64,000 nt of DNA, taken from a virus. How positions within the stretch are numbered: position 1 is the first letter of the stretch; the number at the start of each line of letters is the position of its first letter. Under the pieces are notes generated by a model. It was not told the origin of the DNA and made no database searches. It saw only the letters and a program-made list of their open reading frames with translations. Positions 1 to 64,000 of the stretch are shown one piece after another. The translations under genes were made by a program, and so were the position numbers. Where the stretch lies: positions 18,082 through 82,081 of the IMG/VR virus record IMGVR_UViG_3300049491_000955; one strand, given 5' to 3'.

Positions 1-75
1 TAATCAACTACTTGGATTCGCAATGATCTCTGTAGCTATCTCTGCATACCTACTTTGGATGTCTGCACATAAAAA

Positions 76-222
76 ATGAAAAAGTTCAATCTAACCTACA
101 AAGAGTGGCGCTTTATTATTCTTTTAGCTGCCACCCTTTTTCTTATCTTCTTTGTTAATGACGTACTTGCTTTTATTTTTTCTCTAGGATGTATGGTAAT
201 TAATCTCACGGTTGACCAATAA
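76..222 (+). CDS. small membrane protein (48 aa)
   Basis: Read by hand: MKKFNLTYKEWRFIILLAATLFLIFFVNDVLAFIFSLGCMVINLTVDQ; hydrophobic; followed by a terminator. Confidence 0.55.
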   Translation: MKKFNLTYKEWRFIILLAATLFLIFFVNDVLAFIFSLGCMVINLTVDQ

Positions 223-225
223 GCC

Positions 226-256
226 AAAAAGCCTCTGAGTTATTCAGAGGCTTTTT
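226..256. terminator. bidirectional intrinsic terminator
   Basis: aaaaa-gcctctga-gttat-tcagaggc-ttttt between convergent genes. Confidence 0.8.
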
Positions 257-272
257 CTGTCAATCTGTTAGT

Positions 273-818
273 CTAACAACCGACTTGAACGCCAGAAGTC
301 AGTCGATTATTTTGGCGCATCCGCTTCTCCCAACCTGAACTTCCATATTTGAATCGCGCGATCGTCGCTCTAGCTTCATCTAGTTTGAGGCTAGTAACGT
401 TTAAATCGCCTACTAGCTGGACATTCTCTTGCTCTAAATGTTGTATATAAGCGCTTGCACTAGCCAGAGTTGCTTTATCGGTTTTTGCAAAAGCGTAACC
501 CTGGCTTTTCAGCTTTGGGAGCAAATCGCGTTTTAACCAACGTTTAAATTTTTGTGCTGACTCTGACTTTGAAGCAAGAATTAATCCCCATACACCATAC
601 TCAGACACAAACCAAACTGGACTTTTTAGTCCAATGTCAACCAAAGCTCTCTCATCCTCTTCTGTATTGGCAGGAATCGTCAAAGAAGGATTAGAAAATT
701 CTAAAACCTTACAAAGGTGAGAGCCTTGATGCCAGGTCAGTCCTTGTTCATCAACAAAAGATTTTATTTTTGTTTCTGAAAACTGACTCAATACAATTTC
801 TATTTCATTTGAAGTCAT
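273..818 (-). CDS. BRO-N domain antirepressor-like protein
   Basis: W..sHLCKVLEFSN...FVSEYGVWGLILASKSESAQKFKRWL..DLLPKL = BRO-N pattern. Confidence 0.85.
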   Translation of the reverse strand: MTSNEIEIVLSQFSETKIKSFVDEQGLTWHQGSHLCKVLEFSNPSLTIPANTEEDERALVDIGLKSPVWFVSEYGVWGLILASKSESAQKFKRWLKRDLLPKLKSQGYAFAKTDKATLASASAYIQHLEQENVQLVGDLNVTSLKLDEARATIARFKYGSSGWEKRMRQNNRLTSGVQVGC

Positions 819-969
819 TTTTCCCTACTCCGTAGTCCTATGTTTACATAGTATACCATAGGATGTCCTATGTAAACATAGTACTGAGATTTTTTTTAAT
901 TCGTGACAGACTTGTTTGGATTAACAGCCAACTTGAACGCCAGAAGTCAGTCGATTATTTTGGCGCATC
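274..969. repeat. 48-bp direct repeat (274-321 and 922-969) forming the identical C-termini of both BRO genes
   Basis: taacaaccgacttgaacgccagaagtcagtcgattattttggcgcatc vs taacagccaact...; 2 mismatches; both encode MRQNNRLTSGVQVGC. Confidence 0.9.
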
Positions 970-1475
970 GTGCGATCGCCCCTATCCTGCGGTTCGTAAC
1001 GCCGTAATCTGGATCTGAGTCTGTTGCATTCCAACTGCAATCCATTGAAGTCCGATTCCAAGTACATTTTGTCTTCCACCAGATCCTCGCGTTGCTTGCA
1101 CAGCCTCACAACTTCTGCCTGCAACTGTTCAACCGTGGCGTTCGGCATCACGTATACACCACGGCTTCTCAACTTTGGGAGGACTTCCTCTGTCAACCAG
1201 TCTTGAAAATCTACCGCTATTGGAGCTTTAGAACGCAAAAGCAAACGATAAACGCCAGATTCTGACACATAGTTAGACGGTCTTCCTTTACCTAGCTGAA
1301 ATTCTCTGTACTGATGCTGCTTGCAATGTTGCGTTATTGCTTCAAAAGCATTAGAAAATTTCAATACCTTGCAAACTTCTGACGCTCTAAACCAGTACCT
1401 CAAATGATCTGGCTCATTTGGGAGTTCAATAAAAACTATTTTTTTGTTTTCAAACAATTCGGCTAACTGATGCAT
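921..1475 (-). CDS. BRO-N domain antirepressor-like protein
   Basis: WFRASEVCKVLKFSN...YVSESGVYRLLLRSKAPIAVDFQDWLTEEVLPKLR. Confidence 0.9.
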   Translation of the reverse strand: MHQLAELFENKKIVFIELPNEPDHLRYWFRASEVCKVLKFSNAFEAITQHCKQHQYREFQLGKGRPSNYVSESGVYRLLLRSKAPIAVDFQDWLTEEVLPKLRSRGVYVMPNATVEQLQAEVVRLCKQREDLVEDKMYLESDFNGLQLECNRLRSRLRRYEPQDRGDRTMRQNNRLTSGVQVGC

Positions 1476-1781
1476 GATTCTTTTACTAGAAAATCCTATT
1501 TAATAGATACTATAGATTTTTCTATTAAATGTCAAACAGCCAAAGTTTACCGATTTAATGGGTTTAACTCGTTTAGCGATATTTTTCGGTAAAGTCAATA
1601 CTTTGCGCCACAAGTCGCAGAAATGCACTCGCTATCTTTCTAGGCTTCAAAAGCATCGAACTACCTTTTAGCCAACAGACCCACCTTCCTGCCCTTCCTA
1701 GCCATCGACTGGCAGAAGTTTGCCGCTTTCCTGTAAAAGACAATGCCAACTATGCGATCGCCTTTATCCTAATTTCTCCTT

Positions 1782-2161
1782 TGTCACAGTTCTTTTTCAG
1801 GTGTCACAGTACTTTTCTTTTTAAACCTGATTGCCTGTACTTCTTACACAGTAAGTAGTTGAGCGTTAAACATATTGGAAATGTTTGAAGAAGCTTCCGT
1901 TCTGTTGACTTAACTTTGAGCTTTTTAATCAGCTTCTAATCACTTTTTATTTATTTTTCTCTCTACCATCTCTTGTGCATTTTGTCTAGCTTTTTCAAGG
2001 AATTAGCGAGTGTCACAGTGCTTTCCTATAACTTTTATGATTCCAAACGGGCTGGGATGTATGTATAGCAAGGGAGGAACAGTACTTTGGAAAATAAAGT
2101 TTGGGTTCTGTCACACTAGTCCCGTATATAGAATTAACTGCTATACGGGATTACTGTGACA
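1782..2161. promoter_or_regulatory. origin-like non-coding region with TGTCACAGT boxes and a 20-bp inverted repeat
   Basis: tgtcacagt at 1782, 1802, 2011; inverted repeat arms 2109-2128 and 2142-2161 (18/20); lies in a ~950-bp gap. Confidence 0.5.
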
Positions 2162-2430
2162 CCTACAGTTTATTACAGGAATGCGACATTGCTTGGATTT
2201 ATACCAGGAAGGCGTTTCAGGCTTTAACTTTTTTACTGGTTATTTGCTTGATGGACACCGAGAAATACTGTCTAGTCACTGAAAACTCACTGAAAGCGAC
2301 TGAAGTGTACTAGTTTTCTGTACTAGCGTATTACATCCATCTTTCGTAAAATACTACAAAAACTTTTAAATGTCTTTCCTTGACTTTTCATTTATTCTCG
2401 GTTACTATAAAAACAAGGCAAAGAGGTTAG

Positions 2431-2766
2431 ATGATGTACAAAGAGGACAACGAGAGAAATGAAGGTTATTTACCAGGGAACAAGCGAGTTACGGTGCAAT
2501 TACCTCCCCAATTAATAGATGTAGCTAAAAGCTACGCGGGAAACTCTTTAAGCTCTGTTGCAGCAGTGCAAAAAGTTTTAGATGATTTGGCGCAAGCTCG
2601 TTTAATACCTGCTGAAGACTCTAGGGAATCAATTTCACTAGATGTTACAACTCAACGTGAAATTTCAAAAGCTTGTGACAGACATCCTTCTCAATGGCGA
2701 CGTGCAGCTTACGAAGCTATTTGGAAGATAATCGACGCTTCTCAAGTCAAACAAAAATTAAATTAA
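2431..2766 (+). CDS. hypothetical protein, possible ribbon-helix-helix DNA-binding protein
   Basis: 111-aa ORF with gagg RBS; N-terminal KRVTVQLPPQL strand-helix pattern. Confidence 0.6.
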   Translation: MMYKEDNERNEGYLPGNKRVTVQLPPQLIDVAKSYAGNSLSSVAAVQKVLDDLAQARLIPAEDSRESISLDVTTQREISKACDRHPSQWRRAAYEAIWKIIDASQVKQKLN

Positions 2767-2779
2767 TAAAGGCTGACAA

Positions 2780-3436
2780 ATGTATACTTTCAATCGTTCA
2801 CACAATCAAAATCCTAATTACGGAAAAAATGGTTTTATTTACCCAGGACAGCTTGTTTTGAAACAGCAGTTTTCTGGATCTTTACTAGATAAAAGCGGAA
2901 ACCGTTATTTAACTGGTTTTAATCTTTACATAAAAGTTGAAACAGTTGAGAATTGTACAGGAATTGCTGTTAAACCATTTAAAGAAATGGAACCAATTAG
3001 TTTGTTAACTTTAGTTTTCAGTAAACATGAGAACCAATTTTCGGAAAAAGTTATTGTTGTTCCTGACGATTTAGGGTTTGTTGTTGCTTTAAATACTTGT
3101 CGTATGTTTGAAGAACTATTAACAAAAAGTTCTCAGACCAAACAAGACCTATCTCTTGTGTATGATTACATGGAGCTAAATACTATAGATATCAAAGAGG
3201 TTCTTTGTCAAACAGCTAAAGAGAAAAGAGTCTTTCAAACAAAACTTGCCAAGATAAAACAGCACAGGAAAGGCTGCGAGAGTGAAACAGAACCAGGTGT
3301 TTCAATTAGTTCATTGTTGAGTTCAAAAGGATTCAAAAAAGATTTTAATTCTAATGCAAAAACAAAGGAATCAAATAAAGAGACTAGCGGAACAGTTTCT
3401 CTGTCGCAAAGAATAAACCCTGACTACGATTTTTAA
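2780..3436 (+). CDS. hypothetical protein
   Basis: 218-aa ORF in operon context. Confidence 0.65.
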   Translation: MYTFNRSHNQNPNYGKNGFIYPGQLVLKQQFSGSLLDKSGNRYLTGFNLYIKVETVENCTGIAVKPFKEMEPISLLTLVFSKHENQFSEKVIVVPDDLGFVVALNTCRMFEELLTKSSQTKQDLSLVYDYMELNTIDIKEVLCQTAKEKRVFQTKLAKIKQHRKGCESETEPGVSISSLLSSKGFKKDFNSNAKTKESNKETSGTVSLSQRINPDYDF

Positions 3437-3541
3437 CGTTACAATTGCGGCAACACCCTAATGTTATGAGATCAAATCCCAGAAGTACTATTACTTTTGG
3501 GATTTTTCTTGTAAACTGTTTAGGACTTATTCAGAGCGACT

Positions 3542-4156
3542 ATGTTACTAAACGATTTACAGATTGCAGACTTCGCAGAGAAGAAGGGAATGATTACCCC
3601 TTACTATCCCAGTTTGGTATCAGAGGTGGAAGTGCGATCGCACCCAGATATTCCTCCAGCCATCCGAAAAGTTATCAGCTATGGACAGGGGAGCTTTGGA
3701 TATGACTTGCGGTTGTCTTCGTCAGAATTTAAAATATTCCGGCATATCCCAGGGCAGATTGTAAATCCTAAAGAATTTAATCCGGAGATGCTGATGAATG
3801 TGGCTCTCTACTCTGATAGATGGGGAGACTTTTTTATTTTACCAAGCCATACTTATGGACTGGGACTGGCTATAGAAAAGTTTGATATTCCAAGAAATAT
3901 TACCTGTATTTTTCTAACAAAAAGTACATATGCAAGGGCTGGTATAATCTGGAATATTACGCCAGGAGAGGCTGGGTGGCGGGGACATCTGACATTAGAA
4001 GTATCCAACAGCAGTCATTCTGACGTGAGGATATACGCTAACGAGGGAGTAGTGCAGACGTTATTTTTAAAAGGGGAGCCTTGCGCTGTTAGCTATGACG
4101 ATCGCAAGGGTAAGTATCAAGATCAACCGAGTGAGATTGTAACTTCTCGAGTATGA
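3542..4156 (+). CDS. dcd: dCTP deaminase
   Basis: ISYGQGSFGYDLRL, KSTYARAGI, TPGEAGWRGHLTLE, YANEGVVQ, KYQDQ. Confidence 0.93.
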   Translation: MLLNDLQIADFAEKKGMITPYYPSLVSEVEVRSHPDIPPAIRKVISYGQGSFGYDLRLSSSEFKIFRHIPGQIVNPKEFNPEMLMNVALYSDRWGDFFILPSHTYGLGLAIEKFDIPRNITCIFLTKSTYARAGIIWNITPGEAGWRGHLTLEVSNSSHSDVRIYANEGVVQTLFLKGEPCAVSYDDRKGKYQDQPSEIVTSRV

Positions 4157-4461
4157 ATTTAAAATCTCTTTGGGATAACTATTGGAAATTTTGTGATTAT
4201 ATTTGGGGATGGGAAGAAGAAATGGAAACTACTGAGCAAGAATCAAATAACAATGTTGAGCATCCTTCTCATTATAATCAAGGCGACATCGAGTGCATTG
4301 ATGCGATTAAAGCAGCGTTAACGCCCGAAGAATTCGAGGGATTTATCAAAGGAACTGTTATTAAGTATATGTGGCGGGCTAAACATAAAGGACAGATGGA
4401 AGACATGAAGAAAGGATGGTTTTATCTAAACTGGATGTTGAGCTTTTCGGAAAAGAAATAA
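4153..4461 (+). CDS. DUF3310 family protein
   Basis: VEHPSHYNQGDIECIDAI...F.KGTVIKYMWRAKHKG..EDMKKG.FYL. Confidence 0.88.
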   Translation: MNLKSLWDNYWKFCDYIWGWEEEMETTEQESNNNVEHPSHYNQGDIECIDAIKAALTPEEFEGFIKGTVIKYMWRAKHKGQMEDMKKGWFYLNWMLSFSEKK

Positions 4462-4511
4462 AACCATCTTCGATATGTTAAAATGATAGACAGAGACAAT
4501 TAGGGTAGACA

Positions 4512-5240
4512 ATGGATAAGTTATTCCAAGTTAATGTATTAGCTCAGACGCCAAATCCTCAACAAACAATTTACGCTGCTTTGCATCAAGACTATAACTC
4601 AAATTATGTTTGGGATGAATGGCAGAAAGAAGGTTTCCCATCTGAAGAGAAGTGCGGAGAGATTGCAGTAAAAAGATTGCTTGAGGGCGATGCCGGACAC
4701 TGGGGAGCTATAGAACATCCACAAATAATCTTTAGCACTGGTTATTTTCCTCACTCTGCTATGCAGCAGTTACGTACACACAGGAATATCTCCTTCGATG
4801 TTCAATCTTTTCGTTACACTTCTGATAAAGTAATAGCTGTTGCTGAAGATAAACTTGACGTAGAGAAAGTGTTTTATTTGCGACCTGTTGGCGACTATAC
4901 AGACAGACAAGGAGCTAAATATCACTATTCTAGTCAATGGCGAGAAAATGATTTACTCGCTAGGCGGATGGCAGCAAAGGAATACAAATACAATATAAGC
5001 CAAGGGATGAGCGAAGAACATGCTAGAGGTGGCTTGTCTTTCGATTATCGCCAGCATTTTGTCGTCAGTTGTAATGCTCGTGCTTTTCTTCACTTGGCTG
5101 ACTTAAGAGCCAAAAAGAATGCTCAATTAGAATGTCAACAATTTATTGAGCTATGTTGGCCACATTTTGAGAAATGGTGTCCAGCGATCGCAGACTACTA
5201 CAAAAAACATCGTTACGGCAAAGCGAGGTTGGCTCCTTGA
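4512..5240 (+). CDS. thyX: FAD-dependent thymidylate synthase
   Basis: GHWGAIEHP, QLRTHRNISFDVQSFRY, EEHARG, LRAKKNAQLE; cyanobacterial Thy1 style. Confidence 0.93.
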   Translation: MDKLFQVNVLAQTPNPQQTIYAALHQDYNSNYVWDEWQKEGFPSEEKCGEIAVKRLLEGDAGHWGAIEHPQIIFSTGYFPHSAMQQLRTHRNISFDVQSFRYTSDKVIAVAEDKLDVEKVFYLRPVGDYTDRQGAKYHYSSQWRENDLLARRMAAKEYKYNISQGMSEEHARGGLSFDYRQHFVVSCNARAFLHLADLRAKKNAQLECQQFIELCWPHFEKWCPAIADYYKKHRYGKARLAP

Positions 5241-5245
5241 TCAAT

Positions 5246-5527
5246 ATGCAAATTTCTTCTGACTTCTCTCAACTTCTGTCTCAACTTCTTTTAGCTTTAA
5301 GCGTTTTTCTTTTAGCTCTTTTAGCTCACAATATGCGTAGTAGAATTAAAGCTTTAGAAATAGAGCAGAAGAAGCTCAAGAAAAGAGTTTCTAACTTGAT
5401 TCTTGCTACTACTGAAGAAGCTTTAAACTCGTTTAGTGACATTGAAAAAGATTTTGATGACTGGGTAGAATTGCTAAGTCCTCCAAATCAATCTAAAGAT
5501 TCGGCAAAGTCTAGTAAAGAAAGCTAG
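5246..5527 (+). CDS. membrane-anchored coiled-coil protein
   Basis: Likely start MQISSDF; one TM helix then coiled coil. Confidence 0.6.
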   Translation: MQISSDFSQLLSQLLLALSVFLLALLAHNMRSRIKALEIEQKKLKKRVSNLILATTEEALNSFSDIEKDFDDWVELLSPPNQSKDSAKSSKES

Positions 5528-5661
5528 TTTTGAAGCTTTTGATACTATCAATAAAATTTAAACTTGAGTAGTCTTAAGGTAATTTATTTTATACTTTAGT
5601 GACTACTCAAATTATTGTTTTGTGGGCAATCTGGTTAGGTTGTCTTATTCTGTTTGTATTT

Positions 5662-5844
5662 TTACTTTTCGTTTAAATCTTCTTCGTCTTCTGCCTCTGC
5701 TAGTAGAGCAAATTCTTCAATAGGAGGATTTTCTTTAAACATTTCTAATGCATTATCTTGGGTAGTTTGATCGACTTTGGCAAATTGCAGAAGTTCTCCA
5801 ACCGGTTCTAATGCCTCTGAGTCTGGTTTGAAGGTTTTATTCAT
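5662..5844 (-). CDS. small acidic hypothetical protein
   Basis: Likely start MNKTFKPD within ORF 5662..5913. Confidence 0.5.
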   Translation of the reverse strand: MNKTFKPDSEALEPVGELLQFAKVDQTTQDNALEMFKENPPIEEFALLAEAEDEEDLNEK

Positions 5845-5976
5845 AATGCCAGTGTATAGCGAAAAAGTAAAAACCAAAACTATGATAAACGATCGAGTCT
5901 TGGCGATCATCAAATCTTCCTAGGTAGCGATCACGGAAAAGAATAGTAATGCCATCCCATTTAAACTTTTTTCTTT

Positions 5977-6342
5977 TCATTCTTTTTTTACTGTTACAGG
6001 TCTAGTGACTTTTGCGTTTACAAAATCATCAATTACTTTGACTAATATTTTTTGATCAAATTCAAACCATTCGTTTCTTACTTTCCATCTTTCGTATTTC
6101 TTTTTTAGTTGAGCTTCAAACTTTGTTATGTCTTTGCTGTAAACGAAAGTTACTATTTCTATTTCGTAGGCATTCTGACCGCTATTTAGTTGAGCTTGTC
6201 GAAGTCTTGGATGTTTTCTTGTAATTCCAATTTTAAATCTTTTTGTTCCCTTGGCTTGCATAAAGTATACATAACCTTCTTTGGAAAGAATAGTTTTTTT
6301 CTTTTTCACTTCCATACTATTTAGTCTCTGTTTATTTATCAT
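5977..6342 (-). CDS. T5orf172/GIY-YIG family nuclease-domain protein
   Basis: GYVYFM...FKIGIT...R..QLNSG...E..LK..Y.....EWF. Confidence 0.85.
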   Translation of the reverse strand: MINKQRLNSMEVKKKKTILSKEGYVYFMQAKGTKRFKIGITRKHPRLRQAQLNSGQNAYEIEIVTFVYSKDITKFEAQLKKKYERWKVRNEWFEFDQKILVKVIDDFVNAKVTRPVTVKKE

Positions 6343-6381
6343 TCAGAGATATAATGAGAGTATAGTTACTAGCATGTATTT

Positions 6382-6954
6382 ATGTTAACAAGTGGGCATT
6401 TATTTTGTGGTGGAGGTGGGGATACGGAAGGTGCGTTGATAGCAGGATATAAACCATTATGGGGGATAGAAAAGGATAAGTATGCAGCTAGCGTTTACAG
6501 GTATAGATTTGCAAGAGAAAATACAAGAATTATTGAAGAAGATATCAGTAAGTTGTCAGAAAAATTTATTCAATCTTTGCCAGTACCAGACATCATTATT
6601 GGGGGAAGTCCTTGCCAAAACTTTAGCTTGGGAGGGCGTAGAGAAGGACTTAAGGGCAGTCAGTCAAGCCTTTTCTTTGAGTATCTCAGATTCTTACGTA
6701 TCATCCAGCCCAAAATGTTTCTTTTTGAAAACGTTAGCCATCTCATCACTATCAATGATGGCAGCGACTTCAAGCAGATCATCGAATCGTTTGCTTCCGT
6801 GGGGTATGTGGGGAATTGGCAACTTAGAGACGCCGTTAGGCATGTTCCCCAAAACAGAGAAAGATTGTTTTGTGTGGGTATTCACAGCAAATATACAAAT
6901 TACGGAAATGAAATGTTCCAAGCGATCGCTGGAAAAAGTGTTAGTGACGAGTGA
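6382..6954 (+). CDS. C5-cytosine DNA methyltransferase, N-terminal part (motifs I-VIII)
   Basis: LFCGGGG (I), GGSPCQNFS (IV), FENV (VI), PQNRERLF (VIII); stops before motifs IX-X. Confidence 0.88.
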   Translation: MLTSGHLFCGGGGDTEGALIAGYKPLWGIEKDKYAASVYRYRFARENTRIIEEDISKLSEKFIQSLPVPDIIIGGSPCQNFSLGGRREGLKGSQSSLFFEYLRFLRIIQPKMFLFENVSHLITINDGSDFKQIIESFASVGYVGNWQLRDAVRHVPQNRERLFCVGIHSKYTNYGNEMFQAIAGKSVSDE

Positions 6955-7330
6955 CAAAGTATTGAAAGCTGGAGTCGTTCGCATACATGGAAAGAATGAT
7001 GTGAGAACTTACTTCTTCAATGCTCCAACACTGCGAACACTTTCAAATACTGGAGGGCATCAAGCAGGAAGCGGGGCGACAAAAATTAGGGAGTATTTTT
7101 CAGAGACTGAGTACAAAGACAGACCGATGTTGCCTGTTGAATGCGAAGGAATGATGGGTTGGAAAATAAATTCTACAGCAAAGGGCTTGACAGAATGCGG
7201 TAAAGAGACAGATATTAGTAACACTCAAAGACATAAAATGCTAGGAAATGGAATAGTTCCTCAGGAGGTAACAGAAATTCTTTTGAGTTTAAAACCAATT
7301 TTAGAAACTTTGCGGTGGTTCGATGACTAA
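6482..7330 (+). CDS. C5-methyltransferase second polypeptide (TRD, motifs IX-X) in an overlapping frame; start uncertain
   Basis: APTL..., RPMLPVECEGMMGW (IX), QRHKMLGNGIV (X). Confidence 0.75.
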   Translation: MQLAFTGIDLQEKIQELLKKISVSCQKNLFNLCQYQTSLLGEVLAKTLAWEGVEKDLRAVSQAFSLSISDSYVSSSPKCFFLKTLAISSLSMMAATSSRSSNRLLPWGMWGIGNLETPLGMFPKTEKDCFVWVFTANIQITEMKCSKRSLEKVLVTSDKVLKAGVVRIHGKNDVRTYFFNAPTLRTLSNTGGHQAGSGATKIREYFSETEYKDRPMLPVECEGMMGWKINSTAKGLTECGKETDISNTQRHKMLGNGIVPQEVTEILLSLKPILETLRWFDD

Positions 7331-7469
7331 CAAAAAGTGGGCAGTAAAGCGGATTACAATTAATCTAGCAGCAGTTGAATCAAAACTTCTTGAAGATTAT
7401 TGTGTTAAAACAGGTAGACCTGCATCAGATGTGATACGAGAATTGATTAGAGATTTACCAAAACTTTAA
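7323..7469 (+). CDS. CopG/RHH transcriptional regulator (48 aa)
   Basis: Read by hand: MTNKKWAVKRITINLAAVESKLLEDYCVKTGRPASDVIRELIRDLPKL; typical cyanobacterial CopG pattern. Confidence 0.8.
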   Translation: MTNKKWAVKRITINLAAVESKLLEDYCVKTGRPASDVIRELIRDLPKL

Positions 7470-7496
7470 GAGAGCAAAGCCGCTAAATGGCGGCTT

Positions 7497-7757
7497 TTAT
7501 TTTGGAAGTAAATAGTTCATGTTGCATCCTAAAGCTTCGGCGATCGCTTCAATCTCGCTATACTTTATGGAATTGCGTCGTGTTTTGTCATACCAAAGAA
7601 TTTCAATACTTCTTAATACTGCGGCACTTACATTAAGTTTTTTTGCTAAATCTTCCCTAGAAATTCCTGCTTGTTCTCTGGCAACAAAAACATGCAATCC
7701 AATCTTCTCTTCTTCGGTTAGATTTTCGTAAGCATTGGGATTAAATAAAGGTGTCAT
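7497..7757 (-). CDS. XRE-family HTH regulator
   Basis: AREQAGISREDLAKKLNVS....RSIE...IEAIAEALG. Confidence 0.85.
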   Translation of the reverse strand: MTPLFNPNAYENLTEEEKIGLHVFVAREQAGISREDLAKKLNVSAAVLRSIEILWYDKTRRNSIKYSEIEAIAEALGCNMNYLLPK

Positions 7758-7874
7758 TCTTCTTTAATTTCATTTTTACGATTTTCGCATTATTTTAGAG
7801 TTTTCGCAATATATTACGTTGAGCGCAAAACAAATAATTCAAATTAAGACTTAAAAACATCGACATGTTAACGT

Positions 7875-9074
7875 GTGAATGTATTAAGTGTTTGTGCTAT
7901 GTCTAAGCTTTTGTCCTCCAGCCAAAAAGACAATGATCAGCTAAGTTTTTTAACTCGTTTTTTGCCAGCAAATGAATTACTGGTGAATAAAGAGAAGAGA
8001 GAAGTTAGTTTTTCTTTTTCGTCTAGACGCCCTGTTGAACGGTGGATGTGGTCAGATGAATTGCCAGAAGGAGCGAGCAGTATCTTTGACGAAATTCTTT
8101 CTCATGACTCTAAATCTTGGGATGTAGAAAGAGTCAAAAACGGTGTCTGTCCTTTTCTCAAAAACCACAATCGGAATGACAAATTAGGACAGGTAAAAAC
8201 TGTCTCTTTTGATGGGGAGAAAGGGGTCGCAACCGTGAAGCTTCGTCAGACTAAAGAGGCTGACCAACTTCTATTGGACATAGAGGATGGAATTGCTGGT
8301 GGAATTAGCTTTGGATATATAGCGAAAGAATACAAGGTATTGTCTCCAGCGGAATACCAAGAAGATAAATACGGTTATCCTATTTTAAAGAAGAAAGCCG
8401 TTCTAGAAGCGATGCAAATCACCTTGCTAGAAGTATCTGCTGAGGAAATTCCCGCAGATCCTAGCGTAGGATTTGGCAAAGTAGAAAACTCAAAAGTACT
8501 TCTAAGATCAATTGAGCTTAACGGTGATCCAAATTTTATTGTAAAAGGGAACGAGATAAAGGTGAATGAACTAGAAAAAGCTTTAGCTGATTTGGCGCAC
8601 TCTAATCAAAAAATTGATAGTTTAACTATTGAACATACTCGCGCAACTAATCAGGTAAATGAATTGACTCGCCAGCTCGGAGAGAAAGATGCAAAACTTT
8701 CTGAGCAAGCTGCACAGCTAGCAACTTATCAAAAAAGAGATTTGATAACAACTAAGTATTATAGTTTGCGCTCTAAGGCAGAAGAGTTAAATTCTTCCGC
8801 CAAGCTGTCTAAGGCTGAATTCGATGAATTGTTTACGGAGTCTCCATCCGCAGACATAGAGATTCACTTGAAGTCTGAAGAAGACAAGCTGGGATACATT
8901 TCGTTTCACTTAGGATTGCTTGAAAAAAGAACTCCTTTATTAAATACTCAAGCTTCTTTGGCAAAAGAGCCAATAAAAACAGAGAGACAAAACATGCCAG
9001 AGAGGGCGACAGAAGATGATGACGAGAAAGCACAAAGGCTTTTTAACTTAGCTCGTTCTCAACCCATAAGCTAA
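7875..9074 (+). CDS. prohead protease with C-terminal scaffold
   Basis: SFSS..PVER, FLKNHN, GISFGY, LLEVS..IPADPSVG (HK97-type protease) plus coiled-coil C-terminus. Confidence 0.85.
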   Translation: MNVLSVCAMSKLLSSSQKDNDQLSFLTRFLPANELLVNKEKREVSFSFSSRRPVERWMWSDELPEGASSIFDEILSHDSKSWDVERVKNGVCPFLKNHNRNDKLGQVKTVSFDGEKGVATVKLRQTKEADQLLLDIEDGIAGGISFGYIAKEYKVLSPAEYQEDKYGYPILKKKAVLEAMQITLLEVSAEEIPADPSVGFGKVENSKVLLRSIELNGDPNFIVKGNEIKVNELEKALADLAHSNQKIDSLTIEHTRATNQVNELTRQLGEKDAKLSEQAAQLATYQKRDLITTKYYSLRSKAEELNSSAKLSKAEFDELFTESPSADIEIHLKSEEDKLGYISFHLGLLEKRTPLLNTQASLAKEPIKTERQNMPERATEDDDEKAQRLFNLARSQPIS

Positions 9075-9110
9075 GTAACTAAAAACATTTTTAAGGAGAG
9101 TATTTGGAAA

Positions 9111-10049
9111 ATGACAATGAGACGTGAAGTTTATACTTACGACGATGAATTGATGGGATTTTTCCCAGTAATGGCTCGTCGGACGGCTGAAGCTACTAGA
9201 TATCTTCAGCTAGATCAAGCTTTCACTACTTCTAGCGCCGGAGCAATTAGAGGTGTTGTTAAAGTTTTTGCGCCGGGCTTTTTTGCTGGTTCTATTCCCG
9301 GATCCACAAGATTTCGTTTACTGCCAAGAACTTTTGCAGCGGCTGCTTTAGCTGCTGCCGCAACTAGCTTGACCGTAAAGTTCAACACCGCAGGTATATT
9401 TATTCCCGGTGATATACTTTCAATCATTCCTCCCTCAGGACGAGTAAATATTCAATCTGCCACGACTGGCTGGGCGATCGCAGATACAGTCACAGTTACC
9501 ATAAACGCAATTCCCGTAGTTTATACTTTAGTTCCTGCTGACATTGGTGGTTCTCTTGCAGCTACTAACCAACTTGTTGCGGATAAAGTATTAGCTGCTA
9601 TTAAGAGTAATCCATACGTTGGGCGACGTGTTGATGGACGAACTGTAGTAGGTGCGGCCGGTTCTGTTGACATTGTTTTTTGGTCACTTGATTTCGCAAC
9701 AAACTACTCTGTTGCTGCCGCAGATACAGGCGCAAATGGTACGGCTACTGCGCCTGCTGCAAGCTTCGTTCCCTTAACAACTATTGGAACTATTTCAGCC
9801 GTTAACACTACTACTAATGTTCTGACTATTAGCGCTGCCGCTGTTTCGGTTCCCAATGGTTTTCCAATCGGTGTCGCCACAAGTTTTCCTGCTGATTTGG
9901 GGTTACTTTCGCCCGGTCAACCGATTGATTTACTATTTCGTGAGTCTCAAAACTATGCAGCGTATACAGAGATCATAGCTTACAGAAATAGACTACCTTA
10001 CTTTGATGGTGAACTAGCTTTATTGTTCCCAGAAATTACTTTGGTTTAA
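9111..10049 (+). CDS. head decoration/cement protein
   Basis: Between protease and capsid genes; Ala/Thr/Gly-rich beta-type sequence; aggag RBS. Confidence 0.6.
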   Translation: MTMRREVYTYDDELMGFFPVMARRTAEATRYLQLDQAFTTSSAGAIRGVVKVFAPGFFAGSIPGSTRFRLLPRTFAAAALAAAATSLTVKFNTAGIFIPGDILSIIPPSGRVNIQSATTGWAIADTVTVTINAIPVVYTLVPADIGGSLAATNQLVADKVLAAIKSNPYVGRRVDGRTVVGAAGSVDIVFWSLDFATNYSVAAADTGANGTATAPAASFVPLTTIGTISAVNTTTNVLTISAAAVSVPNGFPIGVATSFPADLGLLSPGQPIDLLFRESQNYAAYTEIIAYRNRLPYFDGELALLFPEITLV

Positions 10050-10079
10050 TTCAAATTTAATTAGTATCTTTATTGTGCC

Positions 10080-11249
10080 ATGCCTAGTGTAGTTGAACTG
10101 ATTAATGCAAGTATGCCGACTATTAAAAAGTCGGTGGATCTTACACTTTCTTCTTTAAGTAGTACCGGAGAATTGATCGTTGACGGTAATCCGGATCCAG
10201 CGTTAAATAGATTTTTCCCTTTTGTCAATTACGATGACGATGTTTTAGCAATGCTAAAATTTCGGACATACAAACCGACACTAGGTTATGTTGTCGCGAC
10301 AGATGGCGAAGTTCCTGTTGATCGGGAAAGAGTAACTATCAGCCAAGAACTCTTTGGTAATTTCAAGCTAGCAAAGTCTAGAATGATTACTGAAGAAGAT
10401 ATGAACGTTGCTAGACGTGCTGAAATGTTGGCTCTTTCCGGTTCTTTGCAAGCAGCCGAAAAGATTCGGGATACTTTCTTAGCGATTCCCTCTCAGTTAA
10501 CTCAGGGAGTTTTAAACCTTCATACTGTTTTGACGATTCAAACAGCATGTGTAGGATTCTGTAATTACCTTGATCCAACGTCAGGTATTACCGCAAACCT
10601 TTCTTACACTCAACAAATTCCTGCTGGTAATTTTGCGCCAACACTAACAGGAAATGCTCGTTGGTCACAATGGACTACTGCTACAGGGATTGATGATATT
10701 GTCAATCACATGAATGCTATCTACACCAATATAAGGCGATTTCTGCCTTATATTGTAATGTCCAGAACTGAAGCTAATAATTTAAGAAATCAGACTTCCA
10801 CTAAAGACATTGTTTACAGAGCAAAAGGAATGATTACTGAGGTCGGTACTCAATCCATCCCAGCAATGACTAATCTAGAGCCTCCAACATTAAGCGAAAT
10901 TGGAGACGTTATAGGCAAGCGATTATTAGCAGGTGGCGGACAGCAAGGAACTGTAGAAATCATCGTTACCGATGCTGTTTACTTTGTTCGTGGCGCGGGT
11001 ATTCTTGGTACTCAAACTCTTTCTTATGTTCCTCCTGGATATTATTTTTTTGCAAGTGATGCTTATATTGAGCGCGCTATTGTTCCAACTGCATCTAATA
11101 ACTATGCAGGCGGACTGGTAACTAGCACAGAAGTACTAAAGAAAGAACCTCCTCAAGAATCAGTAACGGTTGCTGGTAGAGGCTTTCCTTTAGTTCCCGA
11201 TCCTCGTCTAATAGCTTCTAGAAACGTTGAGAATACTGCTCTAGTTTAA
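10080..11249 (+). CDS. major capsid protein (lambda E-like)
   Basis: 389 aa, position; LTGNARWS..TA.GIDDI and GFPLV C-terminal pattern. Confidence 0.8.
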   Translation: MPSVVELINASMPTIKKSVDLTLSSLSSTGELIVDGNPDPALNRFFPFVNYDDDVLAMLKFRTYKPTLGYVVATDGEVPVDRERVTISQELFGNFKLAKSRMITEEDMNVARRAEMLALSGSLQAAEKIRDTFLAIPSQLTQGVLNLHTVLTIQTACVGFCNYLDPTSGITANLSYTQQIPAGNFAPTLTGNARWSQWTTATGIDDIVNHMNAIYTNIRRFLPYIVMSRTEANNLRNQTSTKDIVYRAKGMITEVGTQSIPAMTNLEPPTLSEIGDVIGKRLLAGGGQQGTVEIIVTDAVYFVRGAGILGTQTLSYVPPGYYFFASDAYIERAIVPTASNNYAGGLVTSTEVLKKEPPQESVTVAGRGFPLVPDPRLIASRNVENTALV

Positions 11250-11687
11250 CTACCAAGGTAAAGTATTTTCACCTCTTCTTCCTACATAAGAAGTGCCATT
11301 GTAGTAGTTATTGACTGGCGGCTTCTCTTCTGCTGTTCCTGTAATCATTTTTAAAAGTCTCAAGTATTCTGCCCCGTATCGAGTCGAAGCATAATCGCTA
11401 GAACTATTTGATGATTTAAATTGTTCCTGATATTCAACTTCGTAGCGATCGTCTTGAACTTCTATTCTTTTTACTGACCCTGAAGAGAAGCTTGAACCGT
11501 CAGAAGAAACATAAGGGGAAGACAAGCAAATTTTGTGAGCAACTAACAATTCTGTTGCTATTTCCACTAAAGTTCCCCATTGATATCGAGCTACTTCAAT
11601 TGTTGCATCTGGTAAGAAAGCTTCAAACCTAACGGCTTCATTTTTTAATTCTGGATATTTAATTGCAAAACTTTGAAAGGTAATCAT
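11250..11687 (-). CDS. head-tail adaptor (DUF4054-like), inverted relative to its operon
   Basis: F...YPEL...W......ELLVAH...SVKR.EV...STRYGAEYLRL; likely start MITFQSF. Confidence 0.75.
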   Translation of the reverse strand: MITFQSFAIKYPELKNEAVRFEAFLPDATIEVARYQWGTLVEIATELLVAHKICLSSPYVSSDGSSFSSGSVKRIEVQDDRYEVEYQEQFKSSNSSSDYASTRYGAEYLRLLKMITGTAEEKPPVNNYYNGTSYVGRRGENTLPW

Positions 11688-12126
11688 GATTGAAGATTTA
11701 ATAAACTCTACTATCAAGAATATACCTGATCCTTATTTCAGTGATCCAAATTTATCCTTGACTTTTAAAGTTGGCAACGGAATTTTTTTAGAAGACGAAT
11801 CAGGCAATCAAGTTGAGCAAACTTTCTCTTATGTTGTTCTTGCAAGTGTTACTACAGATGCAAGCAACAAAGAATATGAAATGCCTGGACAAATTGGGCT
11901 AGATTCTCTAGTTCTTTGCGGCAGATGCGTTAACCCCAAGCTACTTCCACCTGGACTTGTTAACAAAGAAAAATTTGCCATTGCTACGCTGACAGATTTA
12001 GCTTCTGGACAAGTTCAAACAGGAGTTTTTACTTTTATTCCTGTTGTTCAACAAAGATTTGAAGCTTTTACCAACCACATGGGAACAGCAATAAAAGGAT
12101 ACTTTAGTACCACGGCAAGAGTGTAA
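11686..12126 (+). CDS. putative head-closure/neck protein
   Basis: Position and size (146 aa). Confidence 0.55.
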   Translation: MIEDLINSTIKNIPDPYFSDPNLSLTFKVGNGIFLEDESGNQVEQTFSYVVLASVTTDASNKEYEMPGQIGLDSLVLCGRCVNPKLLPPGLVNKEKFAIATLTDLASGQVQTGVFTFIPVVQQRFEAFTNHMGTAIKGYFSTTARV

Positions 12127-12128
12127 GT

Positions 12129-12521
12129 ATGGTCAAAGTTCGATGGAATAACATACAGGTTCCTTCTAAAATTACTGCTATTCTTTCCTGGAATGTTCTT
12201 TACGCTGCCGCTGTTCATGAAGGAGCTACATTTAAATCTGGAACTGAATTACCTTCTCGCCCTTGGATTATCTATTCTGCTCAAGAATACAATTTTTTGG
12301 CTCAGTATAAATATAATTTTATTTACAATAGTTACAATTTCCGCCAAGCTTTTATTAATGTTGCTAACGAATTTGGAGAAGCCTGTCAAGAGTCAATACG
12401 ATCGCCTATTTGGCAATGGAATCGCTTAACTGTAAGACGCAGCGGCGAAGTCGTGACTAGCCCAAGAAATATCGTAGATCTGGGGAATCTATTGGCATCT
12501 TATTCTTTGGAGATTAACTAA
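12129..12521 (+). CDS. putative neck/tail-completion protein
   Basis: YAAAVHEG..., P.RPW, SPRNIVDLGNL motifs typical of neck proteins. Confidence 0.7.
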   Translation: MVKVRWNNIQVPSKITAILSWNVLYAAAVHEGATFKSGTELPSRPWIIYSAQEYNFLAQYKYNFIYNSYNFRQAFINVANEFGEACQESIRSPIWQWNRLTVRRSGEVVTSPRNIVDLGNLLASYSLEIN

Positions 12522-12889
12522 TGAATTCCAAAGAGTTGCGTACTTTACTGCTAGGAGTTTTGTCTAATGAATTAGGAGTTTATACAAACAATCAGATATC
12601 TATTTGGGTGTATGGCGCAGACTCTAATCCTCCTTCTTCTAGTAATGGACTTGAATGTTTGATTATGAAGCAGCCTTTAAGCCCTTCAGAATCAATGAGT
12701 GGAGGAATAAAATACAAGCCTCAAATGTGGCAAATTGTTTTGAAAAATTATGTTCCTTCAAATAAACTTGTTACTGCTATATCTAAAATAGAAACTAGAT
12801 TAGTTGTGAAAAATTATCGCTATATGCCAGCATCTAACGATATTATTGAACAAGCGAACCTTTCTGTTTTTAATCCTATAGTTTATTAG
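12521..12889 (+). CDS. putative tail terminator
   Basis: TAATG-coupled; position before tail tube. Confidence 0.55.
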   Translation: MNSKELRTLLLGVLSNELGVYTNNQISIWVYGADSNPPSSSNGLECLIMKQPLSPSESMSGGIKYKPQMWQIVLKNYVPSNKLVTAISKIETRLVVKNYRYMPASNDIIEQANLSVFNPIVY

Positions 12890-12893
12890 CAAA

Positions 12894-13505
12894 ATGCCTA
12901 CCGTTGCTTTAGAAAGAAATAAAAGTGTTACTACTAATGCATTGAGTGTTGTTGCAAACGCTCAAACTCCAGTAGAAATAGACACTGCTCAAGAAGACGC
13001 AACTTTAATTAGATGGAAACTTGCTTCGATTGATCCAGCCGCCTTCACCGTAGTCTCTAGCGCTGCAAGTGGCAGTACTACTTTGACCACTGCGATCGCT
13101 AATGGATTTGTAAATATTCGCGTAGGTGATCCGGTTTCAGGTACTGGCATTGCTGGCGGCACAACGGTTACCGCAAAAGCAGTTGGTGATCAAAGCTTAA
13201 CTTTAAGTGCTGCAACAACTGCTTTAATTTCCGCTGGGACAATTACTTTTGATCCGCCAGCGATTACGCCAACTCTGATTTTACTCAAAGTAAATTTTTA
13301 CAGAGATCCTGTCAATCCTTCTTTAATGACCGCAGGTGTTACTTTTTATGCCTATGATGGCAGTCTGTTAAATGCTGACGGAACTGATTTAAACGCCACT
13401 AGAACGTTTCCTATGATTACTAGTGTTCCTACTGGATCTCTTTCTGTCATTCCTCTTGACATGGAGGCTTATTATACGGCTATTCGTGTTGCCAAAGCTC
13501 CTTAA
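12894..13505 (+). CDS. virion structural protein
   Basis: Ala/Thr-rich; VGDPVSGTGIAGGTTV motif seen in virion accessory proteins. Confidence 0.55.
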   Translation: MPTVALERNKSVTTNALSVVANAQTPVEIDTAQEDATLIRWKLASIDPAAFTVVSSAASGSTTLTTAIANGFVNIRVGDPVSGTGIAGGTTVTAKAVGDQSLTLSAATTALISAGTITFDPPAITPTLILLKVNFYRDPVNPSLMTAGVTFYAYDGSLLNADGTDLNATRTFPMITSVPTGSLSVIPLDMEAYYTAIRVAKAP

Positions 13506-13542
13506 TCTTTTTTCAATTCTTTTCTTTTTTTAGGTAAAAACA

Positions 13543-14238
13543 ATGCCAAGACCTGTAGGTGAAATTACTCTTTTAAACTTTGGTTTAGACTTACTGCTAT
13601 TACCTAGGGGTAGCCGAACAGTCACCAGAAAAACTATTACAATGGCAGTTGCGGCAGCGGCTGGCGCAACATCAGTTACTCTGACTGCAAACGTTTCTAC
13701 TGTTATAAAATCTGGATCTTCTCTTTCTTTTGTTGCTCCTTCTGCTGCTATTGATAGGCAGCAAATATTGTTTACAGAAGATGTTACGGTTCTTACTACT
13801 AACACTGTCGCCCTTGTTGCGTCTGTTCAGCGTCCCGTTGCTCTAAATAGTACAGCTTCATTTGTTGATGGCTCTAGAGCCTTATTTGGTGTCCAAGGAT
13901 TTGAACTACAGCAACAAGATACGACTGTAGACACTACTAACACTCAATCTGGCTCTGGCACGGAAATGGCAATGATTCGGGCAGCCCGAACATTTCAGAT
14001 GAGTGGCATTGAAATTCCTTACGATTTACAATTGCAGGAAGTTAAGAAAATTTGTCGCGACCCTGGTTTTTTTGGTAGAGAATTTTTTGCTACGTTAGTT
14101 TATCCTGACGGAGAAACTTTTGAAGGTGCTGTAAAAACTACAAACTTCTCTCAGCCAGGTAACCAGAATGAAGTAAAACGTTATTCTTTCCAGATGGCAC
14201 TTCAGGGTGATCCAATCTGGCGTCCTTCCTACTTCTAA
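13543..14238 (+). CDS. major tail tube protein
   Basis: TTVDTTN..SG.G, YPDGETFEG, YSFQMALQG pattern; position. Confidence 0.8.
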   Translation: MPRPVGEITLLNFGLDLLLLPRGSRTVTRKTITMAVAAAAGATSVTLTANVSTVIKSGSSLSFVAPSAAIDRQQILFTEDVTVLTTNTVALVASVQRPVALNSTASFVDGSRALFGVQGFELQQQDTTVDTTNTQSGSGTEMAMIRAARTFQMSGIEIPYDLQLQEVKKICRDPGFFGREFFATLVYPDGETFEGAVKTTNFSQPGNQNEVKRYSFQMALQGDPIWRPSYF

Positions 14239-14240
14239 TA

Positions 14241-14477
14241 ATGTTTGATTATTTAGTAGACTCGACAGGCTTGTTAGTCTGTCTTGTTAATTGTCGCATC
14301 GCAGGAAACACAATTTTTTGCGGTGCGACTGTTTTTAAAGGTGGCATTTCCGGCACAATTAAAGTGTACAATGGCACTACAGAGTTTAAAATAGAATTGC
14401 CAGATAGTCTTTTATCTGTTGCCAATTATCAAGCTCGATCCAGTATCAATGATGATTTAGAAGTGAAAATATGCTGA
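14241..14477 (+). CDS. hypothetical protein
   Basis: 78-aa ORF coupled within the tail operon. Confidence 0.55.
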   Translation: MFDYLVDSTGLLVCLVNCRIAGNTIFCGATVFKGGISGTIKVYNGTTEFKIELPDSLLSVANYQARSSINDDLEVKIC

Positions 14478-15409
14478 AACCTGCCAACAGAAAGAAATTT
14501 CAAAGATTAGAAATAGTTTCCGTAGGAAATGAAGATTTAGGTTATTTTTATTTTGCAAAGTTAGGCTACATAAAAGCTGGCGAAAGAGATCAATTAGCTG
14601 AATTTGAAGCCGCTAGACAAGAATCAACTTTTGCTTTAGATTCTTTAGTCAGTGCAATCTGCAAAGATAAAGGTATCTCTCGCCAAGAAGCTTCAGATCT
14701 AGTCTTTGGTAAGAAGTTAGAAGACGGATCAGAAATAGCTCCTCTTCCTATTTCAGATCTATATGCTCAATACCCCGCTCAAACTGGTAAATTCTTAAAG
14801 CAAGCTAGCAGTCAAAAGCAAAAAAGCATAGTAGCTACTTTGTTTATCAAAGGCTATTACTCCGACACTGCCGATGGGGTCAAGTTTATCAAAGGTCGGT
14901 CAGCCAAGCCTGTAACTTTGGCAAAACCCGCCAAAATGAACGACAAAAAGATTTTAATTGAGCCAAATTTCTTTTACATTCACGATGGTCAAGAAATTAA
15001 ATTTGGCGATGTATTAGTAACTGTTAACGGTAACTACCGAATTGCTGAAGAAGATACGCCGCTTCCTATTGACGTAAGTGCAATCGCACAAGATCTTCCC
15101 GCAGGCGAAGTTGGCTTTCTTTATTCATCTTTGTCTCAATCCTATATTCTTGGTGAAGAAAATTGGAGCGATTCAGACACTTGTGAACAAGATCCACAAA
15201 TGATTGATTTGATTTTTGAATTTTATCAGAATGAGCAATCAGGCTGGATTAAAAATTTGGGGGAGACTCCCGACAAGACGACATCAGAGACACCTCCGAC
15301 GGAGATTCAACCTCAGCTATCACCAGTATTGATTGGCGAAAAATCTACTGGCGAATCCAAGGATATCGAATTGCCGATCCTCGTTTCTACTGCTGGGAAA
15401 AATTCTTAG
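14471..15409 (+). CDS. tail assembly chaperone (G-like)
   Basis: Follows tail tube; contains a slippery site at 15251-15264. Confidence 0.7.
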   Translation: MLKPANRKKFQRLEIVSVGNEDLGYFYFAKLGYIKAGERDQLAEFEAARQESTFALDSLVSAICKDKGISRQEASDLVFGKKLEDGSEIAPLPISDLYAQYPAQTGKFLKQASSQKQKSIVATLFIKGYYSDTADGVKFIKGRSAKPVTLAKPAKMNDKKILIEPNFFYIHDGQEIKFGDVLVTVNGNYRIAEEDTPLPIDVSAIAQDLPAGEVGFLYSSLSQSYILGEENWSDSDTCEQDPQMIDLIFEFYQNEQSGWIKNLGETPDKTTSETPPTEIQPQLSPVLIGEKSTGESKDIELPILVSTAGKNS

Positions 15410-15702
15410 AGCAACCAGACTGGCTTATCATTGAGTGTCTTGAAGAGCTAGAGAAACAGAAGCAAGAAGATGCCAACCTTGCTTCTTACACTCATGCAAT
15501 TGGTTGGACACGATTATTCAATGGTTTTGGCGACAAAGATAAACCTTCTGACCCTGTAGACTTACTTCCTTTTCGAGAGGCTGCTAAGAAAGCTAAAGAA
15601 GAAAAACCTGTTACATCTCGTACCAAACAAATCATTCTAGAATTGATGAATAGCCCTAAGATCTCGCCTCACATCACCGCCTCTTTAGCTATGCTACTCT
15701 GA
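14471..15702 (+). CDS. tail assembly chaperone GT, -1 frameshift product
   Basis: AAAAATTTGGGGGA at 15251-15264; the -1 frame opens right after a TAA and reads ...IDWRKIYWRIQGYRIADPRF...DLLPF...LAMLL to TGA 15700-15702. Confidence 0.7.
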
Positions 15703-15914
15703 TGCACCAAGAGATTGCAGAATTGCTTCACGATCTAATCAGGAGTCCTTACCAAAAGAATTTTCCTGACATCAATAGATTACAGGATTTTTTCGATTAC
15801 ATTCACTGCCATATTGCTTGCAAAAGACTTTGGGATGACATCAAAAAGACTTACGACGTGACTGAAAAAGACATCTTTGCTATCAAACAAGCTTTAATCG
15901 ATACTTACAGTTAA
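15702..15914 (+). CDS. hypothetical protein
   Basis: TGATG-coupled to the GT frame. Confidence 0.55.
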   Translation: MHQEIAELLHDLIRSPYQKNFPDINRLQDFFDYIHCHIACKRLWDDIKKTYDVTEKDIFAIKQALIDTYS

Positions 15915-15958
15915 TCTGTTTAACTACTTGACAGATTCTCTTTGATGCCATACTAGCT

Positions 15959-16013
15959 AAATACCAACAAGCGATCGCCTAATTCGACTTAGTGCGATCG
16001 CTTGTTGGTATTT
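15959..16013. terminator. 20-bp perfect inverted repeat containing two HIP1 sites, between convergent genes
   Basis: aaataccaacaagcgatcgc ... gcgatcgcttgttggtattt. Confidence 0.7.
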
Positions 16014-16018
16014 GGTTT

Positions 16019-16300
16019 TTACAAGTATTGACTAACAGCAAAGTGTCCGACGTTGGCTGCTTGGATATTACCTGTGGCAAGTATTCTAAAGAAGTGTAGT
16101 CCTATTAAGCTTTGAGTGGTGTCGAGAGTATATTTGTAAGTTCCTAAAGCAGTTCGGGTCATAGGATAGCTGAATTCTTCTTCTGTTGGAAGTTTAAAAT
16201 GAATGATAACGCTGTCAGCATCTAACGCAGTATCATTTTCTTTAACTTCTGCTATAAAATCAATTAATTCACCTTTCCAAAAAGCATTTATATTTGTCAT
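16019..16300 (-). CDS. small beta-rich virion/tail-tip accessory protein (BppU-N-like)
   Basis: Likely start MTNINAF; D.DSV...KLP...GTYKY.LDT...G.H.FR pattern. Confidence 0.55.
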   Translation of the reverse strand: MTNINAFWKGELIDFIAEVKENDTALDADSVIIHFKLPTEEEFSYPMTRTALGTYKYTLDTTQSLIGLHFFRILATGNIQAANVGHFAVSQYL

Positions 16301-17597
16301 GGCTATACAAAACTTTTTTAGTAACATTATACCACCCAACGAAGGAACTGATAATGTTAGCTACAACATGGGGTTTCGTTTTACACTGACTGCCCTTTGT
16401 AAAATTGTAGGCGTTCGATTTTATAAACCATCTTTGGAGCCAAATATTGATCACTTGGGAACTTTATGGGATGCTGACACGAGTACTCTTATTGATTCTA
16501 TTATTTTTGCAGATACTTCTTCTTCTGCTGGATGGAAAGAAGTTTATTTCTTGCAGCCAATTGATGCTGTGGTAGGAAAACGATATATAGTAGCCGTCAA
16601 TTGTGGGAATGGTAGCAATGCTGGATACTATCCCTATCAAAGCGCTTATCATTCTTCTGAAATTCAGCAAGGACTTATTACGGCTACTGTAAGCGCAGGT
16701 CTTTTTAATGGTTCTCACACTGGAATTCCGAATGCTGCTTTTAACAATGCAACTTACTTTAGGGATGTAATAATTAGCACGGGAGAAGATATAAGACTTC
16801 AATCATCTTCTTTAATCTTGCTTAGCACAATAAATCGGCTTAGATTAGACGCACGGTTGATCAATACTTCTTTAATTCAATCTACTCAAAGCCTTGTATT
16901 AAGAACAGACAAAAAACTAAAAGGAAATCTACCAACTAACTTAACAAATTTATTAAATGTTAAAACAGACAAAAGATTAATTCTTAATGCGCCACTTAAT
17001 TCTTCGTTAGGTCTTGCATTAAGAACAGATAAAAAGCTAAAAGGAAATCTACCAACTAATCTAACAAATATATTAAATCTTAGAATAGACAAAAGATTAA
17101 TTCTTGCCGCTCCAGTCATTTCTTCTTTAGGCTTTAAACTAAAAACAGATTTAAAGTTAAAGCTGTCTTCTACTTTTAGTAGCACGTTAAACTTAAAACT
17201 CAAATCAGATCTAAGGTTAAAATTTCCTTTTACTTCTGTTAGTATATTAGATTTAAAACTAAAATCTGATATTAAAATTAAATCTATATCGTTGTTTTCT
17301 TCTTCAAGCTTTGTAGTCTTAAGGCAAGCGGCATCATTAAAAAATCAGTCAAGTTTTCTTATTAATGATTCGCTAAAAGTTAAAACGGAAAAAAAGATTT
17401 CTACTTCTTTGGTTTTCCCTAGTCAAATAAATTTAAACATTAAGACTAATTCGGGAAGCTTAAGATCTAATTCAGTCTTAAGTTCTTCCTTTAATCTTAG
17501 ACTACAGGTTACACCTTCTTTAGTTGTTCCTAAAAAAGGAAACTTGCAAATATCAATACAAAGGAAATATAATTTGATAGTTACTATAGAAAAATAA
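16299..17597 (+). CDS. DUF4082-like domain tail/fibre protein with 20-aa repeat stalk
   Basis: MGFRF...IVGVRFYK...H.GTLWD...GWKEV.F..PI; repeats LRTDKKLKGNLPTNLTN. Confidence 0.7.
   Translation: MAIQNFFSNIIPPNEGTDNVSYNMGFRFTLTALCKIVGVRFYKPSLEPNIDHLGTLWDADTSTLIDSIIFADTSSSAGWKEVYFLQPIDAVVGKRYIVAVNCGNGSNAGYYPYQSAYHSSEIQQGLITATVSAGLFNGSHTGIPNAAFNNATYFRDVIISTGEDIRLQSSSLILLSTINRLRLDARLINTSLIQSTQSLVLRTDKKLKGNLPTNLTNLLNVKTDKRLILNAPLNSSLGLALRTDKKLKGNLPTNLTNILNLRIDKRLILAAPVISSLGFKLKTDLKLKLSSTFSSTLNLKLKSDLRLKFPFTSVSILDLKLKSDIKIKSISLFSSSSFVVLRQAASLKNQSSFLINDSLKVKTEKKISTSLVFPSQINLNIKTNSGSLRSNSVLSSSFNLRLQVTPSLVVPKKGNLQISIQRKYNLIVTIEK
16898..17137 (+). repeat. 120-bp tandem coding repeat (2 copies, then degenerate)
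   Basis: attaagaacaga...aaaggaaatctaccaactaa starts at 16898 and 17018. Confidence 0.8.
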
Positions 17598-17601
17598 TAA
17601 A

Positions 17602-17997
17602 ATGCCCATTGGAACTACTTTCGCCAACACTGTTTGGAATCATTTCTTAGGTGCAACAGTTGCAACCCCTTCCGCTAACGTAAGAATAGCTTTGTTTACT
17701 GCTTCACCAAACTTTACAACTGGAGTTGGAGGCACGGAAGTTGCTGATGCAACTTATGCCCGAGTGCAAATAACAAACAACACAACAAATTTTCCTGCTG
17801 CTGCCAACAGGATAAAATCTAATGGCGTAAAGATTAGCTTTGCTGCTTTTACGGCTGCCTCTACGGTTGTCGCTTGGGGAATGTACGATGCTTCTAGTGT
17901 TTGGATGCTTGGAAATACTTTAACTGCTCCTAAAAATATCAATGCAGGTGATCCAATTTATTTTGATATAGGAGACTTAACTTTGCAGCTTGATTAA
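17602..17997 (+). CDS. tail-fibre-associated structural protein
   Basis: IALFTASP...GTEV...YARV...N...ISF...AWGMYDA....L...KNI.AGD. Confidence 0.75.
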   Translation: MPIGTTFANTVWNHFLGATVATPSANVRIALFTASPNFTTGVGGTEVADATYARVQITNNTTNFPAAANRIKSNGVKISFAAFTAASTVVAWGMYDASSVWMLGNTLTAPKNINAGDPIYFDIGDLTLQLD

Positions 17998-18000
17998 TAA

Positions 18001-18032
18001 CAAAAACCTCGGCAGTTAACCGAGGTTTTTTG
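18001..18032. terminator. bidirectional terminator
   Basis: aaaaacctcgg-cagttaa-ccgaggtttttt. Confidence 0.8.
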
Positions 18033-18033
18033 T

Positions 18034-18390
18034 TTACATACTTGGAAAACTTCTTACTTCTCTAACGTATCTTAACTCTAACTCAATTTCAATTTCATTT
18101 ATTTCAGGCTCCTCTCCTAGCTCTGCTAAAGCAACATCAGTTCTTTCTAATTCTACTAAAGCAACAAAGTTAAATTTAGTTTTTCCGGTCACATTGCTGT
18201 ACTTTACGAGATAACATCCAATTAAAACTCCTTTCTTTAATATATCGGGGCAATTAAAGTGCCATTCTTGAATTATTGTTTGATCTTTATCAAAAACTTC
18301 TTTTTCAACGTATCCTGTTATTAAAACCCGCAACAACGACTCTTCCTCAATCCATTCTTTGTTGAGTGCAAGACTGAATTCTAAAATCAC
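18034..18390 (-). CDS. hypothetical protein
   Basis: 118-aa ORF with upstream promoter-like sequence. Confidence 0.55.
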   Translation of the reverse strand: MILEFSLALNKEWIEEESLLRVLITGYVEKEVFDKDQTIIQEWHFNCPDILKKGVLIGCYLVKYSNVTGKTKFNFVALVELERTDVALAELGEEPEINEIEIELELRYVREVRSFPSM

Positions 18391-18483
18391 AAAACCGACC
18401 CTTTTCTCTTTCTTTTTTTCAATATATACTATCGTTAGACTACTAGCAACACTTTTATGAAAATAAATTAAATCAAAAACTAC

Positions 18484-18512
18484 TTGACAGCCGTAGGACT
18501 ACTGGATATACT
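18484..18512 (+). promoter_or_regulatory. sigma70-type promoter
   Basis: TTGACA-N17-TATACT. Confidence 0.8.
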
Positions 18513-18542
18513 ACAGAGGTAATTAAGAAAGCAAAAAAAAAG

Positions 18543-18713
18543 ATGAAGACTAAAAGTATTAAGTTTTTAGCTTGCACTACTGTAACCATCGAAATTCCTG
18601 ATGATTATCCAGAAGATGAAGAAGAATGGACATACGAACAAGTTGATGAAATCACTGATCTAGCATATGATAAACTTGAAGGATGTATTCCAGACTGGGA
18701 GATAGATTTTTAA
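18543..18713 (+). CDS. small highly acidic protein (56 aa)
   Basis: Read by hand: MKTKSIKFLACTTVTIEIPDDYPEDEEEWTYEQVDEITDLAYDKLEGCIPDWEIDF; has its own promoter and a terminator near 18747-18779. Confidence 0.7.
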   Translation: MKTKSIKFLACTTVTIEIPDDYPEDEEEWTYEQVDEITDLAYDKLEGCIPDWEIDF

Positions 18714-18806
18714 TTTAATTTAACAAAAAAACAATGAACTTTAAATCAAAATCCTTGTGCAAATGCACAAGGATTTTTTAGCATTAATACAATTTTGCAA
18801 AATAAA

Positions 18807-19049
18807 TTAAAGAATAGCGATCGCAGTAGCCAGTTTGCTGATAATCAGAGCTAATTCTGGCTTTAAACTTTGAATTTCTGATGGTGTAGCGCGAGTTAGC
18901 TTGTTCAGCGCTTGATGAATATCTGTATGAGATGTTTTGAGAATGTTCAACACAATTATTCTTGATTGTTCCATGTTCCGATAGGTGTGTTGCGAGTAGT
19001 AATATTGTAACAAAGATGATACTATAAAGAGAGTTTTAAATAAAAACAT
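18807..19049 (-). CDS. hypothetical protein (start 18974 or 19049)
   Basis: Helical ORF MEQSRIIVLNILKTSHTDIHQALNKL... Confidence 0.4.
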   Translation of the reverse strand: MFLFKTLFIVSSLLQYYYSQHTYRNMEQSRIIVLNILKTSHTDIHQALNKLTRATPSEIQSLKPELALIISKLATAIAIL

Positions 19050-19839
19050 GTTGACACTGATTGAATTCTTGCCATTAAAAAGAACATTATTAGATATTTG
19101 TTTAAACAATCAGCCTTACGAAGCGTGTGGATTTCTTATTTGGCAATCTTCAAAGTTGACTATTTTCCCTTGTCAAAATGTGCACCCGGATCCTCTAAAT
19201 CATTTTGAAATATCTGTAAACTCTTATGCTGCGGCTGCTAAGAAAGGTCAGATAGCTGCTATTTATCATAGTCATACTTACTCCTCAATTCAGAACGGTA
19301 AATTAGACTTTAGCCAAGTTGACCGCGCTGTTTGCGAAGCTTCTGGATTACCTTGGATTCTTCTGTCCTTACCTCAAGAAGAAGTTAAGATACTTTATCC
19401 TATTGGCTATATTCCTCCCTACATTGACCGTCCTTTCTCTTATGGCTTGTTGGACTGCTATGCTTTGGTCAGGGATGTCTATAAGCAAGATTTGAATATT
19501 CTGCTTAATGATTACCCTAGGGGAAAGGAAGGGGAGTGGAATGACAATCCTAGCTGGAATTTCTTTGTAGAGAATTTTGCTAAAGAAGGATTTGTTGAGT
19601 GCGATCGCCGTGCTCCTTTGCAAAAATATGATATTCTACTCATGCAAATTGGATCGGCGAAATTGAATCACGCGGCAATTGTTTGGGAGCCAGAACGCAA
19701 TATAGTTTTACATCATTTAGCTGGAAGATTTAGCGGTTATACAGTATTCGGTGGTAGCAGCTATCGCACAGGTAAACTGTTACGCCACAAAAGCAAATTC
19801 ACCAAAATTGTTAGCAGTCGTTTGGAGTACGCAAAATAA
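19048..19839 (+). CDS. tail tip assembly protein K (JAB + NlpC/P60)
   Basis: PYEACG...YHSH...FS..D; DCYALVRD.Y; NHAAI; LHH. Confidence 0.92.
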   Translation: MLTLIEFLPLKRTLLDICLNNQPYEACGFLIWQSSKLTIFPCQNVHPDPLNHFEISVNSYAAAAKKGQIAAIYHSHTYSSIQNGKLDFSQVDRAVCEASGLPWILLSLPQEEVKILYPIGYIPPYIDRPFSYGLLDCYALVRDVYKQDLNILLNDYPRGKEGEWNDNPSWNFFVENFAKEGFVECDRRAPLQKYDILLMQIGSAKLNHAAIVWEPERNIVLHHLAGRFSGYTVFGGSSYRTGKLLRHKSKFTKIVSSRLEYAK

Positions 19840-19908
19840 TTTTTCACAACGGTGACATCTCCTACACTCCGCTTAAGTGATAAAAGTGATCGCCTGTAAT
19901 AGTTAAGA

Positions 19909-19938
19909 AAAAGCCAGCCAGTGAACTGGCTGGCTTTT
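19909..19938. terminator. bidirectional terminator
   Basis: aaaagccagcca-gtgaac-tggctggctttt. Confidence 0.8.
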
Positions 19939-19941
19939 ATT

Positions 19942-20658
19942 TTATCTATAAAATTCTATAGCTTCTGCAATTGCCAATTTTGGCTCCAAACCTCTATCAG
20001 TCAGTCGCATAGCGTAATCCTCAATTCTATCTATCAACCTCAGGTTGGCTTCGTCGTGAGTGTCGCGCAACGTTTCTTTGGTACATCCTCGTTCTTCGCA
20101 AAGTTGTTTAGCTTTCTTGCCAAATAACGCCAGATTCAAGGTATCAGAAACATTGATGTAGATCCATTGGCGGTAGTTATCAGATACTTCGTGAGTATTT
20201 ACGTAGTCAGCGATCGCTTGCGTCCACGTCCTTCTAGATACTTTTCCGGCTATCCTGGACTTAAACCTTTCGTTTCTTTCTGCTTCAGTCCTAACCTTGC
20301 CAAACACAATATCAGCACGGCGCTCAATGGCTTCTGTGGCTGATGCAACTAACAAAGCAATTGCTTTTAGATTTCCTTTGGCAGCCAAAGCTCCCCAAAT
20401 GGCAGATGCCTGCTCAATAGTTAAAGGTTTAATTTTACTTATACCCTTAAAATGAATCGGCGGCTTAAGACTTTCCATGCACGGTAAGCTGTCTAGCTTT
20501 TCTGACCGAAGAAAGCGCGGATAGTTTTTATTTATGACATCAACAGCTTCAAAGACTTGATCTTGCGAAAGAATATAACTTCCATCCTCTAGCTGGAAGA
20601 CATCTAAGGGGATGTTACCAAGATGAATCGTGACACGAATAACGCTACCATTAGACAT
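19942..20658 (-). CDS. antirepressor-like DNA-binding protein with shared C-terminal domain
   Basis: N-terminal LDVFQLEDGSYILS; C-terminal SR..GK..RRTWT...LFGKKAKQLCEER shared with 46730, 47640, 55392. Confidence 0.75.
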   Translation of the reverse strand: MSNGSVIRVTIHLGNIPLDVFQLEDGSYILSQDQVFEAVDVINKNYPRFLRSEKLDSLPCMESLKPPIHFKGISKIKPLTIEQASAIWGALAAKGNLKAIALLVASATEAIERRADIVFGKVRTEAERNERFKSRIAGKVSRRTWTQAIADYVNTHEVSDNYRQWIYINVSDTLNLALFGKKAKQLCEERGCTKETLRDTHDEANLRLIDRIEDYAMRLTDRGLEPKLAIAEAIEFYR

Positions 20659-20740
20659 AGCTTGCCTCTTGATCAGGTAAGTCCCAGTGGAATCTTAAGA
20701 CTAGGAAGTATTAGTAGTACTTCTTAGTCTGCTGGGTATC
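20659..20740 (-). ncRNA. candidate structured 5' leader RNA (copy 1)
   Basis: GATACCCAG...hairpin...CTGGGACTTACCT..AGGCAAGC; also upstream of 46730 and 47640. Confidence 0.55.
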
Positions 20741-20768
20741 AGATAATATTAACACAAAATATACAGAG

Positions 20769-21359
20769 ATGAAAACCATCAAATTGCTAGGGAAACTTGG
20801 GCAGATATTCGGGAGAGAATGGCGCGCAGACATTCGTAATGCTTCTCAAGCAATAAAAGCGATCGCGTGTAACTGCCCCAAATTCACAGAGTATCTTTAC
20901 GCCAGCGAAGAGCAGGGTGTCAGCTACCGAGTTATCATCGATAAATCTCATCCAGAAGGGATAGACGCAACTCAGTTCGACTATCCAGTAGAAGAAGTAA
21001 TCATTATTGCGCCAGTAATTCAAGGGGCAGGAGGATTTGGTAAAATTCTTTTAGGTGGCGCGCTGATTGCGGCTGCCTTCTTTATGCCTGCTTCCCTTAG
21101 CTTCATAGGTCTGTCACTTAGTTCAACTACCGTGGGATTGCTTGGGGCAGCTTTGGTATTCTCTGGAATCTCTCAGTTAATCTCCCCGCCAAGCAAAACT
21201 CCTGCTACTTCGGCGGAGAAACAAGACTCATATTTATTCGATAGATCTGCTGGGTCTAGTGCTCAAGGGCTACCTATTCCTGTTGGATATGGGGAGAGAC
21301 TGCTGACGGACTTGATTGTGATTAGCCAGAACAACGTGGTCGAGCAAATTCCTACTTGA
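20769..21359 (+). CDS. tail assembly protein I
   Basis: I.L.G.LG..FG, IIIAPVIQGAGG, SYLF......QGLPIPVGYG. Confidence 0.92.
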   Translation: MKTIKLLGKLGQIFGREWRADIRNASQAIKAIACNCPKFTEYLYASEEQGVSYRVIIDKSHPEGIDATQFDYPVEEVIIIAPVIQGAGGFGKILLGGALIAAAFFMPASLSFIGLSLSSTTVGLLGAALVFSGISQLISPPSKTPATSAEKQDSYLFDRSAGSSAQGLPIPVGYGERLLTDLIVISQNNVVEQIPT

Positions 21360-21420
21360 TTTTATTGTATTTTGGTTTAAACCTGCTATACTAAATATAA
21401 TTAAGTAGGTTTAAACCAAA

Positions 21421-21783
21421 ATGAGTAAGGCAAAAATTGCTTTATCGCTTCGCATTGATGAACACTTGCACAATTCGTTGTCAATGTACTGTGAGCATAC
21501 AGATACAACAATGACAGAAACTATTGCTCAAGCAATTGCAGATTTTCTCAAAAAACAAGAGCAAATAGCTTTCTTAGAAGTGGATGGATTAAATGAAAAC
21601 TATTGGATTAGAATAGCTTTTAATCCTTATACTTCAGACTGCATAAATGAAGCGGTTTTGGGGTCTTCCTATGCTGGAACAGAACACCTTTTTGTTAAAA
21701 ACTTTTCAAGAGAAAAGTTATCGGAAGTTTGCGAATCTTTTAAAAACTCAGTAGATCTTGTCGAGAGATTGATAGATATTTAA
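21421..21783 (+). CDS. RHH/HicB-C-like DNA-binding protein
   Basis: ALSLRIDEHLH..L...C......MTETIAQAI; ggtttaaacc palindromes upstream. Confidence 0.65.
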   Translation: MSKAKIALSLRIDEHLHNSLSMYCEHTDTTMTETIAQAIADFLKKQEQIAFLEVDGLNENYWIRIAFNPYTSDCINEAVLGSSYAGTEHLFVKNFSREKLSEVCESFKNSVDLVERLIDI

Positions 21784-21856
21784 TAAAATAGCCCGTGTTT
21801 TACGGGCTATTTTATTCTTCGATGACTGTATTGTTGTTAGACAGAGAAAAACAAAA

Positions 21857-22165
21857 ATGTCTCAAAATTATTGGACGGAAATTGAATCAGGCTATGGTTA
21901 TGGTCACGAAGAATATAAAGGTTTCTATTTCACTGTTAATGATTTCAATGGCAAATATTATTTTGATCTTTGGGGCAACAAAGAAGACAGTTTGTTTATT
22001 AGCAAAGTAATTTTCTTGTCTAAAGCAGAAGCTCTTGAAGCAGCGCACAAAAAGATAGAAGAAAAAATAAAAGAAGAAGCGGAAGAAGAGCAAGAAAAGT
22101 TGCTTTTTAGTAATCAAATTTCTAAGATAGCTTCTTTAATAGATAAAATAAAGTTTGAATTGTAA
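21857..22165 (+). CDS. hypothetical protein (EA.EAA small-protein family)
   Basis: FLSKAEALEAAHKKI motif shared with 30894 and 55096. Confidence 0.6.
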   Translation: MSQNYWTEIESGYGYGHEEYKGFYFTVNDFNGKYYFDLWGNKEDSLFISKVIFLSKAEALEAAHKKIEEKIKEEAEEEQEKLLFSNQISKIASLIDKIKFEL

Positions 22166-22260
22166 TCAAGTGAATTTTATATTAATAATTATACAAAAAT
22201 TCTTAAAAATATTTTCAAGAATTTTTGTGTTATAATACTGCCAAATTATTATGAGTTTTT

Positions 22261-25200
22261 ATGGATTTAGGTACGTTAGAAATTAATTTTATTGGCAGCT
22301 TTCAACAATTAGATCGGGACATTGCAAGAGCAAAGACGATCGCAACTCAAGCTGCCAAAGAAATAGAGTCCAGCTTTAAGAATACAAACTTCAAAATAAC
22401 GGTTAACGATTCCGCATTATCTTCTTTAAATAAACACTTAGACTTCAAAAAAATACATTTTCAGCAAGTACAACAGTACTTCAATCAGAATCCTTTAACT
22501 GTTAAAGTTGACGATACCTCTTTAACAAAATTAAACAAAGAACTAGACATTATTACTAAACAGAGAGACGTAGTAGTAAATGTAAAAGCTAACATTAGGC
22601 AAGAAGCAGAACTAGTAGGAACAGAAGTAGGACAACAAGTAAAAAAATCTTTATCTAATTCTTTCAAAGGACTTGGAAAGGAAGTAAAAGACGCAGTTAG
22701 TTTAAACTCTGGCATTACTCTAGGTATTGGTCAGCTATTTGGATCAATGCTTGGAAGTCAAATGATTTCTGGATTGAAAAGAAATTTAGGAGTAGATGTA
22801 AAAGCTGCGATAGGAAGTATTTTTGATACTGCCGCAAAACCTTTAAAAGTCTTTGTTGTGGACAACCAAGACTTGAAAGCATCTATAAATAAAGCTGGAG
22901 TCTTATTAGAAGAACGCTTTGAGTCCGCAGGGTATAAAGTAGGGGAAGCAATTATAGCCTCTCTAGAGTCAAAAGCTAGCACGATTGAAGGCAAGTTTAA
23001 TGCCTTTACCAAAGAATTAATTGATCCAAATAAATTTCAGTCACAACTTTCAACGCTTAAAAAAGATATTGTTGACATATCTTCCGACGTAAAAGGATCT
23101 CTTTTTAACAAGCAAGCTTCTCAAGAATTCTTTGGTGGATTAGGCGAAAAGATTTCAAGCAGACGAGAGAAAGGATTACAGACTCGTGCTGTTCCACTTG
23201 TTAGAGAAAGAGCTTTACAAATTTTAGAAGAAAATAAAGCAAGAAATAGTGCCAATGCTGTTACTTCTGAGACAGAGCAAATTTATATTGCTACTGGCGG
23301 CTATGCGGGAGCAAGAGGACTAAGTGGAAAGAGACTAGCTGGAGACTTGAAGAAACAAATCAGTGCAAATGATTTAGCAATTTGGGTAAAAAATGACGAT
23401 ACAGATTTACCTAAAGAAGCTATGTCAAAAGCAAAAGAGAAGGCGATCGCTTTAATGACATCTATGGCAAAGCCACATTTGCGTGGTTATTCAAAAGATG
23501 CTATAGAAATGGCTGCTCAAGCGATGGCTGCATTGGAGAAAAACCCCAATGTTAAAGTAAAATTTTTAGGAGAAAGTGGAGGAGGCTTTGCAGCAGAAGA
23601 AGCCGAAAAGATTGTAAGTTTGATGGGATATGGACAGAAAGCTGATTATCTTGGTGTAGGAACTCCTCAATTTATTGGTGGACTGGATTCAAGAAATAGA
23701 AAGATTATTTCTCCCGATGAAACACTTGGCGCAGAAACTCATAAAATGTATGCCAAGCTAGGATTAGCTAATGTCTCTAGTTCTCAACAAAACATACTCG
23801 GCGTTTTTGGACATCCTTACGAAAATTACAAAGAAGCTGGAATAGCTGAGTTACAAAACTTCATTCAAGGAATGCCAAAGCGCTTTACAAGCGAAGATAT
23901 TTCTGGAGCCAAAGGAGCGGCACAAGCTTTTAAAGCGCATGATTTGAAGAAGCTTGACTCTAAGCAATTAGAGAAGTTCTCAGAACAAGCTTTTGCTAAT
24001 TTACAAATGATTCGTAGACAAATTCTTGTTGCAACAACAGAGACGAGACAAGAACTTGAAGAAATAGCAAAAGATTTTGAGGATGTTTACGTTGCTTCTG
24101 CGCCTGAAAGCAGGGAATTTACACAAGCAAGAGAAACGATCGCTAAAGCTCAAAATATTTATAAGCATTTAGTACCTCAAGCTGGACTCGCCGCAGCTAA
24201 GGTAGGACAAGAACTTGCAAAAGAATTAGAATCTCATCAAAAAGAATTTGCTAAAGTTGGTGGACAATACAGCGGTACTTATGGAAGAAAATATCAAAGC
24301 ATTAACTCTGAGATGAGTGACTTGATTGCAAAGCTTCAAGCTACTGAATTGGGAGTTAAAAAAGCAGAAGTAAAAATTCCTTTAACTATTCCGAATGTTC
24401 CTGAGAAAGCTTTTGTTGAACAATCAGCAAAGCAAGTTAGTCAAGCCGTTGCAGAAACAGCAAAGCAAGTTATAGAGAATACTAAAAAAGAGATAGTAAA
24501 AGCTCAGCAGACTTCACCAAACACAGACAAAATAAAAACTCAAATAGCTGCTATTCAAGAAGCAATTAAAAAATCTCAAGGTTATTTGGCAGGAACTCCT
24601 GAACTTTCTTCTGCTTATATTGACACAATCTTAAAAGTAGTTCCTGAGATTCAGAAACAATTAAATGAAGCAATTCAAAGCTTGCCAACAGAAGAAAGAA
24701 TGTCTTCTGAGCTAGGAGTGCAATTAGCCAACCTAAAATCTCAGATTCCTTCTATGCAGAAGCGAGTTGCAGAGATAGTTAAAAACCTAAACAAAGATAT
24801 TACTCGTGTTGCTAGTGGAGAACCTAAAGATTCAATTAAGTCTTTAGGAAATGTTTTCACCGAACAATTAAGAACAGCAAAACAGTTTGGACAAGGATCT
24901 ACTCAGGGCGATGCTTTAGCTAAGGATGTTCTTGCTGCAACAGAAAAAGCTCGTCAGTCTATAAGTGATCTACTCGTCTCTTTTGGGCAAGATGTTCCTG
25001 AAGTTATCAAAAAAGCAGCCAAAATTGCTAGACAGCAAATAACAACATCAGAAAAAGGCGCAAAAACTTTTCTTGGTGAAGCTAAAACAGCCGGACTCGA
25101 TACAGGTGCTGGTTTTAATGAAGGATTAAAGCAATCCATTGCTAATGTTCAGAAATCTGCTCAAGCTATGGCACAAATTGCTATAGATGTGACAGAAGAA

Positions 25201-28200
25201 ACCTTAGAAATTCAATCGCCTTCAAAAGTGTTTGAAAGAATAGGTCGTTTTGTCGGACAAGGTTTTAAGCAAGGTTTAGATACAATAGGACAAATCAATT
25301 TTAAGCAACTCTTTCAAGATTTAATCGATTCTCCTGCTGATTCAATAGATAAATTACTTGGAAATTTCTCTAAACTTTCTGGCGCGGCGAAAGCAATCGC
25401 TGTTGCTTTTGCAGGATTTACTGTTTTTCAGCTTTTTGGATCTCAATTAATAGATTTTGGTAGATCAACTAGTCAGGTTGCAAGTAATCTAGAAAATCTA
25501 GAACGACGCATTAAATTTGTTTCTAACAGCAGCGCAGACGCCAATAAAAACTTAGAATTCTTCCGTGGTAATGCCAAACGCTTAGGCTCTGATATCTCTA
25601 CATCCTTGACTCAAGGTGGAGCCTTTGCCGCAGTAACCCGTGGAAGCTCTTTAGAGGGCGATCCAACCAGAAGAATAGTAGGAGCCGTTCAACAAGCTTC
25701 TACTGTCTTGGGAGCAACCCCAGAGCAACAAGAACGCGGTTTGTTAGCACTTCAACAAATGGCAGGAAAAACAATCGTATCTCAAGAAGAGTTACGACAG
25801 CAATTAAGTGAGGCTATTCCTGGTGCAGCGCAAGTGGCGGCAAGGGCTTACGGGTTGACTACCCAAGAAATGAATCAACTGATAGAGAAGGGTCAGATTC
25901 TTGCAGAAGATTTTCTGCCAAGACTAGCACAACAATTATCAATCGAGACTTCTGCTGGCTTGCCCGGCGCGCTCAAAACTTCCGTTTATGCAATGGGTCG
26001 CTTTAAGAATGCAACATTAGAAGCTCAAGAATCAATTGGCAAATTAGCTTTACCATTGCAAACATTCTCTTTAAATGTTTTGAGTGGCGGAATTGAAAAA
26101 CTTACGGGTATGCTACCTCTACTGATAAACGGTTTTCAGTTCTTTATTCTGCTCATTACAAAACCTTTTTGGTTCCCAATTATTCAAGGCTTATTCTCAA
26201 TACAAGCAAATACATTACTTACAGGAATATCTTTCAAAACATTGGGAGCAAGTATTGCAACTTTCTCTGCTACCGCTCTTACTGCATTGGCTCCTTTGTT
26301 ACTTCAGTTCTTAGCTTTTGAAGCAGTTATCTTGATATTTTCTGCGCTAAAAGAACAGTATCAAGACTTCGCTTCAAGCATTAGAGATAATACTAAGCAG
26401 ATTAATCAATCTATTGATGAGCTAAACAAATCTTTAAACAAAGTTGGGACAGGAGCCGCTAAGCCTCTTGCTGGGAATACTGAAGAACTTAGGCAGCGAT
26501 TAGCTTACGAGTATAACGATAAAATCCAGAAAAATCCTTTCTCGGTTTTCTCAACTACTCGTGTACCTGTTCAGATAAAAGAACTTGAAGATTATTTGTC
26601 AGCTTCCAAAGAACTGTTAGCAACCTCTCAAAGATTAAAGAAAGAATCAGAGTCATCTACGTCAACAAAAGCTATCAGTGATCTAAAACTTTTGGATGCA
26701 GAATATCAACGTGTCCAAAATAGACGCAGAGGATTAGAGGTCAACAATCCTGGTGATGCCAAAGGGCGGGAAGCTTTAATAGCGCAAGAACAAGACTTGC
26801 TTAGAAAACGCGAAGAAGCAAACAGGACTCCAACAACTTATCAAACGGCTTATGCTACTCAGGCAAAAACAATCAAAGATTTGATTGAGCTTATGGAGGA
26901 GCAGAAGAAAAAAGGTGTTGTTACCGCAGAGAGCGAAATTCAATTACAGAAACTTAAGAAAGGCTTGGTTGAAGTAACAGAAAAACAAGAGTATTTTGCA
27001 AAATCTACCCGTTCATCTCAAAGCAGTCTGCTTGAATTTGAGCGCAGTTTTGCAAGACTAGATGCTTCCTTGGAGGGAACAAAGTCTAGGCTTGAATCTC
27101 TATCCAATATATCAAAAGTTACTTTGCAGTCTCAGGAAGCTTCTGGGGCAATCACGCCTGGGCAAAATGCGTTCACTGACTCGCTAAAACAACAAGAGCA
27201 GATATCTAAACAAGTTGCTGCAAACATCTCTGTTATCCGTCAGAAATACGCAGAGTTGAACAACCAAAATGCGTTGCAAGTATTAAATGACTTAGGTATT
27301 GACAAAAACTCAACTTCTGCCGAACTTAAAGGAAGAGCGGAAGAAAATCAAGCCAATCCCCAAGTCAAATCAGTCCTCGAAAAACTTGCACAAGTTAGGG
27401 ATTTAGAAGCCGAAACATATAGGCTAAATGCTCAACAAGCAGAACAACAAAACAATCTTGTTAAGCAAATATACGATTCAAATAAAGCCGTCTTAGAATA
27501 CTATCAATCAATTCAAAGGCAGACTCAAGAGTTAAGTATTGCAGCCCAAGAAGCAGCCCAGACAATTAAATTAACTAATGTTAAGTCTAAATTAAAAGCA
27601 GCAATTTCGGGCACTCAAGATAATTTTGTTAACCAATTTGTTGACTCTATCGTTCAGATAACTGAATCTTTGGGACAGATTGCTAATGAAGAAATCCAAG
27701 CTAAACGCCAAATCTTACAAAATGAAAACGCTTACAAAGACATCATTAAACAAGGCGTTGACCTAAATCGAAATCTTCCAGGACTAGCGCCGGGTGCAAC
27801 AGTTGGTAGCTACACTGGAGGCTACAATCAATCTCTAGTCTTTCCAATAGGAGGAAGAAATAATTCTACTATTAGTAGCGGTTATGGCGATCGCGTTCAT
27901 CCGATAAGCGGCAAACACAAGTTTCATGATGGTGTAGATTATCCCGCGCCAATTGGCACGTCTGTTGTTAGTCCAATGGCAGGTGTTGTTGTTGGGGTCA
28001 AATATGAAGCTCGTGGCGGAGGTAAATATGTAGTTATTGAATCGCTGGATTCCAAAGGGCAGAAAGTAGAGCATACTTTTATGCACTTAGATCAGCAGAT
28101 GGTGAAAGAAGGACAACAAGTAGCCGCTGGGCAACAAGTAGGAACTGTCGGCAATACTGGCGGTTCAACTGGTCCACACTTGCATTACAGAACTAGAATC

Positions 28201-30546
28201 AATGGGCGATCTGTAAATCCTATTGATTTCCTGAAATCTGGTACTCTTGGAGCCGGTGGCGGAGGCGGACAAATTCAAACTTCTTCTCCTAGTCCTTATA
28301 CTGGCAGCACCAAAGCTTCTTTCTATGGCGCAGGAGATGGATTTGATGGGAAGCCTACAGCTAGCGGGGAAACATTTGATCAAAATAAAATGACTGCTGC
28401 TATCAACGAAACCCTTCGTAAGCAGCTTGGACTAAATTTTGGCACTCAAGTTCAAATCACAAACCCAGCTACCGGACAATCCGTCGTTGTCCGAGTGAAC
28501 GATCATGGCCCATATGAAAAAAAAGGAGGAAAGTTTGTTCCCCACAGTACTCGCGGCTTTGATTTAAGCACGTCTGCCGCGCGGGCGATCGGTTTAGACA
28601 AGGTTGGCGTAGGCAATGTAAACTTCCGTGTACTTGGGCAAGGCGGCGCAACCGGTTCTCCTAACTTGAATAACTCTAGAGCTTATTCTTCTGCCAGTGG
28701 TTTGGCACAAGGGCAATCGAATCCTGGTGGTGTAATGATTGGCGCAGGAGGGAAAGTTGCTTTGGATAACTTGAATCAACAGAATGCCCAAGTTATTGCC
28801 AAATTTGAAGGAAGTCGGAAGCTTGCCCAACTTGATGCCGAAAGAAACGCTCGCCGTGCTCAGTCTCAATTAGAAACTAATCGAATTGAAAATCTTCGTA
28901 GTACAAAAGCTACACAAAGAAATTTGGAAGATTCCAGCTTGGGACTGGGCTATCAAACTTATGGAGTCGAAGCGACTCGACAAGCGATCGCAGTTGAACG
29001 CAAGTATGAAGATCAGGTACAGCAACTTCAAGAGCAACGCGTCAAACAGCAAGAAGCAATAGATACTGCTGAAAGTACTTTGGCTGTGCTGAGATCTAGT
29101 ACAGACGCAGAGATACCTTACAGAAAAGAATACATTCAGAAATTAGAAAAACTTCTTCCTTCTGTTAAAGCAGTTTTGGGACAGATTAACAAACAAATTC
29201 TTGATAGCGCAGAAGCAGAAAGCAAAGAGATTGGAGATATAGAAAAGAAAAGCTATGAAGCTGAAATGATTCGCTTGGGCGAAGCAAAGGACAACTACAG
29301 TCAAGGTAGATCTGAAATACTAAAACGTAATGCCGCCAATCGACGCACTTTAGCAGAAAGAAGTAGATTAAGTATTCCTGATTTGTTTGCTACTTTGGAT
29401 GCAGAGAAAGAAGCAGCATCCCTTGATGCTAGTGTCGCTTACAACTCAACCATTAGGGCTATTGATGAGCAAATAAAAAAAGAAATCAACAAAGATATTC
29501 TTAAGTTATTAAACAGCAGAAAAGCTCAAGCCTTTGCTTCTTTATTAAAAGCTCCAAGGGAAGCTCAGCAACGCTTTGATCGAGAACTCCTTGATAGACA
29601 ACTTACAGAAAGAGGAGAGCACGAAGGACGATTAGATAAAATTTCTGAGTCTAGAAAATCTCTTTTATCGGCTGGCTCTCAATACTTAGGTCGATTCAAT
29701 CTTGGCACAATTGCAAATCCTCTGAACAAGAAAATTGCTCAGATGGGTGCTGAGGATGAATATAGAAGAGGCTCACTAGAAATAGAGCAATTAGCAGCCT
29801 CTGGTAAATATTCTAATGAGCAATTATCCGAGCTACGCAAGAATCTAGAAAGCTTGAATACTATCAAGCTGGAAAATATTCGGGCTGAATTTGATGTATG
29901 GACTGGGGTAATGGAATCGACTAAAGGGCAATTTGAAGGCTTCTTTGGCAGTATGATTCGAGGAACTGCAAGCATTGGAGAAGCTTTTTCAAATCTTATT
30001 GGCGGTATCGCTGATAATCTTGCCAATCTTGCAGCCCAATACCTAACCAATGAAATCTTTGCTTCTATATTTGGGATTTCTAATAAGCCAGCTATTCAAG
30101 AATCCGGAGGAGGTGGATTACTTGGCGGAGGAATTGGTGGCATACTTGGCGGATTACTCGGCTTTGCTAATGGCGGTGAAATTGGCAATTATGCTAATGG
30201 TGGGATTATTGGGGCGATGCAGCGTGAACGGGCAATGACAGGGCGACGCGCTCACTTAATTGTAGCTTCCGAAGGAGAGCGTATTCTAAATCACAAAGAA
30301 GCGCAGATTTGGAATAAAATTACCGGGAGGCTTAATTTTGCTTCTGGTGGCATGATCGGAGCAGACGCGGGCACTCTTTCTGCTAGCGCTGGCGTTGGTG
30401 GGGGACTTACAATCAATGTTCCAATAAATGTTGGCAGTGAATCCAAAGGTGCTTTTGATAAGGGCAAAGAAGCCGCCCTTAAACAAGCAATTATCGCTAC
30501 AGTCGTAAACGAAAGGCGTCCAGGTGGCAGTTTATACCAAGTTTAA
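22261..30546 (+). CDS. tape measure protein with alpha/beta-hydrolase-like, M23 peptidase and RlpA-like DPBB domains
   Basis: 2761 aa; MDLGTLEI start; LEIQSPSKVF; QMAGK..VSQEELRQQLSEAIPGA; HDGVD...HLHY; ASFYG..TASGE..VNDHGP; FANGG and RPGG.L end. Confidence 0.9.
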   Translation: MDLGTLEINFIGSFQQLDRDIARAKTIATQAAKEIESSFKNTNFKITVNDSALSSLNKHLDFKKIHFQQVQQYFNQNPLTVKVDDTSLTKLNKELDIITKQRDVVVNVKANIRQEAELVGTEVGQQVKKSLSNSFKGLGKEVKDAVSLNSGITLGIGQLFGSMLGSQMISGLKRNLGVDVKAAIGSIFDTAAKPLKVFVVDNQDLKASINKAGVLLEERFESAGYKVGEAIIASLESKASTIEGKFNAFTKELIDPNKFQSQLSTLKKDIVDISSDVKGSLFNKQASQEFFGGLGEKISSRREKGLQTRAVPLVRERALQILEENKARNSANAVTSETEQIYIATGGYAGARGLSGKRLAGDLKKQISANDLAIWVKNDDTDLPKEAMSKAKEKAIALMTSMAKPHLRGYSKDAIEMAAQAMAALEKNPNVKVKFLGESGGGFAAEEAEKIVSLMGYGQKADYLGVGTPQFIGGLDSRNRKIISPDETLGAETHKMYAKLGLANVSSSQQNILGVFGHPYENYKEAGIAELQNFIQGMPKRFTSEDISGAKGAAQAFKAHDLKKLDSKQLEKFSEQAFANLQMIRRQILVATTETRQELEEIAKDFEDVYVASAPESREFTQARETIAKAQNIYKHLVPQAGLAAAKVGQELAKELESHQKEFAKVGGQYSGTYGRKYQSINSEMSDLIAKLQATELGVKKAEVKIPLTIPNVPEKAFVEQSAKQVSQAVAETAKQVIENTKKEIVKAQQTSPNTDKIKTQIAAIQEAIKKSQGYLAGTPELSSAYIDTILKVVPEIQKQLNEAIQSLPTEERMSSELGVQLANLKSQIPSMQKRVAEIVKNLNKDITRVASGEPKDSIKSLGNVFTEQLRTAKQFGQGSTQGDALAKDVLAATEKARQSISDLLVSFGQDVPEVIKKAAKIARQQITTSEKGAKTFLGEAKTAGLDTGAGFNEGLKQSIANVQKSAQAMAQIAIDVTEETLEIQSPSKVFERIGRFVGQGFKQGLDTIGQINFKQLFQDLIDSPADSIDKLLGNFSKLSGAAKAIAVAFAGFTVFQLFGSQLIDFGRSTSQVASNLENLERRIKFVSNSSADANKNLEFFRGNAKRLGSDISTSLTQGGAFAAVTRGSSLEGDPTRRIVGAVQQASTVLGATPEQQERGLLALQQMAGKTIVSQEELRQQLSEAIPGAAQVAARAYGLTTQEMNQLIEKGQILAEDFLPRLAQQLSIETSAGLPGALKTSVYAMGRFKNATLEAQESIGKLALPLQTFSLNVLSGGIEKLTGMLPLLINGFQFFILLITKPFWFPIIQGLFSIQANTLLTGISFKTLGASIATFSATALTALAPLLLQFLAFEAVILIFSALKEQYQDFASSIRDNTKQINQSIDELNKSLNKVGTGAAKPLAGNTEELRQRLAYEYNDKIQKNPFSVFSTTRVPVQIKELEDYLSASKELLATSQRLKKESESSTSTKAISDLKLLDAEYQRVQNRRRGLEVNNPGDAKGREALIAQEQDLLRKREEANRTPTTYQTAYATQAKTIKDLIELMEEQKKKGVVTAESEIQLQKLKKGLVEVTEKQEYFAKSTRSSQSSLLEFERSFARLDASLEGTKSRLESLSNISKVTLQSQEASGAITPGQNAFTDSLKQQEQISKQVAANISVIRQKYAELNNQNALQVLNDLGIDKNSTSAELKGRAEENQANPQVKSVLEKLAQVRDLEAETYRLNAQQAEQQNNLVKQIYDSNKAVLEYYQSIQRQTQELSIAAQEAAQTIKLTNVKSKLKAAISGTQDNFVNQFVDSIVQITESLGQIANEEIQAKRQILQNENAYKDIIKQGVDLNRNLPGLAPGATVGSYTGGYNQSLVFPIGGRNNSTISSGYGDRVHPISGKHKFHDGVDYPAPIGTSVVSPMAGVVVGVKYEARGGGKYVVIESLDSKGQKVEHTFMHLDQQMVKEGQQVAAGQQVGTVGNTGGSTGPHLHYRTRINGRSVNPIDFLKSGTLGAGGGGGQIQTSSPSPYTGSTKASFYGAGDGFDGKPTASGETFDQNKMTAAINETLRKQLGLNFGTQVQITNPATGQSVVVRVNDHGPYEKKGGKFVPHSTRGFDLSTSAARAIGLDKVGVGNVNFRVLGQGGATGSPNLNNSRAYSSASGLAQGQSNPGGVMIGAGGKVALDNLNQQNAQVIAKFEGSRKLAQLDAERNARRAQSQLETNRIENLRSTKATQRNLEDSSLGLGYQTYGVEATRQAIAVERKYEDQVQQLQEQRVKQQEAIDTAESTLAVLRSSTDAEIPYRKEYIQKLEKLLPSVKAVLGQINKQILDSAEAESKEIGDIEKKSYEAEMIRLGEAKDNYSQGRSEILKRNAANRRTLAERSRLSIPDLFATLDAEKEAASLDASVAYNSTIRAIDEQIKKEINKDILKLLNSRKAQAFASLLKAPREAQQRFDRELLDRQLTERGEHEGRLDKISESRKSLLSAGSQYLGRFNLGTIANPLNKKIAQMGAEDEYRRGSLEIEQLAASGKYSNEQLSELRKNLESLNTIKLENIRAEFDVWTGVMESTKGQFEGFFGSMIRGTASIGEAFSNLIGGIADNLANLAAQYLTNEIFASIFGISNKPAIQESGGGGLLGGGIGGILGGLLGFANGGEIGNYANGGIIGAMQRERAMTGRRAHLIVASEGERILNHKEAQIWNKITGRLNFASGGMIGADAGTLSASAGVGGGLTINVPINVGSESKGAFDKGKEAALKQAIIATVVNERRPGGSLYQV

Positions 30547-30800
30547 TCTTCTTCTTCTTCTTCTTCTTCTTTGCAGTCTTTAAGAATTATTTCAAATTCT
30601 TCAATAGCAATAATTGCCATTTTTACGCAAGCAACTTCTTGAGGATGCGTAGCAGTTTGCATTTTGTAATTATCAGAAACGTGATAGCCTTGCACAGCAT
30701 AAAATTTCTTCGCAAGTCTTTCAATCAACAAATCTCTGTAAAAAACTCCTAATTCCATCGCCCCCCCTCTTTTTCTTTTCTTTTTACTACTATAACTCAT
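30543..30800 (-). CDS. hypothetical protein (paralog of 31060..31290)
   Basis: LIERLAKKFYAVQGY...MQTA...CVKMAIIA. Confidence 0.65.
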   Translation of the reverse strand: MSYSSKKKRKRGGAMELGVFYRDLLIERLAKKFYAVQGYHVSDNYKMQTATHPQEVACVKMAIIAIEEFEIILKDCKEEEEEEED

Positions 30801-30893
30801 AATATCTCTTTTAGTAATACCTTAGTCAATATTCCTTTGTGTAGCGAAGTAAGTCAACCTCTACAGGGTTTTCGTCATTTTTGCCCTTCATTT

Positions 30894-31070
30894 TTAAGTT
30901 TTTTGCGTTAGTTGATCAATCAAATTTTTAGCTGCTTCAAAAGCTTCTTTTTCTGAGTCAAATCCCGTAACATATTTATTTACTGCTTTTCCCGTGATAT
31001 AGGAAGCGTACTTGTTATTTTTTTCTGTGATAACAATGCTGAAATTTTTGTGTGTTGTTTTAGCAAACAT
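30894..31070 (-). CDS. hypothetical protein (EA.EAA small-protein family)
   Basis: Likely start MFAKTTH; GFDSEKEAFEAAKNLID. Confidence 0.6.
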   Translation of the reverse strand: MFAKTTHKNFSIVITEKNNKYASYITGKAVNKYVTGFDSEKEAFEAAKNLIDQLTQKT

Positions 31071-31290
31071 TTTTAATTTCCTCTTTTTCCTCTTCTTTTT
31101 CTGTACAATTTTCAAGAATTACTTCAATTTTGTTAACGGCAATAATTGCCATTGCTACGCATCTGCGCCTTTCTCGACTTTTAGCACTTTGCATTCTGCA
31201 AGTAGGGGGAGCATAATAACCTTGCACTTTATAAAAGTCTTTAGCTAGCTCTTCAATTAATGCATCTCTTTCTGCGGATTCTATTTTCAC
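31060..31290 (-). CDS. hypothetical protein (paralog of 30543..30800)
   Basis: LIEELAKDFYKVQGY...MQSA...CVAMAIIA. Confidence 0.65.
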   Translation of the reverse strand: MKIESAERDALIEELAKDFYKVQGYYAPPTCRMQSAKSRERRRCVAMAIIAVNKIEVILENCTEKEEEKEEIKNVC

Positions 31291-31350
31291 AATTTTTCTT
31301 TTTTCTTTTTTCTACTATAACCCATAATATCTCTTTTAGCAACACTTTAG

Positions 31351-32799
31351 TCAATATTCCTTTGTGGGTGGCTTATAGTGAAGCAGATCAACCTCTACAG
31401 GGTTTTCGTCGTTTTTGCCTTTCATTTTTAAAGTTCCTTTTCCGCTACCCACTGTTTCGCCCATCTTGTCAGTAGTTGAAATGCAATCGATGCGTGGGCA
31501 AGAATCGATTAACTTGGAGAAGCCAGCTAGCTTGGAAGAAATACTAGTTTGATTCATGGAATGAGCAGTGAGAACTCCTGTGTATCCCCACTTCCTAATG
31601 TTGGTAGTCATTTGTTTTAGGAAAGTAGCCCAGACTTTAGGATCAATATTGTGAACTTCGTACGTATTGGCCTCACAAAGTACGATCGCAACTCTACCTT
31701 TTAGTCCTGTTTTGTCTTTCAAGTAATCCAAGTAGTCATCTTCATCGATTTCTTTTTGGCGAGCTTCGTCTTGGCGATCGCGTATGCTCTTTGGAAAATT
31801 GCTCATAAATTCATTGATAGAATCGATGTCCGACAAAACTGTTACCCCTGCCATTGTTTCCGTAGCAGCCGCACCTTTTCTAATTGTTTCAGGATTGATA
31901 ACTACAACATGGTGTCCCATCTCCCGCAACAAGTCGATGGCCAATCTTTCTAATGTAGATTTACCGCTACCTTGTTCCCCAGAAAGAACTTTAAAGGGCA
32001 TTTTGAGTAATTGGTATATCCATTGATGCTTTTGAGCTAATTGAATTTTCCCCGAACTAGACTTGCTGTCTTTAATCACTTTCTCTTCTGCTTTCTCTAA
32101 ATCCAGTCTTTTTTTGTCAGCTTTGCTTTTATCCCTAAAGTTTTCAGCAATTTTCTTATCAGCATCTGAATGGGCAACAGCACGATTTTTCAAATAATCT
32201 TCAAGTTGTAATCGTCCTTTAGCTTGTTCGTTTTCTGGATCAGTTAATCCAAGGTGTATGCGTTCTTCCGTATCTTGTGCTGTTAGTCCATCTTTTAATC
32301 TATCTGTGTACAACGCCCTCGAATGAGCTTTGGTCTCCCGATAATGCTTGTTATCTTCCCAAGTTCCATAGCCATAAGTTTTTTCTTGCTCATTAAGTTG
32401 GTAGTCTGTTTCATTTAATCTCTGCAATCGAAAATACATTGTTAATGCGGCTCCCCATAGTCCAGCGACCGCAAAACTTCCGCCAAGTAACTGATTAGGA
32501 TTGTCTGTTGGCAATGCCATGACTTCTTGAATTGAATTGCCTTTGTAAGGAATTTTACTACCATACATGCCGTACTTCTTCCATTCTTCGGTGAGCACAT
32601 AGCGAGGTTTTACGCAATACTCTTTGTTGATAACTATCTGCCCTTTTTTACCACTGGCAGACTTAGGACAGAATTTAATTTGAGTTAGATCATAAGCTTG
32701 AGTTGTTTGAGTAGCTACAAAACCTGTCACTGAAACAACTCCGCAAGCTAGTATCACTCCAAATTCAAACAAATTAGTTTTAGTTTTCTTCTTTGTCAT
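31351..32799 (-). CDS. membrane-anchored FtsK/HerA-type P-loop ATPase
   Basis: Two N-terminal TM segments, coiled coil, Walker A GEQGSGKS, degenerate Walker B AIVLCE, and IRKWGYTGVLTAHS (FtsK-like RKxG...TQ). Confidence 0.75.
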   Translation of the reverse strand: MTKKKTKTNLFEFGVILACGVVSVTGFVATQTTQAYDLTQIKFCPKSASGKKGQIVINKEYCVKPRYVLTEEWKKYGMYGSKIPYKGNSIQEVMALPTDNPNQLLGGSFAVAGLWGAALTMYFRLQRLNETDYQLNEQEKTYGYGTWEDNKHYRETKAHSRALYTDRLKDGLTAQDTEERIHLGLTDPENEQAKGRLQLEDYLKNRAVAHSDADKKIAENFRDKSKADKKRLDLEKAEEKVIKDSKSSSGKIQLAQKHQWIYQLLKMPFKVLSGEQGSGKSTLERLAIDLLREMGHHVVVINPETIRKGAAATETMAGVTVLSDIDSINEFMSNFPKSIRDRQDEARQKEIDEDDYLDYLKDKTGLKGRVAIVLCEANTYEVHNIDPKVWATFLKQMTTNIRKWGYTGVLTAHSMNQTSISSKLAGFSKLIDSCPRIDCISTTDKMGETVGSGKGTLKMKGKNDENPVEVDLLHYKPPTKEY

Positions 32800-33106
32800 C
32801 TTTCAAATCCCAAAAATTAATTAATACTTTTTCTGCAACAGTTTCTCCTACTTGATTCCAAAGAACATTTTGTTCTTGGATTTCTGGAAAGGCAGACATT
32901 GAATTTATAGTTTCAAAACAATTGAAATCAATCCAAATTAATTCGCCAAGTTCAGCTAATTCTTGTTTTTCAAGAAAATGAGGATTTACTATATACTCTT
33001 GAATTCTTTCTTGAATTTGTTCTCTGCCACTTTGGTTGTACTTTAACTGATTCCAAAGATTTGAAAACCATAAAACAACTTTAGTTGTGTCGCTGTATTG
33101 ATTCAT
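32780..33106 (-). CDS. hypothetical protein
   Basis: Overlaps the ATPase start; same operon. Confidence 0.65.
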   Translation of the reverse strand: MNQYSDTTKVVLWFSNLWNQLKYNQSGREQIQERIQEYIVNPHFLEKQELAELGELIWIDFNCFETINSMSAFPEIQEQNVLWNQVGETVAEKVLINFWDLKDDKEEN

Positions 33107-33339
33107 TTTTCTGCAACTTTAAACAAAAGAACAACCATAAAAACAGTCATCGAAAGACAAATGCCAACGCTTAGCCAAGGATAAAGAAAGGGATATTGAC
33201 CATAAATAACTGCAAGATTAGAACTGAGTCTATATATAAGATCGTCAACAATTTGGCTAAAAAATACGTAATCTAATTTAAAAAAAATAATAGCTGTTGC
33301 TGTTGTCAAGATTATTTTTAAAAAATTATTGTTTCTCAC
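33103..33339 (-). CDS. small two-TM membrane protein
   Basis: Two hydrophobic segments; overlap-coupled. Confidence 0.65.
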   Translation of the reverse strand: MRNNNFLKIILTTATAIIFFKLDYVFFSQIVDDLIYRLSSNLAVIYGQYPFLYPWLSVGICLSMTVFMVVLLFKVAEK

Positions 33340-33962
33340 TTTCTAAAAACTCCTAATAGTAAAACAAGTGCGATCGCACCAAGTACAGCAAATCCCCAAG
33401 CACCAGCCCACGCATCAGAGCGAGGTTCTTGCTTTTCAAAGATTTGAATATCTTCAGCAATTTCATGAATAGTAGTGTTTGTGATATCTTGAAAATATCG
33501 GTAATCTTGTCCAGCTAAATAAGTAGTGATTGCCGAGCTACCCAAACCAAACACAACTTTGACAGTACTTTGAGCATTATCAACTTCTAGTCCTTCTCCA
33601 GCCTTGTAGTTTACTCTAAAATTGGTCAATCCTGAAAGCGGAACTACGGCACAGCAAGTAAAACAAAGGCTAATTGCTAACCAATAGTTTACTCCTCCGC
33701 CCAAAAGCAATAAACCTTTAGCAAGGAAAAATCCGGTAGCATTCATCGACCACCCCACAAGATATCCAGTAAGCTTCCCTGTTGTTCCGATGACTTGTTT
33801 TCTGTGTAGCTTTCTCTCTTGTAAGTGCTCTGCTAAATCTTTTGGAAGAAGAGTGTCTGGAGCATATTCCATTATTTCTTCTTGCTCTGTCTGTTGCTCG
33901 TTTAATGTATACATGTAATAATAATCCCAGTGTAAACATATTTTGTTTGGCAGCTTATGCAT
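33336..33962 (-). CDS. multi-pass membrane protein (start probably 33914 or 33872)
   Basis: Three to four hydrophobic segments. Confidence 0.7.
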   Translation of the reverse strand: MHKLPNKICLHWDYYYMYTLNEQQTEQEEIMEYAPDTLLPKDLAEHLQERKLHRKQVIGTTGKLTGYLVGWSMNATGFFLAKGLLLLGGGVNYWLAISLCFTCCAVVPLSGLTNFRVNYKAGEGLEVDNAQSTVKVVFGLGSSAITTYLAGQDYRYFQDITNTTIHEIAEDIQIFEKQEPRSDAWAGAWGFAVLGAIALVLLLGVFRK

Positions 33963-33981
33963 AAAGCTGCCAATTTTTTAA

Positions 33982-34656
33982 CTAAAAACCAAAAATAAAA
34001 TCTTTGATTTTTCCAACTACATTATTACTTGCGTAATTTTTTTTGGGCTTAAAAGCCTCTACAGCTTGATCGCCTTCTGCCAGATAATAATTACCCATCT
34101 CTTTGTTGTGCTGAAGATCTACTGTTTGTTGCTTAATTGGAATTCTCAATTCTTCTTTAAGCAATTGATAGTCTTCATCAATAGTAGTCATATGAGCATC
34201 AATCCAAGCTTTAAGTTCAAGTCTCTTTGCTGTTCTCTCATGTCTAAGCTCTTCCTTCCTTTGAGAATTCTCAAAGTCGGTTTGCATTTCATCCAGAGCA
34301 TTGACGAGACTTGTATCTTCTAACGTGGCAGATTGAATTGCTCTTTCAACTGCTTTGCCGCTAACACCTGCTTTCTTGTAGATTTCGGAGAGAACAAGAT
34401 TTAAATCTTCTTGTCCTTGGATAGCTGCAATCATTTGGTCTTTTACTTTGGGAGCAAATTCACTAATTCTTGCTCCGTCTATACCCATCTGCCCAATTAT
34501 TTTTAGAGCTTTTTGATCACCTGTAAGAGCACTAATGATTAGTCCTTGGGACACTCCTGTATTCAGTCTTAGTTGGGCTTGTAAATTGCGGGTTTTTCCT
34601 AAAGTTACCCTGTTTTTTAGCTTCCCAATATGTCCGGCACTTTTCTTTCCAAGCAT
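33982..34656 (-). CDS. helical/coiled-coil protein
   Basis: 224 aa, mostly helical. Confidence 0.7.
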   Translation of the reverse strand: MLGKKSAGHIGKLKNRVTLGKTRNLQAQLRLNTGVSQGLIISALTGDQKALKIIGQMGIDGARISEFAPKVKDQMIAAIQGQEDLNLVLSEIYKKAGVSGKAVERAIQSATLEDTSLVNALDEMQTDFENSQRKEELRHERTAKRLELKAWIDAHMTTIDEDYQLLKEELRIPIKQQTVDLQHNKEMGNYYLAEGDQAVEAFKPKKNYASNNVVGKIKDFIFGF

Positions 34657-34822
34657 CTATATATACCTCGCTACATTCGTAATCCATTCGTCGCATATAT
34701 GCATCAAGTTGAGTTTGATGCTTTTCTTCTCTTTTAAAATTCTCGATACTCACTAGTGGCAAATATATAAAGTAATGAGTACCGAGAATCAAGCTTGTCA
34801 ATCCTGTAAGCAAAACAGCCAC
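34532..34822 (-). CDS. possible single-TM protein
   Basis: N-terminal TM; overlaps the 33982 ORF by 125 nt. Confidence 0.35.
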   Translation of the reverse strand: MAVLLTGLTSLILGTHYFIYLPLVSIENFKREEKHQTQLDAYMRRMDYECSEVYIDAWKEKCRTYWEAKKQGNFRKNPQFTSPTKTEYRSVPRTNH

Positions 34823-34847
34823 CGGTCTTACAGGATTTTTTCTTCTG

Positions 34848-35543
34848 CTACTGCTTAAATCTTGCGGAGATTTCGGCGAAAGCTGTGGTAAGTTCTTCGC
34901 CGCAGCTTTTGTAATCGTTGGTCGATTCCTCCATTGCTGAAGAAAAATTATTCAGCAATCCAACTACGTTGCGATCGCTTTCGTCAATTGTTTGGTACAA
35001 AGATTGAAACTGTGATTGAATGTATTTTTCTTCTTCTGCTAAATAAGTTTTGATTAAGCCAAGCACATGAGTAATCATCTCTCCTCTGCTTGTGCAATTA
35101 GCAGGAATGCTTTTTGCAATTGTTTGAATCTCTTGCTTGTGTAGTTTCAATCCACCTTTTTGCAAAGTCGAACCTACAATTTCTAGCTTTTCAGATTCTG
35201 CTATTAATTGAATTTCTCCTTTAAGCTCAACTGGCTCAACTTGTTCGGGTTGGATTTCTTCTGGCTGAATCTCAAAACTTAAGTTTTCTTCAGGCTTGAT
35301 TAAACTTTGGGAGACGGTGCTTAGTCCACTAGAAGGAGAAATATTTTCTTTTGATTCAAACTTAAGCTTTTCTACTATTTCTTGCATTTGTTCTTCTGTT
35401 GGCTTTTCTTCTGCACTGTTAATCACTGTGTAATATGCCTCTTTGATTTTTTGATAGCTTTTAATTATTTCGTAATTGCGCTTCAGTCTAGATTGAATTC
35501 TTTTAAAGTAAATTTTTTCGTTGTTGTGAAGCTTTTCAGACAT
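34848..35543 (-). CDS. acidic coiled-coil protein
   Basis: 231 aa; gagg RBS; coupled to upstream gene. Confidence 0.7.
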   Translation of the reverse strand: MSEKLHNNEKIYFKRIQSRLKRNYEIIKSYQKIKEAYYTVINSAEEKPTEEQMQEIVEKLKFESKENISPSSGLSTVSQSLIKPEENLSFEIQPEEIQPEQVEPVELKGEIQLIAESEKLEIVGSTLQKGGLKLHKQEIQTIAKSIPANCTSRGEMITHVLGLIKTYLAEEEKYIQSQFQSLYQTIDESDRNVVGLLNNFSSAMEESTNDYKSCGEELTTAFAEISARFKQ

Positions 35544-35544
35544 T

Positions 35545-35967
35545 TTAGTTACCTCTTGTTTTTTCTTTGTACATTAAAGCTTTGATTGTGATTTCAAACA
35601 GATCTTTTCCTAAATAAAAGTTACTTGCTTTAAATCCACCAATCTGTTTGAACCACCTAGATAATGTTGATTGCGACGGTTGTAAGTCAGATAAAGACAA
35701 ATAATTTAAAAATGCTTTACCAGAGTAGTATTGCTCAAAAGATAAATTTGCTCGGTGCTTTAATATCTTTTCTTTTGCGTTTGCTAATCGTTTTATACGT
35801 CCATTAGAAATCTTGTTTAGTCTTAGATAAAGAATTAAATTTTTTTCGGTTAGTTCTAGCTCTAAACTTTCCAAAAAAGTTTTTACTCTCCACCATTCCG
35901 TATCACTTGATCTTGATTCAATTAATTTTTCATACCTTTCTCTCTCCTTAGAGATTGTTATCGTCAT
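35545..35967 (-). CDS. basic DNA-binding protein (HTH-like)
   Basis: Likely start MTITISK after aggag; PSQSTLSRWF recognition-helix-like segment. Confidence 0.65.
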   Translation of the reverse strand: MTITISKERERYEKLIESRSSDTEWWRVKTFLESLELELTEKNLILYLRLNKISNGRIKRLANAKEKILKHRANLSFEQYYSGKAFLNYLSLSDLQPSQSTLSRWFKQIGGFKASNFYLGKDLFEITIKALMYKEKTRGN

Positions 35968-36267
35968 TTTTCTTCTCCTTTTCTTTCCTTTTCTCCTAAT
36001 ACAAACTTCTTTTTTTGCCGTATTACGTATTACGCATGTAATGCCCTGCATTTATGCTTTTTTTAGTATGCATGTACTGTTTTTGAGTATATATGCTTAC
36101 TAAAAACCCTTAAAAAAGACTGCATGTATTACGCACTGTCCATATTTAGGCTTAATATATGAGCGGTGTAATACAGTTTTTCCTGACTGCACTGCCTGAA
36201 ACTCTTTAGGAGTAAGCTTATTCACAATTCACAAGTGATGAATAAGCTTGTTTTTACCCCTAAAAAT

Positions 36268-36396
36268 TTACCTTTTTTCTAAACCCTTCTTTTGACCGAC
36301 AGAATCGCTGTAACGAGGTGGCAGTAACCATCGTGCATCTGCACGGGCAGGTTTTTGACGTTCTGACATCGATTCAAGCTGAAACAGGTCAATCAT
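36268..36396 (-). CDS. small hypothetical protein (42 aa)
   Basis: Read by hand: MIDLFQLESMSERQKPARADARWLLPPRYSDSVGQKKGLEKR; aaagga RBS. Confidence 0.4.
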   Translation of the reverse strand: MIDLFQLESMSERQKPARADARWLLPPRYSDSVGQKKGLEKR

Positions 36397-36428
36397 CAAT
36401 CTTTTCCTTTATTTACTGTTAGCTGAAA

Positions 36429-36710
36429 TTAGTTGCCTAGAAGAACAGAATAAAGACTTTCCACTACTTTGCAGTTAACATGATTGCTTGGCGAGGTCTT
36501 GCAGTAATAATTTGCATTCACCAAGTAACTGCCGAAAGTTAATAGTCCTACTCCAGTAAGCATGATTCCTAGTAGATGAGGAACAAACCCAAATCGTTTT
36601 TTGAAATTATCTCGTTCTTCTTCTTCTGGATCATAATTATTTCCCGCTTCTTGCCAAGTGATAAATTTGCCGTCGTAGTAGAATCCACCTTTCTCTTTTT
36701 TATTGCTCAT
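36429..36710 (-). CDS. single-TM membrane protein
   Basis: LLGIMLTGVGLLTFGSYLV followed by a C-x8-C segment. Confidence 0.65.
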   Translation of the reverse strand: MSNKKEKGGFYYDGKFITWQEAGNNYDPEEEERDNFKKRFGFVPHLLGIMLTGVGLLTFGSYLVNANYYCKTSPSNHVNCKVVESLYSVLLGN

Positions 36711-36939
36711 GGCTTATTCTCGCTGCTAATCTTGCTTGTTTCTCTTCTTCTTTTTTCTCGTGCATCTGCTGGAGTTGCATTATCCCTCCTGTTGTCAACA
36801 ATCCCAATCCGACGTAACCCGCTATTTTTCCTCCATACTTTTGAGAACCAAAATAACCCAATCCTACACACCCAATCAAAAACAAAAAGAATAATGCACT
36901 GTTTTTTGCTGTTCCTAAACTTACTTTTTTCTTTGCCAT
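36700..36939 (-). CDS. two-TM membrane protein
   Basis: Likely start MAKKKVS; two hydrophobic helices. Confidence 0.65.
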   Translation of the reverse strand: MAKKKVSLGTAKNSALFFLFLIGCVGLGYFGSQKYGGKIAGYVGLGLLTTGGIMQLQQMHEKKEEEKQARLAARISHEQ

Positions 36940-37111
36940 TTTATTCACTGCGTGTATTACCTGCTCTCTTTCTTTAATATAAATGCACGGGGGTGCAACT
37001 GTCAAGTAAGTGCACCTCTGTTTTTATTATTTCTTAATGATTAAGGGTGAAAGACTGATTCTGCTGTACATTAAGATTGAGGTGCAAGAACAAACAGAAG
37101 GATGCAAAAGG

Positions 37112-37450
37112 ATGCCAAGGCAGCCAAGAATTTACTATATATTGAGTGAAGAAAATTTAGGCAAGCTAAAAGCTTTGGCAGAGAGTGAAGGGCGATCGCT
37201 CTCCAACCTTACCGGGCGATTTGTTGAGGCTGCTTTAATTCAATCCAGTATTCCAGCCGTTGAACCAGGGCAACTAGATCAGACAGAGGAAGTTATTAGA
37301 TTTCTAAGAAAGTTGGCGCAAAGTGATCGCCCTTCAGATTCAGATTGCATTCTTGCCGCACACGACGCTGGAATCCAAGAGGAGGATCTAATTCAATTAC
37401 GCGATCGCTTATTCACCAAGGAGAAAAACGGAAATGGCATTGCTCACTGA
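37112..37450 (+). CDS. RHH/CopG-like regulator, divergent from the membrane operon
   Basis: PRIYYILSEE...KLKALAESEGRSLSNL..RFVEAAL. Confidence 0.75.
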   Translation: MPRQPRIYYILSEENLGKLKALAESEGRSLSNLTGRFVEAALIQSSIPAVEPGQLDQTEEVIRFLRKLAQSDRPSDSDCILAAHDAGIQEEDLIQLRDRLFTKEKNGNGIAH

Positions 37451-38072
37451 TTTAAATTTCGGGCGTGCTCACATCAGTTTGCGGGCCAGTTCAAAAAATC
37501 AAGCCAAACAGTATGTCCGAGAAGCTACTGGATGGAGTCAACAATTTAAGCAAGATATTTATATTTTCTATCCGGGCAATCCGCGCCCTTATAGAATCCC
37601 AGTATTGAATTCAGAATTAAAAGAAAAACAGATGACTAATATTTTATTGCCTGGAATCCAGATTGCAGAAATGCAAATCTCTTTGCCTTTACTCCAAGTC
37701 TTTAGCGAGTTCTTAGAATATCCAGATCGCAAGTCTGGTTTAATTCGGTTGCGAGATGATCGCCAAATTGCTGTTTCAAATTCTAGTCGAGTTTTGATGA
37801 GAGATGGTGACTTGCTTCGCGCAGTCCAACGCCAACGCTCAGATTATTGGTACTTACCAGATTTGGAATTGATTACACAACGAACTCGGCAAGAACTTGA
37901 GCCAAACAACCCCAACAGTTTCTTTGAATTTAGTTGGCGTTCTCCTGGCAAATCAGAAAGTCCTGAGTGGCGAAGATATACCAATCAATACAGACTTGTC
38001 TCTGATGCCTTTGGCGAACTCTACCAAGTCTCTAACAGCTTAGGTTTTGATGTAGTTGCACCCGTCGTTTAA
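37434..38072 (+). CDS. hypothetical protein, possible PAS-like C-terminal domain
   Basis: aggag RBS; C-terminal pattern loosely PAS-like (inference). Confidence 0.6.
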   Translation: MALLTDLNFGRAHISLRASSKNQAKQYVREATGWSQQFKQDIYIFYPGNPRPYRIPVLNSELKEKQMTNILLPGIQIAEMQISLPLLQVFSEFLEYPDRKSGLIRLRDDRQIAVSNSSRVLMRDGDLLRAVQRQRSDYWYLPDLELITQRTRQELEPNNPNSFFEFSWRSPGKSESPEWRRYTNQYRLVSDAFGELYQVSNSLGFDVVAPVV

Positions 38073-38099
38073 GCAGATTTTAACCGCTGCTATTTTTTT

Positions 38100-38318
38100 T
38101 TGAAAAAAACAATTCTTAGTTGCGATCGCTGTAAGAAAGACATCAGCTTTTTTGATGAGCAGTTTAACGAATTTCTGGCTCAAGAATATCCGGGGTTAGA
38201 CATCTGCGCTGATTGCGACGGGCTTCTAGTTTTGGCGTCATCTTTGCAAACTCATGATTTGATTCGTGGAAACAAGCAGGGAACTGCTCTGAAGAAAATG
38301 TTGGAGCAATACAGTTAA
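38100..38318 (+). CDS. small zinc-finger protein
   Basis: CDRC ... DICADC. Confidence 0.6.
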   Translation: MKKTILSCDRCKKDISFFDEQFNEFLAQEYPGLDICADCDGLLVLASSLQTHDLIRGNKQGTALKKMLEQYS

Positions 38319-38608
38319 GCCAGTGCTGAGAAATACCTTTTCGCAGTCGCATCCTCCACAACCTCTCCCAACACTACCTCTCAAAAAACCACACGATTCC
38401 ATTTCTTACTTTTTGCTTACTTTCCATACCAGTAAAAAAAACGCACCTACAAAACGTAAGTGCGTTTAAAATCAATCTTACCAATAGCAATACACAAGAC
38501 AATAGTATTTCTTATTTTTTAAACGCTTCTCTATCAACAAAACTTATCTATACTTTTTTGAGAAAGTAGTATTACAATAGAGACACACTGTCTAAGTTGT
38601 GAACAGAG

Positions 38609-38944
38609 ATGATCGCAGATATACGAATTCAGCACGAGCTAAAGACATGGAAGGAATCTTTTTACTATATTGTTAAGGGAAAAAAACTGGCAGAAGTCCG
38701 GAAAAATGATCGTGATTTTCAAGTTAATCAACGATTAATTCTTTGTGAAGTAGACGAAGAAAATGAGTATCTACCTACTGGAAACAGAATGTCTTTTCGC
38801 ATCAATCACATTATTTATCTCAATGACTGGATTCCAATACTAAAAAGCAAAGAGGAATTATTGGAAGAATATGTAGTCTTGTCTTTATACTTTGTTGGAA
38901 GCCACCTTCCCAATCCACTATTATTTAAACCAAACTTGTTGTAA
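38609..38944 (+). CDS. DUF3850/ASCH-PUA-like protein
   Basis: HELKTW...F..I..GKK.AEVRKNDRDFQV...L.L.E. Confidence 0.85.
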   Translation: MIADIRIQHELKTWKESFYYIVKGKKLAEVRKNDRDFQVNQRLILCEVDEENEYLPTGNRMSFRINHIIYLNDWIPILKSKEELLEEYVVLSLYFVGSHLPNPLLFKPNLL

Positions 38945-39005
38945 AATATCAGAGGGAAACGCGGGAGCTTGGTTCTGTCGCCTGCCGTGACTCGGAACGA
39001 CTACA

Positions 39006-39054
39006 AAAACAAAAGACGATCGCATTCTACACTCGTGCGATCGTCTTTTGTTTT
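39006..39054. terminator. 19-bp perfect inverted repeat with CGATCG cores
   Basis: aaaacaaaagacgatcgca ... tgcgatcgtcttttgtttt. Confidence 0.75.
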
Positions 39055-39239
39055 CAATTCAAATATTCTATTGCCGTCCAATCTTGGAATTCTACATTTA
39101 CTGTGGGAGCGATCGCCCCAATTGGAAAGAAAAATTCTGCCAGCAATGCTCCAATCAAAAAGTAGCTAATTCCTTTGATCAAGATATATTTTTGGTCTTT
39201 CAAGCGTTCCAGAAAACTTTCCATCTTCCCATCCTTCAA
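39054..39239 (-). CDS. small membrane protein
   Basis: One TM segment; overlaps the 3' end of 39166. Confidence 0.4.
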   Translation of the reverse strand: MKDGKMESFLERLKDQKYILIKGISYFLIGALLAEFFFPIGAIAPTVNVEFQDWTAIEYLN

Positions 39240-40563
39240 AATATTCTCGATCCTCTACAATTTCTATTCTTTCCTCATCAGTCATCAGTAAAATCTCTGT
39301 TTTTGTATACACCACATCGCCACAACTGTCCTCAAAAGCAATATCTTCTTGATGTTCTATCTCTTTTTCTTTCCAAGATTCTAATTCCGTCTGTATCCTT
39401 TCCATAAAAATTTCTTTCTCTTCATCTGTTTCTACTCCACAGTAATAGCTAAAGAAATCTTTCTCATCTATAAACCCTCTCGTAGCATAGTTAATAGCCT
39501 CAAACGCCTGATTCAAAACTTCAACTTTCTCTTTCTCTCCTCTCTGATAGTAAGGTTCATAATAATCTTCCAAGTTCATCCCTGACTCTTTCGCTTCTGT
39601 ACTCAACTCAGGTAAAAGTTTTTCCCCTAAATGTGCCAAAGCTACCAGTCTTCTTATGTCTTTTGGAAAAGCTTCCATCATCATTGTTGAAGCAACAGGA
39701 TTATTGTGATCAATGACAATAAAATTTTCCCATTGCTCTGCTGTCATTCTTGTTATCACTTCCATCTCTTGAATTGTCTCTATCAACTTTTCGTGAAAAA
39801 TCTTGTGCAACTTAATATCACACATCAATTTCCTAATCATGTCTCCAAAGTAAATTTGTACCCAAGTCGAATCCATCTGTTCACACTCTTTCTCCGCATG
39901 ATCTGTCAGCCTCAGCCGCTCTTCTCTCATCTGTTTGATCAATCTTCTGTATTCTGCATATATCACATCGTATTTCTCTCTCCATCCCTCTTTAAGCTCC
40001 AATTGTACGTCTACTTGATTGGAATAGTACTGTGTCGCTTCCTTCTCTCTCATCAAGTGATGCTCATAAAGCTTTATATCTTCTTCCAATGCAGCTAATC
40101 TCTGTTCCGTCACTGCTCGATGATCATCTAACTGGATAATTGCAGTGCGATCGCCCCTAAACTTTTGATAGCCTGTCATATCATAAATGTATGCATCTAA
40201 CCCCAACTTGTTTGTCCTTCTAACCGTTTCAATTGCTTGCTCCGTGCATCTCTTCCCTGCTCCTCCTGGCTTGCTGTCAGTATAGTAAGAAAGAACTTCA
40301 CTGGCTAAATCAGATGAAATAATCATTGCTTGCCCCTGTCTCCATTGCTGATCAGAATCAAAATATATTTTTTCAGGGTTCTCAACAAACTCTTGAAAAT
40401 ATTTAGGCATTCTTGGTGTTTTAGCTACTATTTTTTCAATCCAACTGTTTAAAGCTGTATGACTTACTCCAGTAAGATTTGCAAGTTGTCTCAAGCTTAA
40501 TCCTGCTTTCCCTGTTTCTTTTTCAGTAAAAAATCCTTTGCTTTTGTCAAACATTAAAGACAT
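39166..40563 (-). CDS. antirepressor-like N-terminal DNA-binding domain with coiled-coil/acidic C-terminus
   Basis: GFFT...TGKAGLSLRQLANLTGVS resembles the N-terminus of 58266; aggag RBS. Confidence 0.7.
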   Translation of the reverse strand: MSLMFDKSKGFFTEKETGKAGLSLRQLANLTGVSHTALNSWIEKIVAKTPRMPKYFQEFVENPEKIYFDSDQQWRQGQAMIISSDLASEVLSYYTDSKPGGAGKRCTEQAIETVRRTNKLGLDAYIYDMTGYQKFRGDRTAIIQLDDHRAVTEQRLAALEEDIKLYEHHLMREKEATQYYSNQVDVQLELKEGWREKYDVIYAEYRRLIKQMREERLRLTDHAEKECEQMDSTWVQIYFGDMIRKLMCDIKLHKIFHEKLIETIQEMEVITRMTAEQWENFIVIDHNNPVASTMMMEAFPKDIRRLVALAHLGEKLLPELSTEAKESGMNLEDYYEPYYQRGEKEKVEVLNQAFEAINYATRGFIDEKDFFSYYCGVETDEEKEIFMERIQTELESWKEKEIEHQEDIAFEDSCGDVVYTKTEILLMTDEERIEIVEDREYFEGWEDGKFSGTLERPKIYLDQRN

Positions 40564-40567
40564 AATT

Positions 40568-40780
40568 TTAGACTCCTGTTTTTACTTTGAATTTTGTTTC
40601 TGACGCTAACTGTAATCGATGAGCTTCTAATCCTAGGCGGATTAAGTGCGACATCATTGCTTGATCTGAATCAAAGGAAACTCGTACCGACTGCAAATCT
40701 TCTACCAAATCTAATTCACTTCGATAGGTCAATCTTGGTCGTTTGGCTTCGTAACGAGCTTGGGCTTCTGCTTTACTCAT
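40568..40780 (-). CDS. small DNA-binding protein
   Basis: Likely start MSKAEAQARYEAKRPRLTYR. Confidence 0.6.
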   Translation of the reverse strand: MSKAEAQARYEAKRPRLTYRSELDLVEDLQSVRVSFDSDQAMMSHLIRLGLEAHRLQLASETKFKVKTGV

Positions 40781-40831
40781 ACCAATACAATAAATTAATA
40801 AGCACAGACTTGTCAATACTTTTCTAAAATA

Positions 40832-40915
40832 AATAAAGTTTCCAGTTGGTTTTTAAGATTTCCTTGTTTTCTAATGGTTTCAAGGATCAAATTTTCACCA
40901 ACTGGAAACTTTATT
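40832..40915. repeat. 19-bp perfect inverted repeat
   Basis: aataaagtttccagttggt (40832-40850) / accaactggaaactttatt (40897-40915). Confidence 0.85.
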
Positions 40916-41336
40916 GGTTTTTTTCTCAAAATTACACTTCAGTTTTTTGTTAAGATTTGTAACAAAAATAGTCAAAATCGCCGTAAGCTTTGCTGTATAT
41001 AACTTGCGTAGAGTATTCATGTATAATAAGTGTATTATAGGACATTGCACTCTCGTCACAGTGATCCTGTATATATAGTCCCTTACGTGACTACTGTTCG
41101 AGCTGATCTTAGTTCAAATGTACTAATAAGAAAAGAGTCGATTTTCAAGATAGATCTTAGAATCCCAAAGATTGCACTCAAAGGCTTACAACTTGGTAGT
41201 CTTCTCCTCAGCAGGCAAGCGGCAAGCTTGGCACAACAGGAATGGCTCAATAGGACTTAGAAGCAACAGACAAGCCTTGCTGGGCAAAATAAACGCAGTA
41301 GAGACGCTGATTAATCGCAGACTGCTATCTGAAAGC

Positions 41337-41715
41337 TGACCAACTACTGTTCCACTGCCAGAATTCTGCTAGTTTACCCAAGAGATTTTGAGGATGTTTG
41401 AGGATGAACGCATTACCTGGCATACATTACAGGTAACTAACTTTAGAAAAATTTGACTAGTGTGACGGGCAAATAGCTCGTAATTGAGTTGGGGCGATCG
41501 CCTAACCGACTACTGTGACATCGCCAGAATTCTGCCAAGTTACCCAAGAGATTTTGAGGATGTTTGGAGATGAACGCATTAGCTGGCATACATTCCAGGC
41601 GACTAACTTTAGAAAAATTTGACTAGTGTGACAGGAGAAGACTGGGGAATTTGGTTGGAGCGATCGCTTGACCAACTACTGTTCCACTGCCAGAATTCTG
41701 CCCGTCACAGTAGTC
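41337..41715. repeat. 166-bp non-coding tandem repeat (2 full units plus a partial; further partial at 42681-42738)
   Basis: Units start at 41337, 41503, 41669 (tgaccaactactgttccactgccagaattctgc). Confidence 0.9.
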
Positions 41716-41797
41716 AGTTTGAAAAATTTTACAAAAGTATTGCCACAAGTAAGACAATAGTGATAAAGTAAAAAGATAAAGAGCAAAAAGAGCAGAG

Positions 41798-42682
41798 ATG
41801 ACTATTTATTTTGTACAAAACGAAAGAACAAAAAGCATAAAGATTGGATATACCAAAGGTAATTCTTCGGATCGATTAAGAACACTTCAAACAGCGTCTT
41901 GCGAAAAACTTTGTTTATTAAGTCAGATAGAAGGGGATATATTTTTAGAGAAACAATTGCATATTTTATGTATTGATTATCAAATTATGCTTGAGTGGTT
42001 TAAACCAGAATGTTTGTCTGCTTGTGAAAATTTTCTTAAAAAGCCAATAATCTTATGTTGTTATGAATTTGAAAAAGATTCTAGCTCAAATATTAGACCA
42101 AAAGAGAAATTCAGAAGAACTAGAACAAGTAGAATAACTAGAGAAATGATGGACAAAAGTTTATTTAGTTTAGAGCAAGCTGGATTTGTCGAAGTTTTGG
42201 GTTACGAAGGTCTGTATTCTATAAATAAAAAAGGAAATCTTTTCTCTCATAAAACTCAGATATGGATGAAAGGATGTCAAAGATCTGATGGTTGCATGTG
42301 GGTTGGACTAACAAATTCTTCTGGTGTAACGAATAATCACAGAATCGCCAGACTGGTTTTATCAACTTTTGTTGAGCCTCGTCCTAAAGGCGATAGAATC
42401 ATTCACCTTGATGGAAACACACTTAACAACAACCTAGAAAACTTATCTTGGTGCTTTGGTGCTTTTATTCCTTGTTCTTTACCAGGTGGATCAAAAAGAA
42501 GGAATCACGATACAGATCGACTAACAGATCAAGACGTTAGAGACGTTTTTTGGTTTGTCAGTACGAATGTACCTCGAAAAGAAATTGCAATTATGTATGG
42601 GATAACAGAACGGCACGTTTCCAATATTCAGGCTGGAAGAAGACGCTCCAAAGCTTTAGCAGGAATACATTCTTTTGGTTGA
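41798..42682 (+). CDS. T5orf172/GIY-YIG + NUMOD4 + HNH-like endonuclease
   Basis: IYFVQ....IKIGYT; GYEGLYSINKKG; RLVLSTFV...I.HLDGN..NN.LENL.W. Confidence 0.8.
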   Translation: MTIYFVQNERTKSIKIGYTKGNSSDRLRTLQTASCEKLCLLSQIEGDIFLEKQLHILCIDYQIMLEWFKPECLSACENFLKKPIILCCYEFEKDSSSNIRPKEKFRRTRTSRITREMMDKSLFSLEQAGFVEVLGYEGLYSINKKGNLFSHKTQIWMKGCQRSDGCMWVGLTNSSGVTNNHRIARLVLSTFVEPRPKGDRIIHLDGNTLNNNLENLSWCFGAFIPCSLPGGSKRRNHDTDRLTDQDVRDVFWFVSTNVPRKEIAIMYGITERHVSNIQAGRRRSKALAGIHSFG

Positions 42683-42892
42683 GTTGGGGTGATCGCTTGA
42701 CCAACTATTGTTTCACTGCCAAAATTCTGCTTGTCACAAAGCTTGGCAAGACAGTTAAGACATTAAAATATCTTATGCAGACATCTATTCACATAAGATA
42801 TTTGTCTTGTATAATAAAAAGTGGTTTAAGCATTTCCACCGCAGATGTTAGCAATAGCATCTGTTTTTTTTGTAAAATTATAGAGAGAGGTT

Positions 42893-43597
42893 TTGTTTTT
42901 GAGCAAACAGATGAAAGAGCACTTAATAGAGAATTGGCTTATCTCTTCTAACGCAAGGCATTTTGATTTTGATCGGAATCAAATCAACCCCAAAAGTCTG
43001 CGAATGTTTTTAAATCTGTTATTGGCAACTGTGACAAAAAGACTTGACGTTTTAGAACAAGAAGTAGAAATTGCTGAAGCAATGCTTCTTGGAATAGATA
43101 AAGATTTAGCTCTTTTTGGAAATAGATTGCTTCAGCGATTTTTCAAAGATCTAAGGTTAGAAGAAGATTTGTATATAGGGTATTGCGATTTTCTGTTTTT
43201 TTCAGTAGAGAAAGCGATCAAATCTAAAACCTATAGTTATTTAGGGGAATTGATTTTAAGTACAGATGAGTGCAAGAAATGGCGAAAAGATATAAAAGAA
43301 AAGAGTACTGAAATTGATTTGATAATGGGCTGGCAACATCCGCTAAGTCGAGATAAAATCATTAATGGTAGTCAGTTCTTAAACAGTTGGGCTTACGCTT
43401 CTCTTTTTGCTGGATTGGCAGCGAAAAGATTGAAGACAGGTAATTCAGACAAAGCAGTTCACAGACTTATTCAAATGGGCGTGCTGAGAATAGAAGAGGC
43501 TTACACTCGACTGGCCTGCTGTAAATATTTGGATTCAGAATATTTGGAGCTACTGGAGGAGATTCAGCAAAAGCTTCAAGATCAAGTTTCTCGTTAA
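42893..43597 (+). CDS. hypothetical protein
   Basis: 234-aa ORF. Confidence 0.65.
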   Translation: MFLSKQMKEHLIENWLISSNARHFDFDRNQINPKSLRMFLNLLLATVTKRLDVLEQEVEIAEAMLLGIDKDLALFGNRLLQRFFKDLRLEEDLYIGYCDFLFFSVEKAIKSKTYSYLGELILSTDECKKWRKDIKEKSTEIDLIMGWQHPLSRDKIINGSQFLNSWAYASLFAGLAAKRLKTGNSDKAVHRLIQMGVLRIEEAYTRLACCKYLDSEYLELLEEIQQKLQDQVSR

Positions 43598-43628
43598 TTA
43601 TAAGCAAAGTGTTGCGAGTAGTCTTACA

Positions 43629-44135
43629 ATGGAGTATAGTAGAGATGAAGTAAAAAAGAAAAAAATGTTAGAACGAAAGATAGATACAAGACCGAGAGAT
43701 TCTTTAGGTCGTTTAGTGCCAACAAATAACGCTAAAAAAGCAATTAATTTTAAGTTAAAACCAGATGTATTTGATTGGCTAAAAACAAAGCTTAGCTATA
43801 CAACTTATGTAGAGAGCTTGGTTATTCAAGCAAAAACAGAAGAAGAAATGAATTCTTCTGTTAAAATTAATTATTTTGCTGAAAAACTAGCGAAAGTTTT
43901 TGAAGAATTTAAGGTAGTTGAAGAAAGCGAAGAATGGACTGATAATCTGCAAAAACTATTAGAAAAATTAAGAGATTACCGCGTAAAAGTTGCGATTAAT
44001 AATTTCGATTCTTCTCAAGTGTTTTGCCCAGATTGTGGTAGCGACAAACTGACGAAAGATGGTACAACTCTTGTAAAAGATGAGCAGCATCAAAGATACA
44101 AATGTAAAGAGTGCCAAACAAAATTTACTTTTTAA
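43629..44135 (+). CDS. DNA-binding protein with C-terminal InsA-like zinc ribbon
   Basis: CPDCGSDKLTKDG...QRYKCKEC. Confidence 0.7.
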   Translation: MEYSRDEVKKKKMLERKIDTRPRDSLGRLVPTNNAKKAINFKLKPDVFDWLKTKLSYTTYVESLVIQAKTEEEMNSSVKINYFAEKLAKVFEEFKVVEESEEWTDNLQKLLEKLRDYRVKVAINNFDSSQVFCPDCGSDKLTKDGTTLVKDEQHQRYKCKECQTKFTF

Positions 44136-44168
44136 AAAAAGCGGCTTCTTTTTGAAGCCGCTTTTTTT
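44135..44168. terminator. bidirectional terminator
   Basis: aaaaaagcggcttc-tttt-gaagccgcttttttt. Confidence 0.8.
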
Positions 44169-45063
44169 ATGCATTTATTCTGCCGATTGCTTGCTGAAAA
44201 GTATACATTATTTGGTAGTCTGCTAAAGCTTGCGCGGATGTCAAGCCTTGTCCTATACTATATCCGCCAGCGTTCCAATAAGAATATTGAACTATTCCGC
44301 TACTATCATTGTGAGCGAACAGATATATGGACATATCAGTTAAAGCAGCAGAAGCAAAAGCAGTATCAACTCCTTGATTTATTCCGTTATAATAAATAGT
44401 TCCATTGTTGACAGCTATATTGGAACCCATTAATTGTCCTTGCAAAAGAAAAGAATTTTCGTATAAACCTGCCGCAGATCCAGCGATACCAATATTATAT
44501 TCCCATCTATTGGCAGCAGTATTGTGCCGCATAAAGAATCTATTGTTTGAGGCATTTGTACCTCCCAAAAGAGTTTTTACTGTTGTATTTCCTTGCATTA
44601 CGCTAGTGTTCATGCCATAGACAGAAAGATGGCAATCAGTAATATTTCCACCTGGAATGTGTGATAAAGGAATAAATCCTGTTTGTAGATGTTTAAAAGC
44701 ACTGCTGTTTGCTTTTAGTCCTCCAGTTTCACTGTAATCACCTTCAACGAAATTGACATTTGTTAGTTTACTTTGAACGCCTGCGGGGTATTTCAGTTTT
44801 ATCAAAGATGCATTCAGACTATTTCCGCAGAACAATCCTTTTTCTTGAATTCGATTCCATATTCCAGCTTGCTTGTAGGAAATTACTAATTTGTTGACAG
44901 CGTTTAAAGTCTTAACGCTTATTGTTCCTCCGTCAGCAATAATTCTATCTCTGTAATCAATAACTTCTGTGTCATAGACTATTGCTTGGGATGCATTACT
45001 TGCAATATGTTTTGTTCTACTTCCTGGCATATTTTTAGGGTTTTCGTTTATCCAGTTTATCAA
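44167..45063 (-). CDS. putative virion/tail-appendage protein (beta-sandwich)
   Basis: Y..RI.ADGGT...AVN.LV...K..GIW, LQTGF.P, YSIG.GLT pattern. Confidence 0.6.
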   Translation of the reverse strand: MINWINENPKNMPGSRTKHIASNASQAIVYDTEVIDYRDRIIADGGTISVKTLNAVNKLVISYKQAGIWNRIQEKGLFCGNSLNASLIKLKYPAGVQSKLTNVNFVEGDYSETGGLKANSSAFKHLQTGFIPLSHIPGGNITDCHLSVYGMNTSVMQGNTTVKTLLGGTNASNNRFFMRHNTAANRWEYNIGIAGSAAGLYENSFLLQGQLMGSNIAVNNGTIYYNGINQGVDTAFASAALTDMSIYLFAHNDSSGIVQYSYWNAGGYSIGQGLTSAQALADYQIMYTFQQAIGRINA

Positions 45064-45560
45064 ATAGATGCTTCTGTATAGATAGAAACACTAAAAGTTT
45101 GATCTGCATTTGGTGTAAAAGCAGATCTAGATTCAAGCAGTCCAAACAAAGCAGCTTGAGCATAGTTTGGACTGATTTGTAAAAATCTTCCAAAACTTCC
45201 TTCACAAGAAGCAAAATTTCCACTCTGTTTCCAGTCGGTAAAATCAATAACTCCAACAGGAGAAACATTCATTGTTAAGGGTAAATTGTCTACAGCTAAA
45301 AGAGTGCTAGCTGTTAGAGACAGATGTAATCTTAACGCTTCAATATGTGAAGATTTATTGGTAACCAAATATACTCGTGACAAGTAAATACCAAGTGGAT
45401 AGACTGACACAGGGAAATTTAAGCTTCTGGTAACAGTTGGAGAAATCACGTCTCCAATGGAGTAAGCCGTAGTATCTGATGGACGATTAAAGGTGTCAAC
45501 AGAAGTACCAAGATCGTAACAGCGTTTAATAGGAGTCATAATAATCACTAAAAAGATCAC
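45060..45560 (-). CDS. putative virion protein
   Basis: RPSDTTAYSIGDV ... LFGLL....FTP. Confidence 0.6.
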   Translation of the reverse strand: MIFLVIIMTPIKRCYDLGTSVDTFNRPSDTTAYSIGDVISPTVTRSLNFPVSVYPLGIYLSRVYLVTNKSSHIEALRLHLSLTASTLLAVDNLPLTMNVSPVGVIDFTDWKQSGNFASCEGSFGRFLQISPNYAQAALFGLLESRSAFTPNADQTFSVSIYTEASI

Positions 45561-45771
45561 AATATTATACTACATTTCGTCTTTGTTTTTATGCAAAACA
45601 AAGTAAATCAATTTAAATTTGTTTTGCATAAAAACAGGAACTTTCTTTTTATTTTCTCTTCAGTATTCTTTCTTTTTAATAATAATTTTTGTGGCATCAT
45701 TTAGCTCTGTCTAGGTACTTGACTAAGAAGAACAGATTACATACTATGTAATCTCTACCCTTTGAAGTTAA

Positions 45772-46278
45772 GTGTTAGCAATCATGTCAGCTAGTTTTTC
45801 ACAAGTTTTAGATCAGGCACAAAAGAACGTAGCCACTGCGACAAATCAGCAAAAAGAAATAAACATTTTGGCTGCTCATTTAAGTAGAGTTAAAGCGGAT
45901 ATATTGAGTGGATATAAAAAAGCCAGCAATGTTAACGGCAGTGCTGGCTTAGCATATTTAAATGAAATAAAATTCTTTCTTGAGGATATATCTAATGGAA
46001 CTTTAGATATATCAAAGTTTCAGGCAGAGGAAAAAGAAATTAATTTACTGAAAAACACAATCAAGGTCAGGCTAGGCTTTGGCTCCATACATAGACCTAA
46101 GAAAACTACCATAAAGAACAAGCTTCTAAGTGAATTGAAGGTGCTTCCTTTAGGCTCTATTGAACTTGAAAAAGCTTCTCTTCTTCTTGTTAAGATGTTT
46201 GAGTCTGGGATGCATGAGGAGATCTTCTGGGCGATCGCCAAAGAAATTTTAGAGATAGTTGACTCAGTTAAAGTGTGA
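45772..46278 (+). CDS. hypothetical protein
   Basis: 168-aa ORF. Confidence 0.6.
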   Translation: MLAIMSASFSQVLDQAQKNVATATNQQKEINILAAHLSRVKADILSGYKKASNVNGSAGLAYLNEIKFFLEDISNGTLDISKFQAEEKEINLLKNTIKVRLGFGSIHRPKKTTIKNKLLSELKVLPLGSIELEKASLLLVKMFESGMHEEIFWAIAKEILEIVDSVKV

Positions 46279-46365
46279 TTTTGAAGATTTCAAAGAGTTT
46301 AGTTCACTATAGTGAAGTCTCTTTTATTCTTGCTGAAATAAAGAGACTTCACTATAGTTTTGGTA

Positions 46366-46623
46366 TTAAGGGGTGTCACCCCTCACAGTGTATGGAATTT
46401 TTTGTGATATGGAGCGAAGGTCGGGTTTATCTTCTTCGGTGAAAGAAGGCTTGCACTCAATTTCAAATTTTAATTCTACTTTTTTTATCAAAATACTTGC
46501 CAGATAAATAGCTTCATCGGCTAAGGCGTAAGGAGGAGTCTTTTTGTTTTTTGGACTGGCTACCAATCCTTGTAGAATTCTGCTGGCAACTTCTAAAAAT
46601 TGGCTCTGTGAATCTTGATTCAT
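46366..46623 (-). CDS. hypothetical protein
   Basis: A..ILQGLVA......A..A..LA..LI pattern common in small phage proteins. Confidence 0.6.
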   Translation of the reverse strand: MNQDSQSQFLEVASRILQGLVASPKNKKTPPYALADEAIYLASILIKKVELKFEIECKPSFTEEDKPDLRSISQKIPYTVRGDTP

Positions 46624-46743
46624 TGCAGATATGCTAGAATATTTTGATACCCAGTAAAGCAGGATCTGCTGATAACATTTCCTGCCTTGATTTCACTGGG
46701 ACTTACCTAACTAACAGGCAAGCATATTTATGTTAACAGTTCG
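46623..46743 (+). ncRNA. extended -10 promoter plus structured leader RNA (copy 2)
   Basis: TGcTAGAAT then GATACCCAGT..GCAGGA/TCCTGC..ACTGGG-ACTTACCT..AGGCAAG. Confidence 0.6.
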
Positions 46744-47482
46744 TTTGGAAACCATCAAGTATGGTGGTTGGGATTCTTTGGAAGTTGCCATTGATATCAA
46801 TCAGGTTGATGGCAAAACGTTGTATGTGACTTATCCGACTGCCGAGACTATTCTCAATTACAGAGAAAACTCCGTCAGGGAAAAAGTAGCATCTAAATCC
46901 TTCAAACTCTTTCTAGGAGAAGGTTTGCCGCTAGGGAAATTCTCTGGTTCTATTGTCAATAAGCTAGGTTTGTCAGGCGCTAGAGCAAAAGTCAATTTGA
47001 TTGAGCTGAGTGACTTGATCAAATTAGCAGCATGGGAAGCTAGTAACGGAAATACTGCAATCGCCAAACTACTTGCAATTGGGTTTGGTGATTCTTTGAG
47101 GTCGTTGGCTTATGAGCAGCTTGGCATTGAAATTACTGCTGAAGATCGTCAAAGTTGGATTAAATCTCGCTTTGTAGGTAAACAAACTCGTAGAACTTGG
47201 ACAGATGCAGTCAGTGATTACATTAATAATAACGAAGTTTCAGAGAACTACAGAACATGGGTCTACAAGCACGTTTCTGATTCAGTTAATGTGGCGTTGT
47301 TTGGAAAGAAAGCCAAGCAATTGTGTGAAGAAAGGAAGTGCGATCGCGATAGTTTGCGCGATACTCACGATGAAGCTAGCCTCAGGTTGATAGACAGAAT
47401 TGAGGACTACGCCATGCGATTGATTGATAGAGGTTTGGAGCCTAAGCAAGCGATCTTAGAAGCGATTGATTTCTACAAGTAG
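46730..47482 (+). CDS. antirepressor-like protein (shared C-terminal domain)
   Basis: C-terminal ~105 aa nearly identical to 47640. Confidence 0.8.
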   Translation: MLTVRLETIKYGGWDSLEVAIDINQVDGKTLYVTYPTAETILNYRENSVREKVASKSFKLFLGEGLPLGKFSGSIVNKLGLSGARAKVNLIELSDLIKLAAWEASNGNTAIAKLLAIGFGDSLRSLAYEQLGIEITAEDRQSWIKSRFVGKQTRRTWTDAVSDYINNNEVSENYRTWVYKHVSDSVNVALFGKKAKQLCEERKCDRDSLRDTHDEASLRLIDRIEDYAMRLIDRGLEPKQAILEAIDFYK

Positions 47483-47486
47483 CGAA

Positions 47487-47518
47487 CAAAAAGCCCGGTC
47501 AATTAACCGGGCTTTTTT
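47487..47518 (+). terminator. intrinsic terminator
   Basis: aaaaagcccggt-caatta-accgggcttttt. Confidence 0.8.
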
Positions 47519-47531
47519 AATCAATTTTTCT

Positions 47532-47653
47532 TTGCAGATATGTTAGAATATTTTGATACCCAGCAAGGCAGGATCTGCTGATAACATTTCCTGCCTTTGA
47601 TTTTACTAGGACTTACCTAACTAACAGGCAAGCATATTTATGTTAACAGTTCG
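47532..47653 (+). ncRNA. extended -10 promoter plus structured leader RNA (copy 3)
   Basis: Near-identical to 46623-46743, including the first codons MLTVR. Confidence 0.6.
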
Positions 47654-48389
47654 CAAGACCACTATCAATATTAGTGGCATCGAAATCGACGCTTATACCG
47701 CTGACGAACAGGACAAGCAAGGTAGACCAGTAAATTATTTATCAGGACAGGGAATAGCCTTGAGTATAAATTTACTCCACACTTCGACTGTGCAAAGTAG
47801 AATGTCTCAGGAGCTAAAAACTAGACTGGGAGCAGGTTTTTCTACTGTGCAAGGAAAGTGTAATACTACTGAGAACGCGAAGAATCTTGTATCAAAAATA
47901 TCTTTATGGACAGTTACCAATGCAATCAAGTATTGGCAGTACCATGGAAAACAAGGTAATACAAAAGCGCAAGATATTTTATCTGCCTTGGCAGAGACTG
48001 CGCTAGACATTGTTATTAATGACGCTTTTGGAAAGGATTACGAAAAAGGTCAAGCCCAAACTTGGACTAAATCTCGTTTTGCAGGCAAACAAACTCGTAG
48101 AACTTGGACTGATGCAGTCAGCGATTACATTAATAATAATGAAGTTTCAGAAAACTACAGAACGTGGGTCTACAAGCACGTTTCTGATTCAGTTAATGTG
48201 GCGTTGTTTGGGAAGAAAGCCAAGCAATTGTGTGAAGAAAGAAAGTGCGATCGCAATAGTTTGCGCGATACTCACGATGAAGTCAGCCTGAGGTTGATAG
48301 ACAGAATTGAGGATTACGCGATGCGATTGATTGATAGAGGACTGGAACCTAAACAGGCAATCGCAGAAGCAATTAATTTCTACAAGTAG
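47640..48389 (+). CDS. antirepressor-like protein (shared C-terminal domain)
   Basis: Divergent N-terminal domain; same KSRF.GKQTRRTWTDAV... C-terminus. Confidence 0.8.
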   Translation: MLTVRKTTINISGIEIDAYTADEQDKQGRPVNYLSGQGIALSINLLHTSTVQSRMSQELKTRLGAGFSTVQGKCNTTENAKNLVSKISLWTVTNAIKYWQYHGKQGNTKAQDILSALAETALDIVINDAFGKDYEKGQAQTWTKSRFAGKQTRRTWTDAVSDYINNNEVSENYRTWVYKHVSDSVNVALFGKKAKQLCEERKCDRNSLRDTHDEVSLRLIDRIEDYAMRLIDRGLEPKQAIAEAINFYK

Positions 48390-48427
48390 GTGACAAAAAA
48401 CCCGGCTTACACCGGGTTTTCTTTTTA

Positions 48428-48556
48428 TTAAATTTTGTCTAGTAAGATAGTTAGTTTATTTTTTGACAAAAAGCCTTTGAGTCTTCTTCGATGGTTTCTA
48501 CGCTGTCTTTTTTCAGACTGAACCAATCTTGTTTTTTGACTGTGCTGAAAGCTCAT
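48428..48556 (-). CDS. arginine-rich peptide (42 aa)
   Basis: Read by hand: MSFQHSQKTRLVQSEKRQRRNHRRRLKGFLSKNKLTILLDKI; aaggag RBS. Confidence 0.55.
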   Translation of the reverse strand: MSFQHSQKTRLVQSEKRQRRNHRRRLKGFLSKNKLTILLDKI

Positions 48557-48582
48557 TTTGTTTCTCCTTTTTAAGTTTTAAA

Positions 48583-48852
48583 TTAATTGCAAGCCTTTTT
48601 GTAAGTAGCTTGTTGATTGCTATCGCCAAATTTAACAACTGGCGCATAATCTTGACAGAGCTTAGCTTTGCTAACTCCTTTTGGAATAGAAGATTTACTA
48701 GGAGTTTTTAGGTAAGGTCTAACTTTAGTCAGGCTAGTTTTGTGTAGCAAGACTTCGTTGGCTAACTTGTGAGTGCTGTCGTGATAGATGGCGCGAGTTG
48801 TTAGCATTCCCATCCAGAAAAGTATTGCAGCTACAGTTAAGGTTGTTTTCAT
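48583..48852 (-). CDS. exported/membrane-anchored small protein
   Basis: Signal-peptide-like N-terminus. Confidence 0.6.
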   Translation of the reverse strand: MKTTLTVAAILFWMGMLTTRAIYHDSTHKLANEVLLHKTSLTKVRPYLKTPSKSSIPKGVSKAKLCQDYAPVVKFGDSNQQATYKKACN

Positions 48853-48881
48853 TTTGATTTTCCTTTGATTGCGAAAATAAA

Positions 48882-49289
48882 TTAAGGTACGTTTGAGGTT
48901 GCTTCTGCGTGAATAAATTCAGCTTCTTGACAGGCTGCTTCAATTAAATTTAGACTGCCTGCCGAATTAGCTTGGACAACTAAAGTTGTCTCGTAATTTG
49001 TTCTTACGATCCATATTTTTTTGTCGCAACTTAAATATCCAACTCTTAATGGTTTGTTTTCGATTCCATAAATAAAAGTAGTAACGCCGTTTTGTACGTC
49101 AACAACTCCACCATAATAAAATTTCTCTCCATTATTGCCAGTTCCTTTTACTTCGTGAAGATGTTCTTTTGGATTTGGATTGACTAAAGGATTGGCTTGA
49201 GCCGTATTGATGTTAATACATAAAGCGCTTATAACTGATAATGCAATCGCTCGTAACTTCATTTTTTTTGACTCCTGGCTGTTTTTCAC
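48882..49289 (-). CDS. secreted protein
   Basis: MKLRAIALSVISALCININTAQA signal peptide. Confidence 0.7.
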   Translation of the reverse strand: MKNSQESKKMKLRAIALSVISALCININTAQANPLVNPNPKEHLHEVKGTGNNGEKFYYGGVVDVQNGVTTFIYGIENKPLRVGYLSCDKKIWIVRTNYETTLVVQANSAGSLNLIEAACQEAEFIHAEATSNVP

Positions 49290-49302
49290 TCTTTTAATAT
49301 AA

Positions 49303-49679
49303 CACTACAGTATTACTATTGGCAACACTTATTTTAAAGAAAATGTATAATTTAAAAAAAGTTATTACAAAGAAAAAGCCCGGTTATTCAACCGGGCTTT
49401 TTTAATTTAACAGTTAAATTTATTCTTCTTCAACCAAGGACGTACTGTAAGGATCAATGTCTACGCTAATTTCTGCGCTGTCATGCTCAACTCTTAACCC
49501 ATCAAGAATTTTTTCTGTTAGCTTCAAAATTTCTTCTTCACTCATTTTGCTAACGTCAACATTAATTATTACTTCTAAACTTAAAGTAAAATTCTTGTAG
49601 TTTTTGTTTTCCACTTTTGGCTCTTCCCTTTTTTTCTTTGCTCTTTCACTATAGCACTACAGTATTACTATTGGCAACA
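49303..49679 (-). promoter_or_regulatory. duplicated 25-bp promoter core (49303-49327 and 49655-49679)
   Basis: Minus strand TGTTGCCAATAGTAATACTGTAGTG followed by TATA(G/T)T in both copies. Confidence 0.7.
49420..49614 (-). CDS. small acidic protein
   Basis: 64 aa; own promoter and terminator. Confidence 0.6.
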   Translation of the reverse strand: MENKNYKNFTLSLEVIINVDVSKMSEEEILKLTEKILDGLRVEHDSAEISVDIDPYSTSLVEEE

Positions 49680-49743
49680 TGAAAACAAAGAAAAGGTAAA
49701 AATTCTTGCAAGCTATAGTGAAGATAAATTAAAAGGGATTGCG

Positions 49744-50190
49744 ATGAGAAGGGCAATAGTAACAGCACTGGCTTTGAGCTTATGGTCTAGCTTGGTTGGA
49801 AGTGCGATAGCGTCAGATCAATCTTTCTTGGATACTTATCAGAGGTTGATAGATCCGCATCAAGCTTTAGTGGAAGGAAAAAGACTCTGTGAATTTAGCA
49901 AGCAGTCTGGCAGAAGTCTTGCAGAGATAGCATCTGTATACAATGACGCTAGGCTGTCTTTTGCTTACAAGGCGGGCAATATGAAGGCAGATAGCAGGCA
50001 GAATTACGAGAAGCTGATGGAGCGTGTAGAGGCTTATCAGACTCTTACAATTCCTGATGGGGAGACAACACGCTTTAGCTCTGCTAATATTGGCAACATT
50101 GAAGTACTTGCAATTCATGTTTGTCCTCAGCAGTCAGGCGTTTTTGAATACAGCAAAAATTTATGGAAAGTTATTTTCAAGTTTTACTAG
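49744..50190 (+). CDS. secreted protein
   Basis: Signal peptide; DQSFL...G..LC ... CP (DUF732-like spacing). Confidence 0.65.
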   Translation: MRRAIVTALALSLWSSLVGSAIASDQSFLDTYQRLIDPHQALVEGKRLCEFSKQSGRSLAEIASVYNDARLSFAYKAGNMKADSRQNYEKLMERVEAYQTLTIPDGETTRFSSANIGNIEVLAIHVCPQQSGVFEYSKNLWKVIFKFY

Positions 50191-50720
50191 GTCAAGCAGG
50201 GACAAAGGCTGTTATCGAAGTCTCTGATACGGTGGATCCGGTTCCTGTTATTTCAGTTCCCTCCCCAACATCTTTTATCAATTCTGGAATAACAGGTTTT
50301 ATTTTTGTTGTTTTGTTTTATTTTGTTAAGCCAGTTGCAGAAAACTTGATTTTGGCTTTTAGTGATAAGGCTAAGAAGAGAAAAGCGCAAGAGGATAAAA
50401 TTCTTGACTTTCAAGCTAAGCAGATTGAATCTTTGCAACAGCCGTTTGGTGAACAGCAACGATTTATGCAGCAGTTCATGCTGGATCAACAGAAGCAAAT
50501 GAATCAAGTTATTCAAGAGAAGAATAACCAGACTGACGAAGATTTCATTGAGGCTTTGAACCAACTTAGCAAAAGTTTCGTAAGTATTAGCCAAAGCATC
50601 CAACAGCAGACTGAGGATCTTAAGGCAACAATCAGGGAGATCAAAGAATGCTCTGATTTCCAAGCAATAAAAAAGTCTGATCAAGTAGGACTCAATCAGA
50701 CTGGTTTTTTGAATAAATAA
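50163..50720 (+). CDS. single-TM coiled-coil protein (possible holin-like)
   Basis: SGITGFIFVVLFYFV TM then Gln-rich coiled coil. Confidence 0.55.
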   Translation: MESYFQVLLGQAGTKAVIEVSDTVDPVPVISVPSPTSFINSGITGFIFVVLFYFVKPVAENLILAFSDKAKKRKAQEDKILDFQAKQIESLQQPFGEQQRFMQQFMLDQQKQMNQVIQEKNNQTDEDFIEALNQLSKSFVSISQSIQQQTEDLKATIREIKECSDFQAIKKSDQVGLNQTGFLNK

Positions 50721-50724
50721 AGGA

Positions 50725-51369
50725 TCAGGAGACTTTTTGTCTTGATTCTTGAGTACATTTGGCAGCATATAGAGCGACTAAAGCCGCATCGCACATGCCA
50801 ATAGTTAGCTCATTTTCTGAATTATTTTTACCCAAAGTAAATTCATGCAAGCAGGAATGATGCTTGTCAAACATTTGGTTTACTACTGAGATTACGCCCG
50901 GTTTAGGAACGCCTATTAGTTGAAAAGGACGTTTCCATTGTGCTGCCATAATTCCAGGCAATACATTAAATCCCATTAGCCTGAAAGCATTTATTAGTCC
51001 AAGGCTATTTGCACCAAAGCTAAAAGCAGATTTATTCCCTTGCCCGTAGCTAGCCACTCGCTCAATTGCCAAGTCCACTTGAGTAAAATCTACATCTACT
51101 TGAGTGTCTGAAATTCGATAATCCATTCCAGGGACAGTGTATGCCACTGCTGCAATCTCTTGTCTGATTTGCTTTTCAAGTGCAACTAAGTCTACTACTT
51201 TGTGCCCCCATTCAAGCTTCAAAGGGAAGTTGAACGCAAAAAGTAAAGTTTCACTTGGCTTGTAGATGCAAGCGATCGCACCTTTTTCGCCGGGGTCAAC
51301 GCCAATAATCAAAGAATTCATAAAATAAACGCCTGGCAAGCCAGGCGCGATAAGGTTAGTGTTAATCAA
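50725..51369 (-). CDS. RuvC-like Holliday junction resolvase
   Basis: IIGVDPG..GAIA, IERV....QG..SAFSFG, QWK, DAAL.A. Confidence 0.85.
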   Translation of the reverse strand: MINTNLIAPGLPGVYFMNSLIIGVDPGEKGAIACIYKPSETLLFAFNFPLKLEWGHKVVDLVALEKQIRQEIAAVAYTVPGMDYRISDTQVDVDFTQVDLAIERVASYGQGNKSAFSFGANSLGLINAFRLMGFNVLPGIMAAQWKRPFQLIGVPKPGVISVVNQMFDKHHSCLHEFTLGKNNSENELTIGMCDAALVALYAAKCTQESRQKVS

Positions 51370-51372
51370 GTG

Positions 51373-52539
51373 CTAGAAAGAATCAAAGTCTGGTGCTTCA
51401 CTATCGGGCATTGCCTGAATTACCAATTCTTTTTCTTTAGCAGCTTTTTTTGCTTTTCCAGATGCAACTGCGACGGGAACACTTTCTGGAGTATGAATTT
51501 CAGCAATTTCAACCTTAGAGAAATCAATCAAAGGTTCGGCTGATTTCAAGCTTTTGGTTGAATTTAATCTTGCACTTTCAATGTTAGCCGCTGGAATCAT
51601 TCCAGAGAATCTGTTGCGTAATTCTAAAGGAACTTCTTTGTCAAAGATTCTTCCGTGTACAACTTTCACAAAAGAATCACCTCGTTTGATCTCTTCTAAT
51701 TCTCGAATATATAAAGTACAAAAACCTATACGAGAAATGGTAGTGTTGTAAAGATCTAAGGATAATTGATTTCCAAAGTAGTCACCTCCTAGTTTACTTC
51801 CTAGTGCAATTTTTACAACTGTTCCATCAATGATGTAAAGAAGTACTGACTTCCATCGATTTGTTTTTCCATTTTCTGATTTAGAATCTTCAATAATCTC
51901 AAATCTATTGAAGGGGTATAATCCAGGCTGTAAGTCTCTAGCTAATGTGTATCCGGCTCCTTCGCGGAATTCCGCTACTTGAGAAATTGTTACGGGCGCT
52001 CCTGCGTCCATTTTAAAAAGAGCTACCAAATTTTCGTTATTAGCTTTTCCTTCACTGTTTTTTACTGCGTCTACTTTTAAAGCAAAACTTACTTGAGCCG
52101 CAAATCCTCCAGCATTTTTTGTTTCAGAAGGTAATGTAAATACGAAACTTGCTAGTTGATATTTTTCTTTAGAAACAGTTTCTATTGTTTGAACTTCGGC
52201 TCGGATCTCAAAGGTCGCTTGATGTTCCATCAAAGAAACAGGAACGTTGTCTATTTGAATTACGTATTCTCCTTCTTTTTGCCGAATAATAGGAGAAGAA
52301 CAAGCTCCGGCGATGTAATCTTCAAACTTATAGCTGACTAAGTTTGTTTCTCCTGGCAAGCCTAATAGCTTTGCAAATTTTACGCACTTGTAAAGAGCTA
52401 AATCTTTTATTTTGTTTTCTTCTGATCTGCTTAAAATTTCACTGCATTGATCAATAGACAATCCTTTCCAACCATTAGCGATTTCTTCTACATGTACAGA
52501 ATATTCGCTAAACGTATCAGAGGTAAATAAATCAGCCAT
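51373..52539 (-). CDS. hypothetical protein, possible ssDNA-binding protein
   Basis: Between resolvase and helicase; acidic-aromatic tail PDFDSF. Confidence 0.55.
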   Translation of the reverse strand: MADLFTSDTFSEYSVHVEEIANGWKGLSIDQCSEILSRSEENKIKDLALYKCVKFAKLLGLPGETNLVSYKFEDYIAGACSSPIIRQKEGEYVIQIDNVPVSLMEHQATFEIRAEVQTIETVSKEKYQLASFVFTLPSETKNAGGFAAQVSFALKVDAVKNSEGKANNENLVALFKMDAGAPVTISQVAEFREGAGYTLARDLQPGLYPFNRFEIIEDSKSENGKTNRWKSVLLYIIDGTVVKIALGSKLGGDYFGNQLSLDLYNTTISRIGFCTLYIRELEEIKRGDSFVKVVHGRIFDKEVPLELRNRFSGMIPAANIESARLNSTKSLKSAEPLIDFSKVEIAEIHTPESVPVAVASGKAKKAAKEKELVIQAMPDSEAPDFDSF

Positions 52540-52719
52540 TTCTGCTTGTCCTTGTTCTTCTCTTTTTTCTTGTAGTTAGTCGGGCTGTTTTCCGACCTCT
52601 TTATATTATCAATTCATTTTAGCTCTGTCAAGGGGGTATACAGAAAATACCACAAGAAATATATCTTGTGGTAAAAAGTGGTTAAATGATGTATTCAGAT
52701 TTATTGTATCGCAAGATGA

Positions 52720-54189
52720 TTAACAGAGGATAATTTTGTCGCTAGCTCTGCTAGTGGCCACATACCAAGAACGATTGCGAGTGTCAAAGTTTTTGATAGC
52801 TGCAATGTCATTGCCGGGAATAAAAACATTTCTGTAGGTAGAACCCTGGCAAGAGTATATTGTCAATCCATAAGCGACACGAGCATCATCAAAAAACTCA
52901 AGTAGTTGATAATAATATTTCCACCTGTTGTTGTTGCCTTCTTTCTTCGCCTGAATGGCTTCATCTTTTAGCTTATTACAATCTTCTTTCCATCGTTTCT
53001 TCACTTCTGGAGAGGGAATTTTAAGCCAGATAGTACCTTCCATGCCAATTACTTCAGTACAGACATTCCAGATTGGATAAGTGTAATCCTTTCCATTTAT
53101 GGAAACAGAATCAACAGATTCTCGACTTGAATATACTCTGCCTTCTGTAGCTGTTGGCAGAATGATACTTTTTACTATTTTTTGTTTTTTGTCATCCCAA
53201 ACTCGACGAGTGATAGGAGAAAGACAAACAACAGGTTCCCCCTCAATAAACGCTGTTGTTTTTGAAGCTATTCCAAACAAGCTTTCTCGAATATATTCAT
53301 TGATATTTTCAATTGTGTTGTGAAAAAAAGCTAATATTCTGATGTGATCCCATTCTCCCATTCTTTGTGCTGCTTTAAAAGCTGGAATTAAATATTTATT
53401 CCAGTCATCATTGCTCATCAGCCAAGTGCCTTTGGTCTTTCCTTGTTTTTTAATTAAGCTACTTTCTAGGCGAGGGTCAAACCTGTACTTACCTTTGATT
53501 ACAGCATTCATGCACTCTTCCACCAAACATGCACACGGGGAATTTTCACCCTGCCGCATATTTTCTGTAAGTTCAAATTTGTACTTTTGATTTATACTGT
53601 TGAATAATGGAGAGAAACTTTCTCCTACCGGGGGCAATTGGAATTTATCTCCAACAATTAGTAAAGAAACTTCTCCTACCGTTTGATGAAGTAATTGATT
53701 ACTAATTTCTTGATTTACCATTGAAGCTTCATCAACTACAATTAAGTCATAATCAGATATATTTAGTTCTCTCTCTGATTTTTTAAGCTTCTTTTTTCCT
53801 TCCTCCTCGTCTACTTGCAGCCCCAATAAACTATGTAAAGTTTTGTATTCTATGTTTTGAGAAAGCTTTGCTTTTTCTCCCATTTGTCTTGCCACTTTGA
53901 CTGCTTTGTTGGTTGGAGCAACTACTGCAATGTTTGGAGTGTACTCATGCTTTGTGATAAATCGCTTCAAAGCTTCTTGAAATACAGTAGTTTTTCCTCG
54001 TCCTGCTCCTCCCACTAGTCCACAAATTTTTGTGCCTGCGCCTAACCCTTCTTCTAATCCGTCGATTGCTGCTTGCTGTCCTTCATTAAAATTAATCTCC
54101 AAAGAAGGATACTGGATGCACTCTTCTGTCTTCTCAACTATTTCTTCTTTATAAATTTGTTGGATTTCGTCTAAATCGTAGTTACTCAT
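52720..54189 (-). CDS. Dda/RecD-like SF1B helicase
   Basis: GGAGRGKTT, APTNKA, VDEASMV, GDKFQLPPV, LTENMRQ, QGST, YVATSRA. Confidence 0.92.
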   Translation of the reverse strand: MSNYDLDEIQQIYKEEIVEKTEECIQYPSLEINFNEGQQAAIDGLEEGLGAGTKICGLVGGAGRGKTTVFQEALKRFITKHEYTPNIAVVAPTNKAVKVARQMGEKAKLSQNIEYKTLHSLLGLQVDEEEGKKKLKKSERELNISDYDLIVVDEASMVNQEISNQLLHQTVGEVSLLIVGDKFQLPPVGESFSPLFNSINQKYKFELTENMRQGENSPCACLVEECMNAVIKGKYRFDPRLESSLIKKQGKTKGTWLMSNDDWNKYLIPAFKAAQRMGEWDHIRILAFFHNTIENINEYIRESLFGIASKTTAFIEGEPVVCLSPITRRVWDDKKQKIVKSIILPTATEGRVYSSRESVDSVSINGKDYTYPIWNVCTEVIGMEGTIWLKIPSPEVKKRWKEDCNKLKDEAIQAKKEGNNNRWKYYYQLLEFFDDARVAYGLTIYSCQGSTYRNVFIPGNDIAAIKNFDTRNRSWYVATSRASDKIILC

Positions 54190-54296
54190 TTTTGCCCTTT
54201 GCCTTATGGCTAATTTATTTCCGAAGTCTCTTGACTCTCTCCAATATATCTATTACTATTGTCAATGTCAAGTACTTATACAGAGTTAACTTACAT

Positions 54297-55037
54297 ATGC
54301 AAGTATCTACAGATCAGTTAGCCAGCGCTTTGTCCGCAGTTCAGAAACAGCAGGCGGAATTAATGGCTGCCTTCTCTCTACTAAATAAGAAGCTGGAGAG
54401 AAAAAACTACTTTATGCCCACTCAGTCTGTCAAGACACCAGAGGAAGAGTACAAGGAGCGAGTATTTGGCAACGTAGAACTAATGAGAGAAGCGATCGCC
54501 TCTGGGCAATGGGAAGCAATAGAATCCTTGACTTCTGAATGGACAAAGGAATTCAAGGCAGCAGTTGCATCCCACCTGACTAAAGCAGAGTTATCGCTAG
54601 TTCGCCAAATAAAAGCCGCATACAGTCAGTACTTGGAACCCGCTGCCCAAGCTTACACTAAAGCTATGGAGGATTACCAGGCTGCAATCGCTAAACTCTC
54701 CTTACCAAGCTTTACTCCCACTGAATACATCCCCGAACAAATTCCCCTTCCTTCCGCCGGGCTTGCATATCAAAAATTAGAAAATGGTCTATCTCTACCA
54801 GTCCCTGCCCATGTAACTGCTCCCGTAGTTGTAGAGAAGCCTGTTGAAAAACTTTCGGAAGCTGTGCCAGAGCAATCGACTAAACCTGCATTCAAAGGAT
54901 GGGGTAAACCTCAGGTCACTATTGGCAAAGAAGTAGTTGATCGTTTGTCTTCGCCAGAGCCTGAAGAAACTATTGCCGAAAAAGAAGCGCGAGCTTCTAT
55001 AGAGCAATGGCAACCTGCTTGGCTTAAGCAAGCTTGA
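54297..55037 (+). CDS. hypothetical protein
   Basis: Likely start MQVSTDQL. Confidence 0.65.
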   Translation: MQVSTDQLASALSAVQKQQAELMAAFSLLNKKLERKNYFMPTQSVKTPEEEYKERVFGNVELMREAIASGQWEAIESLTSEWTKEFKAAVASHLTKAELSLVRQIKAAYSQYLEPAAQAYTKAMEDYQAAIAKLSLPSFTPTEYIPEQIPLPSAGLAYQKLENGLSLPVPAHVTAPVVVEKPVEKLSEAVPEQSTKPAFKGWGKPQVTIGKEVVDRLSSPEPEETIAEKEARASIEQWQPAWLKQA

Positions 55038-55044
55038 AATCTTA

Positions 55045-55073
55045 TTGACAAACGTGTTTCTAATGGCTATACT
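55045..55073 (+). promoter_or_regulatory. sigma70-type promoter
   Basis: TTGACA-N17-TATACT. Confidence 0.8.
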
Positions 55074-55095
55074 ATAGAAAATAAAGGCAGAAAAA

Positions 55096-55287
55096 ATGCA
55101 AAAAGAACAAAGAATTGATTACGACGGAGCAACAATTGTTATTGAAAAATACGCTTCTGGCTACGCATACAGCGTCGATAGTGCATTTGTTAGCGATATG
55201 GCTGGAAGATTCAAAACTGCTGAAGAAGCGATAGAAGCAGCAAAAAAAATGGTTGAGGAATCTCTTGTTCAGATTGATCCAACTTAA
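55096..55287 (+). CDS. hypothetical protein (EA.EAA small-protein family)
   Basis: FKTAEEAIEAAKKMVE. Confidence 0.65.
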   Translation: MQKEQRIDYDGATIVIEKYASGYAYSVDSAFVSDMAGRFKTAEEAIEAAKKMVEESLVQIDPT

Positions 55288-56291
55288 TCTCTCTGTTTAC
55301 TGACTTTACACAGCCAAAATGATATACTAACAAAATAGCCCGCAGATAGTTCAAAGTATCTGCGGGCTTTGCACAAACCTAGCAACAGGAAATGTACATG
55401 TCCATTATCTTGCATAACTATCAAAATAGTCAAATTAATCAACTTGCTGAAGATACCTTGATCGCTGGAAAGTTGATTCCTAAAGGCTATGTCAATGCTA
55501 CGCAGATGTGTCAAGCAAATAAGAAGCGTTTGGACCACTACTTAGAGAACCAAAAAACTAAAGCCTTTCTGGAGGCGACTTCCACCGTTACCCGGATTTC
55601 CGGGGAGCGGCTAATTATACCAGTTATCGGTGGAAACGATAAGCAAATTCAAGGAACATGGTTTCATCCTAACGTTGCAAACAATTTAGCTCAGTGGATA
55701 TCACCCACTTTTGCGGCATGGTCTGCTGAAGTTTTAACTCGTGTTCTTCAAGGTGATTATCTAGCACTAACCGCAGAAGCTCAGCAAGCTGAAGCCAAAC
55801 TACAAGAAATTTGGGACAGACTACGTTTATCAGGTAAAGTAACTCGCAGAACTCTAACTGATTCCATTAAAGATTATTGTTTTCGTCACGACAAGTCCCT
55901 AAACTACCAAATATTTATTTATCCAAACGTCTCGGATTGTTTGAATGTTGCATTGTTTGGAAAGAAGGCTAAACAGTTGTGTGAAGAACGTCAGTGTGAT
56001 CGAGATTGCTTACGAGACACTCACGCGGAAGCTGATCTGAAAAATATAGATCACGTAGAAGCAAATGCTATGAAATTAATTGATAGACGAGATGTTGAAC
56101 CGTTGGAAGCCATGAGGCAAGCGATCGCACTTTATCTTTAATCTCTCTGTCTACTGATTCTACACAGCCAATTTACACAGCGAAAATGATATACTAACAA
56201 AATAGCTCGCAGATAGTTCAAAGTATCTGCGGGCTTTGCACAAGCCTAGCAACAGGAAATGTACATGTCCATTATCTTGCATAACTATCAA
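55284..56291 (+). repeat. ~140-150-bp direct repeat (55284-55424 and 56138-56291) bracketing the KilA-N gene
   Basis: ttaatctctctgt...gc(c/t)cgcagatagttcaaagtatctgcgggc...aggaaatgtacatgtccattatcttgcataactatcaa. Confidence 0.9.
55392..56141 (+). CDS. KilA-N domain protein with shared C-terminal domain
   Basis: GYVNATQMCQA..KR..HYL...T, QGTW.HP..A..LAQWISP.FA. Confidence 0.9.
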   Translation: MYMSIILHNYQNSQINQLAEDTLIAGKLIPKGYVNATQMCQANKKRLDHYLENQKTKAFLEATSTVTRISGERLIIPVIGGNDKQIQGTWFHPNVANNLAQWISPTFAAWSAEVLTRVLQGDYLALTAEAQQAEAKLQEIWDRLRLSGKVTRRTLTDSIKDYCFRHDKSLNYQIFIYPNVSDCLNVALFGKKAKQLCEERQCDRDCLRDTHAEADLKNIDHVEANAMKLIDRRDVEPLEAMRQAIALYL

Positions 56292-56294
56292 TTA

Positions 56295-56323
56295 TTGACA
56301 AACATGTAGCTACTAGATATACT
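56295..56323 (+). promoter_or_regulatory. sigma70-type promoter
   Basis: TTGACA-N17-TATACT. Confidence 0.8.
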
Positions 56324-56357
56324 GTAGAAATCAACAAAAATAATTTGTTTTATTTTT

Positions 56358-57299
56358 ATGACAGAATTACTTGACCTTTATCGTTTCTTTGTTCATCATC
56401 GCCAACAAACTTTAATTGCTAAGCTAAGCAATCCTTTTCATGTTAGTAACTTGCTCTTACACAATAAATTCACGAATGTTCAAAGAATCTTTGATAGGGT
56501 TAGTCAGTATGAGCTTAAAAATGTTTTGTATACAGGTGATCAAACTCCAGTTGAAGTGTTAAAGCGCATTTTTTTGTTTAATCAATTTAAAACCTCAGTG
56601 TTTTGGGAAAGCTATTCTTCCTATAAAGAAGACATGTATCTAAATAGTTTTTCTTTTGAAGACTTTAACAATTATTTCTTAAAGTCTTCTGGTTCTTCTA
56701 AGATGTTTACAAACGCCTATGTTGTTCCTGGAAAGTCAGGAGAGAGCAAAGGACAGACTATACACAATAGATGTTTGCAACTTAATGCGTATGAAGAAAC
56801 TTTGCAAAAAGCTGTTAATTTACAAAGAATTGATTTGCTTTTTGATACGCTTAAAATTCTTCCTGGCATTGGAGATTTTCTGGCTTCTCAAGTATGTTTT
56901 GATTTTCTTTGGCATAGTTCAACTAAAGATTGGAAGCCATTATATGTTTTAGGCACAGGCGCAATCAGAGGAGCAACAAAGTTAAGCTTAATACAAGCCG
57001 CTAAGCCAAATAAATTTGATTGCATGGCTGCTTTAAACCAAGCTTTTGAGTATGTAATAGAAGATTATCCTTTTTTGTCTGCTAACGGAGTTAAAATTTA
57101 TCCCAACATTGCAGACATTCAAAATACGTTCTGTGAATCCGACAAGTTTCTAAGGCTAGTTCGTCCCGACTTAAAGACAAGCAATACTGCTCCTACTCGC
57201 ATCAAAAACGTTTACAAGCCTAAAGAAGCCATTGATTACTGCGTTCCCGGACACTGGGTCAACAGTGCATCAACTCTTGTTCCGATTGACCAAACTTAA
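56358..57299 (+). CDS. aGPT-Pplase1 / 5-hmdU DNA kinase helical-domain-like protein
   Basis: KFTNVQR..DRVSQY, R..LFN.F, FTNAY, PGIG.FLA.Q...D, G.GA.RG, DIQN.FCE.DK. Confidence 0.72.
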   Translation: MTELLDLYRFFVHHRQQTLIAKLSNPFHVSNLLLHNKFTNVQRIFDRVSQYELKNVLYTGDQTPVEVLKRIFLFNQFKTSVFWESYSSYKEDMYLNSFSFEDFNNYFLKSSGSSKMFTNAYVVPGKSGESKGQTIHNRCLQLNAYEETLQKAVNLQRIDLLFDTLKILPGIGDFLASQVCFDFLWHSSTKDWKPLYVLGTGAIRGATKLSLIQAAKPNKFDCMAALNQAFEYVIEDYPFLSANGVKIYPNIADIQNTFCESDKFLRLVRPDLKTSNTAPTRIKNVYKPKEAIDYCVPGHWVNSASTLVPIDQT

Positions 57300-57427
57300 T
57301 CTCTCCGTATCTCTCTCTAATCTCTCGCTCAAAAGTAGTTCAAAACATAATTCCTGATAAGCGTCAGTTTTCAACCAAGCCAGCCAATATTGGCTGGCTT
57401 TTTTTCCTCTCAATCAATTAAAAAACA

Positions 57428-58114
57428 ATGCCAGCCACTAAAACAAAAGCTAAACTTAAGCAATTCGACTTATCTCAGATATCTGCCGATGCGATCGCGG
57501 GATACTGGTGGGAAATCACCGATGGATCCGATAAAGGTAAATTCCTCTTTAACGACCTTCTTGGATCTATCCGACGAGGCTACGTAGATGAAACGGGAGA
57601 AGTCTTCCGGTACTACTATGTATCCAGTAAAATTATAATTAGCTATGAACAGATCATGTTGTTACCAAGCAAGATGATTACTCATGTCAGTTTGGCAAAT
57701 CCTCACACATTAATTTTCGATGGCACTCTGACGCCCTACAAAGAGCCTGATAAGTCCTCTGTATGGAATGGGTGTAGTGAAGAACGAAGAGAAAAATTAT
57801 TTAACTCTTTAGTTATGTTGGAAGATAACTTACCCTTAGCAACTTACTGGTTGGAGTGCATGATTGCAGAGGATTATATTTTTGCTATTAGAGCTTGGAG
57901 TCAAATGTCTTTAGCTGTTAGACACAAAATTATTTTAGATTGTCAAGAGAATCCCAACAATAGAATCAATAGCGTTGATAAGGTTGACAAGTTCTATCAG
58001 ATTTTTCTAAGAACTTTTCACCTTTTTCTCCCCAAAGTGTTGCCAATAGAAGTGGAAACAGGTATGCAAATGGAAGCGCAAAAAGAGATGCTATTGGAAA
58101 GATTAGCGGCGTGA
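57428..58114 (+). CDS. hypothetical protein
   Basis: 228-aa ORF. Confidence 0.65.
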   Translation: MPATKTKAKLKQFDLSQISADAIAGYWWEITDGSDKGKFLFNDLLGSIRRGYVDETGEVFRYYYVSSKIIISYEQIMLLPSKMITHVSLANPHTLIFDGTLTPYKEPDKSSVWNGCSEERREKLFNSLVMLEDNLPLATYWLECMIAEDYIFAIRAWSQMSLAVRHKIILDCQENPNNRINSVDKVDKFYQIFLRTFHLFLPKVLPIEVETGMQMEAQKEMLLERLAA

Positions 58115-58265
58115 CAACCCCCTGGGTTAAATCGAAAAATCAACATCAAAAAGCCAGAGCGATTGCTCTGGCTTTTTGTGTACAAGCTCGTACACAAAAA
58201 GTGTATTATCAAGTACAATAAAGAAAGGGACAAAACTTCTAACTCTCTTGTCTCTCTTTTTTTTA

Positions 58266-59039
58266 ATGTTAACTCAAATCAAGCCTCAAATTATTGATGG
58301 CGTAGAATTTTACGTTTCTTTAGATGGAAAATCTTCAGGAATGTCTCAAAGAGGATTGTGTAGATTTGGAAGCATTCCTCGTACTAGTTTATACACAATT
58401 ATAACAAATCCTACGGCTCCGTTTTGGGCTTCTAAATGGGCAAAAGGTATAGCTAGTAGCGATTTGGATTGGCTCCAAGATTCGGGCAACGCTCAAGTCA
58501 TATCCAGCAAAGCTTGTTCTGCTTTAGTTGGTTACTTTGGCTTTGAAAAAGGAAATCTTTTAGCAGAAGAAGCTTATCATAGATTTGCAGCAGCCGGAAT
58601 GCACGCATTTATTCTTGTAGCAACAGGCTTTAAAGCGGTCAATCCAGTTGATTCTTTAACTGGTTTTGAAGCGGTTAAACAACTTGCTAGGCTTTATTTA
58701 AACATTGATGAAAATGTAAAAAATAAACCTGGCTTAGCTTCTATTTTGGAAGAATACAGCAACACTAATTATTCGGGACTTCCTGCTGAAAAGATTCTTT
58801 TGAAAGATTATTTACTTTCTAAAAAAGTTGTTCTTGATCGTTCCGAGATGATTAGAGTAAGTGGTGTTGTGGCGGCAACTTACAAAGCGCACAGACATGA
58901 ACTACCTGAATTTAGTAACGTAAGTTATCGGACTGTAAGTGGCAAACGAGCACATCGAAGAAATTATGTTTATGGTATGGAGGATTATCCAATAATAGAT
59001 TCGGCTTTAGTCGCTCTTAATATCAAGTCAGTAGATTGA
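58266..59039 (+). CDS. antirepressor-like DNA-binding protein
   Basis: DGVEFYVS.DG..SGMSQRGL.R; likely start MLTQIK. Confidence 0.7.
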   Translation: MLTQIKPQIIDGVEFYVSLDGKSSGMSQRGLCRFGSIPRTSLYTIITNPTAPFWASKWAKGIASSDLDWLQDSGNAQVISSKACSALVGYFGFEKGNLLAEEAYHRFAAAGMHAFILVATGFKAVNPVDSLTGFEAVKQLARLYLNIDENVKNKPGLASILEEYSNTNYSGLPAEKILLKDYLLSKKVVLDRSEMIRVSGVVAATYKAHRHELPEFSNVSYRTVSGKRAHRRNYVYGMEDYPIIDSALVALNIKSVD

Positions 59040-59349
59040 TGGATTGATTTATTGTTTCTAAAAAGCCAGGCGATAACACTTCGCCTGGCTTTTTGATGTT
59101 TGCGTATCAATAAACTAAAAAAGTTTTTTTAGCGCAATTTCAAGAATTGGAAACTCACAGTTTCTGTAAGCATTAAGCTTAATTGTCTTATATCCTTTTT
59201 TATTCAGAGTTAGTACTGTTGTTGGATCTTGTCCGGTCATGGTACGGTATAATTATTAGATGCCGCAAGAGTAGCGCTAACTACTCTGTTAACAACGACA
59301 CATCTCCCTTGAAGAAGGAGATTAACCACAATCTAAGAGCAATTAGACA

Positions 59350-60099
59350 ATGGCTAACAGCATTATAACAGCTACCGTCGCCTTGGTTCCAGTTGGGCAT
59401 TTAACCATAGAAGGTTTGATGGATGAAGAAGGGAAATATTACGTTGCAGTAACGCAATTTAATCAACTGATAAGTTTCAGTGCATCCAATAACACTATAT
59501 CAAGGGACTTGAAACGTCTACTAGGAGAGAGTTTTAGTCCATCCAAGGCTAAAACTAATCTATATAAACAGCTTATCAATGTTTTCAGTATTGAACAGTT
59601 TGAGCTTGCTTTGACAAAATTAGATAGACTTGGCAATCAAAAAGCACAAGAGTTTAGAGATCAACTGGTTGGATTGTCTTTGCATCAATTATTTTCAGAT
59701 GCATTTAGTGTCAAATTTGAAAAAGAAGAACGTCAAGGATGGATCAAAAAACGCCAAGAAAATATAGATTCTTTTTGGTTAATTGGGGAAGCAACGGAAT
59801 TATACAAAAGCAGACATTCTGAATTATCTCAAAATACTCTGAAATTCATGTATCCTAATTACCAAGACGCGATTAATCGTGGTTTGTTTGGAAAAACTGC
59901 CAAGCAAATTAGAGAAATTCTTGGATTGTCCGACAAGAATAAATTGAATCGTGACCATTACGGAAAGAAAGCACTTGTTAATATTGAATCGATACAACGT
60001 TTAGCGGCACAATTAATCAATCAAGACAAATTGCCGTTAGATGCGGTTAAGCAGGCGTTAAGCTTGTACAGCTACCCGGTGATTGACTTTCTAGACTAG
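59350..60099 (+). CDS. antirepressor-like DNA-binding protein
   Basis: IEGLMDEEG.YYVAV.Q...RDLKRLLG; divergent version of the shared C-terminal domain (DAINRGLFGKTAKQ). Confidence 0.75.
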   Translation: MANSIITATVALVPVGHLTIEGLMDEEGKYYVAVTQFNQLISFSASNNTISRDLKRLLGESFSPSKAKTNLYKQLINVFSIEQFELALTKLDRLGNQKAQEFRDQLVGLSLHQLFSDAFSVKFEKEERQGWIKKRQENIDSFWLIGEATELYKSRHSELSQNTLKFMYPNYQDAINRGLFGKTAKQIREILGLSDKNKLNRDHYGKKALVNIESIQRLAAQLINQDKLPLDAVKQALSLYSYPVIDFLD

Positions 60100-60146
60100 T
60101 ATTGACTTCCAAGTAAAAGCCAGGAGATCGCCTGGCTTTTTTGTAT

Positions 60147-60377
60147 CTACTGATTGTCAAATTGATAGCTAGCTTCCCAGCCGTTCATGAAACCAATTCT
60201 TAAGAATGTAATCAGAGTGGTTTGAGTATTAAAAGGCAATTCATTCCAAGGCAGCATCTCAGGTTGTGCGTCAGTTTCAAGAGACTTTTTTCGACAAGCT
60301 TCATAAGCTTTTTCAGTCAAATCTTCAAAGAATAATTCTTCGACATCTTCCATATTTACTAAGCCAAAAACAAGCAA
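60147..60377 (-). CDS. hypothetical protein
   Basis: AYEA...LPWNELP pattern. Confidence 0.55.
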   Translation of the reverse strand: MLVFGLVNMEDVEELFFEDLTEKAYEACRKKSLETDAQPEMLPWNELPFNTQTTLITFLRIGFMNGWEASYQFDNQ

Positions 60378-61069
60378 TATAATTTTCTGTTAGTAACTGT
60401 CATAGCGTAGCTCGATCCAGCCGAGGCTAACCCGTCTAATTTGATATTGTAGTTGCCAGTAAAACTTCCTGAATGTATTACTGTTCCATCAAAGTTTCCA
60501 TCGGCGATTGAAGAGGGAATCCCTTGGCTTTTTGTTAGTAGATCTATTGCGCCAGTTTCGTCTCTTATCCATCCAACAACTGTTGTAGGCGTTGTTCCTG
60601 TATTGCAATTAAAGTTTGCAGATATGACTGCAATTCTATATACGTTCGTTCCTAAGGCAGCCGTAAAGCTTGCCTGGGTTCTTCGGACGTTATCTGTTTG
60701 TAAAGTGCCATTAGATGGAAAATCAACGTATAAGGCTAAACCATTTTTAACGAAAGCAGTAGTCGCCAGGCGTGTACTATTGTTTGAGTTTCCTTGAGTA
60801 GCAGCAGTGGGGTTTCCCGTTAAGACTGTATCGTTTAAAAGCCCTAAGTTAGTTTGATTTAATTTTCCTACAGTCATCCAGGCAGTGTTACCTGTATTCC
60901 TTTGTTTTAAAAGAAGGTTGGTCGTGTCTGCCCAAAGTTGGTTGGGATAAATAACTAAAGGCTCAACAGTTCCTGAGCTTACACTTCCAAGTGATTGCAA
61001 AGCATTGTTTATATCTGCTCTTGTTGCCGGAAATGTTTGGTTATCAATAATTAAATCGTGTTGTGGCAT
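60359..61069 (-). CDS. tail fibre protein
   Basis: QHD.IIDNQ.FPA.RADINNAL, LWADTT..LLK.RN..N..W, LTGNPTA...STRLATTAFV. Confidence 0.8.
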   Translation of the reverse strand: MPQHDLIIDNQTFPATRADINNALQSLGSVSSGTVEPLVIYPNQLWADTTNLLLKQRNTGNTAWMTVGKLNQTNLGLLNDTVLTGNPTAATQGNSNNSTRLATTAFVKNGLALYVDFPSNGTLQTDNVRRTQASFTAALGTNVYRIAVISANFNCNTGTTPTTVVGWIRDETGAIDLLTKSQGIPSSIADGNFDGTVIHSGSFTGNYNIKLDGLASAGSSYAMTVTNRKLYCLFLA

Positions 61070-61073
61070 GATA

Positions 61074-64000
61074 TTAAATAATTTGTTGACCGTATCCTTT
61101 AGCAATATACCAGATTAATCTAGAAACTCTAGCATTACTGGAGTTTCTAATATTGAATACCAGATCAGAATTAGTCTTGGTAATTATTTCTGTGTAATCT
61201 CCTGCTTGTCCGTTTTGCACTGTTATAGCTACGTCTGGAATAGCTGCAAAAGCTGACTGAAAAGTTATAGTAGTGTCTGCTGATGAGCTTGTAGTTAAAC
61301 TAGCTGATTCTATTTTGTCTGGCATGTCTACGCTAACTTCTAGCTTTTCGACAAAAAAGTTATGGTTGGCGTTATTGCTCTTTAGAATTAATCTAAACTT
61401 AAAAACTCTTGCTGAGTATTCACCAATAAGCAAAGGTTCGTAGTCAGTAAAAGTTATGTTATCTAAAGATGTTGACACCCATAAGCTCATAGAACTGTTG
61501 TCGTTGTCTTCTCCGTCAAAATTTCCAGTTATTTCGTCAAATAAACCTCCTGTTCTGTCAAAACTGATTGATTCATTTACGCTGTATCCTGAAACCTTGG
61601 CGATTATTCTAACAGGATAAACATTAAGTAAATCTATTGGAGAGCTAAAGTCATAATATCCTTCGGGATAGACTGCAAAAAGAAATCCAGCATCATCAAA
61701 ATCTCCAGTAGCGTCATCAAAAAGTCCAAGAAAAGAATCAGCATACCCTGCAACATCGTCAAAATTTCCAGTTAGAGAATCAAAGTCTCCAGATTGGGCA
61801 TCAAAGTAATCTTGAGAATTAAGTTTTAAAAATCCGCCAGCATTTATTACATTTGATTTAAATCCTGTAAAAAGAGGATCTTCTACAAGAGTAGCAACAA
61901 TGTTTTTGTTAATTAAGTCTGGCGCTCCAGCAACAATTATTGTGGCAGCAACGGCTGATTGTTGTCCTGTAGAATCAACCGCTTTTATTAGATAAGTTCC
62001 ATTCATTGCTGGAGTCTGGAAGAAGTTAGAGCTTCCCGCTATCTTATTTACTTCTATTCCGTCTGCCCAGGAAACATCGCTTGTTTTTGAAGTGTATTTT
62101 ATTTTAAAATATCCGCCTACTCGTACATCTAAATCGGGAGATTGATTCCAAGAAAAGCTTGCAAGTGAACTGCTAAAGCTAGCAGTAAAGTTAGTAACAT
62201 CAGAAGGAGGCGAAGTCAGTCCGAGTATGGGAACTGTAACTTCTGCATAAATACTTGAGACATTATAACGATTGTAAACTTTTACTCTAAAATTATAAAT
62301 TCCTGGTGCTAAATCATAAGCTACTGCTGACAAGTCCTTAGTTAATGCAAGTATCTGGAAAGTTGGATCCGCAGTAATTCGATACTCTACTTGATATTTG
62401 TCTAAAAAAGCAGAAGGAGAACCAGCCCAAACTATATCAGCCCGAACTTTTACGCCTCCACTTCCAATATTTTCATATAAAGATTCGGTAACTGTAATTG
62501 TTGTTGGTGGTAAAGGTGGAATAGTCGGATTGGGGTAATTGCTTATTCTTGGCTCGTCCAAAACAAAGCCAGAGTTTTCAACAACAGAGTAGATTGATTC
62601 GTTGTATTCTACACCTGTAATTTCATACAAATGATCTTCAACTTCTGCAACAGAATTACATCTAAATAATTGTGCTTTCAAAACGTTTGATTCCAAGATC
62701 CACAGGTGACGAGGGATCTCAGAGAAAGCAGAGGATACCGTAAGGACTGAGTAAACTCCTGGGACATTTGAGACAGTTCTTGATTCAGTCTTTCCATCAG
62801 ATTTTATGATTGTAAGAGTGTAGGTTACACTGCCCACTAAAGTAACGGAACTATCTAAGGTAACTGATGTGGTAGTAGCTGTTGCAATTCTCCCCCCTAG
62901 CCTGTCCAAAGTTTTCAAAGTATCCATTACCTTGAAAACTTCGCCGGGCAATACTATCGCTCCTTCTGCCCCAACCTTAAATGTAATGACTTGAGTCAAA
63001 AGTCTCTGGCTTAATAGGAGCCATTTCCCCATTCGATAAGCTTGTCCTCGCGATGTACACCCAAAAGCTGTAATTTCTGTTGGGATATATCCGTATCGTG
63101 CGATCGCCGCAGTGTCTTCTACAATCTCTTCGGCAGTTTGATAGGAGTTCTTTGGATCGCTATAACTAACTCTAGCGACTGTGTACCGTGTGTCTAAAGC
63201 GGTTCCACTATAGTTGAAAGGTGGACTTGTTATTTGTCCTGATTCGTCGTAGTCGCAGACAACATTCGCTCTTGTGTATGCCCGGACAGGTGCTGATACT
63301 TTATCTTGGATTGCTGTTAGTTCTCCAGATCTTTCGTACATCATTCCTCTAAAGCAAGAAGCGATAGAAGTTAGCACCCTAAAAGCGTCGTCTTGATTTT
63401 GGATTAAACAATTGCAAGTAAACCTTGGCTCTGTTCCTCCTTTTCCATTGGGAACTAGTTCATCACAGTATTGCCCAATACTGTAAAGGTCAAACACATC
63501 AACCAAAGAAGAGGTTATGTATTTACCCGAACCATATCTATTGTTAGTTGCTAAGTCATAAAAGACCCAAGCCGGATTATTGCAATAAGCTCTATATAAA
63601 TTCCCGTCAAAGTTTCCAATATAATTCCTATTTACTGGGTCGTAATTTGTGGGAATTAGTATTTTTAGCAGTTTTAGTTTCACTGCAATCTTTGGTATGT
63701 TACTGAATTGCTCCGCTGATACTCTTACACCAAAAATTACACTATTGGGATAGTTTAGCTTGACATCAGTTATCTCTGTCAGTGATTGCCAAAATAAACT
63801 GTTTTGAATTGTGGTTTTGTCGCTGTCCGGAGAGAGTCTAGTTAGTCTAATGTCCCAAGGACTGTTGCCAATCAACGGCAGTCGATATGATTCTTCATAA
63901 GAGCCAGAAGTTTTTCCCTGGATCGTTTTATCCATCTGTTGGATGTAAGGGCTGCCCTCAGAAGATAATTCTATTTTAAATCTTACTGAAGATTCTTTAA
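61074..64000 (-). CDS. central tail fibre / host-specificity protein J (5' end outside the window)
   Basis: NPAWVFYDL.TN.RYG.G, YCDELV...EPRF.CN, AFGCTSRGQA.R.G.W; FN3 repeats; frame stays open upstream of 63935 to the window end. Confidence 0.92.
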   Translation of the reverse strand, partial: KESSVRFKIELSSEGSPYIQQMDKTIQGKTSGSYEESYRLPLIGNSPWDIRLTRLSPDSDKTTIQNSLFWQSLTEITDVKLNYPNSVIFGVRVSAEQFSNIPKIAVKLKLLKILIPTNYDPVNRNYIGNFDGNLYRAYCNNPAWVFYDLATNNRYGSGKYITSSLVDVFDLYSIGQYCDELVPNGKGGTEPRFTCNCLIQNQDDAFRVLTSIASCFRGMMYERSGELTAIQDKVSAPVRAYTRANVVCDYDESGQITSPPFNYSGTALDTRYTVARVSYSDPKNSYQTAEEIVEDTAAIARYGYIPTEITAFGCTSRGQAYRMGKWLLLSQRLLTQVITFKVGAEGAIVLPGEVFKVMDTLKTLDRLGGRIATATTTSVTLDSSVTLVGSVTYTLTIIKSDGKTESRTVSNVPGVYSVLTVSSAFSEIPRHLWILESNVLKAQLFRCNSVAEVEDHLYEITGVEYNESIYSVVENSGFVLDEPRISNYPNPTIPPLPPTTITVTESLYENIGSGGVKVRADIVWAGSPSAFLDKYQVEYRITADPTFQILALTKDLSAVAYDLAPGIYNFRVKVYNRYNVSSIYAEVTVPILGLTSPPSDVTNFTASFSSSLASFSWNQSPDLDVRVGGYFKIKYTSKTSDVSWADGIEVNKIAGSSNFFQTPAMNGTYLIKAVDSTGQQSAVAATIIVAGAPDLINKNIVATLVEDPLFTGFKSNVINAGGFLKLNSQDYFDAQSGDFDSLTGNFDDVAGYADSFLGLFDDATGDFDDAGFLFAVYPEGYYDFSSPIDLLNVYPVRIIAKVSGYSVNESISFDRTGGLFDEITGNFDGEDNDNSSMSLWVSTSLDNITFTDYEPLLIGEYSARVFKFRLILKSNNANHNFFVEKLEVSVDMPDKIESASLTTSSSADTTITFQSAFAAIPDVAITVQNGQAGDYTEIITKTNSDLVFNIRNSSNARVSRLIWYIAKGYGQQII

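Follow-up and report, generated by a model that had tools for sequence, protein, structure and literature searches.

A putative DNA pump operon shared by a tailed phage of filamentous cyanobacteria and plasmids of Nostocales

We analyzed 64,000 nucleotides (the window) of the record IMGVR_UViG_3300049491_000955, which belongs to a tailed phage of filamentous cyanobacteria. Besides a 482-aa ATPase, the products of a minus-strand operon at 31351-37005 are five small membrane proteins, two helical proteins and a basic HTH-like protein (Table 1). The ORF coordinates and hydropathy agreed with the original prediction of co-oriented, overlap-coupled minus-strand reading frames with small transmembrane proteins and a final ATPase. 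The overlaps were 4 nt for both o208/o78 and o78/o108, 20 nt for o108/ATPase and 11 nt for o101/o93, and o168 and o231 were separated by a 1-nt gap. By hydropathy, o96, o93 and o101 each have a single hydrophobic segment, whereas o78 has two and o208 has four. The top-scoring promoter-like site within 30400-38200, TTGACA-18-TATATT (37005-36976, 11/12 matches), lies at the operon head. The number of such sites across the region equals the shuffled expectation, and therefore this promoter is assigned by its position. The TTG at 37005, proposed earlier as the start of o101, belongs to the -35 hexamer of this site; the ATG at 36939 is a likelier start.

None of the ten operon proteins reached the curated threshold of a Pfam or NCBIfam family, and PHROGs and PADLOC gave no convincing match. 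As predicted, no relaxase, VirB4 or pilin was matched among the ten proteins in Pfam and PHROGs. The Relaxase and TrwC Pfam models gave zero matches across the whole 82-kb record. We found neither an integrase nor ParA in the phage, and no published description of the operon.

Table 1. Features of the operon and its flanks (positions in the window).
Feature	Position	Strand	Description
o101 ORF	36700-37005	minus	small membrane protein; likely start ATG at 36939, giving 36700..36939, ~79 aa
o93	36429-36710	minus	93 aa, one transmembrane helix
Spacer before gene A	36052..36428	minus	non-coding; candidate operator or cis site
Gene A (o168)	35545-36051	minus	basic, HTH-like
Gene B (o231)	34848-35543	minus	acidic; variable linker, conserved C-terminal helical domain
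o96	34532-34822	minus	small, N-terminal hydrophobic helix; overlaps 5' end of gene C
Gene C (o224)	33982-34656	minus	soluble, all-helical
Gene D (o208)	33336-33962	minus	polytopic membrane protein
o78	33103-33339	minus	two-TM protein, extra in phage
o108	32780-33106	minus	acidic soluble 108-aa protein, phage-specific
Gene E (ATPase)	31351-32799	minus	482 aa, membrane-anchored FtsK-clade P-loop ATPase
Promoter-like site TTGACA-18-TATATT	36976..37005	minus	operon head
Tandem duplication downstream	30543..31290	minus	small ORFs o76, o73, o85
Divergent small protein	37010..37450	plus	weak ribbon-helix-helix match; probable start near 37112
Divergent 212-aa protein	37434..38072	plus	no family match

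The product of gene A is strongly basic (K+R 38, D+E 17) and has a conserved S-T-x-x-R-W-F helix in the family alignment. Its homologues start near Met37 (35943). It has no Pfam match, and the HTH_17 leads in ESM Atlas were weak. The spacer before this gene holds an 11-bp perfect inverted repeat (arms 36214-36224 and 36239-36249), and GTATTACGCA / TATGCATGTA-type words are repeated directly upstream of the gene. The spacer is a candidate operator or cis site, and no cis site as such was identified. For gene B we found no family match in Pfam or PHROGs. Gene C was modelled (AF2, pLDDT 72.4, pTM 0.30) as a small N-terminal helical bundle with a helix of about 150 residues, and had neither a fold nor a sequence match in the PDB. 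This model is a low-confidence, featureless helical one. The protein encoded by gene D has, besides its hydrophobic segments, an acidic N-terminus (D-T-x-x-P-x-D-x-x-E). The o78 protein, a partial paralogue of D, resembles its C-terminal transmembrane end and clusters with the D family.

In tblastn, none of the plasmid loci matched the o101 protein. The o93 protein is a phage-specific addition whose sole PHROG lead was phrog_2947 (E 0.0014), and o108 matched no family. At the 3' end of the operon the last ~28 ATPase codons and a small gene are repeated (30770-30900 vs 31293-31435, 85%; 30542-30629 vs 31072-31161, 78%), and a second partial match was also obtained. The paralogues o76 and o85 lie inside this duplication, which was not found on plasmids. 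On the opposite strand, the predicted divergent RHH regulator did match RHH_5, but weakly (E 8.9e-5, with 22.6 bits against a cut-off of 26), and the gene is not conserved beside the plasmid copies described below. None of Pfam, PHROGs, PADLOC and NCBIfam supported the PAS-like assignment of the second divergent protein (37434-38072).

The hydropathy and motif positions of E agreed with the predicted ATPase with two N-terminal transmembrane helices (TM1 10-28, TM2 104-122). The helices flank a periplasmic domain (~29-103) and are followed by a helical stalk to ~238 and a RecA-type ATPase core (250-482). The three motifs named earlier are GEQGSGKS (274-281), AIVLCE (371-376) and IRKWG...TAHS (401-414). 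G274, G277, S278, G279, K280, E376 and R402 were invariant across 42 homologues, a set that covers Walker A and, with E376, the glutamate of Walker B.

The AF2 model of E (pLDDT 79.6) had TcpA as its best Foldseek match (6o1x, E 2e-8), followed by the FtsK motor. In VIA-align, residues ~250-482 gave Z scores of 16.2 for TcpA, 15.8 for FtsK, 15.4 for EssC and 14.1 for EccC, and lower ones for HerA (12.5), VirB4 (11.9), TrwB (11.7) and Rad51-type proteins (~11-11.8). The modelled core is thus structurally nearest to the FtsK clade, as expected for a translocase fold and not for a NACHT or ABC type; since the protein-secreting EssC and EccC score almost equally, the fold cannot separate a DNA from a protein substrate. 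E did not match the FtsK_SpoIIIE Pfam model. It differs from FtsK in having neither the alpha nor the gamma domain, from TraB in having no C-terminal DNA-recognition domain, and from EssC and EccC in having one ATPase domain instead of three. A profile search yielded 63 distant relatives, among which 42 matched DUF87 (HerA central domain), 13 AAA_10 and 4 FtsK_SpoIIIE. In one relative, P0142, the N-terminal module matches that of E (hhalign probability 99.9%, E 2.2e-37) and the motor is canonical (FtsK_alpha, E 2.2e-6; FtsK_SpoIIIE, E 1.5e-9). By these profiles it is a natural domain swap, with the module of E on a canonical FtsK alpha/beta motor.

The predicted syntenic conservation of the neighbours was observed for five genes, in the order A-B-C-D-ATPase, across 16 loci (A 14, B 13, C 15, D 15, E 16). 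The operon is thus more than a chance arrangement, as five ORFs keep the same order in 13-16 of the 16 loci. Further, o96 was conserved in 5/16 loci, which are the closest plasmid relatives. The similarity of C and D followed that of the module at the N-terminus of E (Spearman 0.97 and 0.93, 14 loci) and not that of its ATPase domain (-0.50 and -0.71, 14 loci). Therefore the membrane part of E, C and D appear to form one unit with an exchangeable motor. Sequence comparison shows this mosaic inheritance; since C and D adjoin the 5' half of E, plain linkage could also account for their co-inheritance. A model of D with E(1-135) hints at a contact between the two, with a median ipSAE of 0.59 in three runs, against 0.00 for the highest of three controls, on a scale where 58/80 solved complexes and 2/110 mismatched pairs reached the mark, and where passing values of ≤0.60 came from only 7/80 solved complexes and from both passing mismatches. 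At least 95% of the contacts agreed between runs, and the partner pLDDT was at least 70, with alignments built for this analysis.

The A-B-C-D-ATPase cassette of plasmids is a new finding. It is native to the backbones of small plasmids of Nostocales, the heterocyst-forming cyanobacteria, usually beside a divergent replication gene. We found it on 39 plasmids in PLSDB, only from Nostoc, Calothrix, Tolypothrix and Microchaete. Several plasmids of the same strain often had it, with as many as four in one strain that each held their own copy. Among the examined loci, a divergent replication-type gene (Prim-Pol/PriCT-2/DUF3987 or DUF3854) adjoins it in L005, L007, L015, L017 and L025. By plasmid typing, none of the 39 plasmids is conjugative, 29/39 have a relaxase and 10/39 have no recognised one; plasmids typed as non-mobilizable also hold intact copies. 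With this plasmid home, the analogy with Streptomyces plasmids drawn in the original prediction is stronger than was supposed. We detected nothing homologous to TraB, Spd or Kor proteins. The expected enrichment in filamentous hosts was observed (27/101 HetR-positive cyanobacterial genomes, 0/300 HetR-negative), but every named carrier belongs to Nostocales, essentially a single clade, and therefore the figures give no independent evidence for a link with growth form. The restriction may simply reflect the plasmid host range.

The operon is borne by this phage but is not typical of phages: it is a plasmid cassette. A search of 50,697 deposited phage genomes found it in none, and IMG/VR yielded a single distant relative, one other viral contig with the ATPase domain only. 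An 82,591-bp contig (the 82.6-kb relative) carries near-identical copies of two genes, E (89% identity) and C (P0253, 94%), and the freshwater metagenome of a second study holds near-identical fragments. Plasmid copies of C were 56-59% identical, and the nearest plasmid cassettes just 50-60%. In comparison with three plasmid stretches, the cassette genes were the only genes shared with the phage. The phage has added the small membrane proteins o101, o93 and o78, the acidic o108 and the divergent small regulator. The best reading is that the phage captured a copy of the plasmid cassette. Since the phage encodes its own small terminase, large terminase and portal, E is not its packaging motor.

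Taken together, the operon is probably a DNA pump. Our main reading, to which we give a probability of roughly 0.45, is a plasmid-derived DNA-translocation apparatus of TraB/TcpA type captured by the phage. The two helices flanking the periplasmic domain would anchor E in the cytoplasmic membrane, and E would form an oligomeric ring at the end of the helical stalk. Working with D on a scaffold of C and B, it would use ATP to export the double-stranded DNA of the element itself, either out of the cell or into an adjoining one, and could so serve spread along filaments. Protein A would pick the DNA for transport, and a relaxase encoded in cis would not be required. Such a mechanism would resemble that of Streptomyces TraB with the Spd proteins and that of clostridial TcpA. 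The envelope of Nostocales includes an outer membrane, and their septa contain peptidoglycan. The cassette has no gene for a secretin, a pilus or a peptidoglycan hydrolase, and therefore does not explain the path past the inner membrane.

E might instead be a plasmid coupling protein of TcpA type, delivering a single strand with its bound relaxase to the type IV secretion system that a large conjugative (MPF-C) plasmid supplies in trans, with A-D as relaxosome or docking accessories. Coupling proteins usually have two N-terminal transmembrane helices, a layout that E shares, and one of them, TcpA, is its top structural match. The 29 plasmids typed as mobilizable lack mating-pair genes, and their relaxases are of the MOBF or MOBP type. 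Conjugative plasmids with VirB4 and VirD4 are known in Nostocales (PMC8600333). We nevertheless consider this unlikely: the phage matched neither relaxase model, the ten plasmids with no recognised relaxase still keep full-length copies, and a relaxase, where seen, is distant from the cassette (~17 kb on a 37-kb Tolypothrix plasmid). Moreover, E scores lower against VirD4/TrwB-type structures (Z 11.7) than against the FtsK clade and has no VirD4- or TrwB-type Pfam match, and a plain coupling protein would not be expected to have a ~110-residue stalk or to come with four partner genes that are conserved. To a similar degree we doubt that the cassette acts, by transport or by blocking, on a substrate other than the element's own DNA, either as a minimal type-VII-like exporter of B, C or o108 or in entry exclusion or anti-phage ejection of incoming DNA. 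The near-equal EssC and EccC scores, the small helical or acidic nature of B, C and o108, the defence genes that adjoin the cassette on some plasmids (for example restriction-modification genes, or a Piwi gene together with one for a PD-(D/E)XK nuclease) and the HerA-type matches of distant E relatives, a type found in defence systems too, are consistent with such a role. The single ATPase domain of E is not; no operon protein matched WXG100, PADLOC matched nothing outside the P-loop region, and the cassette opens with a gene for a basic HTH-like protein. In the examined loci, one copy per plasmid at a fixed site beside the replication gene also fits a backbone function better than cargo.

FtsK and SpoIIIE clear or distribute chromosomes across the closing septum, and a septum-targeted pump of this kind could do the same for element copies at division, keeping the plasmid or phage genome in each cell of the filament. 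The adjoining replication gene, the separate copy on each plasmid within a strain, the position downstream of parM in the same orientation on pCENA543e and the lack of a detected ParA in the phage all suit this explanation, which we also regard as unlikely, as the carrier plasmids also encode ordinary ParA or ParM systems and septal DNA clearance needs neither a conserved periplasmic domain nor a polytopic partner. To our knowledge there is also no precedent for a plasmid-specific FtsK. The least probable of the explanations is that the phage acquired the cassette recently, as a passenger that plays no part in the phage life cycle. Its rarity among viral sequences, the sharing of nothing but the cassette genes with the compared plasmid stretches and the duplication scar at its 3' end would fit. 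However, the divergence from the nearest plasmid copies indicates that the capture was not recent. All operon ORFs are open with intact catalytic residues, the 82.6-kb relative keeps E and C, and the phage copy has acquired genes and a promoter-like site of its own.

The minus-strand operon of the original prediction was present. It lies on the opposite strand, immediately past the tape measure gene, and several of its junctions overlap by 4-20 nt. The five genes A to E form the cassette, with E encoding a 482-aa ATPase. The head of the operon carries the best promoter-like site of the region, TTGACA-18-TATATT; its position makes the annotated TTG start of o101 the -35 box, and the true start of o101 is probably the ATG at 36939. 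By hydropathy, E had two membrane helices, D four hydrophobic segments and o78 two, while o96, o93 and o101 had a single one each; protein A was strongly basic. Of the two divergent products that had been proposed, an RHH regulator and a PAS-like protein, the former has an RHH match, but of only 22.6 bits against a cut-off of 26, and the latter found no support in Pfam, PHROGs, PADLOC or NCBIfam. A repeat scan of the leader gave short words and one 11-bp inverted repeat, and no clt-like repeat was recognised in it. Long inverted repeats flanking the operon were not found. A tandem duplication lies downstream, and the paralogous small genes o85 and o76 are evidently its product.

Coordinates of the operon, of the genes divergent from the cassette in compared loci and of other phage features (window positions unless stated; strand given where assigned)
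Feature	Position	Strand	Remark
o101	36700-37005	-	no core family
o93	36429-36710	-	no core family
Spacer, 377 bp	36052-36428	-	between o93 and gene A
o168, gene A	35545-36051	-	
o231, gene B	34848-35543	-	
o96	34532-34822	-	
o224, gene C	33982-34656	-	
o208, gene D	33336-33962	-	
o78	33103-33339	-	
o108	32780-33106	-	
ATPase, gene E	31351-32799	-	
Promoter-like site	37005-36976		operon head
Tandem duplication	30542-31435		
Duplication, one pair	30770-30900 and 31293-31435		85% identity, includes last ATPase codons
Duplication, second pair	30542-30629 and 31072-31161		78% identity
Locus L007	505-4053 (locus)		PriCT-2 gene, divergent from cassette
Locus L015	963-4892 (locus)		Prim-Pol gene, divergent from cassette
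Locus L017	588-3812 (locus)		Prim-Pol + PriCT-2 + DUF3987 gene, divergent from cassette
Locus L005			DUF3854-annotated gene, divergent from cassette
Locus L025			DUF3987-annotated gene, divergent from cassette
Distant viral locus L006	5786-10211 (IMGVR_UViG_3300041586_000139)		355-aa two-TM ATPase
Terminal direct repeat, 554 bp	record 1-554 and window 63447-64000		99.3% identity
Tape measure gene	22261-30546	+	
M/L/J-type tail tip genes	61074-63998 and record 1-3170	-	
Inverted repeats, 230-260 bp	19951-20209 vs 47215-47442 and 48123-48379		77% identity, in antirepressor-like genes
5-hmdU DNA kinase	56358-57299		helical domain
D12 adenine methyltransferase	record 12813-13622		
Tandem repeat (166-bp period) and adjoining gene	41336-41702 and 41798-42682		T5orf172/MUG113 and HNH-type matches in gene

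The motifs previously read from E were all present and conserved; GEQGSGKS, E376 of AIVLCE and R402 were invariant in 42 homologues, and R402 is a candidate arginine finger. The best Pfam match of E was Zeta_toxin (20 bits, below cut-off), the remaining matches covered the P-loop region only, and the FtsK_SpoIIIE (PF01580) and DUF87 models gave no match at an E-value up to 1. We modelled E by AF2 on 42 homologues (pLDDT 79.6). The model begins with a helix (residues 3-30) and a small alpha/beta domain (about 38-96), continues with a long helix (103-182) that starts with the second hydrophobic segment and with a second helix (188-238), and has a RecA-type core at 256-471. A domain of ~75 residues, probably periplasmic, lies between the helices, and a helical stalk of ~110 residues follows. 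Since lysines precede the first transmembrane helix and arginines come after the second, residues 29-103 would be periplasmic; within them F43 and P45 are invariant and C62 nearly so. The ATPase core is the last part of the model, which stops at residue 482, and some relatives have a conserved C-terminal extension of about 50-60 aa.

The predicted FtsK-type fold stood when checked on this model, as the core of E was nearest to FtsK-clade structures. VIA-align gave Z 16.2 for TcpA (6o1x; rmsd 3.4 over 203 residues, 14% identity), 15.8 for the P. aeruginosa FtsK motor bound to dsDNA, 15.4 for EssC and 14.1 for EccC, followed by HerA (12.5), VirB4 (11.9), TrwB (11.7) and Rad51-type proteins (about 11-11.8). 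Foldseek ranked TcpA of pCW3 first (E-value 2e-8) and the FtsK motor next, with values ranging to 3.6e-7. A profile search of 1.84 billion representatives with E retrieved 458 relatives at an E-value up to 0.001. We took 63 of these, from among the more distant or longer, for a Pfam scan, in which DUF87 (the HerA central domain) matched 42, AAA_10 13, FtsK_SpoIIIE four and TrwB_AAD_bind one. As E itself has no direct Pfam match, its FtsK-clade membership rests on fold and transitive homology; on the model, we place it with confidence as a membrane-anchored member of this clade.

None of the ten operon proteins gave anything above thresholds in Pfam, PHROGs, PADLOC and NCBIfam, and A-D had no match in these databases or in PDB sequences. 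PDB sequence and profile searches of E, C, A and D returned P-loop or chance matches only. In the ESM Atlas, C and A retrieved clusters of their own families only, to which A added HTH leads scoring below 0.9. The AF2 model of C is one long helix, with no Foldseek match in PDB at an E-value up to 0.001.

We used a word-indexed search and obtained 113 homologues of E, whose named sources were all heterocyst-forming genera (Tolypothrix, Nostoc, Calothrix, Scytonema, Richelia, Rivularia, Hassallia, Spirirestis, Iphinoe, Amazonocrinis) or unclassified cyanobacterial MAGs. By tblastn in PLSDB the cassette was detected on 39 plasmids (Nostoc 15, Calothrix 12, Tolypothrix 8, Microchaete 4), most of them of 25-60 kb and up to four per strain. 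Mobility typing called 29 of these mobilizable, 10 non-mobilizable and none conjugative, and the plasmids typed non-mobilizable keep full-length cassette copies. Scans of contigs by peptide patterns gave at least 15 loci in genome contigs and at least two in metagenome contigs; an 82,591-bp JGI contig was not among the matches listed in the metagenome scan.

For synteny we compared the window with 15 loci from plasmids or contigs, 16 loci in all. Family A was present in 14 of them, B in 13, C and D in 15 each and E in all 16, always in the order A-B-C-D-E, so that the expected conservation of the neighbours of the ATPase was borne out (13-16 of 16). The gene o96 recurs in the five closest loci. 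In comparison with the plasmid loci, o101, o93, o108, the downstream small genes and the divergent genes were found in the phage only, and among window ORFs of at least 50 aa the cassette genes alone matched the three plasmid stretches compared. Several plasmid loci carry a large replication-type gene divergent from the cassette (see table); the remaining upstream genes that we scanned included one Tn3 transposase gene and two without a match to any family. The large Prim-Pol, PriCT-2, DUF3987 or DUF3854 proteins are likely the replication initiators of this plasmid group. We regard it as firm that E has conserved partners and that small Nostocales plasmids have the cassette as part of their backbone.

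HetR is a marker of filament-forming cyanobacterial lineages. In a sample of 401 genomes spread evenly over the phylum, E matches (E-value up to 1e-10) were found in 27 and HetR (Peptidase_S48, PF03574) in 101; all carriers were HetR-positive (27/101 vs 0/300 HetR-negative genomes, Fisher p = 3.6e-18). This proxy pools Nostocales with other HetR-positive orders, and the carriers among HetR-positive genomes are probably one clade. The pattern shows restriction and does not argue for a causal link to filamentous growth. A set of four HetR-positive genomes (G219, G333, G343, G391) had weak E matches only (E-value about 1e-14 to 1e-15); the matching open frames were of about 620-627 aa and may represent a more distant ATPase branch in another filamentous lineage. 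The HetR frames of these genomes also stand apart in length, at about 354 aa.

We observed at least four different P-loop domains in combination with the N-terminal module of E (two helices, periplasmic domain and stalk). One is that of the E protein in the window; another is found on many plasmids, and there the alignment to this protein covers only its residues about 5-293; a third is that of the relative P0132; the fourth, in P0142 (3.3-kb Logan contig), is a canonical FtsK alpha domain with an FtsK/SpoIIIE motor. The N-terminal module of P0142 is certainly homologous to that of E, with an hhalign probability of 99.9% (E-value 2.2e-37). P0142 and P0132 share a conserved C-terminal tail of ~50 aa with many W, L, T, G and E residues, which is also present in the 540-aa forms. 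Over 14 loci, the similarity of C and D to the phage copies tracked the N-terminal module of E (Spearman 0.97 and 0.93) and did not track its ATPase domain (Spearman -0.50 and -0.71). This pattern argues that C and D are passed on together with the membrane module as a single unit and that the motor is exchangeable, although plain linkage of adjacent genes could be an alternative. A swappable motor on a constant membrane module would be a natural experiment in the assembly of such machines. For the predicted complex of D with residues 1-135 of E, the median ipSAE over three runs was 0.59, and the highest value among three controls was 0.00. The mark applied was passed by 58 of 80 solved complexes and by 2 of 110 mismatches; only 7 of the 80 solved complexes, and both passing mismatches, did so with an ipSAE of 0.60 or less. 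At least 95% of contacts agreed between the runs and partner pLDDT was at least 70. These models hint that D may contact the N-terminal part of E.

In the phage copy every ORF is open and the catalytic residues of E are intact. The source sample of the phage record is a freshwater sediment metagenome. The 82,591-bp JGI contig encodes E at 89% and C at 94% identity, and a second study's freshwater metagenome contains short near-identical fragments. Identity between the phage copy and the nearest plasmid copies is only 50-60%, so the capture was not recent, and we take it as firm that the phage holds a diverged, intact cassette. No relaxase was detected in the whole 82-kb record by two Pfam families, Relaxase and TrwC. 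The Phage_integrase and CbiA (ParA-type) models, the two other families searched, gave nothing in the whole record, and we rejected a prophage or a phage-plasmid on this basis. We also rejected E as the packaging ATPase, as the phage has its own terminase and portal. A homologue of E was absent from 50,697 INPHARED phage records, and a search of IMG/VR with E gave one distant relative. The operon of this two-TM ATPase (L006; 24% identity over the core) also encodes small membrane proteins, which are unrelated, and the second gene downstream specifies a protein anchored in the membrane that combines M23 peptidase and SLT transglycosylase domains. Profiles of A, C and D showed no relationship to the neighbours of this ATPase, and therefore L006 shares the ATPase domain only.

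We compared the cassette with known systems. TcpA of the C. perfringens plasmid pCW3, the best structural match, is likewise plasmid-borne and is said to have transmembrane helices at its N-terminus and, after them, one FtsK-like ATPase domain, the arrangement seen in E. However, the two are 14% identical, E has no FtsK_SpoIIIE match and it has the periplasmic domain and the stalk, while the cassette gave no match to other Tcp/T4SS parts (VirB4-, VirB6- and VirB8-like proteins, hydrolase). According to the available text of PMC3548315, TcpA homologues are known only in Firmicutes, and TraB homologues are reported only in Actinobacteria. The Streptomyces TraB/Spd/Kor-TraR systems (pSVH1, pSG5, pIJ101) also combine, on a small plasmid backbone, a replication gene and an FtsK-like membrane ATPase with several small membrane or uncharacterised proteins and a DNA-binding regulator, in a multicellular filamentous host. 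TraB is described as not requiring a relaxase (PMC4447253, PMC3548315). In contrast, 29 of the 39 carrier plasmids also have relaxases, E has no C-terminal winged-helix domain for a clt-like site, the cassette host is Gram-negative with an outer membrane, and A-D showed no detectable sequence homology to anything in a comparison that held no Spd reference profiles. TdtA of Thermus thermophilus ICEth1 is described as a membrane-located hexameric ATPase proposed to push dsDNA from the donor without a T4SS (PMC5365140). It resembles E, by description only, as a mobile-element-encoded membrane ATPase, but its partners in a 4-gene operon are a NurA-like nuclease and a restriction enzyme. The cassette appears to be outside the TraB, TcpA, VirD4 and EssC families as defined. 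By analogy, it would be a mobile-element DNA translocation system with an FtsK-like motor, the substrate being inferred.

Each element has its own FtsK-type motor, with a replication gene adjoining and a basic, HTH-like lead protein, which makes translocation of its own DNA the most economical function. We give this reading a probability of about 0.45; Streptomyces TraB with Spd proteins (PMC4447253) and TcpA of pCW3 would be its closest working models. Against DNA transfer, E has no recognisable DNA-recognition domain and the cassette has no envelope-crossing parts. E might instead serve as a coupling protein for the relaxases of the mobilizable carriers, which we consider unlikely: it has no VirD4/TrwB Pfam match and TrwB scored below the FtsK clade. 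Because ten plasmids are without a recognised relaxase and the phage gave no relaxase match, a relaxase-independent, double-strand mode is favoured over the coupling role.

Another point against DNA transfer is that the fold of E does not separate DNA pumps from the protein-exporting EssC/EccC. These type VII ATPases have two transmembrane helices and a stalk, as E does, and are likewise encoded in operons with small membrane and helical proteins. They differ in having three ATPase domains against one in E; no WXG100 match was found by Pfam among the ten operon proteins and no EssB/YukC or EsaA match in the operon, and the cassette is plasmid-borne, adjoining replication genes. PADLOC gave only RecD-like, P-loop-level matches for E (residues 215-319, E-value 2e-6 to 1.6e-5), and its defence models gave nothing for A-D. 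A secretion, exclusion or defence system is in our opinion improbable. FtsK and SpoIIIE share with E the RecA-type beta-domain fold, membrane anchoring and a long linker, and P0142 joins the N-terminal module found in E to genuine alpha and beta domains of FtsK. FtsK has four membrane helices and E two, no alpha or gamma domain was matched in E, and E is found on mobile elements in several copies per strain; we regard a segregation device as quite unlikely. It is also very unlikely that the cassette is a mere passenger, an explanation which concerns only the phage copy, diverged from the plasmid copies yet with all its frames open.

Translocation of the element's own DNA would matter for plasmid biology. 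In the available text of PMC8600333, 88% of 424 cyanobacterial plasmids are called "likely immobile", as they lack the full relaxase/VirB4/VirD4 set; that text sorts plasmids by these three alone and does not mention such a cassette. We found no description of it in the full-text literature, subscription journals and supplementary tables lying outside this scope. A pump cassette adjoining replication genes is a testable candidate for how small Nostocales plasmids move or persist in a multicellular host. A cyanobacterial pump branch with different partners would extend the TraB/TcpA picture beyond Actinobacteria and Firmicutes, and it would mean that filamentous bacteria have, in a second and independent instance, put FtsK-like motors to use on mobile DNA. 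Given the phage copy, one may ask whether phages that infect filamentous bacteria can pass from one cell to the next; the available text of a 2026 preprint (10.64898/2026.02.14.705889) mentions "potential cell-to-cell spread" of Anabaena phages, from microscopy alone. As a long shot, multicellular cyanobacteria might host Streptomyces-like, relaxase-independent dsDNA transfer, in which FtsK-like pumps of a new branch, with membrane partners of their own, would move small Nostocales plasmids now scored as 'mobilizable' or 'immobile' between cells or filaments and would have been co-opted by a tailed phage for virion-free passage of its genome to neighbouring cells of the filament. If so, the phage module would be a bacterial counterpart of viral movement proteins.

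The source record (82,081 bases in IMG/VR, of which the window covers 18082-82081) belongs to a tailed phage. Its first 18 kb encode the small and the large terminase subunit, a portal of Mu type and tail protein L. The window has genes for a prohead protease, a tape measure protein of 2761 aa, a tail tip protein of J type, a helicase of UvrD/RecD type and a 5-hmdU DNA kinase. The direct repeat at the record ends, both of which fall inside the J-type tail gene, indicates that the phage genome is essentially complete. It is probably ~81.5 kb in size and circularly permuted or terminally redundant; the database entries give the record as linear (IMG/VR) and 69% complete (CheckV). The tail module is split, with the tape measure gene and the M/L/J-type tail tip genes on different strands and ~30 kb apart. 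Inverted repeats lie in antirepressor-like genes, and large invertible regions are reported for Nostocales phages in the available text of the same preprint (10.64898/2026.02.14.705889). The matches to the 5-hmdU DNA kinase helical domain (E-value 2e-43) and to D12 adenine methyltransferase (5.7e-52) suggest that the phage DNA may carry hypermodified thymidine and methylation. A tandem repeat with a 166-bp period adjoins a gene with T5orf172/MUG113 and HNH-type matches.
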